NCBI RefSeq assembly: GCF_004152935.1 | Contig: NZ_SETE01000003.1 | Coordinates: 387,876 to 451,875 of the forward strand | From: Brumimicrobium glaciale | GTDB lineage: Bacteria > Bacteroidota > Bacteroidia > Flavobacteriales_D > Crocinitomicaceae | Reading direction: 5' to 3' | Length of the DNA: 64,000 bases | In this document: positions 1-64,000 of the stretch, in pieces | How the letters are laid out: each line of letters starts with the position of its first letter | Numbering within the stretch: the first letter of the stretch is position 1 | Notes under the pieces: generated by a model | The model's database searches: none | What the model saw: only the letters and a program-made list of their open reading frames with translations | Told to the model about the DNA's origin: nothing | Program-made: the position numbers and the translations under genes

Positions 1-217
1 AAAAGATATATTTCGAGGAACAAATTCAACTCTATTTAAATCCGTATGAAGTTTGTAGAAAAACACGAAGATTTAACAACCTTTCTCTTGGCTGATACGT
101 TTGAAAAAAAACAGAAATGTGTTTTTACTTTGAATTATAAATATTAGAAAAAAATAGTCTGCATCCTCCTTTTTACTTTGAATTCCTGCCGTACAATTAG
201 CGGGGATTTCATCATTA

Positions 218-1432
218 TCATTCGATGTCATCCTCCGTTAAAGTGAAATAATAGTAGGTTCCAGTATCATTATTTTCACGTTTATAGGTTCCTTCCAATT
301 GCTCTGTAAAAACCTCAATTAATTGTGTACCGAAGGTTTGTTCACCGTTTTCTTTCCATTTACCGTCATCAAAATAAGTCATATTAAAGCTTCGTCCTTC
401 GCCTGGACTTAAAGTTAACTCGATTCTGCCAGATTTAACAAAAGCGTGTTTCATTGTATTGCTCACCAGCTCATTTATTATCAAGCCGAGAGGAACTATA
501 TTTTTAGCACTTACACTTTTTAAACTTGAATTAACACTGAATTGAACATCTTTATCTACTGCTCCTGATTCAATAAGATTTTTAATTAAAGTACTCAGGT
601 AATCCTTAATATCTATATCAATCAAAGACTCTTTTTCATACATTTTTTGATGAATTAAAGACATCGTCATAATTCTGGTTATCGCATCTTCAAAACTTTC
701 TTTAGCTTCTTCTGATACTATTTCTCTCGATTGCATTCTCAAAAGACTCACGATCACTTGCATGTTGTTCTTTACACGGTGATGAATCTCTTGGAGTAAA
801 ACAGTGTTTTCTTTATTTTGATGCTCTACTATTTGTTTTTCCGAGTTCAATTCTTCATACGCTTCAGAAGCACGTTTGTAGGCATATTTATTAATCAATC
901 CATATTGAAACATCACATAACCAATCAGAAACATAGCAATTGTAAACTCAATAGACAGCAAAAGAAGTGCATCTGGTCTTATGGTGAGGCTAATATGCGC
1001 TGTTCCTGCAAATTGAAAATTATAATATATTCCGTAAAATATTGAGTTGATAAGCAAGTAGAAGCTTCCCCAACCATTTCCTAATGTAAAAAATGTAGAA
1101 AGGATTAATACAACCATCCACAATGCTTCTTGGAGATGCAAAGACTCAGGAACAGTAAAAATTGCCAAGCCCAAAACTATAGAAATTGTGAAATAAAGGA
1201 CTTTGGCTACTTGTCTATAGGACCTTAAATATTTTAAGAAAAAAAGACTGCCTACGGTAATAAAAAAGACTATGGCATAGTATACAAAAAATCGATCTTC
1301 AATGATATAAGTAAAAACCGTCATTACAAATCCCACAATCGTAAAGACGAAATTTATACGCCATACAAAATTGAATCTTGCTTTTTCTTGAAAACTAGAA
1401 AGTATGTTGTCCGGTGTCATTAATAGACTCAT
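218..1432 (-). CDS. Membrane sensor histidine kinase, HisKA_2 type (polytopic N-terminal sensor, HisKA_2 H-box HHRVKNN, HATPase_c)
   Basis: 404-aa ORF. About six N-terminal TM helices, the H-box motif EIHHRVKNNMQVIVSLL, and a C-terminal ATPase region with ELVSNTMKHAF. Paralogue of 1575..2789. Confidence 0.8.
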   Translation of the reverse strand: MSLLMTPDNILSSFQEKARFNFVWRINFVFTIVGFVMTVFTYIIEDRFFVYYAIVFFITVGSLFFLKYLRSYRQVAKVLYFTISIVLGLAIFTVPESLHLQEALWMVVLILSTFFTLGNGWGSFYLLINSIFYGIYYNFQFAGTAHISLTIRPDALLLLSIEFTIAMFLIGYVMFQYGLINKYAYKRASEAYEELNSEKQIVEHQNKENTVLLQEIHHRVKNNMQVIVSLLRMQSREIVSEEAKESFEDAITRIMTMSLIHQKMYEKESLIDIDIKDYLSTLIKNLIESGAVDKDVQFSVNSSLKSVSAKNIVPLGLIINELVSNTMKHAFVKSGRIELTLSPGEGRSFNMTYFDDGKWKENGEQTFGTQLIEVFTEQLEGTYKRENNDTGTYYYFTLTEDDIE

Positions 1433-1574
1433 AAACGGATAGTTGGTTATTTAAACTGTTGAATTTCAAACGCTTTTAATTTGAAATTTAATTTCGACAT
1501 AAATATACAGTTTTTACTTTTAGCACATCAGTAAAGCAATGTTTCATTTTACATAATTGCTGTTTTTTTTGAAA

Positions 1575-2789
1575 TTACATAATCACTTCATCAGTGAGTT
1601 CAAAATGATAATATGTTCCAATAGTTGCAATTTCTCTTTCATAAGATCCATCTAGTTGTTCTGTAAAAACATCAATTAATTGTGTACCAAAAGTTTTTTC
1701 TATATTTTCTTTCCAAATACCATCGTCAAAATACGTCATTTTAAAGTCGCCTCCTTCTCCCGGAGTTAAGGTTAGTTCTATTCGCCCTGACTTCTCAAAA
1801 GCATGTTTAATCGTATTACTCACCAATTCATTTATTATTAATCCCAAGGGCACTATGCTTTTAGCGCTCACACTTTTCAGCGTAGAATTAACAACAAAAA
1901 TGATGTTTTTATCTACCGAGCCTGTATCAATTAAATTTTTAATCAAGGTATTCAAGTAATCTTTAATATCAATATTCATTAAAGATTCATTCTGATATAG
2001 TTTTTGATGAATAAGTGACATTGTTAAAATTCGAGTGATGGCATCTTCAAAAGTTTCCTTTGCTTCTTCCGATTTTAATTCTCTTGATTGCAGTCTCAAT
2101 AAACTCACTATCACTTGAAGATTGTTTTTTACGCGGTGATGAATTTCTTGAAGTAAAATTGTTTTTTCTTTATTTTGAAACTCCACAATCTGCTTTTCTG
2201 CTTTCAATTCATCATAAGCGTCTGAAGTCTTTTTTACAGCCTGATTTATTAAAACCCCATATTGAATCATCACGAATCCGATTAGAAACATTGCTATTGC
2301 AAATTCGATGGATAAAACAAAAAGCTCATTTGAACTTATTTCGGCAATGAAATGCGCGTTAGGCTTAAAGACGTAATTATAGTAAAAGAAATAAACGATC
2401 GTATTGACAATCAAGTAAAAAATTCCCCAGCGATTTCCTAAGGTAAAAAAGGAGGTGAGAATTATAACGACCATCCACAATGCTTCTTGAAGGTGCAAAT
2501 ACTCAGGTAGGGCGAAAATGGCAAAAGAAACTATAGCCGCGAGTGTGAAATAAAATACAATAGCGACCTCTTTATAGGCTTTTAGAGACCTTAGCAAATA
2601 CGATCCTATTAAGCTGATTAGAAAAGCTACTAAATAGTAGTTAAAAAGACTATTGTCCTGTATGAAAGTGAATACAGACAGGAGCAAGCCAATGAATGCA
2701 TAACCAATAGTTATTCTCCAAACAAAGACAAACTGCGCCCGTTCTTGAAAACTGGGAAACTTATTTTCAGGTATTTTAAAAAAACTCAT
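1575..2789 (-). CDS. Membrane sensor histidine kinase, HisKA_2 type (tandem paralogue)
   Basis: 404 aa with the same architecture and length as 218..1432, and roughly 70% identical by eye. H-box EIHHRVKNNLQVIVSLL. Confidence 0.8.
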   Translation of the reverse strand: MSFFKIPENKFPSFQERAQFVFVWRITIGYAFIGLLLSVFTFIQDNSLFNYYLVAFLISLIGSYLLRSLKAYKEVAIVFYFTLAAIVSFAIFALPEYLHLQEALWMVVIILTSFFTLGNRWGIFYLIVNTIVYFFYYNYVFKPNAHFIAEISSNELFVLSIEFAIAMFLIGFVMIQYGVLINQAVKKTSDAYDELKAEKQIVEFQNKEKTILLQEIHHRVKNNLQVIVSLLRLQSRELKSEEAKETFEDAITRILTMSLIHQKLYQNESLMNIDIKDYLNTLIKNLIDTGSVDKNIIFVVNSTLKSVSAKSIVPLGLIINELVSNTIKHAFEKSGRIELTLTPGEGGDFKMTYFDDGIWKENIEKTFGTQLIDVFTEQLDGSYEREIATIGTYYHFELTDEVIM

Positions 2790-3091
2790 TAATGTTGTCT
2801 TTTTTAGCTTAAAATATAATATCCATGTGAAAAATAATTTGCTCTATACTATAGAAGGCATATTCCCACTTTTCAAATATAATGATTTTACAACCACAAT
2901 AATGATAAATAGATTCAGGTTTATAAAATGAAAGTGGTTTGAAAGCTGTATTCAACGCTAATCCAACCTTTAAAACTATTTCGCAATTATTAAAGCACTT
3001 CAGTTGGCGAGTAAGTTGTCATAGAGACTTGTTTTCTTTTTCAACCCTAATGTTAATAGTCGATACCTTCAGCTTTCTGTTCGAATTTTCT

Positions 3092-3099
3092 TACATTTG
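3092..3099 (+). promoter_or_regulatory. Candidate Bacteroidota -7 box TACATTTG upstream of the PLP-enzyme gene
   Basis: Matches the TAnnTTTG consensus 17 nt before the ATG at 3117. Inferred from the consensus only. Confidence 0.35.
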
Positions 3100-3116
3100 T
3101 ATGTATTAAAAATCAA

Positions 3117-4271
3117 ATGCAAGAAAAAACTTACAAGTTCGCAACTAAAGCTATTCACGCTGGAGTTGAACCTGATCCCACCACGGGAGCAATTATGACT
3201 CCCATCTACCAAACCAGTACTTACAAACAAGAAAAAGTTGGTCAACACAAGGGATATGCATATTCTAGAACATTAAATCCTACTCGTCACGCTTTAGAAA
3301 ATGCACTGGCAGAATTAGAAAACGCTAAATATGGCGCTTGTTTTGGAAGTGGAGTTGCTGCAATTGATGCTGTATTGAAAATGCTCAATCCAGGAGATGA
3401 AGTAATTACAACGGATGATCTTTACGGTGGTTCTTACAGAATTTTCACAACGATTTTTGCGAAATTTGGAATCAAGTTTCACTTCATTAAGATGGGTGAA
3501 TTATCTGAATTAGAGAATACAATAAATGAAAACACAAAGTTAATTTGGATTGAAACCCCTACCAATCCAATGATGAATATTATAGATATTGAAGCGGTTG
3601 CAAAGATTACTAAGAAATCAAATATCTTGTTGGCAGTAGACAATACTTTTGCAACACCTTATTTACAGAATCCTATCGATTTAGGTGCAGATTTGGTAAT
3701 GCATTCTGTAACGAAATACCTTGGAGGACATTCTGACGTTGTTATGGGAGCAATTGTTACCGACAATAAAAAAATTGCAGACGAAATTTACCGCATTCAA
3801 AATAGTTCGGGAGCAATCACTGGACCAATGGATTCTTTTTTGGTGTTGCGTGGATTAAAAACATTGCATTTACGTATGCAAAGACATTGTGAAAACGGTG
3901 AAATACTCGCTTACTTCTTGAAAGATCATCCGAAAGTGGACAAGGTTTATTGGCCTGGTTTTGAAGATCATCCAAATCATGAAATTGCGAAAAAACAAAT
4001 GCGTGGTTTTGGTGGAATGATTTCTTTTTCTTTGAAAGGAAACGATAGGAAAGAAGCACATTCAATTATGGAGAAATTTGAAATATTTACGCTTGCAGAG
4101 TCACTTGGTGGTGTTGAATCATTAACTTGTCACCCTGCGACGATGACACATGCTGCTCTTCCAGAAAAAGACAGACAAGAAGCAGGAATAGTAGATTCTT
4201 TGATTCGACTAAGTGTTGGAGTTGAAGATTCAGAAGATTTAATAAACGATTTAAAACAAGCTTTAGCTTAA
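3117..4271 (+). CDS. Cys/Met-metabolism PLP-dependent enzyme (cystathionine gamma-synthase / beta-lyase / methionine gamma-lyase family)
   Basis: 384 aa. N-terminus KAIHAG...TGA..TPIYQTSTY, and a PLP-lysine region HSVTKYLGGHSDV typical of the MetB/MetC/MGL family. Confidence 0.85.
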   Translation: MQEKTYKFATKAIHAGVEPDPTTGAIMTPIYQTSTYKQEKVGQHKGYAYSRTLNPTRHALENALAELENAKYGACFGSGVAAIDAVLKMLNPGDEVITTDDLYGGSYRIFTTIFAKFGIKFHFIKMGELSELENTINENTKLIWIETPTNPMMNIIDIEAVAKITKKSNILLAVDNTFATPYLQNPIDLGADLVMHSVTKYLGGHSDVVMGAIVTDNKKIADEIYRIQNSSGAITGPMDSFLVLRGLKTLHLRMQRHCENGEILAYFLKDHPKVDKVYWPGFEDHPNHEIAKKQMRGFGGMISFSLKGNDRKEAHSIMEKFEIFTLAESLGGVESLTCHPATMTHAALPEKDRQEAGIVDSLIRLSVGVEDSEDLINDLKQALA

Positions 4272-4280
4272 AATACACAA

Positions 4281-4979
4281 ATGGGATTTAACAAATTTGC
4301 AGTAATTGGAGTTGGGAAATATGGTTCAAACATCGCCCGACGTCTTGCCGAAAAAGGAGCACAAGTTTTCGCTTTCGACAATAATGAAGAAAAAATTGAA
4401 AACATCAAGGATGATGTTGCATTTGCTGTGACGTTAAACAGTACAGATTTTAAGATCTTATCCTCTCAGAAATTGGAAGAAATGGATGCCGCTGTGGTAG
4501 CCATAGGTGAGAATTTTGAAGCTACAATTCTAACTGCAGTTCATTTAATGGATTTAGGTGTTAAGAGAATTATTGCACGTGCAAACGGAGCAGATCAAAG
4601 ATTAATTCTAGAAAAAATCGGTATTAAAGAAATCTTAACTCCAGAGGATGAGGTTGCTTTCGTTATTCGAGAGAAATTGCTGAACCCTTCAATTTTATCT
4701 TTCCTTCAGTTATCTGAGGAATATGAAATTGCTGAAATAAAACCTCCAAAAGGAGTACTCAATAGAACAATTCAAGATATTGATTTTAGAAATAAATATC
4801 AATTGACATTAGTAACCATGAGGCGCGAATATGACATTAAAAAGAAAGGTCAGTACGAGGTAGAACAACATGTTATTGGTGTTCCGAAAGGAGATACCGT
4901 AATTGAATCTCGTGATACTTTGGTGGTTTTCGGAACTGCAAAACACGTTCAGCGCTTTATTGACGTAAATGAATCATGA
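4281..4979 (+). CDS. TrkA/KtrA-like regulatory protein (TrkA-N Rossmann domain + TrkA-C)
   Basis: 232 aa with the motif AVIGVGKYGSNIARRL (GxGxxG). Immediately downstream of the PLP enzyme. Confidence 0.7.
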   Translation: MGFNKFAVIGVGKYGSNIARRLAEKGAQVFAFDNNEEKIENIKDDVAFAVTLNSTDFKILSSQKLEEMDAAVVAIGENFEATILTAVHLMDLGVKRIIARANGADQRLILEKIGIKEILTPEDEVAFVIREKLLNPSILSFLQLSEEYEIAEIKPPKGVLNRTIQDIDFRNKYQLTLVTMRREYDIKKKGQYEVEQHVIGVPKGDTVIESRDTLVVFGTAKHVQRFIDVNES

Positions 4980-5683
4980 TTTATATAATAACAGGAACAT
5001 CATCGGGAATAGGAAAAGCCTTAGCCCATTTTTACTTAGAAAAAGGAGAAAAAGTAATCGGAATTTCGAGAAACAATTCCATTACAGACGATAATTTCAC
5101 GCATGTAATGTGTGATTTATCAGACAAACACCAATTGCATGATCTTGCACTTTTAGATCTTGTCTCAAAAGACAACTTCCCAATTCGTTTAATTAACAAT
5201 GCAGGAATCATCGGAGATATTAAAAGATCGCATGAATTAACGTTGACGCATTATGTGGATATGGCAATGGTTAATCTTGTTGCTCCACAATATCTTTGTA
5301 GCTATGCTTTATCGACGTTTGGTTTTGAAAATGTAGATACAATTGTAAACATAACTTCTGGTGCAGCTCAGCGCCCTGTTCCATCTTGGGGTTCTTATTG
5401 TGCCACCAAAGCAGCGATGGATATATTTGCTGAAACCCTAAATGAAGAAATCAAAGAATTAGGCAAATCAACGAAAATTTTCAATATAGCGCCAGGTGTT
5501 GTAGACACGCGTATGCAAGAAGCTATTCGCGGAAGTGGAGCACAAAACTTTTCTGGTCACCAAAATTTTGTTGATTTAAAAGAAAATAATGAGCTGAGAA
5601 GTCCAGAGGAAGTGGCGGTTTTAATTGATGCATTTATCAATGAAGAACACCCGGAAGAAGAAGGAGTGATTTGGAGAATTTGA
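4976..5683 (+). CDS. Short-chain dehydrogenase/reductase (SDR) family oxidoreductase
   Basis: 235 aa. TGTSSGIG glycine motif, NNAG, and a YxxxK catalytic pair (YCATKAA). Start overlaps the TrkA-like stop by 4 nt. Confidence 0.8.
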   Translation: MIYIITGTSSGIGKALAHFYLEKGEKVIGISRNNSITDDNFTHVMCDLSDKHQLHDLALLDLVSKDNFPIRLINNAGIIGDIKRSHELTLTHYVDMAMVNLVAPQYLCSYALSTFGFENVDTIVNITSGAAQRPVPSWGSYCATKAAMDIFAETLNEEIKELGKSTKIFNIAPGVVDTRMQEAIRGSGAQNFSGHQNFVDLKENNELRSPEEVAVLIDAFINEEHPEEEGVIWRI

Positions 5684-5685
5684 AA

Positions 5686-5750
5686 ATTAATGGTTAACGT
5701 GAAATAATGGTTAATGTTTAATTGTTAATGTTTAACGAGGTTTTGTTTGA
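5686..5750. repeat. Short AT-rich intergenic repeat (family B; core TTAATGTTTAACGAGG); second copy at 15946..16010
   Basis: An exact 16-mer ttaatgtttaacgagg plus flanking aatggttaa and aattgttaat motifs are shared with 15946..16010. Both copies begin right after the stop of a + strand gene in a convergent intergenic region. Confidence 0.6.
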
Positions 5751-5936
5751 AAATTAGATGGTTACATGTTGTTTTAAAACGAATTTTGTGGAATCATTTT
5801 TTTGGTTTTGATCTGTTTTTAATACAAAAGAGATCCTCTGTCAACTAACGAGATCCCTTGTTAAAATTCTTTTCCAACAAGTTGAAAAAAGAATTTTAAC
5901 AAGGGATGACAGTCGGAGGTGGGTTATTTTGAAAAA

Positions 5937-5985
5937 AGGGGAGAAAAAGTTGATGCTCTGCATCAACTTTTTCTCCCCTTTTTTC
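5937..5985. terminator. Bidirectional rho-independent terminator (18-bp perfect stem flanked by A-run and T-run)
   Basis: ggggagaaaaagttgatg ctctg catcaactttttctcccc followed by ttttttc, and preceded by aaaaaa on the other strand. Two further long hairpins lie at 5855..5905 and 6006..6058. Confidence 0.7.
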
Positions 5986-6234
5986 ACTCCAAAACTACTA
6001 TAGACTGTCATCCTACCTATTTGTGAAATCATTGATTTTACAAATGGGTAGGATCTTGTTGGAGAGCGAAGCCTAGTGCCATTATTGAAATTTTTCAATT
6101 TAAAAATCCATAAGCAATGGTTGAGTTCTGGTCTACCACTTTTGGAGAACTAAAACATAATCAAACCATTGATGAACTAAATCTAAAACACCAAGCACAC
6201 AATCTGATAATTATCAATTGTCCATTGTTAATTA

Positions 6235-7227
6235 TCAATTATATTTAAAGCTTACTCTTTTTACCGGAACTTTTCTCAAAGTGTCATCTGCGTTGAAAAA
6301 ATTAAGTTCACTTGGAAGAAAATTCTTGTACTTTATAATTCCTAAATCACTGTGTAGAAATTCATCGCTGGCAGAAACTAAACTGTCTTTGATACTCATT
6401 AAAACTCCAGTAGAATCATAATCAAAACATCTTTTAGTGGTAAAATCTTTCGTGTGAAAACTTTGACTTTTTAAAGCTTTTGATGGATAATAAATACGGG
6501 ATTGTTTCAGGGATTTTTCTACTAGATTCACCAATGAAAAAGAGGAAAGATAATCTGTTGGAGAACCATAATAAAATAGGTGTTTTCCTTCTGGATTAAA
6601 GTTATGATCTATGTAGGAGACATTCCAATTTGCTGTGTCCAAGATGAAATAATGATAGATTTCTTTTTTACTGCTTTTGTCAACATATTTAAGTAGTTTT
6701 TCATCTGATTCTTCTAAAACTAATCTTTGATATTGCTGCAGTTCCTGTAAAGTATTCAATAATGAAATCATACTTTTTTCGCGGTATTTTACATTGCTAG
6801 AAACTGCTGGAGTTGAATACCCCAAAGAATCTGTTCCTGATTTGTAACTAAAAATGTGCTGCGCCAATTGAATTCCGTCAATAAATTCTGCCATGACAAC
6901 CTTTTTCACACTTCCTTTTTGATCAAAATTAATTTCTAAAGTTCTATAAGGCATTGTATCGGTAATGTTGACAATACTGTCTGTAAAATTGAAATTTGTA
7001 AATCCAATCAATATGGTTTTAATATCATTTGAATCGATTAATTCTTTGGAAAACCAAGTTGGAAAACTCATGTTTTTCCATCCATCAGCATTCATAACAC
7101 TCCAGTTTATCAATTGCGAAGTTAGCGGTGGCTCAATTAGAATCTCCTCTTTTTTTACTTCTTCCTGACCACAAGAATACAATAATGCGATTGAAAAAAT
7201 CAAAAGATATTTTATGCGAAATTTCAT
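6235..7227 (-). CDS. Lipoprotein of unknown function (lipobox LLYSC), translationally coupled to the upstream beta-CASP hydrolase
   Basis: 330 aa. Signal peptide plus Cys lipobox. Its ATG overlaps the TGA of 7224..8627 (ATGA). No recognisable catalytic motifs. Confidence 0.6.
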   Translation of the reverse strand: MKFRIKYLLIFSIALLYSCGQEEVKKEEILIEPPLTSQLINWSVMNADGWKNMSFPTWFSKELIDSNDIKTILIGFTNFNFTDSIVNITDTMPYRTLEINFDQKGSVKKVVMAEFIDGIQLAQHIFSYKSGTDSLGYSTPAVSSNVKYREKSMISLLNTLQELQQYQRLVLEESDEKLLKYVDKSSKKEIYHYFILDTANWNVSYIDHNFNPEGKHLFYYGSPTDYLSSFSLVNLVEKSLKQSRIYYPSKALKSQSFHTKDFTTKRCFDYDSTGVLMSIKDSLVSASDEFLHSDLGIIKYKNFLPSELNFFNADDTLRKVPVKRVSFKYN

Positions 7228-8627
7228 GTTTCAAAGGTCATGTTTTTATCAGGAATAACCACATTATGGTAGCCATTTTCTTTTAAATGTTTTTTGAAGT
7301 GAACGGCAACTTCTTCCTCACCATGAACTAAGAACAAACGTTTTAATTTCCCTGAATTATTTCCTGACAAATAACGAATCATTTCGTTGTAGTCTGCATG
7401 GGCACTCAAGGATTTAATGTATTCTATTTCGGCATTCACTTTTCTTTCATCTCCAAAAATAGTGACTACTTTATCGCCTCTTTGTAAACGTCCAGCCAAT
7501 GAATTTGGCTCAGCATATCCAACAAAAAGAATGGTGTTTTTAGCTTTTTCTAGTGCATGATAAATATGGTGTTTCACCCTTCCTGCGTCTGCCATTCCTG
7601 AAGCAGAAATTACAATACAAGGCTCATCCAATTCATTTATACGCCGAGAATATTTTTGTTCTTTAACGTAAATCAATTTTTTAAAACCAAATGGGTCGTG
7701 TCGGGTTCCTTTCTTAAAACGTGTAACCTCTCGGTTTAAAAGATGCGAATAACGGCGCATAATATCTGTTGCGTCAATTGCCAACGGACTATCTACAAAT
7801 ATTTTTACATCTGGAAGTAATCCATATAGATCCAATTTATTCAAAGCAAACACTAACTCTTGGGTTCGTCCCAAACTAAAAGCTGGAATTATTAATTTTC
7901 CTTTTTTATCTTTTAAAGTATGCAAAACAGCATTCAATAAACCTTGTTCTGCATCAACGGTATTGTCATGTAATCGATCTCCGTAAGTAGATTCACAAAT
8001 CACGTAATCTGCTTGAGGTGGAAGTTCAGGATTTCGCATTAAAGTAGCGTCGTATCTTCCAATATCCGCTGTGTAAAGTAAAGTATGTTTTTCGCTTACT
8101 TCGTCAATATTCAAATAAATGGCAGCACTTCCTAGGATATGTCCATTCGGAATAAATGTTGCTTTAATTCCTGAAGTTATTGCAGTAATTTCATTTTCCT
8201 TAACAATCACAAACTGATGTAAAGCTTGCTCAACATCTTCAAAACGATAAAGTGGTTCATAAGCAGCATCACCTTCTCTTTGGTGTCTTTTATTAGAATA
8301 AAGCACATCTGCTTCTTGAATATGCGCACTGTCCCGCAGCATAATTTCACATAATGCATGTGTGGCTTCGGTACAAAATATTGGCCCTCTGTAACCATCT
8401 TTTACAAATTTTGGAATTAATCCAGAGTGATCAATGTGCGCATGGGAAAGTAAAATAGCTGAAACGGAAAGCGGATCTGCAAAATCCTCCGAATTTAAAG
8501 AGTGCGTATCTTTTCCCATTCCTTGGTACATTCCACAATCCAACAATACCTTTGTATTGTCCCACAATTGAACAATGTGCTTACTTCCTGTAACTGTTTT
8601 GGCGGCTCCTGCAAATGTAATTTTCAT
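7224..8627 (-). CDS. Metallo-beta-lactamase fold / beta-CASP family hydrolase (RNA-metabolising MBL, RNase J/CPSF-like)
   Basis: 467 aa. HxHxDH motif (LLSHAHIDHSG) near the N-terminus, and a C-terminal beta-CASP region with a conserved His (LVHGEE). Confidence 0.8.
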   Translation of the reverse strand: MKITFAGAAKTVTGSKHIVQLWDNTKVLLDCGMYQGMGKDTHSLNSEDFADPLSVSAILLSHAHIDHSGLIPKFVKDGYRGPIFCTEATHALCEIMLRDSAHIQEADVLYSNKRHQREGDAAYEPLYRFEDVEQALHQFVIVKENEITAITSGIKATFIPNGHILGSAAIYLNIDEVSEKHTLLYTADIGRYDATLMRNPELPPQADYVICESTYGDRLHDNTVDAEQGLLNAVLHTLKDKKGKLIIPAFSLGRTQELVFALNKLDLYGLLPDVKIFVDSPLAIDATDIMRRYSHLLNREVTRFKKGTRHDPFGFKKLIYVKEQKYSRRINELDEPCIVISASGMADAGRVKHHIYHALEKAKNTILFVGYAEPNSLAGRLQRGDKVVTIFGDERKVNAEIEYIKSLSAHADYNEMIRYLSGNNSGKLKRLFLVHGEEEVAVHFKKHLKENGYHNVVIPDKNMTFET

Positions 8628-8931
8628 TTGTTGTGTTGTTTAGTAGTTCTTGTCTAGTGTCCATAAGAAAACTAGGCCTTTTCTAGTATTTGATAAGAAG
8701 ATTCCAAAGACAAGGCTTGTGATTCCGATAGCTATCGGAATTTTAATTGTCAGGAGTCCCCAATAATAGATTGGGGATGACTGCAATTTAAAACAAGCAT
8801 AACGCAGTATTTGTAGTTTTCTTGCAAAGACTATCTAAGGTAACACAAATGAATGAATAAAGGAAGGGAAATGTGGGGAATAAAAAAAAGTGCAGCTCTT
8901 TCAAACTACACTTTTAACACACCTTCTTATT

Positions 8932-9672
8932 TTACTTTAACTTTTCGGCACTTCTTTTTATTTTAGCTGCTCTCCACAAGTCGTAATAACTTTTCGTTTC
9001 TATGATAATTACGCCACCTGTTGTATCTCCATATTTTGCTGGAATTGCGCTAGAATAAATAGTAATTGCTCCGATAGCAGCACTGGGAATTGATTTCACT
9101 TCATCCATTTTTACTCCATCGATATAAGAAACGAGGTTATTCCCTCTAGATCCACGGATCATCATTTGTCCATTGTCGTCAATCTTTATATCAGAATTTC
9201 TGCTGCTGATTAAAGCTTTCATGTCAGATCGAACAGCACTTTGGGCGATATCTAAACTATTGATTCTTTCTTGACCAAAGTCGAAGCTAATTAAAGGATC
9301 TTGGTAATATCCGATTTTATCAAAACCTTCTATTTCCATTACCTTGTCTTTAAAGTTAATTCGACCTAAATTTTCTATTCCATCTGCCACCACTTTAGCA
9401 TAAATGGTTTGAGAAATAGTGTCCGATAAGTAGTTCACTTTTAGCACATACATTCCTGTTGGAATAGAATTAATTTTAAATCTTCCATTTTCATCTGTGT
9501 CGGCCCCAAATTTTGTGGCACCTCTTTCCACCCAAACTTTGGCGAAAATTGCTGGTTTTTCTGTATCTGGATCTTCAAAAATTTGTCCTTGAATATCTCC
9601 AACCGCTCCTTGAGCAACTGCAAAATTCACAAAGAACATTGCTGCGATAACTTTCATTATTGTTTTCATCAT
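8932..9672 (-). CDS. Carboxypeptidase-regulatory-like + TonB-dependent-receptor plug domain protein, apparently lacking the beta-barrel (possible truncated TBDR)
   Basis: Only ~246 aa from the likely start MMKTIMKV, against ~700-1000 aa for a full TBDR. The ORF-track start at 9699 is probably an upstream extension. Signal peptide and a plug-like region (MIRGSRGNNLVSYIDGVKM). Only ~300 bp of palindrome-rich non-coding DNA follows. Confidence 0.5.
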   Translation of the reverse strand: MMKTIMKVIAAMFFVNFAVAQGAVGDIQGQIFEDPDTEKPAIFAKVWVERGATKFGADTDENGRFKINSIPTGMYVLKVNYLSDTISQTIYAKVVADGIENLGRINFKDKVMEIEGFDKIGYYQDPLISFDFGQERINSLDIAQSAVRSDMKALISSRNSDIKIDDNGQMMIRGSRGNNLVSYIDGVKMDEVKSIPSAAIGAITIYSSAIPAKYGDTTGGVIIIETKSYYDLWRAAKIKRSAEKLK

Positions 9673-9867
9673 TTCTATGTTTATATACCAACTCAACATT
9701 CTAATAACTCATTAAAAAGATAAATTGGTATTGGTTCAACATTGAGATGCGGAAGGAGTAAAAATTCCATAAATTAATTTGAAATAGTTGTGAAACAGCT
9801 TGACTGAATAACTATAGACTATAAGTGTCATCGGTTCATTTGAGAATAAAATTCTATATCTAGCGAA

Positions 9868-10020
9868 ATATTTAGATGTTAGATTTTAGATGTTTGTCAA
9901 AAGACAAAAAGTCTAACATACAAAATCTATTGTTTGGTTTAAAAATTTTTAGAAGCTAAAGCTAGATGCATTAAAGCGCATATTTTCAACTATTTATGAG
10001 ATCAATAAAGGGCGTATTGG
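9868..10020. repeat. Intergenic repeat family A, copy 1 (hairpin-rich element; other copies at 30206..30436 and 30437..30665)
   Basis: Shares the tagattttaga...gtctaac...aaatcta hairpin module and the tttagaagctaaagctag...caataaa core with the two tandem copies near 30.3 kb. Confidence 0.6.
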
Positions 10021-10076
10021 ACTTCGACGCTGTTCAGCCACTTCCATCCATACATTCAAGCTTTTAAAAAAAAACA

Positions 10077-10994
10077 TTAGCTAATTTTCTTTTTCCCCCT
10101 AACTTTCATCAAGAGTTTAGAGAAATTAATATTATCGAAAATCAATCCTACCACTATAAAAATAAGACCTGCAATTGTGGAAACGAGGATGGTTTCGCCG
10201 AGAACAAAATAAATTACGATTAGAGAAAGGAAAGGAACCAAGTAGATGAATTTACTCACTTTAGCGGTGTGTGTTGACTTTTTTAAGGCCAGTGACCAAA
10301 TAACGAAGGTAATTCCCATTTCAAAAAAACCAACATAAGCAGCAGCAGAAAAGTATTTTAGAGAGAATTTAGGGAACTCAGAAAAAACAAAAAGAAAAAT
10401 TGTAATGTACACCATTCCAAAAAGGAAATTAAGAAACAGTTTCCCGATTTCGTCTCGTTTATCCTTAATATTATAAATCCAAAAAAGAGCCCAAATTACC
10501 GCTGAAAGTAAACCAAGCAAAGCGCCAAAAGGATTACTAAATGTAAATCCTAGAATATCTCCTTTTGTTGAAATCACGAGTACACCAATGAAACTGATGA
10601 ATATTGCAACGAAATTCTTTACTGTTATTTTCTGTCCTAAAATAGGAATAGAGAGTAAAGTCATCATGATAGGCCAAGTATAATTTAAAGGTTGCGCTTC
10701 TTGCGCTGGCAATAGTGAATAGGCTTTAAAAAGAACGATATAATACAAAAATGGATTGACCAGCCCGAAAACGGCCGATTTTAAATAAGCTTTTCTTTCA
10801 TATTGGAATACATCCTTTAGCTTATTCTGAAAAACCAGAATAAAAAACAAAGAGATTAAAGAACAGGAAATAGCCAGAAAAAGCAATTGCAAATAATCAA
10901 AATAGCCCAATGACAACTTCATTGCTGAAGCGACGGTACTCCATAAAATTACAGCAATTATGGCGTATAGATATGCTTTGTTTTGATCTTTCAT
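10077..10994 (-). CDS. EamA/DMT-family transporter
   Basis: 305 aa with ten predicted TM helices and the duplicated EamA-like halves. Confidence 0.7.
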   Translation of the reverse strand: MKDQNKAYLYAIIAVILWSTVASAMKLSLGYFDYLQLLFLAISCSLISLFFILVFQNKLKDVFQYERKAYLKSAVFGLVNPFLYYIVLFKAYSLLPAQEAQPLNYTWPIMMTLLSIPILGQKITVKNFVAIFISFIGVLVISTKGDILGFTFSNPFGALLGLLSAVIWALFWIYNIKDKRDEIGKLFLNFLFGMVYITIFLFVFSEFPKFSLKYFSAAAYVGFFEMGITFVIWSLALKKSTHTAKVSKFIYLVPFLSLIVIYFVLGETILVSTIAGLIFIVVGLIFDNINFSKLLMKVRGKKKIS

Positions 10995-11094
10995 ATTATA
11001 GTTTTAAGAAGCATAAGCAAGGGCGTTTTGCAAAACGCCCATACTTAATACTTCTTAAAAAGTACTCCGATGAAATGAGTTCAGTAACCTCTCA

Positions 11095-12048
11095 CTACCC
11101 CTCACCTTTTTCTCTTTTCTTTCTGTTCTCCTCATCAACTCTTTTCATTGTTTCACCAATTTGGTTTGACGCTGTAAACGAAGCCACCATATTGTTCAAC
11201 ATATCACTACCCGCTTGTGGCGAGTTTGGAAGTAAGATAAGATTAGAATTTGTTTCTTCTCCAAGAGATTGTAGCGTATCGTAATGTTGTGTTACCACGA
11301 TTAAAGCCGAAGCTTCTTGAGAATTAATTCCCACTTTGTTTAAGACATCAACACTTTCAACTAAACCTCTTGCGATTTCTCTTCTTTGATCTGCAATACC
11401 TTGACCTTGTAATCTTTTACTTTCTGCTTCTGCACGTGCTTTAGCTACAATTTTAATTCTTTCTGCTTCTGCTTCAAATTCAGCCGCTACTTTTTCACGT
11501 TCCGAAGCATTAATTCTGTTCATTGAAATTTTAACTTGCTCGTCTGGATCAATGTCTGTTACCAAAGTTTTGATAATATCGAATCCATAATCCTGCATCG
11601 CTTCGTTTAATTCTGATTTTACAGCATTTGCAACGTCGTCTTTACGCTCAAATACATTGTCTAATACCATTTTTGGAACTTCAGCACGTACAACATCAAA
11701 AACGTAAGATGTAATTTGAGATTGTGGATTTTCAAGCTTGTAGAAAGCTTCATAAACCTTGTCTTTCATTACTTGAAATTGAACAGAAACTTTTAAACGT
11801 ACAAAAACATCATCTTTGGTTTTTGTTTCAATGATTACATCCAACTGCTGGATTTTTAAATTGATTCGTCCAGCTACTTTATCTATCAAAGGAATTTTGA
11901 GTTGTAAACCTGAATCTCTAACCGATTGAAATTTACCAAAACGCTCCATAATTGCAGCAGTTTGTTGTTTTACGAGGAAAAATATGCCGTAAATCAAGAA
12001 AATGACAATGGCAAGGATGATCACATTGGAAATTGGAAATTCGTTCAT
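11095..12048 (-). CDS. SPFH/band-7 (stomatin/prohibitin-like) membrane protein
   Basis: 317 aa. N-terminal TM, an SPFH core, and a coiled C-terminal region rich in A/E/R. Confidence 0.75.
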   Translation of the reverse strand: MNEFPISNVIILAIVIFLIYGIFFLVKQQTAAIMERFGKFQSVRDSGLQLKIPLIDKVAGRINLKIQQLDVIIETKTKDDVFVRLKVSVQFQVMKDKVYEAFYKLENPQSQITSYVFDVVRAEVPKMVLDNVFERKDDVANAVKSELNEAMQDYGFDIIKTLVTDIDPDEQVKISMNRINASEREKVAAEFEAEAERIKIVAKARAEAESKRLQGQGIADQRREIARGLVESVDVLNKVGINSQEASALIVVTQHYDTLQSLGEETNSNLILLPNSPQAGSDMLNNMVASFTASNQIGETMKRVDEENRKKREKGEG

Positions 12049-12411
12049 AGCTATTAGTTTTGAACGAATTTACAATAAAGAAGTTAATAAACGATTAAAA
12101 CAAATAGGTTTGGTTAGATATGGACCTAACTTTTACATTTCAATAATTCCGTGTAATTAAATCACCTATAATGTTCCCGAAACATTAAGTCATTTATATG
12201 ACATTACAGTAAGCGCTGTATTGAAACGCTGACATTAGTCCCTTATTTTAATCGGAATGACGCTGATCTCTTCCCTCAGATTTTGCGCAGATTCAAATAA
12301 TGAAAAGTCTTGCAGGTCGATTGTCGGAGAAACTATAGATAATTCAATAAGATTATAAAAATAAGAACCTCCCTCTCGTTCTCGCTCCAAAGCAAGAAAT
12401 GAAAAAAAATA

Positions 12412-14250
12412 TTACAAACCTTGCATGGTACTCAACTTGTGATACAAACCATTTTTAGCAAAAAGTTCTTCATGCGTTCCGCGTTCGGCAATTTCACCTT
12501 TACTCAAAACCAAGATTAAATCGGCATTTTTAATGGTGCTTAAACGGTGAGCAATAACCAAGGAAGTTCGATTTTTCATTAAATTATCTAAAGCATCTTG
12601 AACCAATTTTTCGCTTTCTGTATCTAAAGCAGAAGTTGCTTCATCCAAAATCATGATGGGTGGATTTTTCAAAACTGCACGGGCAATACTCACTCGTTGT
12701 TTTTGACCTCCAGATAATTTGTTTCCACGTTCACCAATGTTCGTGTGGTAGCCATCTTCCATTGCAGAGATAAAATCATGCGCATTGGCTATTTTGGCTG
12801 CTTCCATCACTTCCTCTTCAGTTACATTGTTCATCCCAAAAGCGATGTTATTGAAAACCGTATCGTTAAACAGAATAGATTCTTGATTTACAATTCCTAC
12901 TTGATCACGTAAATCATGTACTGTAAATTGATTGATATTGGTTCCGTCATAAGTGATTTCACCCGAAGTAACATCATAGAATCGTGGAAGTAAATCAGCG
13001 ATAGTTGACTTCCCACTTCCAGATTCACCCACTAATGCAACAGTTTTTCCTTTCAGTAATTCGAAGTTCAAATGCTGCAAAACCATTTCTGTTTGATAAG
13101 AAAAAGATACGTTTTTAAATACAATCCCTTTTTCTAATGGATGAATAGCTGCTGGATGAACTGGATCAAGAATTTTCTCATCCGCTGATAAAATCTCTTC
13201 TATTCTTTCCTGACTCGCTTTTGCTTTACTCAGGTTCGCGCTATTCTTAGCTATATTCTGAACTGGAACTAACAATTGAGAGAATACGATAATGAATCCG
13301 ATAAACTCTTTCCCTGTGAAACCATCTCCAGCTGCTCCATCAAGAATCATTGAACCACCGTACCACACAATACCAATCATAACCAAAGCACCCAAAAACT
13401 CATTTAATGGCGAAGAAACATCTCTTTTTCTAAATGCACGCGTAGTTAATCTTTGGTGGTGTAAATTTATTGCTGCGAATTTTCTCACTGACTCATCCGT
13501 TGCATTGAATGCTTTTACAATTCTAATTCCTCCAAGGTATTCATCTAAAAATGAAAACAAAACACCCAATTGCTTTTGTCCTTTACTAGCAGTTCTTTTT
13601 AAACTTTTCCCTATTTGAGTAATGATTAAAGCAGAAACGGGCAGTAAAATAAAAGAGAAAAGTGTTAAAGCTGGACTCCAATAAACCAATACACTTACTG
13701 TAATGATTACAGATAAAGGATCTCTAAAAATCAATTCTAAAACAGCTACAACTGCAACTTCGATTTCATTGACATCGTTATTCATTCGTGACATCAAATC
13801 TCCTTTTTTCTCTTCTGTAAAGAATGAAATTGGCAATCCCATTGATTTTTTAAAGAGTTGATCTCGGTAATCTCTTACCACTGCCATTCTTAATTGGGAT
13901 TGATGGTAAATGGCCAGGTAACGGAATAAACTTTTAAAGAAAAACGCAATAACGACAGTTACACAAACAAAAAACAAAGCATGTTTTGGATCATTTTGCG
14001 CCATTGAAGTCATGAAATAATTGTAATAATTACTTAAAAACTCAATATAAGCTGAAATCCCGTCGTTTTCTAAAATTGGCTTACTCACTATTTCAACTTC
14101 TTCAGAAGGGAAAATAACTTGTAAAAAAGGTACAAAAAGCACCAATGAAAGAAGATTGAAAATGACATATAAGAAGTTAAAAACAATAGTAGCTATTGCT
14201 CTCGCTTTGTAAATAAATGTCGCTCTGAATATAGTCGATAATTGTTTCAT
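12412..14250 (-). CDS. ABC transporter, fused permease/ATPase (MsbA-like exporter)
   Basis: 612 aa. Six-TM ABC transmembrane domain, then Walker A GESGSGKST, signature LSGGQKQR, and Walker B ILDEATSALD. Confidence 0.85.
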   Translation of the reverse strand: MKQLSTIFRATFIYKARAIATIVFNFLYVIFNLLSLVLFVPFLQVIFPSEEVEIVSKPILENDGISAYIEFLSNYYNYFMTSMAQNDPKHALFFVCVTVVIAFFFKSLFRYLAIYHQSQLRMAVVRDYRDQLFKKSMGLPISFFTEEKKGDLMSRMNNDVNEIEVAVVAVLELIFRDPLSVIITVSVLVYWSPALTLFSFILLPVSALIITQIGKSLKRTASKGQKQLGVLFSFLDEYLGGIRIVKAFNATDESVRKFAAINLHHQRLTTRAFRKRDVSSPLNEFLGALVMIGIVWYGGSMILDGAAGDGFTGKEFIGFIIVFSQLLVPVQNIAKNSANLSKAKASQERIEEILSADEKILDPVHPAAIHPLEKGIVFKNVSFSYQTEMVLQHLNFELLKGKTVALVGESGSGKSTIADLLPRFYDVTSGEITYDGTNINQFTVHDLRDQVGIVNQESILFNDTVFNNIAFGMNNVTEEEVMEAAKIANAHDFISAMEDGYHTNIGERGNKLSGGQKQRVSIARAVLKNPPIMILDEATSALDTESEKLVQDALDNLMKNRTSLVIAHRLSTIKNADLILVLSKGEIAERGTHEELFAKNGLYHKLSTMQGL

Positions 14251-14304
14251 TCATCGCAAATATAGGATTTTTTCAAGTTTAAAGAGTAGACAAAAAGTTA
14301 TTAA

Positions 14305-14348
14305 TGATAAACGTAGAAACGCAATGCATTGCGTCTCTACGTTTATCA
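14305..14348. promoter_or_regulatory. 44-nt near-perfect palindrome in the divergent region between the ABC exporter and rbfA
   Basis: tgataaacgtagaaacgcaatg|cattgcgtctctacgtttatca, with one mismatched pair. Sits between the two divergent start codons at 14250 and 14394. Confidence 0.4.
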
Positions 14349-14393
14349 TAAAATGCATTCATACAATATCTAAATTATCACTACTTTTGCACT

Positions 14394-14729
14394 ATGGGTA
14401 CAATAAGACAAAACAAAATTGAGAAAGTCATTCAGGAGGAAGTTTCTAAAGTTTTCCAACAGAATGCGCGCGAATTGTGCATGGGAGCAATGGTTACAGC
14501 AACTGTGGTTCGTGTAACTCCGGATTTGAGCTTGGCTCGTGTATATTTAAGTATTTTTGCTGGTCCACCAAAGGAGGAAGTATTGCAAAACATACAGATT
14601 AACAAAGGAAAAATTCGTGGTGACGTTGGAAGAAGATTAAAAGATATGCGTCATATTCCTGATTTAGAATTCTTCATTGATGATTCATTGGATTACGCTG
14701 AAAAAATCGATGAATTGTTAAAGAAATAA
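14394..14729 (+). CDS. rbfA: Ribosome-binding factor A
   Basis: 111 aa of RbfA-like sequence and size, with conserved rbfA-FtsX-like permease synteny as seen in Bacteroidota. Confidence 0.75.
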   Translation: MGTIRQNKIEKVIQEEVSKVFQQNARELCMGAMVTATVVRVTPDLSLARVYLSIFAGPPKEEVLQNIQINKGKIRGDVGRRLKDMRHIPDLEFFIDDSLDYAEKIDELLKK

Positions 14730-14733
14730 GTCT

Positions 14734-15945
14734 ATGAATGTTGCTCGATTCATAGCACGAAGGTACTTTAAAGCTAAAAAATCTCGAAATGTAATTAACC
14801 TCATCACTATGATTAGTGTTGTGGGAATTGCTATTTCTACTGCTGCTTTGGTGATTTTACTTTCTGCATTTAATGGAATTGAGCAAATGGTTATAAAATT
14901 GTACAGCGATTTTGATCCATCGATCAGTATTCGTTCTGCAAAAGCAAAAACCTTTAATCAAGGCTTTATAGATTTAGAGAAAATTAAAGCGGTTGAAGGG
15001 GTTCAAAATACATCGCGTGCCATTGAGGAAGTCATCATTTTAAAACATGAAGACAAATGGGTTCATGCTGAAATGGTTGGTGTAGACACCAGTTTTTTAA
15101 CCATGTCTAAGATGAAAGACCACCTTGTGGATGGTATTCCAACTTTGTATATCAACAATAAACCGCAAGCCATTTTTGGAGCATATTTGTTAGATAAATT
15201 GGGCGGTTACATTCCGATGTCTGATCATATTCAAGAACAAATCACGTTTAATGTTCCTTTACGAGAAGCAAAACTACGCCCAGGAAAAAACCCTTTGAAT
15301 GTGCGTGTTGTTAGTGTTTCCTCTCGCATGAATTTCAACAGAGAAGTCAACGCTGAAAAAGCAGTTATTCCTTATGAATTGGCCAATGAACTGCTAGAAT
15401 ACGGAGAAGATATTACGGCAATGTATGTTGATGTGAATGACGATTACAATCTAAATTCGGTCAAAAAAGAGATCCAAAATGTTGTAGGAGATGATTTTGA
15501 AGTAAAAACTAACTTTGAAAAGAATGAGTTGATTTTCAAAACAAGTCAATCCGAACGCCTAATAGTTTACTTCATTTTGGTGTTTATTTTTATTCTGGCT
15601 TCTTTCAATCTCATTGCTTCTATTGCGATGCTTTTTGTTGAGAAAAAGTCAGACATTACCACACTTTATGGATTAGGAGCAACAAAAAGCACCATTTTCA
15701 ACATCTTCTTCTTTGAAGGATTAATGATTGTGGGAAGAGGAATTGTTTTCGGATTAATAATCGGTTATTTTGTGACCTTCTCACAAATCTATCTCGGCTT
15801 AGTAGCAATGCCAAGCGCACCTGGAGAAAGTTTCCCGATGGTGACCACTTGGTCTGATGCATTTATGATTATTTCATCAGTGACTGTTTTAGGACTGATC
15901 GTTTCTTATTTCCCAACGAAGGTTTTGATTCGTAGACACGAATGA
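14734..15945 (+). CDS. FtsX-like ABC transporter permease (LolC/E-like)
   Basis: 403 aa. N-terminal TM, a large periplasmic loop, and a C-terminal FtsX 3-TM bundle. Confidence 0.7.
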   Translation: MNVARFIARRYFKAKKSRNVINLITMISVVGIAISTAALVILLSAFNGIEQMVIKLYSDFDPSISIRSAKAKTFNQGFIDLEKIKAVEGVQNTSRAIEEVIILKHEDKWVHAEMVGVDTSFLTMSKMKDHLVDGIPTLYINNKPQAIFGAYLLDKLGGYIPMSDHIQEQITFNVPLREAKLRPGKNPLNVRVVSVSSRMNFNREVNAEKAVIPYELANELLEYGEDITAMYVDVNDDYNLNSVKKEIQNVVGDDFEVKTNFEKNELIFKTSQSERLIVYFILVFIFILASFNLIASIAMLFVEKKSDITTLYGLGATKSTIFNIFFFEGLMIVGRGIVFGLIIGYFVTFSQIYLGLVAMPSAPGESFPMVTTWSDAFMIISSVTVLGLIVSYFPTKVLIRRHE

Positions 15946-16010
15946 TTTAATGTTTAATGGTTAATTATTAATGTTTAACGAGGGTTGTTTTTAATTGTTA
16001 ATTTTTAGCG
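15946..16010. repeat. Intergenic repeat family B, copy 2
   Basis: Contains the exact 16-mer ttaatgtttaacgagg and aatggttaa motifs also found at 5686..5750. Confidence 0.6.
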
Positions 16011-16336
16011 AAGGTTCGTATTGAATTTCTACTGTTTAGAAATTGAGGTTGTTACTCAATTGTGGAGTTTTAATCTAATTGATTTCACCTTCGCGTACGC
16101 GTTGAATAATGGTCTCCTCCAACTGAAGGATGACACGACTATGATGGGTTTGGGTTGAAAAACGTGGATTAAAAAATCCTCTCCCTCAGTCCCTCTCCAA
16201 AGAGGGAAGTGCTTCGAATCAAGCTTTTGCCATATAAGAAGAGACTCCTCAATCTTATAGTTGTAAGCAATTAGCGGCTTAACTCAGCAATCCAATGAGA
16301 AACAATATCAATGATTTTATCAGTAGCCCAAAATTA

Positions 16337-18310
16337 TCAATTGTCAATTAACTGAACGAATCCAGATTTATCAACATCTTCGCCAGTAATAGTTTTGGCT
16401 TTTATGACATAGAAAAATGTTCCGTTGGTAATTTTATTGCCTTTTTTATCTGTTCCATCCCATTTGAAATCAGGAGTATCGAATTCACGAACTAAATTTC
16501 CCCAGCGATTTACGATCACACATTCTAGTTGTTGAATTCCTTCGAAAGAGATCAGTTTAAAGTAATCGTTAATACCATCAGAATTTGGTGTAAAAACGTT
16601 GGGTACTTCAACATCACAATTGGGATTCACTGAGATAAAAACAGAATCTAAATCTGATTTACATCCTCCAACATTTGCTTGTACATAAAAGTAGCTAGAT
16701 TCTGAAGGTGACAACATCTGACTCGCCCCAATCAAATTATTTGGAAACCATGTGAATTCAGAATTGGGAATCGATGAAACAGCCACTAAGTTTGCTTCAT
16801 CACCTAAGCATAAGTTAACACTGTCTGGTAAAGAAACAAGTGGCTTTTCGCCTAAAACGAGTTGAATGGAATCTATTTCCGTTCCACAAACTGGATGTGT
16901 TCCTTCAAGATATACCCAGCCAATATCAGCAATGGTAGTACTTAAAACTGGAGTTGTTTCGTTTCTTGGTAACCATAAAAAATCAGTTTCAGTTAGATTA
17001 GAGATGGCTTGTAAACTGTTTTGGTCGCCTTCACAAAAAACGGTATTTCCTTCAATTTCAACTTCTAATTCCTCCAGTACAGTCATTTCAAATTCAGCTG
17101 TTGCTACACATCCTTGTGGACTAGTTGCTGTTACTTCATAAATTGTTGTTGTACTTGGCGCAACTGTAATTGTAGCTAGTGTTAAATTATTATTCGTCCA
17201 TAAAAAATCTGTTTGTGGAATTGAAGAAATAACTTTAATTAATCCTGCTGTACCCTCACATATAACCGAATCACCTTCAAATGTAAGAACCGGTAAAGGA
17301 TTAACATTTACGACAACCGTTCCTGTGTTCGATATACAACCGTTTGCATCTTCTCCCACTACAGTATAAGACGTTGTTGCGTTTGGAGAAACATTAATTG
17401 TAGCTCCTGCTCCACCTGGCGTCCAAGTATAAGTCATATTTGAAGACACAGAACTTGCTGTAATATCAACATTATCTCCCTCACAAATGGTTTGTGCTGA
17501 ATTCACTTGAATTACAGGGTTTGGTGGAATTGTAACAGTAACTTGATCAGTATAAGTACAAACTGGTCGAAAAGAGATATCATCAATTGAAAAGTCATTT
17601 CCACCTCCAGAACTATTCAAATTAGTAATACAAATATCAATTGATGTATTGGCTCCGGAATTCCATACTTCAAAAAATTGATTCCATGTACATGCATTCG
17701 TTGCCGTTGAAAATGGTGTTCCTAATGTGGTTCCGTTTATAGAAAATTGAAGTTGTGCAACATTTGGATCATTTAAAGCATTGGCTGCCCAAGTACTAAA
17801 CTGATAGTTCGTATTGGGGGAGACATTTACAGTCTGACACCAAACATTTGTTCCTGGAATATCAGCACCGTTAACAACCATCATATTTCCAGTTCCGGTA
17901 GTATGGTCTGGACAAGAGCTAAAGTTATTGTGAGCATTGCTTGGAGAAGTAGTTATGGCATAAGTACCAGGATTTGAAAGCAATCCATAAGTACCGCCTG
18001 GAACACCAAGTGTATAACCAGTTGTAAAACCAGTATTTCCTGCTGAAAAATCTCCATTTACTACTATTTCTGGTCCCAAATCAGTCGCAAAACAGCTATA
18101 CGTTCCTGATGTAGAAACTGTAATAGAAGATTGAGAAGATCCTGTACTCCAAGCATAACTATCTAGTCCTTGATTGGCTTGAAGTGTATACGTTTGACCA
18201 CAAAGTAATGTTGAATCATTTCCGATAGAGAAGTTAATGTTACAAGGACTTTGGGCTTGCAGTGTAAAAACACAAAACAATAGGGCGACTAAAAGGAATA
18301 TTGATTTCAT
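16337..18310 (-). CDS. T9SS cargo / adhesin-like protein: CBM-like N-terminal beta-sandwich, Ig-like repeats, type-B C-terminal sorting domain (gliding-motility-associated CTD)
   Basis: 657 aa with a signal peptide. C-terminal motif PNVFTPNSDGINDYF...RWGNLV. The N-terminal ~230 aa, ending NDFSIDDISF, is paralogous to the N-terminus of 23577..25880. Confidence 0.75.
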   Translation of the reverse strand: MKSIFLLVALLFCVFTLQAQSPCNINFSIGNDSTLLCGQTYTLQANQGLDSYAWSTGSSQSSITVSTSGTYSCFATDLGPEIVVNGDFSAGNTGFTTGYTLGVPGGTYGLLSNPGTYAITTSPSNAHNNFSSCPDHTTGTGNMMVVNGADIPGTNVWCQTVNVSPNTNYQFSTWAANALNDPNVAQLQFSINGTTLGTPFSTATNACTWNQFFEVWNSGANTSIDICITNLNSSGGGNDFSIDDISFRPVCTYTDQVTVTIPPNPVIQVNSAQTICEGDNVDITASSVSSNMTYTWTPGGAGATINVSPNATTSYTVVGEDANGCISNTGTVVVNVNPLPVLTFEGDSVICEGTAGLIKVISSIPQTDFLWTNNNLTLATITVAPSTTTIYEVTATSPQGCVATAEFEMTVLEELEVEIEGNTVFCEGDQNSLQAISNLTETDFLWLPRNETTPVLSTTIADIGWVYLEGTHPVCGTEIDSIQLVLGEKPLVSLPDSVNLCLGDEANLVAVSSIPNSEFTWFPNNLIGASQMLSPSESSYFYVQANVGGCKSDLDSVFISVNPNCDVEVPNVFTPNSDGINDYFKLISFEGIQQLECVIVNRWGNLVREFDTPDFKWDGTDKKGNKITNGTFFYVIKAKTITGEDVDKSGFVQLIDN

Positions 18311-18493
18311 AATTTTTAAAATATCTGGTTATTAAAATTAATTTAATAGTTATTGTTAGACGAGATGAAAGGCTAAATAGTTGTTTTGCTTTTCACATTA
18401 ATATGCCAAATTCTAACTAATAAAGAACAGTTTAAACTATTGAAAGTAAAGGCATCTCGATAAACATAATCAGCTTTAGTTTCATAATCTAAG

Positions 18494-18531
18494 GTATAAA
18501 AAAAGTGATGGATGAAATGCATCCACCACTT
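18494..18531 (-). terminator. Rho-independent terminator downstream of the 1015-aa T9SS gene
   Basis: On the minus strand: stem agtggtggatgcatttcatccatcact followed by ttttttta. Confidence 0.65.
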
Positions 18532-18540
18532 TTAAAAAAT

Positions 18541-21500
18541 TTATTGAACAATCAGTTTTACAACTTCAGTTTTATTTGCATCTGTAATATGAGCAAAGAA
18601 TACACCTTTACTCCAATTGTTTACATCTATTTTCACAGTTGAATTAATTTCTCCTAAATCAGAAACAACTTTTCCGTTTACATCAAATATTACAACATTT
18701 GCTTTAGCAGTATTCCCTAATTCGATAGTGATAAAATCGCTACTTGGATTAGGATAAATTCTCAAAGCTTCTTCGCTGTTTTCATCTGTTAGACCAACAG
18801 TTGTCGTAATATTCACTGAATTTGTAATGGTTGTATCTCCACAATCGTTTGAAACAACAACTGTAGCTGTATACACTCCTTTATCATCGTAAATATGACT
18901 TATGTTTCCTGATGTATTTGAATCGGTATTTCCATCTCCAAAGTCCCAAGCATAAGCATACCCATTTTGAGCATTTTGAACATTGAATAACGTAACTCCA
19001 GATGGGTGATAAACTACTTCTAACATTCCCACATTTGGAACGTCATTTACAGTAACAATTGTTGAACCCAAACCTGTACATCCTAACGTATCGGTAACTT
19101 GAACAACATAAGCACCTGACTGATTAACAGCATAAGTTTGCGTTACAACACTTGTTCCATTCCATACATAAGTTGAAGTTACATTTCCAGCATCTAAAAC
19201 TACAGAATCACCTTCACAAATTGTATAATCACCTCCTAAGTCTACAATTGGATTAGTGTTATTTAAAACAATAGTCTGAACCATTTTCTGACAGTTACTT
19301 GTAGAATCCTTTCTCATCCACAAATAGTAAGTTCCAGGAGCTAAACTATCAAATTCTTTACCCGCTTGCCATTTTGTTGGTTGATTTGTTGAAGATGTTG
19401 TAATACCAAACTCATATTGTCCAGCAGAGATTTTTAAGTTTTTAAGCGCATGTCTATTTGCATCACCACCCGTTTGAGCACTAAAACAATGTTTCCAATT
19501 GCTAACATCTTCAGTTATATAAGCAGCAGGCAATGCAACATTATCAAAAATAAGAACACCATTCACCATCAAAGAAAGTGCGCCATTTTCAATACTAATA
19601 TCAACAGGAACATCAGCTTGATTTTTCCAACTACTCAGGTCAGCATTATAAGCTAATGTAGTCAGATCTCCAGGAGCAGGAGCATTAGTATTTTGTTTTC
19701 CATAAACTAAATAAACACCTGCTGAATTCGAGCCGTTATCCGCAGAGTCAAAGCTCAATCTTAATTTAGAACCACGTCCATTATTTATGTTACTGTTCGA
19801 AACATTAATGTCATCTGCAAAAGAATAAGCAATACCATCTGCTCCACCTGTTCCGTATGTGTTAATTGGTAAATCAACAGTCAGGTCAAAAGAGATTTGC
19901 ATTGAATTATCACTTCCTAAAACTTGATTCGTTGGTGAAATAACCAAAGATCCATTATTTCCAGTTGCAGAAGGTGTAATTACAGCCATTCCATTTGTCA
20001 AACTTGTGTTTCCTACAACAACAAGGTCAGCTGTATTAGAAGGATCAGAAAAATCATTTTCGAAAATTATTGAACCAGTACTTTGACCGAAATCATTATT
20101 TGCTTGAATTGATCCACCTAAATTTACACAGTTGTAATCTACTACATTTACTTCTGTACCGAAACCAACAGTTATAGTTTTAACCGTAGATTCATTTTCA
20201 ACAGAAGAACACTCAGTTGATCTGATTTTATATTTGATTTTATAAACTGAATCTACTGGAGCATTAATTGCATAAGTATTAGTAGTACCCCAAGCAGCTA
20301 ATGTAACGTTGTTTTCATCCAAGAAAGTATATTCCCAAGCAGCTGTACCTGCTAAACTTGGTAGATTTATAACTTCAAAATTAATAATCGCTGGAGCACT
20401 GCATAAACCACTCGCATTGTAAGTGAAATCTGTAATTACTTTATCAATAGGACTTACTATTACTGTTTCAACGGCTGTACATCCGTTTATTGAAGTTCCT
20501 GTCACTTCATACGTTGTAACATCAGTAGGAGAAGCAGTAACAATTGCAGTATTAGAATTTGATAATCCAGCACTTGGTGACCAAGAATATGTATTTGCAC
20601 CACTAGCCATTATAGCAGCAGGATTACCTCCACAGAATGCGATATCTTGAAAATTCACGGTTAAAGGTGGCGCAGAACTAACTGTTATTGTCTCCACTCC
20701 TGTTAGGATTTCAGTATTATTAGCTAAACATGTTGCTTTTACTCTAATATCAGTCGTTTGAGCCAAACTAGACTCGTAATATGTTGAATCTGAATTTGCG
20801 AAATCAACCCAATTACCATTGTCTAGTTTTTGCCATTGATATACTAATCCATTCACATAAAACAATTCATCAAAAGTTCCATTAAACAACTCATTATCAC
20901 AAAGCGAAGATTGTGCTAATGTCATGTTATAAGGTCCTGTAAAAGCTTGACTTTGACAGTCAACATAATTGATGTGTTGAAATTTAATTTTTGGTACACT
21001 TTGATATAAATTTTGTGCCACCGGTGGAGTTTGTAAACTTGGAATGTTAAAATCATTATAGGTTCTCATAGAACGATTTCCTGTAACAGGGTATGTACCC
21101 CATTGAATTTGGCTGCCGGTATAACCAGGAGACTGATCACGGACTCCTACTACAATATTAGAAACACCATCCCATAAAAAAGTAGAATCTAATTCTATTT
21201 CCATCCATCCATTTGCACCATTTGCAGTAACCGTTCCGTTATAAAGCGTTTCTAGATTAGCAAAAGCTTCCCAATCATTTCCATCTTGAAAAGCTGTTTT
21301 ACTCGTTTGTCCAATTAAAATTGTCCAATTATCAGTGCTAACAACGTTTCCCGACACATTTAAAAAACTTAATTTACTTATTTCAGTGGGAACACCTTGA
21401 ACTGCGGGTAAAAATTCTGAGGCTAAGTAAATACTTTGACTATAACTATAGCCATAATATGAATATACTGGAATATTGGCGTTCTGACCTGTTCCTTGAT

Positions 21501-21588
21501 CCAGAGAGGTTTCATAAACTTGTGATTGAGCACTATTAAAAAAGAGCGCTGAAATAAAAATGATGAGTGAATAATGTTTAAGTTTCAT
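18541..21588 (-). CDS. Large T9SS cargo protein with type-A C-terminal sorting domain (Por_Secre_tail-like), multiple Ig/PKD-like repeats
   Basis: 1015 aa with a signal peptide. C-terminus RIYPNPSSDFITIEL...KLIVQ is typical of a T9SS type-A CTD. Confidence 0.75.
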   Translation of the reverse strand: MKLKHYSLIIFISALFFNSAQSQVYETSLDQGTGQNANIPVYSYYGYSYSQSIYLASEFLPAVQGVPTEISKLSFLNVSGNVVSTDNWTILIGQTSKTAFQDGNDWEAFANLETLYNGTVTANGANGWMEIELDSTFLWDGVSNIVVGVRDQSPGYTGSQIQWGTYPVTGNRSMRTYNDFNIPSLQTPPVAQNLYQSVPKIKFQHINYVDCQSQAFTGPYNMTLAQSSLCDNELFNGTFDELFYVNGLVYQWQKLDNGNWVDFANSDSTYYESSLAQTTDIRVKATCLANNTEILTGVETITVSSAPPLTVNFQDIAFCGGNPAAIMASGANTYSWSPSAGLSNSNTAIVTASPTDVTTYEVTGTSINGCTAVETVIVSPIDKVITDFTYNASGLCSAPAIINFEVINLPSLAGTAAWEYTFLDENNVTLAAWGTTNTYAINAPVDSVYKIKYKIRSTECSSVENESTVKTITVGFGTEVNVVDYNCVNLGGSIQANNDFGQSTGSIIFENDFSDPSNTADLVVVGNTSLTNGMAVITPSATGNNGSLVISPTNQVLGSDNSMQISFDLTVDLPINTYGTGGADGIAYSFADDINVSNSNINNGRGSKLRLSFDSADNGSNSAGVYLVYGKQNTNAPAPGDLTTLAYNADLSSWKNQADVPVDISIENGALSLMVNGVLIFDNVALPAAYITEDVSNWKHCFSAQTGGDANRHALKNLKISAGQYEFGITTSSTNQPTKWQAGKEFDSLAPGTYYLWMRKDSTSNCQKMVQTIVLNNTNPIVDLGGDYTICEGDSVVLDAGNVTSTYVWNGTSVVTQTYAVNQSGAYVVQVTDTLGCTGLGSTIVTVNDVPNVGMLEVVYHPSGVTLFNVQNAQNGYAYAWDFGDGNTDSNTSGNISHIYDDKGVYTATVVVSNDCGDTTITNSVNITTTVGLTDENSEEALRIYPNPSSDFITIELGNTAKANVVIFDVNGKVVSDLGEINSTVKIDVNNWSKGVFFAHITDANKTEVVKLIVQ

Positions 21589-21616
21589 ATTGCGTGTTTA
21601 ATAATTAATATTAAAC

Positions 21617-21624
21617 CAAAAATA
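21617..21624 (-). promoter_or_regulatory. Candidate -7 box TATTTTTG (minus strand) for the 1015-aa T9SS gene
   Basis: TAnnTTTG match 28 nt upstream of the ATG at 21588. The shared 18-mer lies ~34 nt further upstream. Confidence 0.35.
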
Positions 21625-21658
21625 ACTACAGCGCTTTTATATATCGAAAATTTAGCGA

Positions 21659-21676
21659 GACAAAAACAAGACAACT
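21659..21676. promoter_or_regulatory. Conserved 18-mer GACAAAAACAAGACAACT upstream of a T9SS cargo gene (copy 1)
   Basis: Exact 18/18 identity with 25993..26010. Both copies sit ~32-34 nt upstream of a TAnnTTTG box belonging to a minus-strand T9SS cargo gene. Confidence 0.5.
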
Positions 21677-21725
21677 AGGAATTAAAAATCAACTATACCT
21701 TTCAGTTCTTAAAGATTGAGTTGGA

Positions 21726-23369
21726 TTAAACGGTTTTTATAAATTGAATTAATTCCTTTTGAGACTCTATCGAGAGTTTTTTTCTAAGTCTTAAATTAGA
21801 TTTCCGCACTGAATCTTGAGATATTCCTAAAATTCTAGACATTTCAAGACTTGAAAGATTCAACTTGATTAGCATAGCCAATCTTGTCTCAGAATTTGTT
21901 AAATCATCCTGTTTTTGTATCAAAGAATCATAAAAACTAGGATGTATTTTATCGAATAAATGCTTAAACTCCAATAAATCATTCTCTGTCAGTAATGTAA
22001 AAGTGTTGATTTTCTCATATATAACTTCTTTCTCTTTTTGCAAAGTGAGATTTTCATCCGATACTTCTCTTTTATTAATCTCCTGATTTAAGGTGTCAAT
22101 AATATCGTTTTTCACAACTAAGTTTTCTAAAATCTTATTCAACTCTTCCTCGTTCTTTTTAAGCTCTGTTCGTATTTTTTCTTTTTCTAATTCTAAAATT
22201 TTATGCTCATAAATTTTCCTTTTTCGCATCAAATAAATGATGTAAATACAAGCTAAAATGATCACAGATAATATAATTGCAATTCCATAATAGAGTTGAC
22301 CTGTTCGTTTCTCTTTTTCAATTAATAATTCAGACTCATTTCTGTTTTTCTGAAATTTTATTTGAAAAATCATGTTTTGAAGATTCAATTGATCGTATTC
22401 CCTTCCTGATGAATCTTTATATAAAACACTTTGTTGATAAGATTCATAAGCCAATTTATACTCTTTAAGATGTTCCCAGTAAATTGTTTTTATATAATGA
22501 TAGCGCATTACCGAATAATAGTCAGTCACTTGAGGAATCAAAGAATCAAGGGTTTTCATATAAGTTTCAACCAAATCAAAACGCCCTCCATTTAACTCTA
22601 TTTCTATAAGTAGCGCAAGGGCATTTAAGGCGCTTTCTGTTTGCTCGTTTTTCAGACTTAATTCTTTATCTAAAATCAAACATTTTCTTGCACTGATTAA
22701 ATCTCCATTGAGATAGTAGATGAACCCCAAGTTCCCATTGATTATACCAATCCATTCATTGTTATCTATCTTCGTTGCTAGCTTTAAACCTTTATTGAAA
22801 TAATAAATCGAAGAGTCAATATCACCTAATTTTTTGTGAATTAATCCCAACGTATTAATCATACTAATTTTCAAAGTACTCTCTTCTTTCTGTTGTTTTA
22901 AAGCTTTTAAAAGTAATATCCTTGATTCCTCATATCTTCTAAAATCATAGAAATAAGTTCCTTTCATTTCATAAAACTCAGCTGCAAAAGAAATTTCTGA
23001 AATATCGTTCTCTTTTAAAATATTACTCACAACATCTAAATACTCATAAGCTTGATAAGGTTCATTGTCCTTAGTGAGTTTCTTGGCTATTTCAAAACAA
23101 ATTTCTGCATAAACGATGGTGTTTGAACCTTTAAATAATGCTGCTTTTTTAGTAATGAAACTTACGTATGCGTTATTACTTTCAAAGACATCTTTGTTTC
23201 CTACTTTTATGAAGTCTAAAAGTTCTTTCTCTTTATGAATACTTGGTTGTTCAGTCTTTTCTAAAGCTGATAAATTGGTGATTTCTTCACTTTCTTGCGT
23301 AATTGCATGTGAATTGGATACCAAATAAAAGATATAGAACAATATCAATAATAATCTTTTTTGCCTCAA
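21726..23369 (-). CDS. Membrane-anchored one-component regulator: signal peptide, periplasmic TPR repeats, single TM, coiled coil, C-terminal LuxR/GerE-type HTH
   Basis: 547 aa. A TPR-like region, a TM helix (LYYGIAIILSVIILACIYIIYLM), and a C-terminal LuxR-type HTH (LEMSRILGISQDSVRKSNLRLRKKL). Confidence 0.7.
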   Translation of the reverse strand: MRQKRLLLILFYIFYLVSNSHAITQESEEITNLSALEKTEQPSIHKEKELLDFIKVGNKDVFESNNAYVSFITKKAALFKGSNTIVYAEICFEIAKKLTKDNEPYQAYEYLDVVSNILKENDISEISFAAEFYEMKGTYFYDFRRYEESRILLLKALKQQKEESTLKISMINTLGLIHKKLGDIDSSIYYFNKGLKLATKIDNNEWIGIINGNLGFIYYLNGDLISARKCLILDKELSLKNEQTESALNALALLIEIELNGGRFDLVETYMKTLDSLIPQVTDYYSVMRYHYIKTIYWEHLKEYKLAYESYQQSVLYKDSSGREYDQLNLQNMIFQIKFQKNRNESELLIEKEKRTGQLYYGIAIILSVIILACIYIIYLMRKRKIYEHKILELEKEKIRTELKKNEEELNKILENLVVKNDIIDTLNQEINKREVSDENLTLQKEKEVIYEKINTFTLLTENDLLEFKHLFDKIHPSFYDSLIQKQDDLTNSETRLAMLIKLNLSSLEMSRILGISQDSVRKSNLRLRKKLSIESQKELIQFIKTV

Positions 23370-23576
23370 AACCTCATCTCTTTTTTCATGTAAAATTGAT
23401 AGTCAATTACGAATTCCCAACTTTTTAATTAAACAATTGAATTAAAGCTTTATCAATAAATTCAAAATGCAGATTCGTAACTTCTGAAAGTTATCTAAAA
23501 TATTGAAACTAAAAAGTAAGTCCTTGTAAAAAATCACCGAATTCGTAATTGACAATTATAAATGATCAATTGGTTT

Positions 23577-25880
23577 CTATCTTATCAAAACAACAGTCCC
23601 CGTCTTTATAACTACATTTTCATTTTTTAATTCATTGAAAGTTATCTTCCAAGAATACATACCTGCTTTTACTATTTGACTCCCATAAGTTCCATCCCAA
23701 CCTACACTGTAATCATTTGATTCAAATATTTTTTCTCCCCAACGATTATATACTTCAAACTTATACTGCTGCGGATCTACTCCGACAGTCATTATTGGAA
23801 GAAAAACATTGTTATTGTCATCACCATTTGGCGTAAAAGCATTGGGCACATAAAAAATTGTTTGGTCTTTTACTGGAACAATTCTCGTTGTTGAGTCAAT
23901 ACAGCCTTTATCCGAAGTAACGATTAACTTAACCTCATAGTTGCTTTCTTTACCAAACGGGAAAGTGAAAATTGGATGAGCTTCTGTGCTTTGACCTAAT
24001 CCATCAAAATTCCATTGATTTTGAGCGTTCAACTCTGATTGATTTTCAAAATTAACTACAGGGTTATCAGAAAATATACTTTTTGGTTTAAAATCAAAAG
24101 CCGCAACAGGATCTGGGTTAATACAGATAAGCTTGTTTTCTGTCAAACTTGAGGTACAAAAATTGTCTGTTACAATTCTTAAACCGATGTTATAACATTT
24201 CACTTCTTCAAAAGTATAACTCATGGTGTTGTTCACTCCCACTTGGTTTCCATCAACAAACCAAGTATAATCTGTGCTTCCATTCACAACTGTTAAATCC
24301 GTAAAATCAACAGTTAATGGACTACAACCTTCATATAAATTAGCAGAGAATTGAATATCTGCTATTTCACTTAACTCTATACTTACAAATGCTGTATCTG
24401 CTTCACACGGAAAATCATTGCTGACCACAAATTGGAAATTATAGCTATTTTTCGATAAATTATCTAACTGTAAAATTCCAGATGAAGGATTAAATATTGA
24501 ATTTGGCAACCCATCCAAAGAGGACCAAACACCAGCATTATTGACGGTTAAAAAGTTATTTAAGTTTGTTGTTCCATCACTACAAAAACGTTCAGAAATA
24601 TCATTTCCTGCGCTTTTAAAAACCTTAATGTCCAGTTCAAAAACAGCAGTATCTGATGGACAAAATGTACTGGTTAAGACATAGTCATAATTATTAACCC
24701 CTAACAATTGGCTAATATCTAATTGTCCGCCATTTATCAATATCCCAAGTTCAGTATACCATGCTCCTGATGTAGAAATTGAAGGATCTAATAAACTAAA
24801 TAGATCAACATTTAGATCCGTATCACAAAAAGAAAACGAGTCATCCATTCCAGCGTCTGGAGGCGTGTGAAAAGTGACAATAAAATCTTGTTGTTCATCA
24901 CAATAACCGTCATCAGAAACAGTCACTGTAAAAGTTCCAGAAGTATCTACTTGAATTGTTTGGGTGGTTTCATTTGTAATCCACTCATAATCAAAACCAG
25001 GGTTTTCTGCATTCAAGGTTAAAATTTCTCCTTCACAGTCATTTAAAATAGTTGGTAGAGAAAATACTGGACTCGAATTATAAGTAACATCAATGGTATC
25101 ATTAAAAACACAAATCGGAGAAAATGAAATATCATCAAGTGAAAAGTCATTTCCACCACCAGTACTATTCAAATTGGTAATACAAATTTCAGCCGTTGTT
25201 GCTGTTCCAGAATTCCAAATTTCAAAAAACTGATTCCATGTACATGCAGTCGGAGAGGCAGCAAAAGGTATTCCTATATTCACCCCATTTATGGTAAATT
25301 GAAGTTGCGCAACATTTAGATCATTCAAAGCATTGGCTACCCAAGTACTAAATTCATAATCAGTATTTGGAGAGACATTTACTGTTTGACACCAAACACT
25401 CGTTCCGGGAATATTTGCTCCATTCACAATCATCATACTTCCAACTCCTGTTGTATGGTCTCCACAAAAGCTAAAATTATTGTGCACATTGCTGGGTGAG
25501 GTATTGATGGCATAAGTTCCAGGATTTGACAAAATTCCCCAAGAACCACCTGTACCCACAATATAATCTGTTAGAAAGCTTGTGTTTCCCTGTGAAAAAT
25601 CACCATTTATCACCAAGTTAGTAGATAAATATTTTACTTCAACGAAATAAATCCCAGTTGCTGAAACTGTCCTTGTAGCTGAATTTGATCCATTATCCCA
25701 AGTAATTGAAGGATTATTTGTTAAACCCGATAAATCAAATTGTAAGGTATTGTTTGGACAAAGTATGGTGTCGTTTCCAAGGTCTGGACCAGTAAATTGA
25801 GTGCATTGGGTTTGTGCATGAACTATAAAAATAGCGAACATACCCAATTGTATAAATATATTTTTGAAATGAGCTTTCAT
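23577..25880 (-). CDS. T9SS cargo / adhesin-like protein with CBM-like N-terminal domain and type-B C-terminal sorting domain
   Basis: 767 aa with a signal peptide. N-terminal domain ending NDFSLDDISF is paralogous to 16337..18310. C-terminus PNAFTPNGDDNNNVF...RWGEKIF. Confidence 0.75.
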   Translation of the reverse strand: MKAHFKNIFIQLGMFAIFIVHAQTQCTQFTGPDLGNDTILCPNNTLQFDLSGLTNNPSITWDNGSNSATRTVSATGIYFVEVKYLSTNLVINGDFSQGNTSFLTDYIVGTGGSWGILSNPGTYAINTSPSNVHNNFSFCGDHTTGVGSMMIVNGANIPGTSVWCQTVNVSPNTDYEFSTWVANALNDLNVAQLQFTINGVNIGIPFAASPTACTWNQFFEIWNSGTATTAEICITNLNSTGGGNDFSLDDISFSPICVFNDTIDVTYNSSPVFSLPTILNDCEGEILTLNAENPGFDYEWITNETTQTIQVDTSGTFTVTVSDDGYCDEQQDFIVTFHTPPDAGMDDSFSFCDTDLNVDLFSLLDPSISTSGAWYTELGILINGGQLDISQLLGVNNYDYVLTSTFCPSDTAVFELDIKVFKSAGNDISERFCSDGTTNLNNFLTVNNAGVWSSLDGLPNSIFNPSSGILQLDNLSKNSYNFQFVVSNDFPCEADTAFVSIELSEIADIQFSANLYEGCSPLTVDFTDLTVVNGSTDYTWFVDGNQVGVNNTMSYTFEEVKCYNIGLRIVTDNFCTSSLTENKLICINPDPVAAFDFKPKSIFSDNPVVNFENQSELNAQNQWNFDGLGQSTEAHPIFTFPFGKESNYEVKLIVTSDKGCIDSTTRIVPVKDQTIFYVPNAFTPNGDDNNNVFLPIMTVGVDPQQYKFEVYNRWGEKIFESNDYSVGWDGTYGSQIVKAGMYSWKITFNELKNENVVIKTGTVVLIR

Positions 25881-25992
25881 AAAATAATTTGAAAATAGAA
25901 ATTTAACATCAAGTTAAAGGCGAAAATTAAGCGTTAAAGCACATAATCATTCAAATATAAAAAGATTATTTCTGGAATTTTATTAGTCGTGG

Positions 25993-26010
25993 GACAAAAA
26001 CAAGACAACT
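25993..26010. promoter_or_regulatory. Conserved 18-mer GACAAAAACAAGACAACT (copy 2), upstream of the 767-aa T9SS gene
   Basis: Identical to 21659..21676. A TATATTTG box on the minus strand (plus coordinates 25952..25959) lies 32 nt downstream in gene orientation. Confidence 0.5.
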
Positions 26011-26168
26011 CTCAAAAAACAAGCATTTATTACCAGTTCATTAGGATGTATACAAAGAATACACTTGTTTTTGAAAAGTAATAATCAATTTTTATCATAC
26101 CTTTTCAATTATATAGTTTTCCAAAAAAGAAATCTCAACCAAGACAGCAATATTCAATCAATAACTAT

Positions 26169-26176
26169 TAAATTTG
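26169..26176 (+). promoter_or_regulatory. Candidate -7 box TAAATTTG for serS
   Basis: TAnnTTTG match 22 nt upstream of the ATG at 26198. Confidence 0.35.
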
Positions 26177-26197
26177 CGCTTTCTAAAATGATACATT

Positions 26198-27469
26198 ATG
26201 TTGGAAATTACAAGGATTAGAGCAGAGAAAGATATCCTAATTGAAGGATTGAAAAAACGAGGCGTAGATTTTAGCCCACAATTAAACGAAATAACATCAC
26301 TTGATGAGTCATGGCGTGCTAAAAAATCTGAATTAGAATCAGTTCAATCCGACAGTAATAAAATCTCAAAAGAGATTGGAAAACTAATGGGAGCAGGAAA
26401 AACAGAGGAAGCGAATGCTGCCAAAGAACAAACTGCTAAACTTAAAAAACAAGAGCAAACGCTCAAGGATGAAGTAAGTCAATTAGAGGATAAAATTCAG
26501 GTATTACTTTACGAAGTTCCTAACGTTCCATTGGCAATAGTTCCTTCAGGCAAATCTGAAAATGATAACATAACAGTTGAAGAAGTAGGACAAAAAGTTC
26601 AGTTTTCTGGAACACCATTACCGCATTGGGAATTGGCTAAAAAATATGACATCATCGACTTTGAGTTGGGTGTTAAAGTTACAGGAGCAGGATTTCCATT
26701 CTATAAAGGAAAAGGAGCGAAAATTCAACGTGCTTTAATTAACTTCTTTTTAGCTGAAGCAGATAAAGCAGGTTATACTGAATATATTCCGCCATTAATG
26801 GTGAACGAAGCAAGTGGAATTGGCACTGGACAATTGCCAGACAAAGAAGGTCAAATGTATCATGATGCAAAGGACAATTTGTATTTGATTCCTACCTCTG
26901 AAGTTCCTTTAACGAATATTTACCGAGATGTCATTCTTCCAGATGAAAATTTCTCAATCAAAATGACAGGATACACGCCAAACTTTAGAAGGGAAGCTGG
27001 ATCTTATGGAAGTGATGTGCGTGGATTAAATCGTTTACATCAATTTGATAAAGTTGAATTGGTGCGTATTGAGCATCCAGACCGTTCTGAAAAAGCATTG
27101 GAAGAAATGGTAAACCACGTAAAAGGTTTACTTGAAAAACTAGGTTTACAATACCGTGTTTTACGTCTTTGTGGTGGTGATTTAGGATTTACATCTGCTA
27201 TCACTTATGATTTTGAAGTATTTTCAGCAGCACAAGAAAAATGGTTAGAAGTGAGTTCTGTTTCATTATTCGAAACTTTCCAAGCCAACCGTTTAAAATT
27301 GCGTTTCAGAAATGAAAGTAAGAAAACACAATTGTGTCACACTTTAAATGGAAGTGCTTTGGCATTACCAAGAATTTTGGCTGCGTTGCTTGAGAATTAT
27401 CAAACGCCAGAAGGAATTGAAATTCCAGAAGTATTAGAGAAGTATGTGAATTTTAAGATGATAAATTAA
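26198..27469 (+). CDS. serS: Seryl-tRNA synthetase
   Basis: 423 aa. N-terminal coiled-coil arm, then a class II core with motif 2 (FRREAGSYG) and motif 3. Confidence 0.9.
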   Translation: MLEITRIRAEKDILIEGLKKRGVDFSPQLNEITSLDESWRAKKSELESVQSDSNKISKEIGKLMGAGKTEEANAAKEQTAKLKKQEQTLKDEVSQLEDKIQVLLYEVPNVPLAIVPSGKSENDNITVEEVGQKVQFSGTPLPHWELAKKYDIIDFELGVKVTGAGFPFYKGKGAKIQRALINFFLAEADKAGYTEYIPPLMVNEASGIGTGQLPDKEGQMYHDAKDNLYLIPTSEVPLTNIYRDVILPDENFSIKMTGYTPNFRREAGSYGSDVRGLNRLHQFDKVELVRIEHPDRSEKALEEMVNHVKGLLEKLGLQYRVLRLCGGDLGFTSAITYDFEVFSAAQEKWLEVSSVSLFETFQANRLKLRFRNESKKTQLCHTLNGSALALPRILAALLENYQTPEGIEIPEVLEKYVNFKMIN

Positions 27470-27537
27470 TCAGCTCCACAGGAGCGACACATTAATAGCC
27501 AAGAATGTAAATCCTTGGTATAAAAAATAGTGATAAA

Positions 27538-27599
27538 ATAATCCCAAAAAAAAACCGACGTAATTGCATGCAATTACGTCGGTTTTTTTTTGGGATTAT
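27538..27599. terminator. 62-nt perfect palindrome: bidirectional rho-independent terminator after serS
   Basis: ataatccc a9 ccgacgtaattgcatgcaattacgtcgg t9 gggattat. Perfectly self-complementary, with A/T runs on both sides. Confidence 0.75.
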
Positions 27600-27857
27600 A
27601 GATTTGTGTGGTTCTATCGGATGGACTCACGTCCATTCCTATTAATATGTCGTCACTCTGTGACTGTAAACTATAATAAAGAGTTTAGCATAATTTAAAT
27701 ACTGTATTATACATCCAGAACAACTCTCGGGAGTATAAGACAGTATTTAAGATTATTCATTAATTTCGTCCCTCAATATTTTATGTGACAAATGTAACGG
27801 TGAAAACGCTCATCTGTTTGTAAATTTGCACTGTAATTGAAACTTAAAACAAAAACA

Positions 27858-28115
27858 ATGAGCAATAATAGAAAGGTTATAGACGTACGTTCAGAAATGG
27901 AATTCATGGGTGGAAATGTTGCAGGAAGCATAAATATTCCTTTGCAAGAGGTTCCTGATCGTTTAGATGAATTTAAGGCGATGGATAACCCTATTCTTTG
28001 TTGTGCATCAGGAAATAGAAGTGGACAAGCAGTTCAGTTTTTAAAAGCAAATGGCATCGAATGTGAAAACGGCGGTGGCTGGATGGAAGTAAATTATCAA
28101 ATGGCACAACAATAA
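27858..28115 (+). CDS. Single-domain rhodanese (sulfurtransferase)
   Basis: Likely start is MSNNRK at 27858; the ORF track begins at a TTG at 27837. Active-site CCASGNRS loop. Confidence 0.75.
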   Translation: MSNNRKVIDVRSEMEFMGGNVAGSINIPLQEVPDRLDEFKAMDNPILCCASGNRSGQAVQFLKANGIECENGGGWMEVNYQMAQQ

Positions 28116-28120
28116 TAGTT

Positions 28121-28426
28121 ATGGGATTTTTAAGTAGATTGTTTGGAGGAGGACCTAAAGTTGATTTAGCTGAATTGAAGAAAAATGGAGCGCTCATCCT
28201 TGATGTGCGTAACCCAGGAGAATTCAAAAGCGGCCATATCAAAGGTTCTAAAAACATTCCTTTACAAGAGTTAAATAGCAAAATGAAAGGTTTAAAAAAG
28301 GACCAAGTAATCATCACCTGTTGTATGTCAGGAATGCGTAGTGGAAGTGCTAAAAACATTTTAAAAAATGCGGGTTTTGAAGTTTACAATGGCGGCGGAT
28401 GGTCAAGCCTAAAGAATAAGATATAA
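28121..28426 (+). CDS. Single-domain rhodanese (sulfurtransferase), tandem paralogue
   Basis: 101 aa. Active-site CCMSGMRS loop. 5 nt downstream of the first rhodanese. Confidence 0.75.
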   Translation: MGFLSRLFGGGPKVDLAELKKNGALILDVRNPGEFKSGHIKGSKNIPLQELNSKMKGLKKDQVIITCCMSGMRSGSAKNILKNAGFEVYNGGGWSSLKNKI

Positions 28427-28464
28427 TAGTAGTGAATTATAATTAGTAGTAGTGTTTTTAATAA

Positions 28465-28498
28465 AAAGTCACTCCTTTGGGAGTGACTTTTTTGTTTT
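28465..28498 (+). terminator. Rho-independent terminator after the rhodanese pair
   Basis: aaagtcactcc tttgg ggagtgacttt followed by tttgtttt. Confidence 0.7.
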
Positions 28499-28543
28499 GA
28501 TTCGTTTAAATAAATTACCTTTGTTTTTAATAAATGATCAAAA

Positions 28544-29068
28544 ATGGAATTATATACTTTACATATTATTGAAACTATTGTTCTTCTTGTTGCTTACTTT
28601 ATTTTAAAGTATATCACAAAAAAAGCAACGAATAAAGCAGCATTAAAATTCTCAAAATCAAAGACACGTGTAAAGATCATTAAGAAAATCATTCAACTGA
28701 TGTTGATTACAATAACCTTAACTTTTCTATTGCTCATCTGGGGAGTTGAACAATCAGAACTAATGTTCTTCATTACCTCACTACTTACTGTATTAGGAAT
28801 TGCTTTTTTCGCGCAATGGTCTATTATATCAAACATTACTGCTACGTTGATTATTTTCTTCAATCACCCCGCAAAAATTGGTGACGAAATTGAAATATTT
28901 GATGTAGATCACCCTGTTCTAGGGAGAATTAGCGATGTGGGTATTTTCTTTGTTACAGTTAGAAATAAAGAAGGTGCATTAATTACCATCCCAAGTAATC
29001 TATTCATTCAAAAAATGATAATTAAAAGAGATAATCAAGCGTCTTCTATAACTTCAAAACTCCTCTAA
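28544..29068 (+). CDS. Small MscS-like mechanosensitive channel family protein (TM helices + beta domain, no C-terminal alpha/beta domain)
   Basis: 174 aa. Three TM segments, then KIGDEIEIFDV...GRISDVGIFFVTVRNKEGALITIPSNLF, which is typical of the MscS beta-domain. Confidence 0.6.
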   Translation: MELYTLHIIETIVLLVAYFILKYITKKATNKAALKFSKSKTRVKIIKKIIQLMLITITLTFLLLIWGVEQSELMFFITSLLTVLGIAFFAQWSIISNITATLIIFFNHPAKIGDEIEIFDVDHPVLGRISDVGIFFVTVRNKEGALITIPSNLFIQKMIIKRDNQASSITSKLL

Positions 29069-29660
29069 ATCCCCTAGAAATATAATAAGATATTGCACTG
29101 TTGTGATAGATAAAAACTTCATCATATCTATAGTCACCAAAAATCGCACCCCCTAGTTTTCTTATTCTCTCAGGTGTTTTTAACCAACTAGAAGTTTTGG
29201 AATCGAAGGTCCCAAATTCTTGAAGTCTCCTGTATCCGATATGGTCAAGGATATCAATTCCCATCTCTTCGGCAACATCTACAATATTATTTTTAGGTTT
29301 TGCTTTAGGTCTAGAAAGCCATGCTTCCTTGTCATAACATAAGCTTCTGCGTCCTTTTGGGCTTTCAATTGAACAGTCGTAAAAATAGTAGGTATCTGTT
29401 TGGGAATCATAATCAATCACATCAGGTTCACCGCCTGTTTCCTCCATTTTATGAAGAGACCACAGTTTTTCTGGATATGACTTTAATTTTTCTAATATAT
29501 TCTCCCATTTTAATGACTCGTGTCTCATTAAATTTTTTTCAAATCTTTCTTTAAGTGTTTTGATTAAGCGATCGCTTTCACGAGGGGTTATCGTCTGATT
29601 CATAATTGTAAGAGTTAGTTTAGTATAGCTTAGCATTGCTATAATGTACAAAAAGCACAT
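29046..29660 (-). CDS. Hypothetical cytosolic protein (DUF4256-like)
   Basis: 204 aa, though the real start may be MNQTITPRE at 29603. Its 3' end overlaps the 3' end of the convergent MscS-like gene by 23 nt. Confidence 0.5.
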   Translation of the reverse strand: MCFLYIIAMLSYTKLTLTIMNQTITPRESDRLIKTLKERFEKNLMRHESLKWENILEKLKSYPEKLWSLHKMEETGGEPDVIDYDSQTDTYYFYDCSIESPKGRRSLCYDKEAWLSRPKAKPKNNIVDVAEEMGIDILDHIGYRRLQEFGTFDSKTSSWLKTPERIRKLGGAIFGDYRYDEVFIYHNSAISYYISRGFRGVLKL

Positions 29661-29896
29661 AAATTGTTAACAAAGCTAATCGTTTTTTAAAGCTAATCGT
29701 TGTTTTCTAATTTCTTTTTAAGTTTTTCATTCATTAAGACAAATCCGTTTTTTGTGTTTAATTCGAAGTTTTTACCAAAAAAAAGCAATAAAAAACCTTT
29801 AAAAACCTCACTATGTAAGAAAGTTGTGGATCCACCTCCATTGTCAATTAGTTCAAACTGATGTGTTCAATCAAATAATCCTCTAAATAAAAAATG

Positions 29897-30133
29897 TCAC
29901 AACCAACAGAGTTTTGTACCTTTTTCTAGCGCCAAAACTGTAGGATTAAAAATCATTCCCTTTGAATTAGGTGGAACTATTTTCACTTTTAGCTTTTCTC
30001 CTATTTCAATTTTTCCAGTGATCGATTGAATAAAAGGGTTCCAAACAGGATATTCTTTAAAATTAGTAAGTACTTCCCAGATTCTCTCTTTACTTGAATT
30101 AATTACAATCTCTGTTTTAATCTCTTTTGTCAT
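29897..30133 (-). pseudogene. Truncated SRPBCC (polyketide-cyclase/Bet v1-like) gene fragment
   Basis: 78-aa ORF whose N-terminal half resembles an SRPBCC/START fold (EIVINSSKERIWEVLTNFKEYPVWNPFIQS), but it stops after about half the expected ~140-150 aa. Lies directly beside the family-A repeats. Confidence 0.4.
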
Positions 30134-30205
30134 TTGATTTTGTTTTTATTTATTACATCACAAAGATCTGGAAGGATAGTAACTTTCCTCTTGACAAATA
30201 TGAAG

Positions 30206-30436
30206 ACATTTAGATTTTAGAGGTTAGACATTAGACATTTTTAGTCTTCTGTCTTTCGTCTAACTTCTAAAATCTATTTTTTGAAATGAAAATTTTAGAA
30301 GCTAAAGCTAGCTGCACTAATCCCGATGGCTTATCGGGAGCATAGTTTTAACTATTTCTGAGACCAATAAAAAGTATTGATTGTTAGAATTAAGCCAAAT
30401 TTATAAAGTTGTTTTTTTTCTAATTCTACTAAATAT
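30206..30436. repeat. Intergenic repeat family A, copy 2 (tandem with copy 3)
   Basis: ~230 bp. Hairpin tagattttagaggttagac...gtctaac(t)tctaaaatcta, the tttagaagctaaagctagctgcactaat segment, and the cccgatggcttatcggg hairpin. ~90% identical to 30437..30665. Confidence 0.7.
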
Positions 30437-30665
30437 TTAGAGGTTAGATTTTAGAGGTTAGACATTAGACATTTTTCAGTCTTTTGTCTTTTGTCTAACC
30501 TCTAAAATCTATTGTTTGATATGAAAATTTTTAGAAGCCAAAACCAACTGCACTAATCCCGATGGCTTATCGGGAGCATAGTTTTAACTATTTCTGAGAC
30601 CAATAAAAAGTATTGATTGTTAGAGTTAAGCCGAATTTATAAAAGTTGTTTTTTTCTAATTCTAC
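30437..30665. repeat. Intergenic repeat family A, copy 3; includes the last ~9 codons and stop of the Crp/Fnr gene
   Basis: Tandem to copy 2. The segment aagttgtttttttctaattctac that encodes the Crp/Fnr C-terminus (RKKQLL*) is present in both copies. Confidence 0.7.
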
Positions 30666-31209
30666 TGAAAGTCTCTGGTGTCATTCCTAACATCGAAGCA
30701 ATATATTGCAGCGGAACTTCATTAAATAACGCTTTATTTGATTCAAAAAACATTTTATACCTCTGTTCTGCCGACATTGATAAATGACTAAAAACACGGT
30801 CTTCTAAAGTGATGAAACAATTAATCAAAAACTGCTTTTCCAAGGAGTGCCATTGGGAAACAATTTCTCCAATTTTATCATAATTTTCTTTGGTAATAGA
30901 AAACACTTCTGTGTCTACCAAAGCTTGAATAGAGAGTCGAGAAGATTCCTCATAAATAAAACTCGCCAAATCAGTTGAAAAATATCCTTTTGTGGAGATC
31001 CATTGCGTCACTTCATTTCCATCCACTAATGCGAACATGCGTAATAATCCAGATTGAACAAAACTGAGTTTATTACACTTTTTACCTGATTCTAATAGAA
31101 AATCACCCTTTTTAAGCTCAGAATATTCAAAAAGCTTACTGATTTTGTTTAAATCCTCTTTTTCGAGAATTCCAAAACTGGCTTCAATATATTTTTCGAG
31201 TTCTGTCAT
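30637..31209 (-). CDS. Crp/Fnr-family transcriptional regulator (cNMP-binding + HTH)
   Basis: Start set at MTELEKYIEA (ATG at 31209). The ORF-track N-terminal extension MARFYYFTLSQI overlaps the flotillin terminator hairpin and is probably spurious. cNMP-binding beta-roll, then a C-terminal HTH (ASMLGMTPETFSRIRK). Confidence 0.75.
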   Translation of the reverse strand: MTELEKYIEASFGILEKEDLNKISKLFEYSELKKGDFLLESGKKCNKLSFVQSGLLRMFALVDGNEVTQWISTKGYFSTDLASFIYEESSRLSIQALVDTEVFSITKENYDKIGEIVSQWHSLEKQFLINCFITLEDRVFSHLSMSAEQRYKMFFESNKALFNEVPLQYIASMLGMTPETFSRIRKKQLL

Positions 31210-31227
31210 GATTTGTGATAATGTGAA

Positions 31228-31256
31228 ATAATAAAACCTCGCCAATTGACGAGGTT
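31228..31256 (-). terminator. Rho-independent terminator of the flotillin/NfeD operon
   Basis: On the minus strand: aacctcgtcaattggcgaggtt followed by ttattatt. Confidence 0.6.
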
Positions 31257-31279
31257 TTGAAATGTAAAATTATAGTCTA

Positions 31280-32722
31280 TTATTTAGAAGTATCTCCTTT
31301 TGGTTTATCATCTTTAACATCAGCCTTCTTGTTTGAATTATCATCAGCGTCTTCCAATTCTTCACCTTTTAAGTAGTTCGGTAATTGCATTCCCGCCATA
31401 TTAAACATTTCCTGTAATGGCGGAACAGCTTTATACATTCCCGAAATAAAGTTAGAAGTAGCTGTTTTTCCATCTTTTCCTCCACCATTTTCCCAAACAG
31501 TAATTTTGTCAATTTTGATATTTTTAATCGCCTCAGCTTGTGTTTTAACTAATTCAGGTAATTTATCTGCAATTAATAACAGAACAGCATCTTTTGAGTT
31601 GTTCCCAGCTGCTTTTACAATCATATCTAAACCTTGTGCTTGCTTAGTTAGTATTTCATAAAGTCCTTTAGCTTCTGCTTCTTTCTTTAAGAATATTGCA
31701 TCCGCTTCACCTTTTGCAATTCTTCTGATTTGTTCTGCCAGTGCCTCTGCATCAATTTCAATTTTCTGTTTAGAAATTCTTGCTGGAACGATAATATCTG
31801 CTCCTTGCTCAGCTTCCTTTCGTTTTGCTCTGGCTTCTTCAGCGATTTTCTCCGCTGCATAAGCTTCCTCTAATGCTTGTGCTGCTTGAACTTTCTCAGA
31901 AGCATTTGCGATTTTTTCCGCTTCCGCTTCTCGCGCTCTTCTATCAGCATCAGAATTTGCTACTTGGATTTTTGCAGTATTTTCTCCTTCGACAGCATGC
32001 GCATTTGCCGCCGCTACTTGAATTCGTTGATCTTGCATTGCTTGTGCCTCACCAATTGCACCATCTCTCACTTTCTGAGATACGGAAATTTTAGCATCGT
32101 TAATTGCTTTGGCTGCAGCTTCTTTTCCTAAAGCCTCAATATATCCTGACTCATCATGAATATCTGTAATATTCACGTTGATTAATTTCAATCCAACTTT
32201 CTTTAATTCAGATTCAACACCAATTGTAATGTGAGATAAAAATTGATCTCTGTCAGAATTGATTTCTTCAATATCCATTGATGCAACGACCATACGTAAT
32301 TGACCGAAGATAATTTCTTGTGCTAAATCTTTAACAGCATCTAAAGTCAATCCTAAAAGTCTTTCAGCTGCATTTTGCATTATACTCGGCTCAGTAGAAA
32401 TACCAATTGTAAATCTTGAAGGTACATTCACACGAATATTTTGCTTACTCAATGCTTTGGTTAAATTCACCTCAATAGACATTGGAGTCAGGTCCAAGAA
32501 TTCGTAATCTTGAATAATTGGCCAAATAAATGCGGCTCCACCATGGATACATTTCGCTGATTGACCTCCGCCGGTTTTTCCGTAAACAACTAAAATGCTA
32601 TCAGAAGGACAACGTTTGTACCTGCGCATCATAGAAAACAGGAAAACAAATAAGATCAATACAACAGCGGCGACTAAATAAATCCCGCTAAAGATTTCAA
32701 CTTGTGCAATTAATAAATTCAT
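31280..32722 (-). CDS. Flotillin-family protein (SPFH domain + flotillin EA-rich coiled coil)
   Basis: 480 aa. N-terminal TM, an SPFH domain, a long A/E/K/Q-rich helical region, and a basic/acidic tail. Confidence 0.85.
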   Translation of the reverse strand: MNLLIAQVEIFSGIYLVAAVVLILFVFLFSMMRRYKRCPSDSILVVYGKTGGGQSAKCIHGGAAFIWPIIQDYEFLDLTPMSIEVNLTKALSKQNIRVNVPSRFTIGISTEPSIMQNAAERLLGLTLDAVKDLAQEIIFGQLRMVVASMDIEEINSDRDQFLSHITIGVESELKKVGLKLINVNITDIHDESGYIEALGKEAAAKAINDAKISVSQKVRDGAIGEAQAMQDQRIQVAAANAHAVEGENTAKIQVANSDADRRAREAEAEKIANASEKVQAAQALEEAYAAEKIAEEARAKRKEAEQGADIIVPARISKQKIEIDAEALAEQIRRIAKGEADAIFLKKEAEAKGLYEILTKQAQGLDMIVKAAGNNSKDAVLLLIADKLPELVKTQAEAIKNIKIDKITVWENGGGKDGKTATSNFISGMYKAVPPLQEMFNMAGMQLPNYLKGEELEDADDNSNKKADVKDDKPKGDTSK

Positions 32723-32724
32723 TT

Positions 32725-33312
32725 TTATTTGATTTTTGAAAGAGTTTCTACCAGTAATATTTCAGCACTCACGACGCCAACGACTTTAATGACAGTACCT
32801 GTGGACAATACATTATCCTCGTCAGTAAGAGCGTCCAATTCTCGAAATGAACCTTGTACACTAATTTGAATTTTTCCTGTTTTGGAACGATGAGGCCCAA
32901 TAGGTAAATACACTTCTCCAACAGTACCAATTGCATTTTTAATTTTCAGAGTACCATCTTCTGCAAGTCGGCTCATAAAGTAAAACATTGAAGAAGTAAC
33001 AAGCATCATTAATAAACCAGCAATGACAGAAATCAATAAAACGACACCATTAGAAAGATTTAAATCGTTACAAACTACGCCTGTCCAACCAAAAATAGTA
33101 AAGAAGGCAATTAGGTTTTTGAAAGTAAAAAACTCAAATCCAACACCTCCATCATCTGTTTCAAAGTCTGTGCTATCTGCTAACATATCACTATCCATGC
33201 CTCCGCCAACGAAAGTCATCACCAACAAAATACCAAATATTAAAGAACCAATAATGGCAATAATCCAATACGTTTGTGCGTAAACTGTTAATCCGTTAAA
33301 TAATTCTTGCAT
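32725..33312 (-). CDS. NfeD/YqiJ-like membrane protein (OB-fold), flotillin partner
   Basis: 195 aa. TM segments, then a C-terminal OB-like region (GTVGEVYLPIGP...GKIQISVQG...TVIKVVGVV). Ends 2 nt before the flotillin start. Confidence 0.7.
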   Translation of the reverse strand: MQELFNGLTVYAQTYWIIAIIGSLIFGILLVMTFVGGGMDSDMLADSTDFETDDGGVGFEFFTFKNLIAFFTIFGWTGVVCNDLNLSNGVVLLISVIAGLLMMLVTSSMFYFMSRLAEDGTLKIKNAIGTVGEVYLPIGPHRSKTGKIQISVQGSFRELDALTDEDNVLSTGTVIKVVGVVSAEILLVETLSKIK

Positions 33313-33582
33313 TTATAATAGTTTTGAAATTCTTTGAGTTAAGAAGATTTCAGAAAACAAAATAAACATATTTTTTGGTATTGGACCCTTTTTTCAGAAT
33401 GACAATTTTTAAACCATAGATATTGAAGCACATTACCCACAGTTTAATTGGCAACACTTATTTGCTCCAAATGGACTCATTTTTATCATAATCCAGCCAT
33501 TTGATTCAAATAGCATTAAAAAACTTGGAAAATTCATGTATTTATGATAGATTCTGCGATCAAAAAAAATTAACAATAATAT

Positions 33583-35250
33583 ATGTCAATTAAAGTCTCA
33601 AGAAAAGACAGTACTTCAACATTTTTAGGATTAGTCGTAAATAAAACAGTGTTTTTTGCAACAATCGCAGTAATTATATTTAGTGTTGGATTTACGCTTA
33701 TTTTCGAACAACAGGCAGACCATTATTTTGGAATTGCACAAACTTATGTTTCTGAACACGGAGGATGGATTTATACTTTAGCCGTTAATTTATTCATTGT
33801 TTTTTGCCTATACATGGCTTTCAGTAAATACGGATCTATTCGCATTGGCGGACGAAAAGCTAAACCGGAATTTAGCCGTTGGGCTTGGTTTGCTATGCTT
33901 TTTAGCGCTGGAATTGGAAACGGATTGGTGCTTTTTAGTATCGCAGATCCTGTACGTGACTTTCTTAATCCACCACGATTGGCTGGAGAAGATCCTGTAT
34001 TAATTGCACAAGAAGCGATTAACTTTTCATTTTTACACCACGGAATTCACGGTTGGGCAATTTATTCGGTAGTCGGATTATCTCTCGCTTATTTTACCTT
34101 CAACCGAAAGATGCCGCTCACATTACGTTCTGCTTTTTATCCTATTCTTGGAAATAAAATTTACGGTTGGATGGGAGATTTAATAGATATAATGGCCGTG
34201 ATTACCACCTTGTTTGGATTGGCAACAACTATTGGTTTTGGAGTTGGACAAATCAACTCAGGTTTAACCCATGTATTTGGTATTCCAAGTTCTCTGTACT
34301 ATCAAATTATTATTATTCTAGCAGTAACTCTAGCAGCTACAATTTCAGCATTTAGTGGAGTAAATAAGGGAGTTCAAATGCTAAGCAAACTCAATATTAG
34401 AGTAGCTTCTGCCATATTTTTATTGGTACTTATTTTAGGTCCAACAACATATATTTTAAGTGCATACATTCAAAACTTGGGTAGTTATTTGGTGAATTTT
34501 GTAGATATGTCAACATGGACAGAATCATTACGTGGAACAGATTGGCAAAAAACACGAACAATAATGTATTGGGGTTGGTGGATTTCATGGTCTCCTTTTG
34601 TGGGAACCTTTATCGCTCGAATTTCAAAAGGAAGAACCTTCAAAGAATTTATTTTATGCGTTCTCATTCTACCTGCATTGGTAACTTTCTTATGGTTTAG
34701 TGCTTTTGGAGGAATAACAATGCGCGATATTCTCTCGGGTGATACAGCCATGATTGTTGCGGTTGGAGACGATATTTCTACGGCTGTTTTTGTATTCTTT
34801 GACAAGTTTCCAATTGCAATGGTATTAAAGGTTCTTGGCCTTGTTCTCATCAGTAGCTTCATCATCACTTCTGCAGATTCTGGTGCTTTGGTAGTAGACA
34901 GCATAACATCAGGAGGGAAATTGAAAACACCTAAATACCAAAGGGTTATTTGGGCTGTAGCAACTGGACTAATTGCGGCAGTCTTAATGTACGGTGGTGG
35001 TTTAAATGCCCTGCAAACCGTCTTCACTATTTCTGGACTTCCCTTCGCTATTCTATTGGTCATCATGTGTTTTTCGTTGTATTCAGGTGTCAAAGAAGAT
35101 TACAATAAAGCTGAAAGAAAAGAAAAACTCGTTGAACGGGAGGATTACAAACAAAACATTCTTCAATTGGTAAATAAAGACCGAGAGGAACGGAGTTTAG
35201 ATAAAATTGATCCGGAAGATAAAGATGATTCACAAACATTAAGTGATTAA
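33583..35250 (+). CDS. BCCT-family (betaine/carnitine/choline) transporter
   Basis: 555 aa with 12 TM helices and BCCT-like conserved Trp-rich segments (WTIFYWGWWISWSPFVG-like: MYWGWWISWSPFVGTF). Confidence 0.85.
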   Translation: MSIKVSRKDSTSTFLGLVVNKTVFFATIAVIIFSVGFTLIFEQQADHYFGIAQTYVSEHGGWIYTLAVNLFIVFCLYMAFSKYGSIRIGGRKAKPEFSRWAWFAMLFSAGIGNGLVLFSIADPVRDFLNPPRLAGEDPVLIAQEAINFSFLHHGIHGWAIYSVVGLSLAYFTFNRKMPLTLRSAFYPILGNKIYGWMGDLIDIMAVITTLFGLATTIGFGVGQINSGLTHVFGIPSSLYYQIIIILAVTLAATISAFSGVNKGVQMLSKLNIRVASAIFLLVLILGPTTYILSAYIQNLGSYLVNFVDMSTWTESLRGTDWQKTRTIMYWGWWISWSPFVGTFIARISKGRTFKEFILCVLILPALVTFLWFSAFGGITMRDILSGDTAMIVAVGDDISTAVFVFFDKFPIAMVLKVLGLVLISSFIITSADSGALVVDSITSGGKLKTPKYQRVIWAVATGLIAAVLMYGGGLNALQTVFTISGLPFAILLVIMCFSLYSGVKEDYNKAERKEKLVEREDYKQNILQLVNKDREERSLDKIDPEDKDDSQTLSD

Positions 35251-35310
35251 AATAAGGTAAAACAAATCACAGGTATTAATAATTAATTGCGTTAAAATAG
35301 ATTCAAAATA

Positions 35311-36189
35311 ATGGGGAGAAAGATAAATTTAAACTCGAATTTAAAAATAATGGTAGCGATGGATCTAACTAAAATGGATGCCATTCTCTTGAATTACGTG
35401 AGTTTTTTGTGTTCGGTTTGGGGAACGGAACACATTTACTTCACGCACAACATTAAACAATATAAATTAGAAAGTCTACAGGATAGTTTTTTGGAAGAAG
35501 GAATTTCCATTGAAAATATCATTGATAAAGAATTACAAAGATCAATAAAAGAAAATTACACAGCTGATATTCCTTACACTATTTTACTCACAGCAGACGA
35601 TTACACCGAAAGTATTCTCACACATTTGTCTAAAGAGTATAAGATAGATATTATGATTACAGGGAATAAAAACGAATTGCAAGGAACGGGTGCATTGAAC
35701 CAAAAGCTTGTGCGAATGTTAGACGCAAATGTTTTACTAGTACCAGAAAAAACAAGAAATCAACTAAAAAAAGTATTGATCCCTACAGATTTTAGTTCAG
35801 CTTCAGCAAATTCTTTTGAAGAAACACAAATCTTAATAGCAAGCTCAAAAGGTGAAATTGAAGCTTTGCATGTTTACAATATTCCATCATTTTTCTTTCC
35901 ATATATCAACACTGAAAAAGCAATTGATAAAACCAAAAAGCAACTGAAAGAAAAAGTTCAACAGTTCAAAAAACGCTATAAACTTACAGAAGATATTGAT
36001 TTCAAATATATGGACAGAAAAGAATTCTCGGTAGTAGAAGCCATTGAAGAACATGCAGAAAAGGGTGATTTTGATATTATAGTCGTTTCTGCTAGAGGTG
36101 GAAACAAAATCGCTTCGTTGTTTATTGGAAGTGTGACGAATGATTTATTGATTAGGAATAGGAGAATGCCATTGTTAGTGATTAATTAA
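35311..36189 (+). CDS. Universal stress protein (tandem UspA domains)
   Basis: 292 aa with two Usp-like alpha/beta domains. C-terminus GSVTNDLLIRNRRMPLLVI. The actual start may be Met-14 at 35350. Confidence 0.7.
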   Translation: MGRKINLNSNLKIMVAMDLTKMDAILLNYVSFLCSVWGTEHIYFTHNIKQYKLESLQDSFLEEGISIENIIDKELQRSIKENYTADIPYTILLTADDYTESILTHLSKEYKIDIMITGNKNELQGTGALNQKLVRMLDANVLLVPEKTRNQLKKVLIPTDFSSASANSFEETQILIASSKGEIEALHVYNIPSFFFPYINTEKAIDKTKKQLKEKVQQFKKRYKLTEDIDFKYMDRKEFSVVEAIEEHAEKGDFDIIVVSARGGNKIASLFIGSVTNDLLIRNRRMPLLVIN

Positions 36190-36204
36190 TCTGTTCTACA
36201 GGGT

Positions 36205-36285
36205 TGGTGTAGGTCCGGTTTGCAACCGACTTTGCCTAACCACCCCTGCAAACCGTCCTTAACGAACAGCCCCTGCAAAACCTTC
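36205..36285. repeat. GGTTTGCAA-type palindromic intergenic repeat cluster (family C)
   Basis: ggtccggtttgcaaccgac, then the inverted copies cccctgcaaaccgtcc and cccctgcaaaacc. Related units occur at 43556..43582 and 54411..54468. Confidence 0.55.
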
Positions 36286-36286
36286 T

Positions 36287-36631
36287 CTATTTAGTACTCA
36301 CAACCTGCAATCCAACAATAGAAATAACCAATGTCATCAGGAAGAATAATCTCCAAAAACTAACCGGTTCTTTAAATAGAATAATACCTGCGATTACTGT
36401 TCCGATGGCGCCAATTGCACCCCAAACAGCATAAGCTGTGCCAACAGGAATCGCGTTTTCTCCACCCATCGCTTTAAAAAGTAAATACATACTCACACTC
36501 ACGCAAATTGCAAAAGCTATGAGCCACATCCATAATTCTTTTCCTGAGGTTTGTTGTGCTTTTCCTAAGCTAATGGCAAATCCCGTTTCAAATAATCCTC
36601 CAATAATTAATAAAATCCAATTGATACTCAT
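36287..36631 (-). CDS. sugE: SMR-family small multidrug/guanidinium exporter (SugE/Gdx-like)
   Basis: 114 aa with four TM helices, the conserved Glu in TM1 (GGLFETGFA), and a SugE-like GxAY motif. Confidence 0.75.
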   Translation of the reverse strand: MSINWILLIIGGLFETGFAISLGKAQQTSGKELWMWLIAFAICVSVSMYLLFKAMGGENAIPVGTAYAVWGAIGAIGTVIAGIILFKEPVSFWRLFFLMTLVISIVGLQVVSTK

Positions 36632-36839
36632 GTTTTTATTTTCTGTCTTTAAAGTGTTATTAAAAAAATGTTTCGCTGTGTTAAAAGCCGCGGAAAAGAT
36701 ACACTTTGTTTTAGTGAATTACCAATAAATACATCTTTGAGTGAATGATTTTGATTAAATTGAACAGCTCAATGTAAGCAGAAACCTTACATAAACTTTA
36801 AGCTTCAAACAGTTAAAATTCTTTTTCAAAATAATTCCC

Positions 36840-36847
36840 TATTTTTG
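36840..36847 (+). promoter_or_regulatory. Candidate -7 box TATTTTTG for the 36876 lipoprotein gene
   Basis: TAnnTTTG match 29 nt upstream of the ATG. Confidence 0.35.
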
Positions 36848-36875
36848 TATTACATTTTATTTAAAACCAAAACTT

Positions 36876-38486
36876 ATGCAACATCTAACATCTAAGCTTT
36901 TAATTGCAGTCATTACTTGCTTTTTCCTTTTTACAAGCTGTAAAAAATTTGGTTTTGACAAAATAGCTGAGGGCAGCTGGAATCCAAACTTTGCTGTTCC
37001 AGTAGCACATGCCAATTTCGGTGTCTACGATATTTTGGCTTCTCAAGACAGTTCTGATTTAGTTGTAATAGATCCTAATACTGGTGCAATTGCGCTCGTT
37101 TATAAAGGAGAAATTTTAACGATTGATGCTGGAGTTTTGTTAAATATTCAAGACGAGAATGAAAGTTTAAACCTTGATGCTACTGACTTGAATGCTATTC
37201 CTGCGCCTATTTTCAACGGTTCGGTGACTTCGAATAACAATCAAAACTTTGTTTTTGACGCTGGAACTTCGGAGCTCCATCAAGTTACTTTCAAATCTGG
37301 AAACCTAGACATTAATGTTTCTACAGATTTAGCACATGATATTACATGCATTATTACTTTTCCAGAACTAAAAAAGAACGGAATTCCAATTTCAACTACA
37401 GTTTCACTCAATTATTCTGGAAATGTTCCACAAAGTGACAATGCTTCGGTTAATCTTTTAGAGGCGATTGGAGATTTTACTTTAGGAAATACCACTTTTA
37501 ATCAACTCGATGCTGAGATATCTATAACGATAAACGGAACTGGTCAACCAATAACAGGAACGGAGGATATAGACATTGAATTTGCTTTTAGTAATCTCGA
37601 TTTTAAAAATGCGAACGGATATTTCGGTCAGAATAATTTAGGGATTTCCGGAGATTCAGTTCTTTTAAGATTGTTCCAAAATGCCAATAATGGATATTTT
37701 GAATTAATTGATCCTAAGATTACGTTTTTTGCAGAAAACACATTCGGTTTTCCAATACGTATGAATTTTTCAAATTTAAAGACTGTTAATGTCAACAATG
37801 GAAATGAAATTTTTCTATCTGGATTTCCTAGTGTATTTGATATTCCTAGCGCTATTTCAATTGGACAATCATCATTTTCTCAATTTGATTTGAATACTAC
37901 AAACACAACTAATTTATCAACTATAGTCTCTTCTGTACCGAAGTTTTTTGTTTATACAGCCAATGTAGTATCGAATCCTGATGGAAATATTCCACCATTA
38001 AACTTTATCTCCGAAAAAAGTCAAATGAAAATTCGAACTGAGGTTGAATTGCCTATGGAAGGTTTAGCTTATGGATTTGAGTTAAGAGATACAGTTGATT
38101 TTAACTTTAATGAAGATCTTTCACAGTTGGAATCTGTAATGTTTAGATTAAATATAGACAACGGTTTCCCTGTAGAATTAAAGTCTCAAATAACATTTTT
38201 AGATGATAATTATAATCCTATTTTCTCAACATTTAATACACCCGAATCTGTTGTTTCTCCAGCCTTGGTAGATAATAATGGACGTGTGAATCAGCGCATA
38301 AAAAAAATCACTGATATTAATCTGACTCAGGATCAAATTTTACTTCTTTCTGGTGTAAAATATATTCTTTTAAATGCTGTAGCTCAAACGCTAGATGGGA
38401 CTAATGGACAAGTTATAAAACTATTTGATGACTATACCTTAGATTTTAAATTAGGACTTCAGGTTCAAGGAAAAATTAACTTATAA
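36876..38486 (+). CDS. Secreted lipoprotein of unknown function (lipobox FTSC)
   Basis: 536 aa. Signal peptide plus Cys, rich in N/S/T/G and probably beta-rich, with no catalytic motif recognised. Confidence 0.55.
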   Translation: MQHLTSKLLIAVITCFFLFTSCKKFGFDKIAEGSWNPNFAVPVAHANFGVYDILASQDSSDLVVIDPNTGAIALVYKGEILTIDAGVLLNIQDENESLNLDATDLNAIPAPIFNGSVTSNNNQNFVFDAGTSELHQVTFKSGNLDINVSTDLAHDITCIITFPELKKNGIPISTTVSLNYSGNVPQSDNASVNLLEAIGDFTLGNTTFNQLDAEISITINGTGQPITGTEDIDIEFAFSNLDFKNANGYFGQNNLGISGDSVLLRLFQNANNGYFELIDPKITFFAENTFGFPIRMNFSNLKTVNVNNGNEIFLSGFPSVFDIPSAISIGQSSFSQFDLNTTNTTNLSTIVSSVPKFFVYTANVVSNPDGNIPPLNFISEKSQMKIRTEVELPMEGLAYGFELRDTVDFNFNEDLSQLESVMFRLNIDNGFPVELKSQITFLDDNYNPIFSTFNTPESVVSPALVDNNGRVNQRIKKITDINLTQDQILLLSGVKYILLNAVAQTLDGTNGQVIKLFDDYTLDFKLGLQVQGKINL

Positions 38487-38504
38487 ATATTTAAATCACC
38501 AATT

Positions 38505-39893
38505 ATGAAAAATTTAGACTTAAATATTAATTTTCTTTGGATAACGATTATAGCTTTATTCATTGGAGGAAATGCAATTGCACAAAAGAATTACACATTT
38601 TATGCTCTCGAAAACACAGCCCAATCTCATTATTTTAATCCTGCTTTTAAACCTTCTGCAAAGGTTTCAGTGAGTATTCCTGGATTATCGATGCACAGTT
38701 TTGGTGCTTCCAATAGCGGATTTAACTTGAGTAATCTTTTTAATGAAAGACCTCAAGACGATTCCTTACAGATCGATCCGCAGAAAGCGCTTAGTAAAAT
38801 GAAGGATAAGAATTTCTTAACTTTTGAATCTTACAACGAGATTTTTGCTTTCGGAATAAAAGTAAATAAAAACTATTTCAGTTTTGGAATTACCAACCGA
38901 TTAAATGCCAGTTTTATCTATACTAAAGACCTATTTACAATCGCTATAGAAGGAAACGGTAAATCACTTTTGGGTGAGCGTGCAAGCTTTGATGGAACAG
39001 GAATAAACCTAAATTCTTATGTGGAATACGCTTTAGGTTTCAATAGGGAAATAAATGATAAACTTGATGTTGGGGTAAGAATGAAAATTCTTTCTGGTAT
39101 TGCTAACGTAAACACACGAAAAAGCGAATTCGGAATACACACCAATAAAACTACGTTTGATCTAACGTTTGATGGTTCTGCTATCATTAACACTTCTGGG
39201 ATTAAGCCATTTTATGATACGCTTGCAACAGACGATTATATGCCATCCGATAACGCTTATAATTTTAAAAACTTTGGTCTGGCCTTCGATTTAGGTGCTT
39301 CTTACAAATTGACAGAGAAAATAAAAGTATCAGCGAGCTTACTTGATTTAGGTTTTATTACTTGGAAAACTGAAAATGCTACTTTTGAAATTGACGAAAT
39401 CAATTACAGATTTGAAGGTGTGTATTTGAATCAATTTTTAACAGACTCAACGGAAGCCGTTTTTCAACAATTGCAAGACACTTTAAAAGATGTTTTTTCA
39501 CAAGAAGAAAGCAGCGAAAATTACAGAACAGGATTAGCTACTCGTTTTTATTTAGGTGGGACTTATGAGTTAACTGAAAAATTTAAAGTTGGAGCTACAT
39601 TATATAATGAAATAATTAAATCAAATTATCGTGTCGCAGCAATTGTTTCAGGAACTATTCAATTAAAAAATTGGTTAAGCGCAACCATAAATTATTCACA
39701 ATATGCTAGATCTTTTGGAAGTATTGGCGCTGGAGTTTCTTTGCGAGGTGGACCTATTCAATTCTTTGTTGCCTCAGACAATATACTTGGTTTTATTGCT
39801 CCACAAAATTCAAAAAATGTGCATTTAAGTTTTGGTTTAAATCTTTTGTTTGGGAAACCAGATAAGCCAATTAATAAAAAAAGATACGGATAA
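38505..39893 (+). CDS. Secreted outer-membrane-like protein of unknown function
   Basis: 462 aa with a signal peptide and an alternating hydrophobic pattern suggesting a beta-barrel. 19 nt downstream of the lipoprotein gene. Confidence 0.5.
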   Translation: MKNLDLNINFLWITIIALFIGGNAIAQKNYTFYALENTAQSHYFNPAFKPSAKVSVSIPGLSMHSFGASNSGFNLSNLFNERPQDDSLQIDPQKALSKMKDKNFLTFESYNEIFAFGIKVNKNYFSFGITNRLNASFIYTKDLFTIAIEGNGKSLLGERASFDGTGINLNSYVEYALGFNREINDKLDVGVRMKILSGIANVNTRKSEFGIHTNKTTFDLTFDGSAIINTSGIKPFYDTLATDDYMPSDNAYNFKNFGLAFDLGASYKLTEKIKVSASLLDLGFITWKTENATFEIDEINYRFEGVYLNQFLTDSTEAVFQQLQDTLKDVFSQEESSENYRTGLATRFYLGGTYELTEKFKVGATLYNEIIKSNYRVAAIVSGTIQLKNWLSATINYSQYARSFGSIGAGVSLRGGPIQFFVASDNILGFIAPQNSKNVHLSFGLNLLFGKPDKPINKKRYG

Positions 39894-40083
39894 GAAAGTG
39901 AAAAGCTATTAAAAAAATGACGCTTTAGGCGTTAGAGAAATGACTTTTTTTCAAACATTTGTTTTCTGATGCTGTCTCCATAAAAAATCACAAAAAGTCA
40001 ATTTTGGGGATTAAATCAGCTAAAAAATGCGATATTAACGCTATTGTAAGGTATTTCACACCAAAATCTCAAAAAATAACTAG

Positions 40084-43000
40084 ATGAAAATTAAAAAAGT
40101 ACTTGTTGCCAATCGTGGAGAAATTGCGATTAGAATATTTCGATCATGTACAGAAATTGGCTTAAGAACCGTTGGAATTTACACATTTGAAGACCGTTAT
40201 TCTTTGCACCGATATAAAGCGGATGAAGCTTATCAAATTGGTGAAGATGATGATCCTATCAAACCTTACCTTGACATCAACAAAATTATTCAGGTTGCGA
40301 AAGAAAATGGTATAGATGCTATTCACCCTGGATATGGGTTTCTATCAGAAAATGCAGCATTTGCTCAAGCGTGTGAAGACAATGGAATAATTTTCATTGG
40401 TCCAGATGTTTCAGTTTTAAAATCTTTGGGAGATAAAGTAATGGCGAAAAAAGTAGCCATTGAAAACGGAATTCCAATTATTGAAAGTAATAAAAACGAC
40501 CTTACAACAGTAGAAATAGCTATTGAAGAAGCTGAAAAAATTGGCTACCCTGTAATGCTAAAAGCTGCCTCAGGAGGTGGTGGACGCGGAATGCGTGTGA
40601 TCAAAAACAGAGATGAGCTGAAAAAAGCTTATCCTGAATCAAAAAGAGAAGCGTTAGGTGCTTTTGGAGATGATACTGTTTTCTTAGAAAAATACGTTCA
40701 GAATCCGAAGCATATTGAAGTTCAAATTCTAGGTGACAAACACGGAAATTTAGTGCACATGTTTGAGCGTGATTGTTCTGTGCAACGCCGTTACCAAAAA
40801 GTAATTGAAATTGCTCCTTCTATTCATTTGCCGCAAGAAGTAAAAGATAAACTATATAAATATGCCTTAGATATCGGTAAAGCTGTGAATTACAGCAATG
40901 CCGGAACGGTAGAATTTTTGGTTGACGAAGACCAAAGTATTTACTTTATTGAGGTAAATCCGCGTATTCAAGTGGAGCATACAGTAACGGAAGTTGTGAC
41001 TGGAATTGACATTGTGAAATCACAAATATTTATTGCTGGTGGTTATAAATTGGCCGACGAACAAATCAAAATTACAAGTCAAGATTCAATTACCACCAAT
41101 GGATTTGCTGTTCAATGTAGAATAACAACAGAAGATCCTAAAAACGATTTCAAACCAGATTACGGAACAATTACTACTTACAGAAGTGGAAGTGGTTTTG
41201 GTATTCGTCTAGATGCTGGAAGTGTTTACCAAGGTGTTACTGTTTCGCCATTTTTCGATTCAATGTTAACGAAAATCACTGCCAACAGTAGAACTTTGGA
41301 TGGTGCTTGTCGTAAAATGAGACGTGCTTTAGCAGAATTTAGAGTCCGTGGTGTAAAAACCAATATGGCGTTTCTAGACAATATTCTAAACGACCCAACT
41401 TTTAGAGAAGGAAAAGTTACTGTAAATTATATTGCAAATACACCTGAGCTTTTCAATATTAGAGAACCACGTAACAGAGCAACAAAATTGCTTAATTTCT
41501 TAGGAGATGTAATTGTGAATGGAAATCCAGATGTGAAAATCATCGATCCAAATAAAAAATTAATTAAACCACATATTCCGAAATTTGATAAGCAAGCAGC
41601 TTATCCAAAAGGAACAAAAGATTTACTCACCGAATTAGGTCCAGAAGGATTCTCAAAATGGTTGAGTAATGAAAAGAAAATTCATTACACAGATACCACA
41701 ATGCGTGATGCGCACCAGAGTTTATTGGCGACACGTATGCGTACTTATGATTTAGAAAAAGTGGCCAAAGGATTCGCAATGAATCACCCAGAAGTTTTCA
41801 GTATGGAAGTTTGGGGTGGAGCGACATTCGATGTTTGTATGCGTTTCTTAAAGGAAAATCCTTGGGAACGTCTACGTGTTTTGAGAGCTGCAATGCCAAA
41901 TGTATTATTCCAAATGTTATTGCGTGGTTCAAACGGTGTGGGTTATACTGCTTATCCAGATAATTTAATCGAACGTTTTGTTTCTGAAGCTTGGGAAAAC
42001 GGAGTTGATATTTTCAGAATTTTCGATTCTCAAAACTGGATGAAATCTATCGGACCTGCAATTGAACATGTGCGCAAGAATACCAAAGGATTGGCAGAAG
42101 GTGCGATGTGTTACACGGGAGATATTTTAAACCCAAATGAGCAAAAATATAATCTAAAATACTATTTAGATCTTGCCAAAGAAATTGAAAATGCTGGAGC
42201 TCATATTTTAGCCATTAAAGACATGGCAGGTTTATTAAAGCCTTATGCAGCAACGGAATTAATTACGGCTTTGAAGTCGGAAATTAAGATTCCAATTCAT
42301 TTGCATACACACGATACCTCATCCATTCAATCTGCAACTTACATTAAGGCAATTGAAGCTGGTGTTGATGTTGTAGATGTTGCTTTGGGCGGATTAAGTG
42401 GATTAACTTCACAACCCAACTTCAACTCTATCGTGGAATCTATGCGTTTTCAAGAGCGTGAGAATAAAATGGACATTCAAAAATTGAATGAATATTCTAC
42501 CTATTGGTCAGATGTGCGTGATTACTATTATCCATTCGAATCTGGATTAAAATCTGGAACTGGAGAAGTATTTACACACGAAATTCCGGGTGGACAATAT
42601 TCTAACTTAATTCCACAAGCAGAATCTTTAGGATTAAGAGATCGTTTTTCTGAAATTACAGAAATGTATACGAAAGTGAATAAACTTTTCGGAAACATAA
42701 TTAAGGTAACACCAAGTTCGAAAGTTGTGGGTGACATGGCGCAATACTTAGTAAGTAACAACTTGACGATTGAAGATTTCATGGAAAAAGGAGAGACATT
42801 GTCTTTCCCAGAATCTGTGATCAGTTTCTTTCGTGGTGATTTAGGTCAACCCGTTGGTGGATTCCCAAAGGACATTCAAAAAATCATTTTACGTGATGAA
42901 AAACCATACACGGATCGTCCAAATGCGCACCTGGAACCAATTGATTTTGATAAAGAATTCGCTGAGTTTAAAAAGGAATTCGATGCTGGAATGGACAGGG

Positions 43001-43536
43001 AATTAGAGATTACTGATTTCTTATCTTACAAACTGTATCCAAAAGTATTTACTGATTTGTATAATCACTATCTCAAGTTTGGTAAAGTGATGCAAATTCC
43101 AACTAAAAACTTCTTCTACGGAATAAAGCCAGGGGAAGAAATTATTATTGAATTAGACAAAGGAAAAACTTTATTGATTGAGTTGATTTCTGTTACAGAA
43201 GCCAATGATGACGGTGAAAGAACAGTATTCTTCAAAATCAATGGACAAACAAGAAGTACTGATATTAAAGACAATACCATCTTAGTTGAAAAAATAGTTC
43301 ACCAAAAAGTGGACAAAAATAACGTCAATGAAATAGGTGCTCCATTGCAAGGATCTTTATCTTCCATCTTGGTAAAAGAAGGAGATACAGTTGAGAAAAA
43401 CCAAGGTTTATTTGTAATCGAAGCCATGAAAATGGGAACAACGATTTGTGCAAATGCCGAAGGAAAAATCAAGAGAATTTATCTGAAAGAAGGAACGATG
43501 GTGCACAGTGATGATTTGATTGTGGAAATGGAGTGA
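40084..43536 (+). CDS. pyc: Pyruvate carboxylase (biotin carboxylase + carboxyltransferase + biotinyl domains)
   Basis: 1150 aa. BC ATP-grasp region (MLKAASGGGGRGMRV), a carboxyltransferase TIM barrel (DTTMRDAHQSLLATR), and a C-terminal biotinylation motif EAMKM. Confidence 0.95.
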   Translation: MKIKKVLVANRGEIAIRIFRSCTEIGLRTVGIYTFEDRYSLHRYKADEAYQIGEDDDPIKPYLDINKIIQVAKENGIDAIHPGYGFLSENAAFAQACEDNGIIFIGPDVSVLKSLGDKVMAKKVAIENGIPIIESNKNDLTTVEIAIEEAEKIGYPVMLKAASGGGGRGMRVIKNRDELKKAYPESKREALGAFGDDTVFLEKYVQNPKHIEVQILGDKHGNLVHMFERDCSVQRRYQKVIEIAPSIHLPQEVKDKLYKYALDIGKAVNYSNAGTVEFLVDEDQSIYFIEVNPRIQVEHTVTEVVTGIDIVKSQIFIAGGYKLADEQIKITSQDSITTNGFAVQCRITTEDPKNDFKPDYGTITTYRSGSGFGIRLDAGSVYQGVTVSPFFDSMLTKITANSRTLDGACRKMRRALAEFRVRGVKTNMAFLDNILNDPTFREGKVTVNYIANTPELFNIREPRNRATKLLNFLGDVIVNGNPDVKIIDPNKKLIKPHIPKFDKQAAYPKGTKDLLTELGPEGFSKWLSNEKKIHYTDTTMRDAHQSLLATRMRTYDLEKVAKGFAMNHPEVFSMEVWGGATFDVCMRFLKENPWERLRVLRAAMPNVLFQMLLRGSNGVGYTAYPDNLIERFVSEAWENGVDIFRIFDSQNWMKSIGPAIEHVRKNTKGLAEGAMCYTGDILNPNEQKYNLKYYLDLAKEIENAGAHILAIKDMAGLLKPYAATELITALKSEIKIPIHLHTHDTSSIQSATYIKAIEAGVDVVDVALGGLSGLTSQPNFNSIVESMRFQERENKMDIQKLNEYSTYWSDVRDYYYPFESGLKSGTGEVFTHEIPGGQYSNLIPQAESLGLRDRFSEITEMYTKVNKLFGNIIKVTPSSKVVGDMAQYLVSNNLTIEDFMEKGETLSFPESVISFFRGDLGQPVGGFPKDIQKIILRDEKPYTDRPNAHLEPIDFDKEFAEFKKEFDAGMDRELEITDFLSYKLYPKVFTDLYNHYLKFGKVMQIPTKNFFYGIKPGEEIIIELDKGKTLLIELISVTEANDDGERTVFFKINGQTRSTDIKDNTILVEKIVHQKVDKNNVNEIGAPLQGSLSSILVKEGDTVEKNQGLFVIEAMKMGTTICANAEGKIKRIYLKEGTMVHSDDLIVEME

Positions 43537-43555
43537 GACAGTGTTGAGTATTGAG

Positions 43556-43582
43556 TAGGGACGGTTTGCAAGCTGTCCCTAC
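43556..43582. repeat. Family C palindromic unit (gggacggtttgcaagctgtccc) immediately after the pyc stop
   Basis: Stem gggac...gtccc around the core ggtttgcaagc. Same core as 36205..36285. Confidence 0.5.
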
Positions 43583-43689
43583 CCAAGTAAACTCGATTAA
43601 AATCGGCAGGAAGAAAAAAGGTGAATATGGGCTCGGAGTGAGGGCTTCTAACGTGAATTTTGTGAGTTGGTGTTGTTAGGTGTTTTTTC

Positions 43690-43720
43690 TCCCGCAGATT
43701 ATCGCAGATTTCGCAGATTT
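43690..43720. repeat. Three tandem CGCAGATT-type 9-mers; related copy at 12278..12300
   Basis: tcccgcagattatcgcagatttcgcagatt then a T-run. 12278..12300 has tccctcagattttgcgcagatt (17/21 identical). Confidence 0.5.
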
Positions 43721-43917
43721 TTTTTGGTGCGTGACTTCTGTAGACTTTAAAACTAGTTTCCTTTCTATCCAATCTCGGTGAATCACTGTACTTTCTCAGT
43801 GCCCTCTGTGCAAAACCTTTCTTCTCTCCCCTCTCTCTGCGAATCTCTGCCCCTCCGCGCATCTCTGCGTCATTCTTTTTCTCTTCTCTTTGAGACCTCC
43901 GCGGTTAAATTTTATCT

Positions 43918-44928
43918 TTGTCCTCCATGAGAATTGATCCATTTGTAATTGCCATCACGTTAAGTATAGTCTTGGCGTATTTCTTTCCGCAACTCGGTGC
44001 TTCTGGAAGTCCTATTCCTCTAAACATCATTGCAAGTTTGGGGATTTCACTCATCTTCTTTTTCTATGGATTAAAACTCTCCACCGAAGCCATTAAAAGC
44101 AGTTTAAAGAACTGGAAACTTCACGTTGTTGTTCAAGCAAGCACATTCGTCCTATTCCCTTTGATTGTCGTTGTATTCTATCCGCTAGTTAAAGACACAA
44201 CTCACGAGATGCTTTGGCTTTCCTTACTTTTTATGGCTGCTTTGCCTTCTACCGTTTCTTCATCTGTTGTGATGGTTTCTTTGGCCAAAGGAAATATTCC
44301 TGCAGCTATTTTTAATGCCAGTATTTCGGGAATCATTGGAATAATAATTACTCCATTGTGGATGACGACTTTCATTCAACAAACCGATATCGCTTATGAT
44401 TTCTCCGCTATTTATTTGCAACTGGGAATGGAAATCTTGCTGCCACTTATCTTGGGATTATTGTTGCGAAAATACCTTGGAGCTTTCGCACAAAAGAACA
44501 AGCGTGGATTAAGTCTATTCGATAAATCTATAATTCTCCTTATCATTTACAAAAGTTTTGTTCATTCCTTTGAAGAAAAGGTTTTCAGCAGCGTGAGTAT
44601 CTTCGATTTATTAATCATGTTTGTTCTTGTGATTGCGCTTTTCTTCCTCGTATTTTTCATTACTGGATGGATAGGAAAACGTTTACACTTCAACCGTGAA
44701 GATAGAATTACCGCTCAATTTTGCGGAACTAAAAAATCGCTTGTCCATGGAACCGTTTTTTCTGAAGCTTTGTTTGGTCAAACGAGTATTATGGGATTGA
44801 TGCTATTGCCGTTAATGCTTTTCCATGCGGTACAGATTTTAATTATTAGTGTTTTGGCTACTAAAATGGGGAAAGAGGAAACGGAACGGGAGATTGCAGA
44901 ATCACGAAGTTCCCATCAAAATAACTAG
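43918..44928 (+). CDS. Bile acid:sodium symporter (BASS) family transporter
   Basis: 336 aa with ~10 TM helices. BASS-like core, with a conserved SSVV region (LPSTVSSSVVMVSLAKGN). Confidence 0.7.
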   Translation: MSSMRIDPFVIAITLSIVLAYFFPQLGASGSPIPLNIIASLGISLIFFFYGLKLSTEAIKSSLKNWKLHVVVQASTFVLFPLIVVVFYPLVKDTTHEMLWLSLLFMAALPSTVSSSVVMVSLAKGNIPAAIFNASISGIIGIIITPLWMTTFIQQTDIAYDFSAIYLQLGMEILLPLILGLLLRKYLGAFAQKNKRGLSLFDKSIILLIIYKSFVHSFEEKVFSSVSIFDLLIMFVLVIALFFLVFFITGWIGKRLHFNREDRITAQFCGTKKSLVHGTVFSEALFGQTSIMGLMLLPLMLFHAVQILIISVLATKMGKEETEREIAESRSSHQNN

Positions 44929-45137
44929 TTTAAAAACAGCTTTTTTTCAGGTCGTTTTTTAAGGAAAATTACTTTTTTAACAATTGGTTACGAACTAAAA
45001 GGGTATAATTGTTAATTAATTATGCAGTTACATGATACATTAGAACATATTCTCTTAAATATAATTTTCCGTAATTAAGAAGAAAAAAATGACTCGAACA
45101 CTACTAAAAAACAAAGGCGAAATTATTTATATCTACT

Positions 45138-46082
45138 ATGAAAGAATCTATTTTTAAATCCACATTACAATCTTATGTATCAAAAACAGCTGTATTGGCA
45201 ATACTTTTGTTGATTGGAACAACACTAAACGCTCAAGTTGCATTCTATTTGAGACCGACGGTGAATATGAAGACAAACCAAAGTAGTTTTGGAACTGAAT
45301 ATCAAATGAACACTTATAATTCCGTCACCAACGAACATTTTACGTTTGTAAACAGACCAATGTTTTTGGATGGCCATATTGACTTAGGAATTAACGTAGG
45401 AATTCAGATAAAAGAAAAGCACTTTATAGAACTAGGTATATCCTCCGATCATTCTAGTATTGGAAGAAGTCTATTAACGCATTCAAATTTCAACGATTAT
45501 GAAACAGGAGAAAACTACACAAGCAATAGTTATTCACATACTACGGTAAGCCCTTTTTATGCAAGGATATCTGCTGATTACCACAATAATTTTTGGAACA
45601 ACAAGAAAGGAACTATAGGTTTTCGAAGTATTGCAGGAATAGGATTTTTATTTAGTGGAAATAGTAAACTTCAAATTAATGGAAGTGGACATGGAAACGG
45701 AAATTTAATCATGGGCAATGATGATTATGGAACTGGAATAACAGGTGATAATGATATTCAACAAATAGCCCCTGATGTTTTCATAACTGATTACGTAAGT
45801 AAAATTGAAACTTATGATGGTGTTACAGCATCCGTTAAGCTTGGACTAGGAATAGATTTCAGTACCAAAAAAGATTTTCATTTATTCTCATTTGATGTTT
45901 CCTATCTTCTAAGCACCAGACCTGTCCAGTTTCAAGAAACTAAAATCACAGTAATTGATAATGGTTTTGAAACAAATTATAGATATAATCAATCCAGTAG
46001 AGGTTCAGGATTATACTTTACATTATCGAGAAGATTCCAATTTTACCCTTGGAAACCTATAATTAAGAAACAGCAACTTTAG
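45138..46082 (+). CDS. Secreted protein of unknown function (tandem paralogue 1)
   Basis: 314 aa with a signal peptide (LNAQVAFYLRPT). Shares conserved blocks with 46306..47235: EHFTFxNxP, IQIKEKHFIELG, DYHNNFW, and FSxDxSYLLSxRPVQ. Confidence 0.6.
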   Translation: MKESIFKSTLQSYVSKTAVLAILLLIGTTLNAQVAFYLRPTVNMKTNQSSFGTEYQMNTYNSVTNEHFTFVNRPMFLDGHIDLGINVGIQIKEKHFIELGISSDHSSIGRSLLTHSNFNDYETGENYTSNSYSHTTVSPFYARISADYHNNFWNNKKGTIGFRSIAGIGFLFSGNSKLQINGSGHGNGNLIMGNDDYGTGITGDNDIQQIAPDVFITDYVSKIETYDGVTASVKLGLGIDFSTKKDFHLFSFDVSYLLSTRPVQFQETKITVIDNGFETNYRYNQSSRGSGLYFTLSRRFQFYPWKPIIKKQQL

Positions 46083-46305
46083 AAATAAGGATACTGTTTT
46101 TAGTTAAACCATTTTTAATTAAAAATACACCTTTATTATTAAATTATTGGCACCTATTTTGAAGAGCAAATATTTAAGCAAGAATTAATTTTTTAACAAA
46201 TACATATCTGTTTTAGAGTTAATATTGCAAGTTGTTTTGAAAAATAAAAGGAGATGATTTTACCTGAACGCTCCTAGATTAAAAGTAAGGCCCACTACAT
46301 TTTAT

Positions 46306-47235
46306 ATGAACATGAAAAAATCTGCATTTGAACCATTACTGTTTTTGTTGAAAACGGATAAATTAATCAACCTGAAAAAATCAACATTACTCTCCATATT
46401 TTTATTGTTTGGAATTACCTTAAACGCACAAGTTGCGTTTTATTTGAGACCGACAATTATTGCTAAAACCAACCAAGGTAAATTTGGAAGTTTTAGCGGT
46501 AAGGCGTCATTTAATACGATAACCAATGAGCATTTTACGTTTGCGAATCAACCTGTTTTATTCAGTGGATATCTCGATATAGGTTTTAATATTGGAATCC
46601 AAATAAAGGAAAAGCATTTCATTGAATTGGGTTTATCATCTGATTACTCTAGTATTGGAAACAATATTTTGATTAATTCAACTTATACTGATTTTCAAAC
46701 AGGTAAAGAATACATAACGAACAATTATTCTATGGGCACTACAAGTATATATTATCCGCGACTTTCTGTAGATTACCACAATAATTTCTGGAGTAATCCA
46801 AAAGAGACATTGCGAATTCGAAGCGTTGCAGGAGTAGGAGTTTTAATAGGTGGGAAAAGTATTGCTAGCAATGGAGGAGATTCTCCAGATCAACCAAATT
46901 CTCCCGAGGACTACCGTGAAATAGGACCAAATATTTTCATCACAAATGAATACTCTACAAGTACTAACAACGGAGGAAATACTGCTTACTTTAAACTAGG
47001 TTTTGGAATGGATTTCAACACGAAAAAAGACAGACATTTATTCTCTTTGGATGCATCTTATCTGCTTAGCGCAAGACCTGTACAATATGAAGAAACAAGA
47101 ATTCATGTGCTTGACAATGGAAATGAAGTAAACTATTTATTCGATCAATCAAGCAGAGGATCTGGTTTTTACTTCCAAATTTCTAGAAAGTTCCAGGTTT
47201 ATCCTTGGATTCCTATAAGAAAAGATAAAATATAA
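46306..47235 (+). CDS. Secreted protein of unknown function (tandem paralogue 2; 3' end altered by a ~105-bp insertion)
   Basis: 309 aa. The sequence homologous to paralogue 1's last codons (aaacggcaactttagaaataagg) reappears ~100 bp downstream of its stop. Confidence 0.6.
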   Translation: MNMKKSAFEPLLFLLKTDKLINLKKSTLLSIFLLFGITLNAQVAFYLRPTIIAKTNQGKFGSFSGKASFNTITNEHFTFANQPVLFSGYLDIGFNIGIQIKEKHFIELGLSSDYSSIGNNILINSTYTDFQTGKEYITNNYSMGTTSIYYPRLSVDYHNNFWSNPKETLRIRSVAGVGVLIGGKSIASNGGDSPDQPNSPEDYREIGPNIFITNEYSTSTNNGGNTAYFKLGFGMDFNTKKDRHLFSLDASYLLSARPVQYEETRIHVLDNGNEVNYLFDQSSRGSGFYFQISRKFQVYPWIPIRKDKI

Positions 47236-47302
47236 ATTGGAGCTTCGACTCCAGTATTATGTCATTCCCAACTGGGGCTTCGACTGCGCTCAGCCGCCAG
47301 TT

Positions 47303-47330
47303 GATAATTGATAATTGATAATTGATAACT
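47303..47330. repeat. (GATAATTG)x3-4 tandem repeat downstream of paralogue 2
   Basis: ttgataattgataattgataattgataac. Similar TTGATAATT units follow the stop codons of the genes ending at 6235 and 16337. Confidence 0.55.
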
Positions 47331-47564
47331 ATGAAACGGCAACTTTAGAAATAAGGTTGCTGTTTTTGTTTTTTGTAGGATAATATTGAATTGAAACACT
47401 TTTTCTAAAGAATTAATTCATCACAATAGAATTGATTTATCAAACAAGGACTATTAAATAGATGTGAAATTTCAACAAATTAAAAACACATCAACAAAAT
47501 CCCTATCGGGTGAACAATTTACAATTAAAATTTAACCATTAAAATATTAACTTTAGCCCTGCTA

Positions 47565-49460
47565 ATGAAAGAAACCCAGTTCATCAATCAGAATAAAAAC
47601 AAGTGGAACAAATTTGAAAAACACTTGGCTTCCTCTTCGACTGATCCCGAAGAGATTCGTGAACTGTACACCGAACTCAACAATGACTTGAGTTACGCGC
47701 AAACGTTTTATGAAAAAAGAACTGTTCGGGCTTATCTCAATTACTTGGCTCAAAGTGTTCACCGACAATTGTACAAACAGAAAAAAGAACCTTTTTCGGC
47801 AGTATGGAAAGCTTGGACAATCGAATTACCACTAGAAATTTATAGAGCACGTAAAAACTTACTTTTTGCATTGATTTTGTTTGTTATTTATGCAGCAATT
47901 GGAGCTTTTTCAACACATCAGGACATTGATTTTGCGAAAACTATTCTTGGAACTGGTTATGTGAATTTAACAGAAGAAAATATCGCAGCAGGAAATCCTT
48001 TGGGAATTTATGGCGATTCTTCGCAAGGAACAATGTTTGTTCAAATCACACTCAACAACATTAAAGTAGCCTTGTTGTGCTTTTTTGGTGGAATTTTATT
48101 CTCTCTCGGAACACATGTTATTTTGTTTAATAACGCCGTAATGGTTGGTGTTTTTCAATACTTTTTTAAGGTTAAAGGATTGTTATTGACTTCATTTTTA
48201 ACGATTTGGATTCACGGAGCTTTTGAAATTTCTGCAATTGTTATTGCGTCAGGAGCCGGATTTACGCTTGGACATGGATTATTATTCCCTGGAAGCTATA
48301 CCCGACTCCAAGCTTTACAAATGAGCGGTATGAGAGGAATCCGCATTATGCTTTCTTTGATTCCTATATTTGTTATTGCTGGATTTTTGGAAAGTTATGT
48401 CACAAGAAACTACCAAGTGCTACCTGATTGGTCAAAATGGATGATTGTAATATTTTCTTTTGCAATGATTCTATTTTATTATGTCGTTTATCCAATTTTA
48501 GTCGCTCGGAAATATCCAGAGAAAGTGCACGCAACACCACAAACAACTGCATTTGAAAAGGTAAAATTTGAACCTTTTAAAATCAGAAAAAATCTTGAAA
48601 TATTTAGAGAAAGCTTTCAATTGTACAGTATAAAATTCATTTTCTTTTGGAAAGGAATCATGCGTAGCGCGGTTCCTATGATTTCGGCACTCCTTATTTA
48701 TCAGTTTTTCATGCATTATTCTGATTTAACGAGTTCGTATTCTGTTGACTGGAAAGCACAACTCTCTATTTTATTCGGAAATTCATGGTCAGAAACTTAT
48801 AATGGAATCTCTGATACATTGATCTCCATTTTGTGGATTTTACCGATAGTTTTTATCGCCTTATCCCTGTTTTTTAGTTTTTATTCAAAAGAAGAAATAT
48901 TCAAAATGCCAAGTTTCGTTTCTTATGTTAGCAAACGATTTTTAAAAATGTTATTGGCTGTTTTACCCCTATATTTCTTAATGATTGTCCTCCCTTTTTA
49001 TATTTTAATTCCGATGATATTCTTATTTCCATTTTTCATATTAGGTCTACCAAGTGCCGGATTAGAAGAGAAATCGTCAATTAAGTCGGTATTTAAACTG
49101 GCTTCTCAAAAGTGGTCTGCGAGTTTGATTATTCTGATCGTTTTATCACTTACCACATTCTTCTTTGCACAACCCTTTGCTTTTGTTATCTCAGGAATGG
49201 GTGATTTACTGGATTGGTTTACCGATTTCTTACTTCCAATTTTTGCTGAAATCTCATCAGATCCTATCGTTTGGGTTAATGTCATTCGACAAATAGTTTA
49301 TGTATTATTTATGATTTTATTACTTCCTTTATTCTTCATTGCATTTACATTATTGTTCTATTCTGCGAAAGAAGAAAATGAAGCTTTAGGATTAAAGTCA
49401 GAATTTCAGAAATTTGGTAAACGCAGTAGAATTAAAGAAACAATAGTCGATTTTGAATAA
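47565..49460 (+). CDS. Polytopic membrane protein with SpoIIM-like (DUF95) N-terminal module plus C-terminal multi-TM extension
   Basis: 631 aa. A cytoplasmic N-terminus, then about six TM helices resembling stage-II-sporulation-protein-M/DUF95, then ~8 more TM helices. First gene of a five-gene overlapping operon. Confidence 0.6.
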   Translation: MKETQFINQNKNKWNKFEKHLASSSTDPEEIRELYTELNNDLSYAQTFYEKRTVRAYLNYLAQSVHRQLYKQKKEPFSAVWKAWTIELPLEIYRARKNLLFALILFVIYAAIGAFSTHQDIDFAKTILGTGYVNLTEENIAAGNPLGIYGDSSQGTMFVQITLNNIKVALLCFFGGILFSLGTHVILFNNAVMVGVFQYFFKVKGLLLTSFLTIWIHGAFEISAIVIASGAGFTLGHGLLFPGSYTRLQALQMSGMRGIRIMLSLIPIFVIAGFLESYVTRNYQVLPDWSKWMIVIFSFAMILFYYVVYPILVARKYPEKVHATPQTTAFEKVKFEPFKIRKNLEIFRESFQLYSIKFIFFWKGIMRSAVPMISALLIYQFFMHYSDLTSSYSVDWKAQLSILFGNSWSETYNGISDTLISILWILPIVFIALSLFFSFYSKEEIFKMPSFVSYVSKRFLKMLLAVLPLYFLMIVLPFYILIPMIFLFPFFILGLPSAGLEEKSSIKSVFKLASQKWSASLIILIVLSLTTFFFAQPFAFVISGMGDLLDWFTDFLLPIFAEISSDPIVWVNVIRQIVYVLFMILLLPLFFIAFTLLFYSAKEENEALGLKSEFQKFGKRSRIKETIVDFE

Positions 49461-50310
49461 ATTTCAACTCAAATATAATCTGATTTGGCTCTTGTTTGCC
49501 GTTTTTCCTTTCGTGCTTTTTGGACAGGAGAATGATGCTTTTGAAAAGCGTTGGGAGGAAATCAATAAAGGAATTGAATACAAAAAATCAGCACGTCCAA
49601 AAGGCCCTGAAAAAGAATACATCGCTCCTCAAAGTTTAAATGAAGAGCGCAAGAACGAAGAAAATTACGATGCTCGACCTAACAGTGAAGATATTATTTA
49701 TTCGAGAGAAAAGCGATATGAAAATGGCGAAAATCAAGGAATAAAAAAGCACATTAAAGATGGAGAAAATCAAAATATAGATGATTTATCAACTCCAAAA
49801 AGCGAAGCACCAAAATCGGAAAATTCTTATAATAATCGTGATTTCGGTGATGGTACCGTTTTTAAATATATTATCATCATTGGTATCGTCTTGGTCGTTT
49901 TTCTAATCTATTATTTCTTCTTCAAAAATGCGGTAAAGTCCGACAAGGAAATCGTGAATATCGATTATGAAAAAGTAAATGACATCAATCCAGAAACCAT
50001 TAATAAAAGTCAGCTGGAAACTGATTTAGAAAAAGCTATTTCAGAAGAAAATTACCGTGCTGCAATTCGTATTTATTACATTCTTTTATTAAAAGCCTTA
50101 ATCAATAGAAACTTGATAAAATGGGCGAACAGAAAGACAAACACACATTATTTGGCAGAAATGACCACGCAAAAGGAGTTTGAAAACTTCAATAAATCGG
50201 TTAATATTTACGAATGGACTTGGTATGGGAAAAACAATCCAAGTAAGGACGTTTTTGAGCGCTTCGCAGCATTTTATGATGACTTTTTAAAACGATTAAA
50301 GGATGAATAA
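49453..50310 (+). CDS. DUF4129-like membrane protein (N-terminal hydrophobic segment, acidic/low-complexity linker, TM, cytoplasmic DUF4129-like C-terminal domain)
   Basis: 285 aa. The TTG start overlaps the upstream stop. TM KYIIIIGIVLVVFLIYYFFF; C-terminal W/Y-rich block (NIYEWTWYG...FERFAAFYDDF). Confidence 0.55.
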   Translation: MNKFQLKYNLIWLLFAVFPFVLFGQENDAFEKRWEEINKGIEYKKSARPKGPEKEYIAPQSLNEERKNEENYDARPNSEDIIYSREKRYENGENQGIKKHIKDGENQNIDDLSTPKSEAPKSENSYNNRDFGDGTVFKYIIIIGIVLVVFLIYYFFFKNAVKSDKEIVNIDYEKVNDINPETINKSQLETDLEKAISEENYRAAIRIYYILLLKALINRNLIKWANRKTNTHYLAEMTTQKEFENFNKSVNIYEWTWYGKNNPSKDVFERFAAFYDDFLKRLKDE

Positions 50311-51967
50311 TAAAAGAATCCTTTACCTCATCATTGCGGTTGTGCTTGTTGGCGCATTGTTCGTTCTGTTCCTAAATTCAGGTTCGGAGGAACCCACAGC
50401 AGCAAAACGTAAAAAAGTTGATTACTCTTCTCACGATTGGAAGGTTGACTTATCACTCGATAATAAAAATCCTTATGGTTTATATGCTTTCCGAGAGTTA
50501 ACAATTGCTGATGGTCGATTTACTGAATTCAATGCTGTTTCTGACTATAATTTACTCGATTCTATTGTCCAATTAGATTCATCGATGTTGATGTTCATTG
50601 GAATGGATTTAATGCTGACAGATGAAGAAATCGACTTGGTTTTAGAAAGTATTGATTACGGAAATGACTTCTTTATATCAGCTGAGAAAATACCTTCTTA
50701 TTTGTTAGATCAATTAATGAGTGAAAAAGCGTTAACCTATTATCCGAATAAAAAAGCGCCTCATAAAATCAATAAAAAGGTTTACGATATGTATTATTTC
50801 TACGAGAATGATACACTGACTGAAATTTGGGATCTATTCAATCCTAAGAAATTGGACACGCTGACCAATGTATTGTCTACAATCTACGGAAGACCTAATT
50901 ATATTGAGATTGAATATGGTTTAGGGAAGGTTTTTATCCATTTGAATCCTTTGGTTTTTACAAATGTTCAGCTCTTAAAAAGTGATGGTAAATCGTATTT
51001 TAAAGAAGTTTTATTGACGCTTGAACAACCAAAAATTCAATGGCTTACTTTTGCTAATTTCGAAGCTAAACCTTACAGCGATAAGTCAACAAGCTTTGAG
51101 AATAATAAGAGTTTATTGAGTGAATTATTCAAACATCCAGCTTTCCGTTGGGGATTTATTCTAGCCGTTTTTGGTGTACTTTTATTCTTGCTTTTTAGAA
51201 GTAAAAGAAGACAGCCAATTATTCCTGCAGTTGAAGACAATAAAAATACTGGCTTTAGTTATGTAGATACTTTGGCGGGAATTTATTACAACAAAGAACA
51301 TGGAGATAAAATCTTAAAAATCATGCGCCGTAATTTTTACAGCGCTGTTTACGACCATTTCTATATTGATTTGGCCAAACGAGAGGATTCAAAACCAATA
51401 ATAGCACTTTCAAAAAAGTCAAATATTCCTACATCTGAAATAGAGCAATTAATAAAGTACCTCGAAGTTACCACTAAAGTGAGCGATATTTTCTTGAGTA
51501 ATACTTACAAAATTCAGCGTTCCTTCTATTTAAAATCTGGAATCTGGAACGAAGAAATCAGACAAAAACAAATCAACAGTTCGGTTTCAATTTACCGTCA
51601 AAAAGAGCGGGCTTTGGGAACAATTGGTTTAGGTATTTTCATTATTGTACTTGGATTCATTTTCTTATCCGTTTCTTTAGGAGTTGGAGTTTTGTTCTGG
51701 CCATTGGGAATTGTAGGAATTGTGATTGGAACAAGAATGCTCAATACTCCAGCGATAATATTAAATCCTGGTCAAATTGAGTTAAATCCATTATTTGGTA
51801 AAAAAGTTATCATTTTGCATGAAAATATTAAGTTTATTGAAGAAAAAGGTCTAAATTCTCTCATTTACTTTAAAAATGGAGGAAAGGCTACTTTAAATAA
51901 TTCACAATTAGATCAAAAGAAAATTAAAGCATTAGATCATTTAAAACAACGGTTTAAACAAACTTAG
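50303..51967 (+). CDS. DUF4350-like membrane protein fused to a 2-TM + bacterial-PH-like C-terminal module
   Basis: 554 aa. N-terminal TM, a ~260-aa extracytoplasmic domain, a TM (WGFILAVFGVLLFLLF), a cytoplasmic region, two adjacent TM helices, and a ~80-aa C-terminal domain. The ATG overlaps the upstream gene by 8 nt. Confidence 0.55.
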   Translation: MNNKRILYLIIAVVLVGALFVLFLNSGSEEPTAAKRKKVDYSSHDWKVDLSLDNKNPYGLYAFRELTIADGRFTEFNAVSDYNLLDSIVQLDSSMLMFIGMDLMLTDEEIDLVLESIDYGNDFFISAEKIPSYLLDQLMSEKALTYYPNKKAPHKINKKVYDMYYFYENDTLTEIWDLFNPKKLDTLTNVLSTIYGRPNYIEIEYGLGKVFIHLNPLVFTNVQLLKSDGKSYFKEVLLTLEQPKIQWLTFANFEAKPYSDKSTSFENNKSLLSELFKHPAFRWGFILAVFGVLLFLLFRSKRRQPIIPAVEDNKNTGFSYVDTLAGIYYNKEHGDKILKIMRRNFYSAVYDHFYIDLAKREDSKPIIALSKKSNIPTSEIEQLIKYLEVTTKVSDIFLSNTYKIQRSFYLKSGIWNEEIRQKQINSSVSIYRQKERALGTIGLGIFIIVLGFIFLSVSLGVGVLFWPLGIVGIVIGTRMLNTPAIILNPGQIELNPLFGKKVIILHENIKFIEEKGLNSLIYFKNGGKATLNNSQLDQKKIKALDHLKQRFKQT

Positions 51968-51969
51968 CA

Positions 51970-53052
51970 ATGGAAGAAAACGAAAAATATTTACCGAAAA
52001 ACGAAGAGAATGCTTCAAGCAATAATGAAGAAAACCCTCTTTCATCAGGGGAGAATGTGGAAGTAAATCCACTTGAAAAAATGCCTTTTGAAGAAGAAAA
52101 TCCAGAGATGATTTGGCTCTCACAAAAGGTCAATGAAATCAGAGCAAAAATGGGTGAATTCATTATTGGTCAACACGTAATGGTAGATTTATTAATGACA
52201 GGAATTTTCTCTGCCGGACATATTCTGTTGGAAGGAGTTCCTGGAGTCGCAAAAACATTATCGGCAAAAGTATTGTCTAAATCATTGGATATTGATTTCT
52301 CTAGAATTCAATTTACTCCTGATTTAATGCCTTCAGATGTCATCGGAACTTCGGTTTTCAACATGAAGAATTCAGAGTTTATTTTCAAGAAAGGACCTAT
52401 ATTTTCTAACATAGTTTTGATTGATGAAATCAACCGTGCTCCAGCAAAAACGCAAGCTGCTTTGTTTGAAGTAATGGAAGAACGTCAAATTACTTATGAT
52501 GGAGATTTATACAAAATGGAGTTTCCATTCATTGTAATAGCGACACAAAATCCAATTGAACAAGAAGGAACTTATGCTTTACCAGAAGCTCAGTTGGACA
52601 GATTTCTATTCAAAATCACAATGGGTTATCCAGATTTAGAAGACGAAATAAAAATTCTTTACCGCTATAGAAATAATATTAAACCACCAGAATTAGATGA
52701 CGTAAAAGCGGTCATTTCCACTGCTGATATTCATAAAATTCAGGAGTTGATAAAGAAGGTTGTCATTACAGATGAGTTGATTCAATACATCGCTTCAATT
52801 GTTGATAAAACGAGAAATCACGGGAAGATTTATTTAGGAGCTTCTCCACGTGCATCGCTTTCAATTCTTAAAAGTGCAAAAGCAGCCGCAGGAATTCGAG
52901 GAAGAGCATTTGTAACGCCAGACGATATTCAATTTGTTTCTCCTTATGTGTTGAATCACCGTTTAATTTTAACGCCAGATGCTGAAATGGAAGGAACTTC
53001 AACGAATGAAGTTGTCGCTTCAATTATTCAAGAAATCGAAGTACCAAGATAA
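51970..53052 (+). CDS. MoxR-family AAA+ ATPase
   Basis: 360 aa. Walker A GVPGVAKT, Walker B VLIDEINRA, a sensor/arginine-finger region, and a MoxR-type C-terminal helical domain. An acidic ~40-aa N-terminal extension. Confidence 0.9.
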   Translation: MEENEKYLPKNEENASSNNEENPLSSGENVEVNPLEKMPFEEENPEMIWLSQKVNEIRAKMGEFIIGQHVMVDLLMTGIFSAGHILLEGVPGVAKTLSAKVLSKSLDIDFSRIQFTPDLMPSDVIGTSVFNMKNSEFIFKKGPIFSNIVLIDEINRAPAKTQAALFEVMEERQITYDGDLYKMEFPFIVIATQNPIEQEGTYALPEAQLDRFLFKITMGYPDLEDEIKILYRYRNNIKPPELDDVKAVISTADIHKIQELIKKVVITDELIQYIASIVDKTRNHGKIYLGASPRASLSILKSAKAAAGIRGRAFVTPDDIQFVSPYVLNHRLILTPDAEMEGTSTNEVVASIIQEIEVPR

Positions 53053-53055
53053 TAA

Positions 53056-54381
53056 ATGTTGAAATCGCTTTACATATCGCGCTTCTTTTTCATTGCTTTT
53101 GGAATGAGCATTGTTCTTATAGTAACAGGATTTTATTTGCCTGTTTTGCTCTATTTTGGACAATTTTCACTTATTGTGCTGCTAATTCTAACAATTTTGG
53201 ACGGTTTTCTGCTGTTTAATCATAAAAACCCAATTGCTGCAAAAAGGAACATAGAAGCACGTTTAAATTTAGGTGATGAAACATTAATTAATATTTCGAT
53301 TAAAAATAAAGGAAATCAACCTTACAGAATAACGGTTTTTGATGAGCCGCCATTTGAAATGCAAGCCAGAGATTTGACATTCAACGGATATATCAAAGCA
53401 GGAAGCGAAGAGCAATTCAGCTATACATTTAAACCCACAGAACGTGGAGAATATGAATGGAAAAACTTGCATGTTTTCATTCGTTCTTTTATCAATCTAT
53501 TGGAACGAAGAATCATTATTGAAGCTCCAGAAAAGGTCTTGGTTTATCCTTCTATTTTGCAAATGAAGAATTTTGAATTCCTTATTTTTAACCAACAAAC
53601 ACAGCAAAGAGGAATCAAAAAAATCCGAAGATTGGGTCACAACAATGAATTCGAACAAATTAAAAATTACATTCAAGGAGACGATATCCGAACTGTCAAT
53701 TGGAAAGCTACCTCTCGTCGTTCAGAATTAATGGTGAATCAATTCCAAGCACAAAGATCTCAATCTGTCTATGCGGTTATTGATAAATCACGCTCAATGG
53801 AACACCGATTTGAAGGATTAACACTATTGGATCATGCGATTAACAGCACACTTATATTTTCAAATATAGCATTAAAAAAAGGTGATAAAATTGGCTTGGT
53901 TACTTTCTCTCATAAGTTAGGAACTCAAATTGCGCCAAATCTAGGAAAGAGACAATTGCAAAGAATCTTAGATGCACTTTTTGCTCAAAAAACAGAGTTT
54001 AAAGAGTCAAATTACTCGCTTTTGTACCAATCTTTGCGAAAAACCATCCCTTTTCGTTCACTTTTGATGTTGTACACCAACTTTGAAACAGAACTCGCAA
54101 TGCACCGCGCTTTACCCATGCTGAAAAGCATCAATAAGAGACATGTTTTGGTAGTGATTTTCTTTAAGAACACAGACTTAAATGAAGAACTCACGAAAAG
54201 TCCGACGACTGCTAGAGAATTGTATGTTTCAACGCTTGCAGAGGATGTAATTAACACCAAAAAGCGCATCGCAAAAGAATTGAATCGACATGGAATTCAA
54301 ACTGTTTTAACAGCGCCAAATGAGTTGAATGTCGATACTTTAAATAAGTATTTGGAATTGAAATCTAGAGGGTTGATTTGA
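53056..54381 (+). CDS. DUF58 protein (vWA-like fold, N-terminal 2 TM), MoxR partner
   Basis: 441 aa. Two N-terminal TM helices, then a DUF58 core with the conserved GDDIRTVNWKATSR motif. Confidence 0.85.
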   Translation: MLKSLYISRFFFIAFGMSIVLIVTGFYLPVLLYFGQFSLIVLLILTILDGFLLFNHKNPIAAKRNIEARLNLGDETLINISIKNKGNQPYRITVFDEPPFEMQARDLTFNGYIKAGSEEQFSYTFKPTERGEYEWKNLHVFIRSFINLLERRIIIEAPEKVLVYPSILQMKNFEFLIFNQQTQQRGIKKIRRLGHNNEFEQIKNYIQGDDIRTVNWKATSRRSELMVNQFQAQRSQSVYAVIDKSRSMEHRFEGLTLLDHAINSTLIFSNIALKKGDKIGLVTFSHKLGTQIAPNLGKRQLQRILDALFAQKTEFKESNYSLLYQSLRKTIPFRSLLMLYTNFETELAMHRALPMLKSINKRHVLVVIFFKNTDLNEELTKSPTTARELYVSTLAEDVINTKKRIAKELNRHGIQTVLTAPNELNVDTLNKYLELKSRGLI

Positions 54382-54410
54382 TGTGTCTGTTTTCGTGCGG
54401 ACTTGCGGTA

Positions 54411-54468
54411 CGGACGATTTGCAAATCATGCACACATGGACTAGTACGGTCGATTTGCAAATCGTCCC
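54411..54468. repeat. Family C palindromic units (ggacgatttgcaaatc / ggtcgatttgcaaatcgtccc), plus a 21-nt segment identical to an internal GT9 coding segment
   Basis: A GATTTGCAAATC palindromic core occurs twice. aaatcatgcacacatggacta at 54423..54443 is identical to 54652..54672 inside the GT9 ORF. Confidence 0.55.
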
Positions 54469-55694
54469 TACAAAGTCCTTCTCACCAACCCCAAAGTCTT
54501 CTGCCCTTGGTCACTATAATAAATCGTCTTGTTTTTATTCTCTAAATCGGGAACAAACTCTTTATTCAAATGCAATTGAGCTTTTGAAAACACCTCTTCA
54601 ACAGTAATCAATTTCATACAAACATTATCGCCGTTACAAGGAGAAATATTGAAATCATGCACACATGGACTACAGAAAACTTTTTTGTAAATCACCGTTG
54701 TATATTCGTTTCCTCCATATTGATCAGGCGAACACGGTCCAAATAGACAAACTGTCGGTGTTTTGCAAGCGAACGCAATGTGCATTGGTCCTGTATCATT
54801 CGTAATGACCAATGTCGCCTTGTGAATCAAAGCTATCAACTCATCAATTGTAGTTTTACCCGCTACATTTTTAACGCTAGGATGATTGATTCCTTCAACT
54901 GTTTTTACGCTGTATGGACGCTCATCTTTACTTCCAACAACAAGTATTTCCATTAAAGGATATTCTTCAACCAATTTTAAAATTAATTGATTAAACTTAT
55001 CTGAACCCCATCTTCTTTCTAACCTTAAATCTGAAGCATTAGGATTAATGATAATGTATTCACTTTTTGGAATTCCGTCATAATCATGGGTGTTTTCAAA
55101 TAAAGGATACAAAACGTTTTTCGTGTGATTTACGCCAAAAAGACGTGAAATCTGTAAATAAACCTCCGAAATCGGCACATTATTGTTGAAAAACATCATG
55201 TGCGTATAAATCCCCATATTAAACGAACTTGATCTCAAGTAGAATCCAACTCTATTTTTCGAGAAAGTAAACAACGTAAATAATGTGCTGAAATTGGAAT
55301 AGATTTCTAAGTCAATATAAACATCTGGTCTTTTTCGCATTAATTTAAAAAGCGAAGAAAACATCGTAGAAATAAGCTTAAAAACGTTTTTGTCATCTAA
55401 GCAAATTATGGAGTCAATGTGCTCTATTTTTTCTAAAACAGTCCGATTGGCTTTCGTAGAAACAAATGTAATTTCAGCATCTGGAAATTGAGTTCGTAAA
55501 GCTTCAATCATTGGAGTCGCTTGAATAATGCTGCCCATTCCTTTGAATTTACAAACCACAATATGCTTGAAATCATTGTCTAAACTGTGATCAATTCGTA
55601 AAATTTGCCCAACGATTCGCACCAAAAAGTTCATCAAAAACGCAATGGGTTTGATGAGATAATTGTCTATTGCTAATTGATGTTTAGTTTTCAA
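54468..55694 (-). CDS. Glycosyltransferase family 9 (heptosyltransferase-like)
   Basis: 408 aa with the GT9 two-domain GT-B pattern. C-terminal segment GPMHIAFACKTPTVCLFGP is typical of ADP-heptose:LPS heptosyltransferases. Confidence 0.8.
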   Translation of the reverse strand: MKTKHQLAIDNYLIKPIAFLMNFLVRIVGQILRIDHSLDNDFKHIVVCKFKGMGSIIQATPMIEALRTQFPDAEITFVSTKANRTVLEKIEHIDSIICLDDKNVFKLISTMFSSLFKLMRKRPDVYIDLEIYSNFSTLFTLFTFSKNRVGFYLRSSSFNMGIYTHMMFFNNNVPISEVYLQISRLFGVNHTKNVLYPLFENTHDYDGIPKSEYIIINPNASDLRLERRWGSDKFNQLILKLVEEYPLMEILVVGSKDERPYSVKTVEGINHPSVKNVAGKTTIDELIALIHKATLVITNDTGPMHIAFACKTPTVCLFGPCSPDQYGGNEYTTVIYKKVFCSPCVHDFNISPCNGDNVCMKLITVEEVFSKAQLHLNKEFVPDLENKNKTIYYSDQGQKTLGLVRRTL

Positions 55695-58527
55695 ATCGTG
55701 TGTCTTTATATAGAGTAACGCTTTTTAAAGCACTTGAGTTACCATTTTCTAATTCAAAGAAAGTTGCATTTCCGTTGTGCCAATGGTAACTGTTTGAAAT
55801 TCGAATCATGTATTTATTTCCCAACTCTTTATTGATTTCAAACTTAAACAAGTCTAGTTTATTTCCCAAGGAATCTTGTAAAATTAAGCTTTTCGTTGTC
55901 TTATCGAAATCATCATTAAATTCAAATAATAAATACGCATGTGAATTATTATTCGCTAAATCTCTAATTGAAATTGGATCTGCTAATTGTGTTTTCCATT
56001 CTTGAATTGTTTCTAAATCTTCAAAGCTATTTCGCTGATAAAAGTCATGAATATAATGTGCTGTTTTCTTATAATTATAAACTTCTGGAGATTTAGAAAC
56101 AGAATCTTTTAATGCCAAATAATCGTTTTTAATTTTAAAATCTTTCGCTATCCAAATGCGTTTTTCACTAATGATTGAATAAGGTTCGTAATTTTTATAA
56201 ATGTATTCAGCGACCAGATAATAGCGCATACTGTTAGGTATTCCATCCGTTTCATCAAACCATGATTTTGGATAAGAAGAAAACACCACCACAGGAACAT
56301 CTTGAGGATTTACAGCATTCAATAAGTGCAATTGTGAAAAATCATCTACACTATTTTGAAGATTCTGACAAAAATATCCAGGCACTTCTTTCCCTGAATA
56401 ATAGTACAACATTGGTGTATTTGAAAAATCTAAGAAGGTTTCTTTCCCCGTTAAGTTATCCTCTAAAAAGTTTTTAAAATCTCTAAGCTCACTAGCATAA
56501 AAGCCATGGTTTGGTTTCGTTCTGCGTAATTCTGTTTTTGCAGCAATATCAACGTTTAATGTGATGAAAGCATTTTTCTTAATTGCCTTATCAAAAGTTC
56601 CAAATTCTGGTTGATAAGGGAAAAATCTGAATATTAAAAACAAAGAGAAACAACCAATATAAAAAAGTGTTAATCGATTTTTTACTACATAATTTCGAAG
56701 CAAAAACACAATCAATAATGTCAGCGCAAAATAAAATGTAGTAATCACTGCGCCATCATTATTTTCTGCATAACCATGCCGAACGATTCCTCTTTGTGCA
56801 TTGGCTAAAGAAATCAAAAAGAAAAACAATGAAGTATGTAAAATCAATACATCACTTTTACTGATGTTCAATAATTCCACTTTTTTCCATAAACGAAAAA
56901 CAATATAAAGTATAGAAATCACGGATATCAGCGGCAAGAAGAAATAAGAAATATAAAACTGATGTGGATATTTGTAGGCAATTTCAGAATATCCATGGGC
57001 TTGATTTCCGCTCACATAATGCAACGCAACTCTAAAGTTTTCTAAAATAGTACCTCCACCTCTCAATAAAATAGCGACAATAAGAAGTCCTAAAATTATG
57101 GCAATCGCAATGAAAAACCCCTTAAAAAGATGCTTCCACTGAATTGAAATAGTTTTGGTAATAGTTAAGAAAAGGAAATAGAAAAAACTTGAAATTAAGG
57201 CAGCATAACCGGCGTCAATTTTCCAAACAATCAAAAGAATTACAGAAGCAAATAAGAAGAAATAAAGTTTCGTTTTTGATTCTTTTAAAATCTGTTGAAT
57301 AATAAAAAACGGAAGTATACAATAGATTAAATCATTGGAAAAAACCTCTGTTAAAAATGGAAAGGCCAGAACAAATAAGAGAGAAAACGCTGGTCTTTTA
57401 AACAACTTGTTCAATACAAAATAAACGACTAAAAGGAACATCAATCGATTAAAGAAGAAGTAAATCTGAAAATCTAATTCATTATTGTACCCAAAAATAA
57501 GTGAGTAAATAATGCCGTACCATTGTTCTGCAAACATGTGAGAACTCATGAAATCAACAAATGGAATTTCACCAAACCTAAAGATTCGCATTATGGCATT
57601 CGCTGGATTCCCTAATTCAAAAAGCTCTGTGTTTTGTTGAATAATTGGAAAGTAATAAATCAATAAACAATATGCGATGATGATGGAAGGCGATAAATAT
57701 CTTCTAAAAATGAATGTTGTGTTTTTTAATTTTTTCTTTTTAAAGTAAATGAAACCATAAAACACAATTAGAGAAAGAGTGAAAAGTAATAAGTACAGTT
57801 TTCGATACCCTAAAAAATCATATCCTTTTTGATATTGGAGAATTACCAATTCTATAGCTAAAAATGAAAGTAAGGAGAGAAATATCAGCGGAATAAACAG
57901 ATGATTTATTTGTCTAAAAGTGAGTTTTGAAAATTGATTAATTATGAGAAAGACTATCGTCAAAAAGAATACGGAAAAGACATAAACTAATAAAAAATGT
58001 TCTGTTCCTGTTAAATACAAAACGGCAAAATAGACTAAAAATCCATAAGATAAAATGGAATTACTCAGTACCTCGGCTTTGAATATTTTAAAGGATTTTA
58101 TACCGCTATTTGCAAATCCATAAATGATTATTTTGTAGAACAACAGAAAGGAAATCAAATAAATAAGCATTTCTGTTTCTACTCCGATTACTTGAATTAA
58201 GGTAATTGAAATCCCAATACTACTCAATAACAACAATACAGATTCTTGTTGTTTTTGAATTTTTATGCGCTGAAAAACAAAATGAAATATTGATAAATTA
58301 ATCAACAAGAGAGCAATCAATTTAAAGATCAAACCGTAAAATAAATCTACCCGACTTTGAATAGAAATCCCATCTGCCGTGGCTTGACTAATGATGAGCT
58401 TGTGCATTTCAACCAACTCAAAACTACTATTTTGATAAAGCAGTTGCAACAAAAAAATACTTACAAAAAGCGCTGTAAAAAACGTAAAGCTTTTAATTTG
58501 TAGTAGATATGAAAAAGGGTTTCTCAT
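55684..58527 (-). CDS. Large polytopic membrane protein (>=20 TM) with ~300-aa C-terminal soluble domain; possible GT-C-type glycosyl/polymerase-like protein
   Basis: 947 aa. The stop overlaps the GT9 start by 11 nt. No motif I can assign, so the function is inferred from context only. Confidence 0.5.
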   Translation of the reverse strand: MRNPFSYLLQIKSFTFFTALFVSIFLLQLLYQNSSFELVEMHKLIISQATADGISIQSRVDLFYGLIFKLIALLLINLSIFHFVFQRIKIQKQQESVLLLLSSIGISITLIQVIGVETEMLIYLISFLLFYKIIIYGFANSGIKSFKIFKAEVLSNSILSYGFLVYFAVLYLTGTEHFLLVYVFSVFFLTIVFLIINQFSKLTFRQINHLFIPLIFLSLLSFLAIELVILQYQKGYDFLGYRKLYLLLFTLSLIVFYGFIYFKKKKLKNTTFIFRRYLSPSIIIAYCLLIYYFPIIQQNTELFELGNPANAIMRIFRFGEIPFVDFMSSHMFAEQWYGIIYSLIFGYNNELDFQIYFFFNRLMFLLVVYFVLNKLFKRPAFSLLFVLAFPFLTEVFSNDLIYCILPFFIIQQILKESKTKLYFFLFASVILLIVWKIDAGYAALISSFFYFLFLTITKTISIQWKHLFKGFFIAIAIILGLLIVAILLRGGGTILENFRVALHYVSGNQAHGYSEIAYKYPHQFYISYFFLPLISVISILYIVFRLWKKVELLNISKSDVLILHTSLFFFLISLANAQRGIVRHGYAENNDGAVITTFYFALTLLIVFLLRNYVVKNRLTLFYIGCFSLFLIFRFFPYQPEFGTFDKAIKKNAFITLNVDIAAKTELRRTKPNHGFYASELRDFKNFLEDNLTGKETFLDFSNTPMLYYYSGKEVPGYFCQNLQNSVDDFSQLHLLNAVNPQDVPVVVFSSYPKSWFDETDGIPNSMRYYLVAEYIYKNYEPYSIISEKRIWIAKDFKIKNDYLALKDSVSKSPEVYNYKKTAHYIHDFYQRNSFEDLETIQEWKTQLADPISIRDLANNNSHAYLLFEFNDDFDKTTKSLILQDSLGNKLDLFKFEINKELGNKYMIRISNSYHWHNGNATFFELENGNSSALKSVTLYKDTRFEN

Positions 58528-58784
58528 TTAATTAATTTGTTGAACTAAATTATGTAATTCTCCTCAAAATTAAGTTTTCGTGTGAAAAGATGGTTAATTC
58601 TTTCAAAAAATGAACTAATAATAAAAAATAGAAAACGGATTTCGGTTAATTTACAAATTAAAATCCGTTACTATCCGCGTTGCTAACGGTAATTGAGCCT
58701 GTGGAAGGCCCGCATAATCCGCGTTCCATCATCCCAGAAAACACCTGTTTCTACATTTATTGTTTACCTTTATACTTTTAAATT

Positions 58785-59579
58785 ATGCAAAAGCTTAAAC
58801 TCACAACAGATCAAAATGTACCCATCGAAGTAGAGTTGGCAGGAATCGAACAACGACTTCTGGCTGTACTTCTTGATTTGGTTATCCTGATGAGCTACTT
58901 TGTTTTGATGTTGGCGCTTATCAATATTATTTTTACAACGAGTTATAGCAATTTCAGTGAGCAAGATTTTAGTTTTTGGTTTATTCTTTTTATACTCCTT
59001 GTTTACTTACCTTTTTCTCTTTACACCCCCTTAATGGAGTATTTCACAAAGGGTCAAACCATCGGAAAAATGGCTTTAGGAATTCGTGTAACCAAGGTAA
59101 ATGGAGAGAATGCAAAATTTAAAGACTACTTTACACGTTGGCTTTTTCGCCCTTATGAAGTATACATTTTAATGTTTGCACTTGGCGGAGTATTAGCATT
59201 TTTAGCCTCATTTTTTTTTGATACTTTGATCAGTGCTATTTCAAGTAAAAACCAAAGAATTGGTGATTTTATGGCAAATACTGTTGTGGTAAGGAAAAAA
59301 CCAAAGAAAGTTTACTCTATAAATGATATCTTAGCCATCCGAAATAACGAAAACTATACCCCTACTTATACAGGAGTTTCGATGTACACAGACGAAGATA
59401 TGATGTTGGTTAAAAATGTCATTTCTCGTGTTGAAACATATAAAAACAAAGAAACAAAAGCATTAGCAATTGAACTCGCAGATCAAATTGCAGAAGAATT
59501 AAAGTTGGAAGAAAAACCAGAGAAAAAATTGACTTTTTTAAAAACAGTATTGAGCGATTATATCGTTTTAACAAGATAA
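58785..59579 (+). CDS. RDD-family membrane protein
   Basis: 264 aa. N-terminal RDD region (RLLAVLLDLVI...), three TM helices, and a soluble C-terminal domain. Confidence 0.7.
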   Translation: MQKLKLTTDQNVPIEVELAGIEQRLLAVLLDLVILMSYFVLMLALINIIFTTSYSNFSEQDFSFWFILFILLVYLPFSLYTPLMEYFTKGQTIGKMALGIRVTKVNGENAKFKDYFTRWLFRPYEVYILMFALGGVLAFLASFFFDTLISAISSKNQRIGDFMANTVVVRKKPKKVYSINDILAIRNNENYTPTYTGVSMYTDEDMMLVKNVISRVETYKNKETKALAIELADQIAEELKLEEKPEKKLTFLKTVLSDYIVLTR

Positions 59580-59582
59580 ATT

Positions 59583-60272
59583 ATGAGTGTATTATACGTT
59601 GTTCCCACACCAATTGGAAATCTAGAAGACATCACCTTGCGTGCACTTCGCGTGCTAAAAGAGGCTGACTTTATTTTGGCTGAAGACACCCGAACTACGG
59701 GACAATTGCTAAAGCATTATGAAATTTCGAATCAATTGGTTTCGCACCATATCCACAATGAACACAAATCTATTGAGCGATTAATTGACCAAATTAAAGC
59801 TTCCAAATCAGCTGCAATTGTGTCTGATGCTGGAACACCATCAATTTCTGATCCTGGATTTTTATTGGTTAGGGCTTGTATTGAAAATGATATCAATGTG
59901 GTTTGTTTACCTGGAGCTTCTGCAATTATTCCAGCAATTGTAGGTTGTGGTTTCCCTTGCGATAGTTTCATTTTTGAAGGATTTCTTCCGCATAAAAAAG
60001 GTCGTCAAACAAAATGGAAAGCAATTGCTGAAGAACCTAGATCTGTTGTTTTGTATGAATCTCCACACCGTTTAGTGAAAGCATTAAAAGAAATGGTTGA
60101 GTATTTAGCTCCAGACAGACAGATTTGTGTAGCTAGAGAAATCTCAAAAATGTTTGAAACTTTCCACCGTGGAACTGCAGCAGAATTACTTGCATATTTC
60201 GAAGAAACTCCACCAAAAGGAGAAATTGTAGTCGTTATTAGCGCAAAAGGAAAAGAAAATAAGGATGACTAA
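59583..60272 (+). CDS. rsmI: 16S rRNA (cytidine1402-2'-O)-methyltransferase
   Basis: 229 aa. N-terminus LYVVPTPIGNLEDITLRALRVLKEADFILAEDTR and the tetrapyrrole-methylase-like fold of RsmI. Confidence 0.85.
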   Translation: MSVLYVVPTPIGNLEDITLRALRVLKEADFILAEDTRTTGQLLKHYEISNQLVSHHIHNEHKSIERLIDQIKASKSAAIVSDAGTPSISDPGFLLVRACIENDINVVCLPGASAIIPAIVGCGFPCDSFIFEGFLPHKKGRQTKWKAIAEEPRSVVLYESPHRLVKALKEMVEYLAPDRQICVAREISKMFETFHRGTAAELLAYFEETPPKGEIVVVISAKGKENKDD

Positions 60273-61290
60273 ATTATCTATACAACTCACCAAGTTTGGC
60301 GGACCAAAAGAAGCTTTTTCTTTTACTGAATTGACCATTCCAGAACCTTTAAATGACGAAGTTCAAATTTCTGTCGAACGTTTTGGAATCAACTATGCCG
60401 ATGTTATGGCGAGAGAAGGAAATTATAAAGAAGCTCCTCCACTTCCATGTGTTTTAGGGTACGAAGTCGTGGGTGAAGTAACTAAAGTTGGGAAAGATGC
60501 ACCACAAGATTTAATTGGAAAACGTGTCGTTGCTTTTACGCGATTTGGAGGATATAGTCAATGCGTAAATACCAAGCATTTTGGAGTAGCAGAAATTGGA
60601 GATTACGACGGAAATAAAGCCTTGTGTTTGGCTACGCAATATGTTACGGCTTATTATATGGCTTTTGTAGCAACAACTGTTCAAAAAGGCGATAATGTTC
60701 TAATTCATGCCGCAGCTGGTGGTGTTGGAACGGCATTAATTCAATTGTTGCGCAATAAACAAGTGCGAGTTATTGCTAAAATTGGTAATGATTCAAAAGT
60801 GAAATACTTGAAAGATTTAGGTGTAGATTATATTGTCAATTATAACAAAAGTGATTACGCTCTTCAAATAAGACAAATTCTCAATACAGAACCAATTCAT
60901 ATTTCATTTAACCCTGTTGGTGGTTCAACATTTAAGAAAGATTGGAAACTTTTAGGCTTAACCGGAACGCTCGTTCTTTTTGGTGGAAGTGAACGCTCAG
61001 GTAAAAAATGGGGAATCCTTTCAACTTTAAATTTCGTTCGCAAAATGGGAATTGTTGTTCCTATTGGACTAATGATGCAGTCAAAAAGTATCATCGGAAT
61101 AAACATGTTGAAAGTTGCCGATTTAAAGCCTTTAGTTCTTCAAAATTGCCTTAAAGAAGTTGTTCAGATGGCTATAAAAGGTAAATTAGACCCAAAAGTT
61201 GGTAAAGTTTATAACGCCAAAAATATAAGCGAAGCACATGAATTTTTAGCTTCTGGAAAATCGACTGGTAAGGTTGTTTTAGAATGGTAA
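60265..61290 (+). CDS. Zinc-binding alcohol dehydrogenase family (quinone oxidoreductase / MDR superfamily)
   Basis: 341 aa. GroES-like N-terminal domain, then a Rossmann domain with AAAGGVGTALIQL. Overlaps rsmI by 8 nt. Confidence 0.8.
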   Translation: MTKLSIQLTKFGGPKEAFSFTELTIPEPLNDEVQISVERFGINYADVMAREGNYKEAPPLPCVLGYEVVGEVTKVGKDAPQDLIGKRVVAFTRFGGYSQCVNTKHFGVAEIGDYDGNKALCLATQYVTAYYMAFVATTVQKGDNVLIHAAAGGVGTALIQLLRNKQVRVIAKIGNDSKVKYLKDLGVDYIVNYNKSDYALQIRQILNTEPIHISFNPVGGSTFKKDWKLLGLTGTLVLFGGSERSGKKWGILSTLNFVRKMGIVVPIGLMMQSKSIIGINMLKVADLKPLVLQNCLKEVVQMAIKGKLDPKVGKVYNAKNISEAHEFLASGKSTGKVVLEW

Positions 61291-61299
61291 TTTGAACTT

Positions 61300-62376
61300 A
61301 TGAAACCCAGAATCGTCATATTTGCTCCTTATCCAAAAGGGACAGCTCCTTCTCAACGTTTTCGTTTTGAACAGTATTTACCTTTGTTAGAAAAAGATGG
61401 TTACGAAATCGTTTACAATAGTTTTTTAACTGAAAAAACATGGAAATTACTTTATCTTGAAGGTAATTTCGTAAAAAAAGGAATGGGAATGTTCAATAGT
61501 TTTTTTAAACGCGCCCTTTCAATTCTAAAATTAAAAAAATCAGATATTCTTTTTGTTCACCGAGAAATGTCTCACGTTGGACCTCCTGTTTTTGAATGGT
61601 TTGTGGCCAAAGTCATGCGTAAAAAATTTATTTATGATTTCGACGATGCGATATGGTTGCCCAATTATAGTGAGGTCAACGCTAAAGTACATTGGTTAAA
61701 AGCCTATTGGAAAGTAAAATACTGCATTAAATGGGCAAATCAATTGAGTGTTGGAAATGATTATTTAGCGGAATATGCTAGGCCATTAAATCCAAACATA
61801 ACGGTTGTACCTACGACAATCGATTTAGTAAATCACCATAATCTTATAACAGATTATGATCATTTACCAGTTATAATTGGTTGGACAGGAACCCAAACAA
61901 CATTGCGTTATTTAGATGAACTGGTTCCAATTTTAGCAGAATTAGAAAAAGAATATGATTTTGTTTTCCGCGTAATTTCCAATGAAGAACCTCAATTTAA
62001 TTTAAAATCATTGGAGTTTATTCCATGGAACAAAGAAACTGAAATTAAAGATTTAGCAGCCATTCAAATTGGCGTGATGCCTTTGGTTGAAGATCAATGG
62101 TCGAATGGAAAATGTGGTTTCAAAGCATTGCAATACATGGCGCTTGGAATCCCCTCTATTTTATCTCCAGTAGGAGTTAACACCAAAATCGTGAAAGATG
62201 GTCAAAATGGCTATTTATGCACTTCTCCAACGGAATGGAAAGAGCGTTTGGTAGAGTTATTATCAAATACAGAACAAAGAAAAGTAATTGGTCAAGCAGG
62301 AAGAAAAACAATTAATGAAGCGTATTCTGTAAAGGCTAATTATGCCAAGTATTTGGAAGTTTTAGGGAAAAGTTAA
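61300..62376 (+). CDS. GT-B glycosyltransferase (family 1/4-like)
   Basis: 358 aa. C-terminal half carries a GT1/GT4-type nucleotide-sugar-binding pattern (LQYMALGIPSILSPVGVNTKIVKDGQNGYL, an E-x7-E-like motif). Confidence 0.7.
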   Translation: MKPRIVIFAPYPKGTAPSQRFRFEQYLPLLEKDGYEIVYNSFLTEKTWKLLYLEGNFVKKGMGMFNSFFKRALSILKLKKSDILFVHREMSHVGPPVFEWFVAKVMRKKFIYDFDDAIWLPNYSEVNAKVHWLKAYWKVKYCIKWANQLSVGNDYLAEYARPLNPNITVVPTTIDLVNHHNLITDYDHLPVIIGWTGTQTTLRYLDELVPILAELEKEYDFVFRVISNEEPQFNLKSLEFIPWNKETEIKDLAAIQIGVMPLVEDQWSNGKCGFKALQYMALGIPSILSPVGVNTKIVKDGQNGYLCTSPTEWKERLVELLSNTEQRKVIGQAGRKTINEAYSVKANYAKYLEVLGKS

Positions 62377-62500
62377 TTCTTATTCGTTTCAATACTATAA
62401 CTCAAATTTTGTAAACCAAAATTTTAACTAAACCAATTTACATTGCAGACTTCATTCGTTAGATAGTTTCCTAACTAAGCCCTGTAATCCCAAATTTTAT

Positions 62501-63514
62501 CTAAACCTCAGGACTTAAGTCTATTTTCAATTGAGTACAAGCGCCTTGCTCATCATACAACTCTATTGAACCATCTAGTTGTTCTATCAGCCCATTTATG
62601 ATAGCTATCCCGAAAGAATTACCTTCTAGAATTGAGCTCAAAGCTTCACCATAACCAACACCATTGTCACAGAAAGTTAAGTTAAGCATGTTCTCCTCTT
62701 TTTCAATTTTAAGAGAAATAATCATTGAATCAGAACTTGACCTTCCATGTTTCATTGAATTATTAACCAATTCTGTAATTATGAGTCCAATTGGAATTAA
62801 AAAATCAATATTTTGTTTGTAATCAACTGAATCAATACTGAATTCTATATTTTGTTGTTGAATTAATGGTCTAACAATTTGCTCTATGTAAGTATCTATA
62901 TTTACAATTCCTAAGTCTTCAGTTTTATAAATGGCTTCATATGCCATGGCAATTGAATTTATTGAATCTTCTATTTCGTGGGTTTCAATCTTACCATTTT
63001 TGTCTTTTAACCTAGATAAACTGAGTAATAATTGAAGGTTGTTTTTAACCCGATGATGCACTTCTTTAAGCAGAATATCACGTTCCTTAATGGCTTTTTT
63101 AAGCTGAAACTCATGGTTCTTTTCTTCTGTAATATCAACATGACAGCCTATTACGCGAAGTGGTTCTCCTTTTTCATTCCATTTAACAACTTTACCATTG
63201 CACCTAACCCAAATAGTTTCACCATTTTTATGGTAATAACGAATTACAATATTAAATGCGGTTTTGCCTTTTGAATTTATATGATTTTCTAATGACGTAA
63301 ACATAGCAGGCAAATCTTCCTGAAATGCTATTTTTTGCCAAGCAGCAGGCGAACTCTCCATCTCTGAATCTAAATAACCAAACATCTCTTTAAAGCGAGG
63401 ACTAAGATACTCCTCATTGGTTACTATATTCCAATCCCAAAAACCAGCTAACGAACTTTCTAAAGCACTTTCGCTTAACAATCTAAGGTCTTCTATCGAG
63501 TTATATCTTTCCAT
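62501..63514 (-). CDS. Cytoplasmic PAS-domain sensor histidine kinase, HisKA_2 type
   Basis: 337 aa. A PAS fold (...IWVRCNGKVVKWNEKGEPLRVIGCHVDITE), the H-box EVHHRVKNNLQLLLSL, and a HATPase region ELVNNSMKHG. Confidence 0.8.
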   Translation of the reverse strand: MERYNSIEDLRLLSESALESSLAGFWDWNIVTNEEYLSPRFKEMFGYLDSEMESSPAAWQKIAFQEDLPAMFTSLENHINSKGKTAFNIVIRYYHKNGETIWVRCNGKVVKWNEKGEPLRVIGCHVDITEEKNHEFQLKKAIKERDILLKEVHHRVKNNLQLLLSLSRLKDKNGKIETHEIEDSINSIAMAYEAIYKTEDLGIVNIDTYIEQIVRPLIQQQNIEFSIDSVDYKQNIDFLIPIGLIITELVNNSMKHGRSSSDSMIISLKIEKEENMLNLTFCDNGVGYGEALSSILEGNSFGIAIINGLIEQLDGSIELYDEQGACTQLKIDLSPEV

Positions 63515-63746
63515 TTACTTTATTTACGTCTTCGTTATAAATTAAAAAGGTGATTAAAAGTAGTCTATTTCAATTTAGTTCTCAATCAAAAACTTTTTTT
63601 TAATTTAATCATTTTATATGACTAAATATAATAAACTGAAGTGTTTGTTAAAAGCAGTTTTAATGAAAACCTAAAAACATCCTATTTAATATATATGGCA
63701 AAAGATAAATAAGAGTTTTAAATTACTGACCTAAATTGATTTTTTT

Positions 63747-64000
63747 TTATAATTGTTTAGCTATAATAGAAGGGTCCCACTCTACTTGGGCAGACATTAT
63801 TTTGCCATTATTATTAATTTTAAATACTTCGATACCATTAAATAAAATCTCTTTGCCATTGAAGCTCTTTGCTTTGGCTTTCCAAATTATTTTTACTGAA
63901 TCTTCTTCCAGATGTTTACTCTCAATTGTCATACTGAGTTCTGAGAAAAAGCGTATAACTCCTTTAAAGAAAATAGCCAATTGTTGGTGACCAATGTAAG
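63747..64000 (-). CDS. NTF2-like / SnoaL-like protein, C-terminal part (gene continues beyond the window end)
   Basis: The reading frame stays open upstream to the window edge. C-terminal pattern GIEVFKINNNGKIMSAQVEWD is typical of the NTF2-like fold. Confidence 0.45.
   Translation of the reverse strand, partial: YIGHQQLAIFFKGVIRFFSELSMTIESKHLEEDSVKIIWKAKAKSFNGKEILFNGIEVFKINNNGKIMSAQVEWDPSIIAKQL

Follow-up and report, generated by a model that had tools for sequence, protein, structure and literature searches.

A conserved MoxR-DUF58 gene set with SpoIIM-like, DUF4129-like, DUF4350-like, and RDD membrane partners in Brumimicrobium glaciale

MoxR ATPases act through vWA adaptors, as in RavA-ViaA, CbbQ-CbbO, and NorQ-NorD (cited in PMC11834572 and PMC12067865). 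Each of these pairs joins an AAA+ MoxR protein to a vWA-fold adaptor and acts on a defined enzyme, be it Rubisco, NO reductase, or a respiratory complex. Other arrangements are membrane associated. In the Bat operons of Bacteroides, Riemerella, Francisella, and Borrelia, moxR comes first, an AAA_3 MRP-type MoxR is followed directly by DUF58, and the partners are BatA/BatB vWA-TM proteins and TPR proteins. MoxR-DUF58-transglutaminase triads, such as the bifidobacterial PFNA cluster and the Pseudomonas TgpA operon, place a polytopic membrane protein after the core (PMC6803598). Makarova et al. (2015) described DUF4350+MoxR+vWA operons in archaea, for which they proposed a secretion or membrane-remodeling complex, as well as SpoIIM+vWA+COG0714 neighborhoods, in which bacterial SpoIIM homologues adjoin vWA and COG0714 genes (PMC5898192). 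The archaeal arCOG01314 operons combine a membrane-anchored DUF4350 protein that has a GldG-like ectodomain with a COG0714 ATPase, a vWA protein predicted to be secreted, and Ig-like and S-layer-like proteins. The mycobacterial moxR2 cluster (Rv3689-Rv3695; BB28_RS01875-01900 plus RS24340 in M. chelonae) has five of the families considered here annotated, namely, DUF4350 (Rv3691), MoxR (Rv3692), DUF58 (Rv3693), SpoIIM-like (Rv3694c), and RDD (Rv3695), plus one further membrane protein, and the orthologues of Rv3689 and Rv3691-Rv3695 are down-regulated together in M. chelonae (PMC8191103). Rv0954, a divisome protein, has also been found to co-purify with Rv3694c and Rv3695 (PMC8093794).

How does the locus of B. 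glaciale compare? The window, the whole 64,000-nucleotide stretch that was analyzed, carries five ORFs at 47565-54381, all on the + strand (Table 1). The sequence-only reading had described them as overlapping or closely spaced, and both coordinates and junctions are borne out by the ORF list and the sequence. Genes 1 and 2 overlap by 8 nt (GATTTTGAATAA), with the TTG start of gene 2 lying within the stop region, and genes 2 and 3 likewise by 8 nt (GGATGAATAA), while 2 nt separate genes 3 and 4 (TAGCAATG) and 3 nt separate genes 4 and 5 (TAATAAATG). The TTG start is supported because the orthologue in locus L004 has an ATG at the aligned position and the same 8-nt overlap. A hydropathy scan, which agrees with the earlier topology reading, makes most of the components membrane proteins, and the topology draws on AF2 models as well. 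The operon promoter is presumed to lie in the upstream intergenic region; a candidate match, TTTACA-16-TAAAAT, is found at 47518-47545, although the count of promoter matches is not above that in shuffles. Where the DUF58 and GT9 genes converge, a 29-nt palindromic element, possibly a bidirectional terminator, is present twice.

Table 1. Features of the MoxR-DUF58 locus and its products (window positions, or residues where stated)
Feature	Position	Strand	Note
Upstream intergenic region	47236-47564	+	329 nt
TTGATAA heptamers, four copies	about 47300-47330	+	within upstream intergenic region
Terminator-like hairpin of upstream gene	47333-47366	+	within upstream intergenic region
Gene 1, SpoIIM-like	47565-49460	+	631 aa, ORF list
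Gene 1 N-terminal cytoplasmic helical domain	about residues 1-85		DUF8413 (newer Pfam) in orthologues
Gene 1 SpoIIM/DUF95 TM domain	residues 102-281		Pfam SpoIIM
Gene 1 C-terminal TM module, Bacteroidota-specific	about residues 331-631		without family match
Gene 2, DUF4129-like	49453-50310	+	285 aa, TTG start, ORF list
Gene 2 N-terminal hydrophobic segment	precedes the linker		hydropathy: 2 hydrophobic segments in protein
Gene 2 extracytoplasmic linker, disordered, low-complexity	about residues 30-135
Gene 2 TM	about residues 135-160
Gene 2 C-terminal helical-bundle DUF4129-like domain	residues 185-284		cytoplasmic by inference
Gene 3, DUF4350-like	50303-51967	+	554 aa, ORF list
Gene 3 N-terminal TM	precedes DUF4350 ectodomain
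Gene 3 DUF4350 extracytoplasmic domain	about residues 55-250		GIFT / class-I-glutamine-amidotransferase-like α/β
Gene 3 TM	residues 279-299
Gene 3 cytoplasmic helical domain	residues 317-424
Gene 3 TM hairpin	residues 434-481
Gene 3 PH-like β-domain with C-terminal helix	residues 485-553
Gene 4, MoxR	51970-53052	+	360 aa, ORF list
Gene 5, DUF58	53056-54381	+	441 aa, ORF list
Gene 5 N-terminal TM hairpin	about residues 4-57		hydropathy
29-nt palindromic element GTACGGnCGATTTGCAAATC..., two copies	54408-54471	.	repeat and inverted-repeat search
GT9 glycosyltransferase	54468-55694	-	Glyco_transf_9 1.3e-24, above Pfam threshold; between DUF58 and RDD
947-aa polytopic membrane protein	55684-58527	-	overlaps GT9 gene; without known family
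Gene 6, RDD-family membrane protein, displaced	58785-59579	+	Pfam RDD
Gene 6 RDD domain	residues 19-165		plus C-terminal domain of about 100 aa

Genes 4 and 5 encode the ATPase and its putative adaptor. Gene 4 matches AAA_3 (1.4e-62) and AAA_lid_2 (3.3e-22) above threshold, has its Walker motifs (A, GVPGVAKT; B, LIDEINR) within highly conserved blocks of a 67-sequence alignment, and has 2R44 as its closest solved structure (3.4e-87). The protein is soluble, with no TM segment by hydropathy, and about 45 aa at its N terminus form a nonconserved, acidic extension. Gene 5 matches DUF58 (3.9e-22) and VWA_2 (1.7e-6), both above threshold, and has no PDB relative by sequence. Its TM hairpin is followed by a β-rich region and then a vWA-like domain that is probably cytoplasmic, unlike the vWA protein of the archaeal operons, which is predicted to be secreted. 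The MIDAS of this domain is partly degenerate, its DxSxS-like motif reading D243-K-S245-R-S247. Among homologues, D243 is kept in 64/64, S245 in 58/64, and T313 in 52/64; position 247 varies, and N342, not Asp, is found in 60/64. Judging from this alignment, the degeneracy of the MIDAS (a variable second Ser, Asn in place of the last Asp) extends to the whole family, and classical metal-mediated client capture by DUF58 is therefore uncertain.

The remaining products of the operon are the membrane partners. Gene 1 is polytopic by hydropathy and matches SpoIIM above threshold (1.6e-36), sharing the PF01944 polytopic TM domain with the SpoIIM of the Bacillus subtilis DMP engulfment complex but carrying an extra N-terminal DUF8413 domain and C-terminal TM module. 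No SpoIID or SpoIIP genes are seen near it, and Bacteroidota are not known to form spores. Its orthologues are annotated with PF28475 (DUF8413) and PF01944, and the N-terminal domain is kept across phyla in the MoxR-linked SpoIIM subfamily, in that tblastn alignments begin at residue 1. The C-terminal half has no match in a Pfam search; the module it contains is missing from the annotated SpoIIM genes (316-358 aa) of Catenovulum, Rhizobium, and Paracoccus and, in Prevotella L094, is encoded by an ORF of its own (hmmsearch, 2.6e-12). No PDB relative of gene 1 was found.

Two family labels proposed from the sequence alone, DUF4129 for gene 2 and DUF4350 for gene 3, miss the Pfam threshold on the proteins themselves but are rescued by transitive homology through orthologues. 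The gene 2 match (profile positions 2-68 of 69, residues 209-275) has an E value of 0.12 and 12.9 bits against a cutoff of 24.8; orthologues in L001 and L002, however, carry PF13559 and are alignable over the KTN..Y..E and WYG motifs, the residues K228-T229-N230, Y233, E236, and W257-Y258-G259 being invariant in the orthologue alignment. The AF2 model has pLDDT of >90 for residues 185-284 and is disordered at 64-134, and Foldseek returned only HEPN-like bundles, none significant. DUF4129 is defined in Pfam as the C-terminal domain of MoxR/DUF58-linked transglutaminase proteins, and if this origin holds, it would be a recurrent MoxR/DUF58-linked cytoplasmic module. Unlike in the triads described above, it occurs here as a stand-alone bitopic protein with no transglutaminase core. 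The gene 3 match (profile positions 3-176 of 181, residues 54-232) has an E value of 0.046 and 14.4 bits against a cutoff of 30.4, but orthologues of 44-50% identity carry PF14258. Hydropathy finds two single hydrophobic segments and a hairpin in this protein, and its ectodomain is GIFT/GldG-like. As for the suggested 2TM-PH-like tail, it is PH-like by fold, but bPH_2 was looked for and not recovered, and the weak sequence resemblance is instead to DUF6560. The 2TM and PH-like tail is a gain by DUF4350 in Crocinitomicaceae.

How far is this gene set conserved? The SpoIIM-like protein is encoded in at least 578 stretches of species-representative genomes. Eighty loci were scanned, and all five genes occur in the B. 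glaciale order in 50 of the 56 Bacteroidota loci with enough flank to be informative. On large plasmids or chromids of Catenovulum adriaticum (pCadTS8_2), Rhizobium phaseoli (pRphaBra5c), and Paracoccus aminovorans (p_II), all six families, RDD included, are co-directional with overlapping junctions, though in permuted order: RDD>SpoIIM>DUF4129-like>DUF4350>MoxR>DUF58 in Catenovulum, where the DUF4129 protein has 515 aa and extra N-terminal TM segments, and DUF4129>DUF4350>MoxR>DUF58>SpoIIM>RDD in the two alphaproteobacteria, which add DUF805 genes upstream. Nocardia has five families, a DUF4129-containing ORF>MoxR>DUF58 and then RDD(-)|SpoIIM(+), with DUF4350 not detected in the cluster. In the mycobacterial cluster, known here by annotation, the SpoIIM/RDD pair is likewise downstream and divergent. 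Co-conservation extends well past a single genome and is far beyond chance: the families travel together in Bacteroidota, Alphaproteobacteria, and Gammaproteobacteria, while order and orientation vary. About 12 of the 80 loci have no MoxR module after the SpoIIM-like gene, and 58/70 Bacteroidota loci have no RDD gene within 10 kb, so linkage is not obligatory for the set of six. Since Bernardetia and L071 have an RDD|SpoIIM pair without the MoxR module (Prevotella has RDD|SpoIIM...DUF58), these comparisons show two separable sub-modules, DUF4129>DUF4350>MoxR>DUF58 and the SpoIIM-like/RDD pair. The arrangement itself is already known: NCBI annotates it gene by gene, and related operons were described by Makarova et al. 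in 2015 (PMC5898192). No phenotype or function of the six-gene set is reported in the searchable literature.

The RDD gene (Pfam RDD, 5.6e-20, above threshold) starts 4404 nt past the DUF58 stop, and its suspected association with the operon holds, gene order placing it as a real sixth conserved member of the system. In Catenovulum, Rhizobium, Paracoccus, and Nocardia, its neighbor is SpoIIM; in L001-L007, in Saprospiraceae/Chitinophagales loci, and in Prevotella, it sits before SpoIIM, upstream and in divergent orientation; and in the sister genome Brumimicrobium sp. L088 it lies directly downstream of DUF58, only 90 nt away. L088 lacks the GT9 and 947-aa genes, which are present in L087, and B. 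salinarum has a different cassette at the corresponding spot, unrelated by BLASTP. As had been surmised, this 4.4-kb pair is, on these comparisons, a lineage-specific insertion that splits DUF58 from RDD and is outside the system. The 947-aa protein has no match in Pfam, NCBIfam, or PADLOC.

What might the six products do together? The best explanation, in which we place somewhat better than even confidence, is that of an ancient, modular, six-component inner-membrane MoxR-DUF58 system that remodels bitopic partners for envelope work. An unlikely alternative is that the system is dedicated to secretion or to assembling a surface structure, with the DUF4350 ectodomain forming an extracytoplasmic ring and MoxR powering assembly or export. 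The GldG-like ectodomain, together with the archaeal proposal (PMC5898192), points this way, as do a weak ABC_transp_aux match in the Catenovulum DUF4350 orthologue and the predominance of membrane proteins. Profile searches, however, recovered no cargo genes, outer-membrane component, or recognized channel-forming family; and there are no S-layer-like or Ig-like partner genes, unlike in archaea. This alternative also overlaps the best explanation, the sole difference being that export is named as the output. Decidedly unlikely is a Bat-system variant in which a MoxR-DUF58 core for oxidative or general stress tolerance has other membrane partners replacing BatA-E. An AAA_3-type MoxR directly followed by DUF58 resembles Bat operons (PMC11834572), the second TM segment and basic juxtamembrane stretch of gene 3 weakly match the BatA N terminus (E=0.024), and a MoxR/DUF58 operon in M. 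smegmatis, perhaps of another type, is part of the SigF stress regulon (PMC4694148). Yet profile searches find no BatA/BatB vWA-TM or TPR proteins, upholding the earlier view of a non-Bat, membrane-associated system; the differing SpoIIM-like/DUF4129/DUF4350/RDD partner set is itself conserved across phyla; moxR is fourth here; and the Bat reading explains little because the Bat mechanism itself is unknown. It is quite improbable that the genes are neighbors by descent only, with MoxR/DUF58 acting on unlinked clients and the membrane proteins independent of them. The SpoIIM-like and RDD genes found without the MoxR module, and the many Crocinitomicaceae loci (most of them) that lack RDD, would fit; against this, across four bacterial classes or phyla the families come together again in differing orders, start and stop codons overlap in B. 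glaciale and proteobacterial loci alike, and the M. chelonae genes are co-regulated (PMC8191103). A MoxR-vWA conflict or defense system, like the ternary systems or those with IetA/IteA-like ATPases, is largely refuted. The ATPase matches bpMoxR (Pfam, 1.8e-9), IteA (NCBIfam), and, weakly, IetA and DolB (PADLOC), but all of these fall far short of its AAA_3 match and reflect the AAA+ fold in general; PADLOC matches none of the other five proteins; effector domains such as a protease, nuclease, or TIR are absent; and the synteny is conserved and vertically inherited across the family and beyond, unlike that of defense islands.

For the favored six-component remodeling system, we infer from gene linkage only that the products form a complex. 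With its TM hairpin and its vWA/MIDAS-like domain in the cytoplasm, DUF58 would tether a soluble MoxR hexamer at the membrane. By analogy with the characterized MoxR/vWA pairs, the vWA adaptor would pick the client and MoxR would provide ATP-driven remodeling, although, unlike those pairs, the locus encodes no enzyme client and has a membrane-anchored adaptor whose MIDAS is partly degenerate. The candidate clients are cytoplasmic: in DUF4129 the helical bundle, and in DUF4350 the juxtamembrane and helical domain. Their movement may be relayed through the membrane, reaching the GIFT-like domain of DUF4350 on the extracytoplasmic side. Elsewhere, the GIFT-like fold mediates oligomerization and is found in glycan-handling complexes. 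The polytopic SpoIIM-like/RDD pair would serve as the membrane platform. An envelope or glycan role may be suggested by fold neighbors and by nearby glycosyltransferase genes, which are common and perhaps coincidental. Overall, the likely output would be the assembly or gating of an envelope-directed complex (surface glycan, cell wall, or export), probably not metal insertion into a soluble enzyme, and in Crocinitomicaceae the 2TM and PH-like tail of DUF4350 may add a membrane- or lipid-sensing input.

The five genes that run from the SpoIIM-like gene to the DUF58 gene, with the RDD gene further downstream, very probably encode one conserved, multi-component membrane MoxR system. The coordinates that the sequence-only reading gave for five co-directional ORFs are matched exactly by the ORF list. 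At the junctions, gene 1 overlaps gene 2 and gene 2 overlaps gene 3 by 8 nt each (GATTTTGAATAA and GGATGAATAA), genes 3 and 4 lie 2 nt apart, and DUF58 begins 3 nt past the moxR stop. Is the start codon of gene 2 credible? The orthologue at L004, a locus from another genome, has ATG at the aligned position and an identical 8-nt overlap, so the TTG start can be accepted.

Features of the operon and its surroundings (window coordinates; genes from the ORF list)
Feature	Position	Strand	Remarks
REP-like GC-rich repeats	within 47240-47366		GCTTCGACT...; upstream intergenic region
Four tandem TTGATAA heptamers	~47300-47330		upstream intergenic region
Terminator-like hairpin	47333-47366		15-bp stem; upstream intergenic region
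Gene 1 (SpoIIM-like)	47565-49460	+	631 aa
Gene 2 (DUF4129-like)	49453-50310	+	285 aa, TTG start
Gene 3 (DUF4350-like)	50303-51967	+	554 aa
Gene 4 (MoxR)	51970-53052	+	360 aa
Gene 5 (DUF58)	53056-54381	+	441 aa
Palindromic element, 29 nt, two copies	54408-54471		GTACGGnCGATTTGCAAATC...; between convergent DUF58 and GT9 genes
GT9 gene	54468-55694	-	downstream of gene 5
947-aa protein gene	55684-58527	-	
Gene 6 (RDD)	58785-59579	+	

All members of the set except the ATPase are membrane-anchored. MoxR, which is soluble by hydropathy, matches the Pfam families AAA_3 (1.4e-62, 209.8 bits against a cut-off of 27) and AAA_lid_2 (3.3e-22, 78.4 bits against 22.7), and its Walker A (GVPGVAKT) and Walker B (LIDEINR) motifs are intact within highly conserved blocks of a 67-sequence alignment. 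The gene 5 product has an N-terminal transmembrane (TM) hairpin and matches DUF58 (PF01882; 3.9e-22, 79 bits against 23.4) and VWA_2 (1.7e-6, 29 bits against 27). Its MIDAS region, the metal site of vWA domains, reads D243-K-S245-R-S247, with T313 and with N342 at the last position. The site appears partly degenerate, because only D243 and S245 are conserved among 64 homologues, position 247 is variable, and Asn replaces the final Asp. Gene 6 matches RDD (PF06271; 5.6e-20, 72.5 bits against 24.1). By sequence, MoxR alone has a solved relative (2R44, its nearest, at 3.4e-87); PDB sequence searches with the DUF58, SpoIIM-like, and RDD proteins gave none, and for the products of genes 2 and 3 the PDB comparison was by fold search only. 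NCBIfam added nothing specific on the operon proteins.

The labels of genes 2 and 3 are less direct. The gene 2 product falls under the gathering score of DUF4129 (PF13559; 12.9 against 24.8 bits, E=0.12), but the match covers profile positions 2-68 of 69 at residues 209-275, the expected place. The syntenic proteins of two other loci (L001 and L002) are annotated PF13559, and gene 2 aligns with both; in such PF13559-carrying proteins from 'bacterium SCSIO 12741' and Phaeodactylibacter, the invariant KTN..Y..E and WYG motifs are aligned. Judged by these alignments, gene 2 is homologous to bona fide DUF4129 members, and a label that fails on the protein's own Pfam score is rescued by homology. 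Hydropathy gives the protein one TM besides a hydrophobic stretch at the N terminus, and its AlphaFold2 model shows a five-helix bundle at 185-284 (pLDDT >90) preceded by a disordered extracytoplasmic linker. A fold search found no significant structural neighbor of the bundle. A relationship of DUF4129 to HEPN was considered and not adopted, as the Foldseek match (E=0.025, with nothing at E<=0.001) fits a generic helical bundle.

Gene 3 is a similar case. It is 100% identical to Brumimicrobium glaciale ERX46_09055, whose UniRef name is 'DUF4350 domain-containing protein', yet it scores under the PF14258 gathering threshold (14.4 against 30.4 bits, E=0.046), with the match spanning profile positions 3-176 of 181 at residues 54-232, where it is expected. 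PF14258 is found on many of its orthologues at 44-50% identity and on distant ones at 21-29%. Gene 3 is thus homologous to DUF4350 members, with a GldG/GIFT-like α/β ectodomain between two TMs, and the DUF4350 label holds through these orthologues rather than through its own score. Hydropathy places TMs at the N terminus, in the center, and in a late hairpin. The AlphaFold2 model (39-sequence alignment, mean pLDDT 74) shows the ectodomain at ~60-250, a TM at 279-299, a cytoplasmic helical domain at 317-424, a TM hairpin at 434-481, and, at 485-553, six β-strands and a C-terminal helix. Within the ectodomain, residues 206-221 form a G-x-G-x4-H-x-N-P-x2-F-T-N motif that is invariant within Bacteroidota, and its P....N core is retained in proteobacterial orthologues. 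This motif is not a glutamine amidotransferase active site, since it has no conserved Cys; it may serve to bind a ligand or partner.

What of the tail, which had been read as bPH_2-like? Its architecture bears this out, as a PH-like β-sandwich and a C-terminal helix come after a 2TM hairpin, but its profile does not: neither the whole protein nor ten orthologous tails matched any bPH family at E<=5 in Pfam. The recurrent weak match of the tails is DUF6560 (best 1.6e-4 to 4.4e-5, under its cut-off). The 2TM+PH-like tail is present in 47 DUF4350 ORFs of the Bacteroidota scan described below and missing from 9 (in Saprospiraceae, Chitinophagales, and others) as well as from distant DUF4350 homologues. 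Only 31 relatives were recovered from 1.84 billion representative proteins, almost all of them 545-572 aa long with the tail at the C terminus. The tail is lineage-restricted.

The polytopic product of gene 1 matches the full SpoIIM profile (PF01944; 1.6e-36, 126.1 bits, positions 1-163 of 163) at residues 102-281. The N-terminal cytoplasmic and SpoIIM domains are conserved across phyla, as tblastn alignments begin at residue 1. Residues ~331-631 form a C-terminal TM module that is Bacteroidota-specific, and the annotated proteobacterial SpoIIM genes, of 316-358 aa, are without it. In Prevotella sp. oral taxon 299 (L094), the SpoIIM domain and the TM module, elsewhere one 630-aa protein, are encoded by two overlapping ORFs (9001-9972 and 9941-10951), through either true gene fission or a frameshift; assembly errors may explain comparable splits in L037, L058, and L079. 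An equivalence between the module and the N-terminal TM half of a 515-aa Catenovulum DUF4129 protein is unsupported, with BLASTP reaching just E=0.012 and no match to an HMM built from 79 Bacteroidota sequences. The Bacillus subtilis sporulation context of SpoIIM differs from that of the window, whose host is a Bacteroidota species and where SpoIID and SpoIIP families were not found by Pfam in ORFs >=200 aa between 43.9 and 63.5 kb.

How widely is the set conserved? When one genome per species was scanned with aligned SpoIIM-like sequences as the anchor, at least 578 stretches proved to encode such a protein, and the best 80 of these all belong to Bacteroidota (Crocinitomicaceae, Saprospiraceae/Lewinellaceae, Chitinophagales, and Cytophagales). 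With ORFs assigned by jackhmmer and order counted where at least 5.5 kb of downstream sequence was present, 50 of 56 loci show the whole order SpoIIM>DUF4129>DUF4350>MoxR>DUF58. In the other six, and in 7 shorter loci, the SpoIIM-like gene has no MoxR module beside it; in Neolewinella antarctica it is followed by a citrate synthase gene. Of the 70 loci with enough upstream sequence, 12 have a divergent RDD gene immediately upstream of SpoIIM; the remaining 58, mostly Fluviicola-like Crocinitomicaceae, have none within 10 kb. Precomputed annotations give the canonical RDD(-)/SpoIIM(+, with DUF8413) DUF4129 DUF4350 MoxR DUF58 order in Phaeodactylibacter, SCSIO 12741, and a Crocinitomicaceae MAG. 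The Bacteroidota layout is complete in Prevotella oral taxon 299, with the TM module as its own ORF, and Bernardetia has the RDD/SpoIIM pair only. An RDD/SpoIIM pair or a lone SpoIIM, with DUF4129-DUF4350-MoxR-DUF58 not nearby, was seen at L095 8076-10854 (Bernardetia), L071 8948-11854, and L070 10001-11845 (Neolewinella).

A profile built from 14 diverse DUF4350 sequences gave no new proteins, and a profile search with gene 2 retrieved PF13559 proteins at 1e-26 to 1e-101, its reach being close relatives only. Context in other phyla was therefore sought among plasmids and chromids, where tblastn with the SpoIIM half matched 59 records. In the gammaproteobacterium Catenovulum adriaticum, NCBI annotation gives RDD>SpoIIM>hypothetical>DUF4350>MoxR>DUF58, with the hypothetical protein DUF4129-like by jackhmmer. 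In the alphaproteobacteria Rhizobium phaseoli and Paracoccus aminovorans, it gives DUF805>hypothetical>hypothetical>MoxR>DUF58>SpoIIM>RDD, the two hypotheticals matching DUF4129 at E=3.6e-4 and DUF4350 at E=7e-6. In all three species, the genes run in one direction and their junctions overlap. The alphaproteobacterial operons are preceded by one or two genes for DUF805 membrane proteins (L091 3560-4643 and L092 4251-4691), which may be lineage-specific extra members. Nocardia farcinica carries a DUF4129-containing ORF>MoxR>DUF58, then RDD(-)/SpoIIM(+), an arrangement that matches the mycobacterial cluster Rv3689-Rv3695. Orthologues of that cluster are annotated DUF4350, MoxR, DUF58, SpoIIM, and RDD, and in an M. 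chelonae double lysogen they drop jointly by 6-8 log2 units (PMC8191103). The Bacteroidota and proteobacterial loci together show that the partner set accompanies MoxR/DUF58 well beyond this genome, confinement to which the sequence-only reading had named as evidence against its case. We conclude that there are two separable sub-modules, DUF4129-DUF4350-MoxR-DUF58 and SpoIIM-RDD, whose orders have been re-shuffled across distant lineages.

The GT9 and membrane-protein pair separating DUF58 from RDD had been suspected of being an insertion, and comparison within the genus supports this. In L088, a Brumimicrobium sp. whose gene 3 is 68% identical to that of the window, RDD is co-directional 90 nt after DUF58 and is followed, as in the window, by TP_methylase, ADH, and GT1 genes; the upstream sequence proximal to RDD is conserved. 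The GT9 and 947-aa genes, which overlap by 11 nt on the opposite strand, are confined to the window and its closest relative, L087 (71% identity), and B. salinarum (L089) has an unrelated YfhO-like, methyltransferase, and GT2 cassette at the same spot. The DUF58-RDD gap (54382-58784 in the window, 14091-17739 in L089, 14080-14168 in L088) is thus a variable spot in Brumimicrobium, and both inserts are glycosylation-related. Flanking direct repeats, a mobile-element signature, were not found around the GT9/947-aa insert by repeat search. GT9 matches Glyco_transf_9 (1.3e-24). Pfam, NCBIfam, and PADLOC all gave nothing for the 947-aa protein, in which many TM segments are predicted; the pair may represent a membrane glycosyltransferase or polymerase of an uncharacterised type. 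Homology of the 947-aa protein to the YfhO-like protein of B. salinarum was rejected, as BLASTP shows no similarity between them. The DUF58 gene of B. salinarum consists of two overlapping ORFs of 224 and 252 aa (L089 12732-13406 and 13298-14056) and may be a frameshift or pseudogene.

Of the non-coding elements beside the operon, the 29-nt palindromic element may be a bidirectional terminator or REP-like. A sigma-70 promoter scan was uninformative (42 matches, against 50±7.7 in shuffles), Bacteroidota promoters being outside the tool's models. Further upstream, an SBF-like transporter gene (43918-44928) is syntenic in L087-L089, and Pfam recognises neither of the ORFs at 45138-46082 and 46306-47235; the former, of 314 aa, has an apparent counterpart in L087.

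What might such a system do? The data show that the genes are linked and co-directional with coupled junctions, and they show the topology and the family or fold of the products. In the characterised pairs RavA-ViaA, CbbQ-CbbO, and NorQ-NorD, the vWA protein picks the client and MoxR remodels it using ATP (PMC11834572, PMC12067865). In the present system, the adaptor DUF58 has a membrane anchor, and the remaining conserved partners are all membrane proteins. On the simplest interpretation, MoxR would act on the cytoplasmic parts of DUF4129 and DUF4350 as its clients, and their remodelling might be passed on to the extracytoplasmic GIFT-like domain, seated on a SpoIIM/RDD platform. By analogy with the known pairs, this relay is a tentative proposal, doubtful in its specifics. 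There are three weak hints of envelope involvement: the GIFT-like ectodomain has fold neighbors in glycan-handling complexes, Rv3694c and Rv3695 co-purified with the divisome protein Rv0954 (PMC8093794), and Makarova et al. (2015) proposed a role in secretion or remodelling (PMC5898192). Taken as a whole, the membrane-remodelling explanation is the best available, with a confidence only a little above even.

A dedicated secretion system would overlap with this explanation, but there is no cargo or outer-membrane part at the locus. A Bat-like stress system, akin to the Bacteroides aerotolerance operon, would share the MoxR+DUF58 core, and this is the sole part in common. The sequence-only reading was right that this is not Bat; BatA/BatB vWA-TM proteins and TPR proteins (BatC/E) were not found in the five genes or their flanks, and a sub-threshold Pfam match of BatA_N to one TM segment is the only Bat-related trace. 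Anti-phage defence was rejected: PADLOC gave weak generic ATPase matches only, the other proteins have none, an effector domain was not found, and the synteny is vertical. That the genes are mere neighbors is contradicted by the re-association of the families across phyla.

The arrangement is not new; its members are already annotated by NCBI, the mycobacterial cluster is present in transcriptome tables (PMC8191103), and Makarova et al. (2015) described it in part, reporting DUF4350+MoxR+vWA operons and noting bacterial SpoIIM+vWA+COG0714 neighborhoods (PMC5898192). Their archaeal arCOG01314 system combines DUF4350, a COG0714 ATPase, and vWA, as do genes 3, 4, and 5, but it includes Ig-like/S-layer-like membrane proteins (arCOG02884 and others), none of which Pfam finds in the window operon. 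In the searchable literature without subscription, no functional study of DUF4350, DUF4129, Rv3689-95, or related COG or annotation names was found. The window locus itself is neither surprising nor decisive, and it adds lineage-specific elaborations: the PH-like tail on DUF4350, the C-terminal TM module fused to the SpoIIM-like protein, and the insertion hot spot beside RDD.

Why, then, does the membrane MoxR system matter? Few AAA+ proteins with mostly unknown clients are as widespread as the MoxR ATPases. Here a partner set is kept across distant phyla, the M. tuberculosis moxR2 cluster included. It is conceivable, if improbable in this full form, that the six proteins represent a transmembrane machine of an uncharacterised, AAA+-powered class that Bacteroidota would share with lineages as distant as Mycobacterium tuberculosis. 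In it, a cytoplasmic MoxR hexamer on DUF58 would pull on the DUF4129 and DUF4350 cytoplasmic domains and drive conformational change or oligomerisation in an extracytoplasmic GIFT-domain assembly on a channel-like SpoIIM/RDD platform, an inside-out energy coupling for envelope glycan or cell-wall assembly or export. The modularity of the system (a four-gene MoxR module and a SpoIIM/RDD pair), its membrane anchoring, and its GIFT-like ectodomain offer handles for genetics and interaction mapping, making the locus worth pursuing in the search for MoxR clients.
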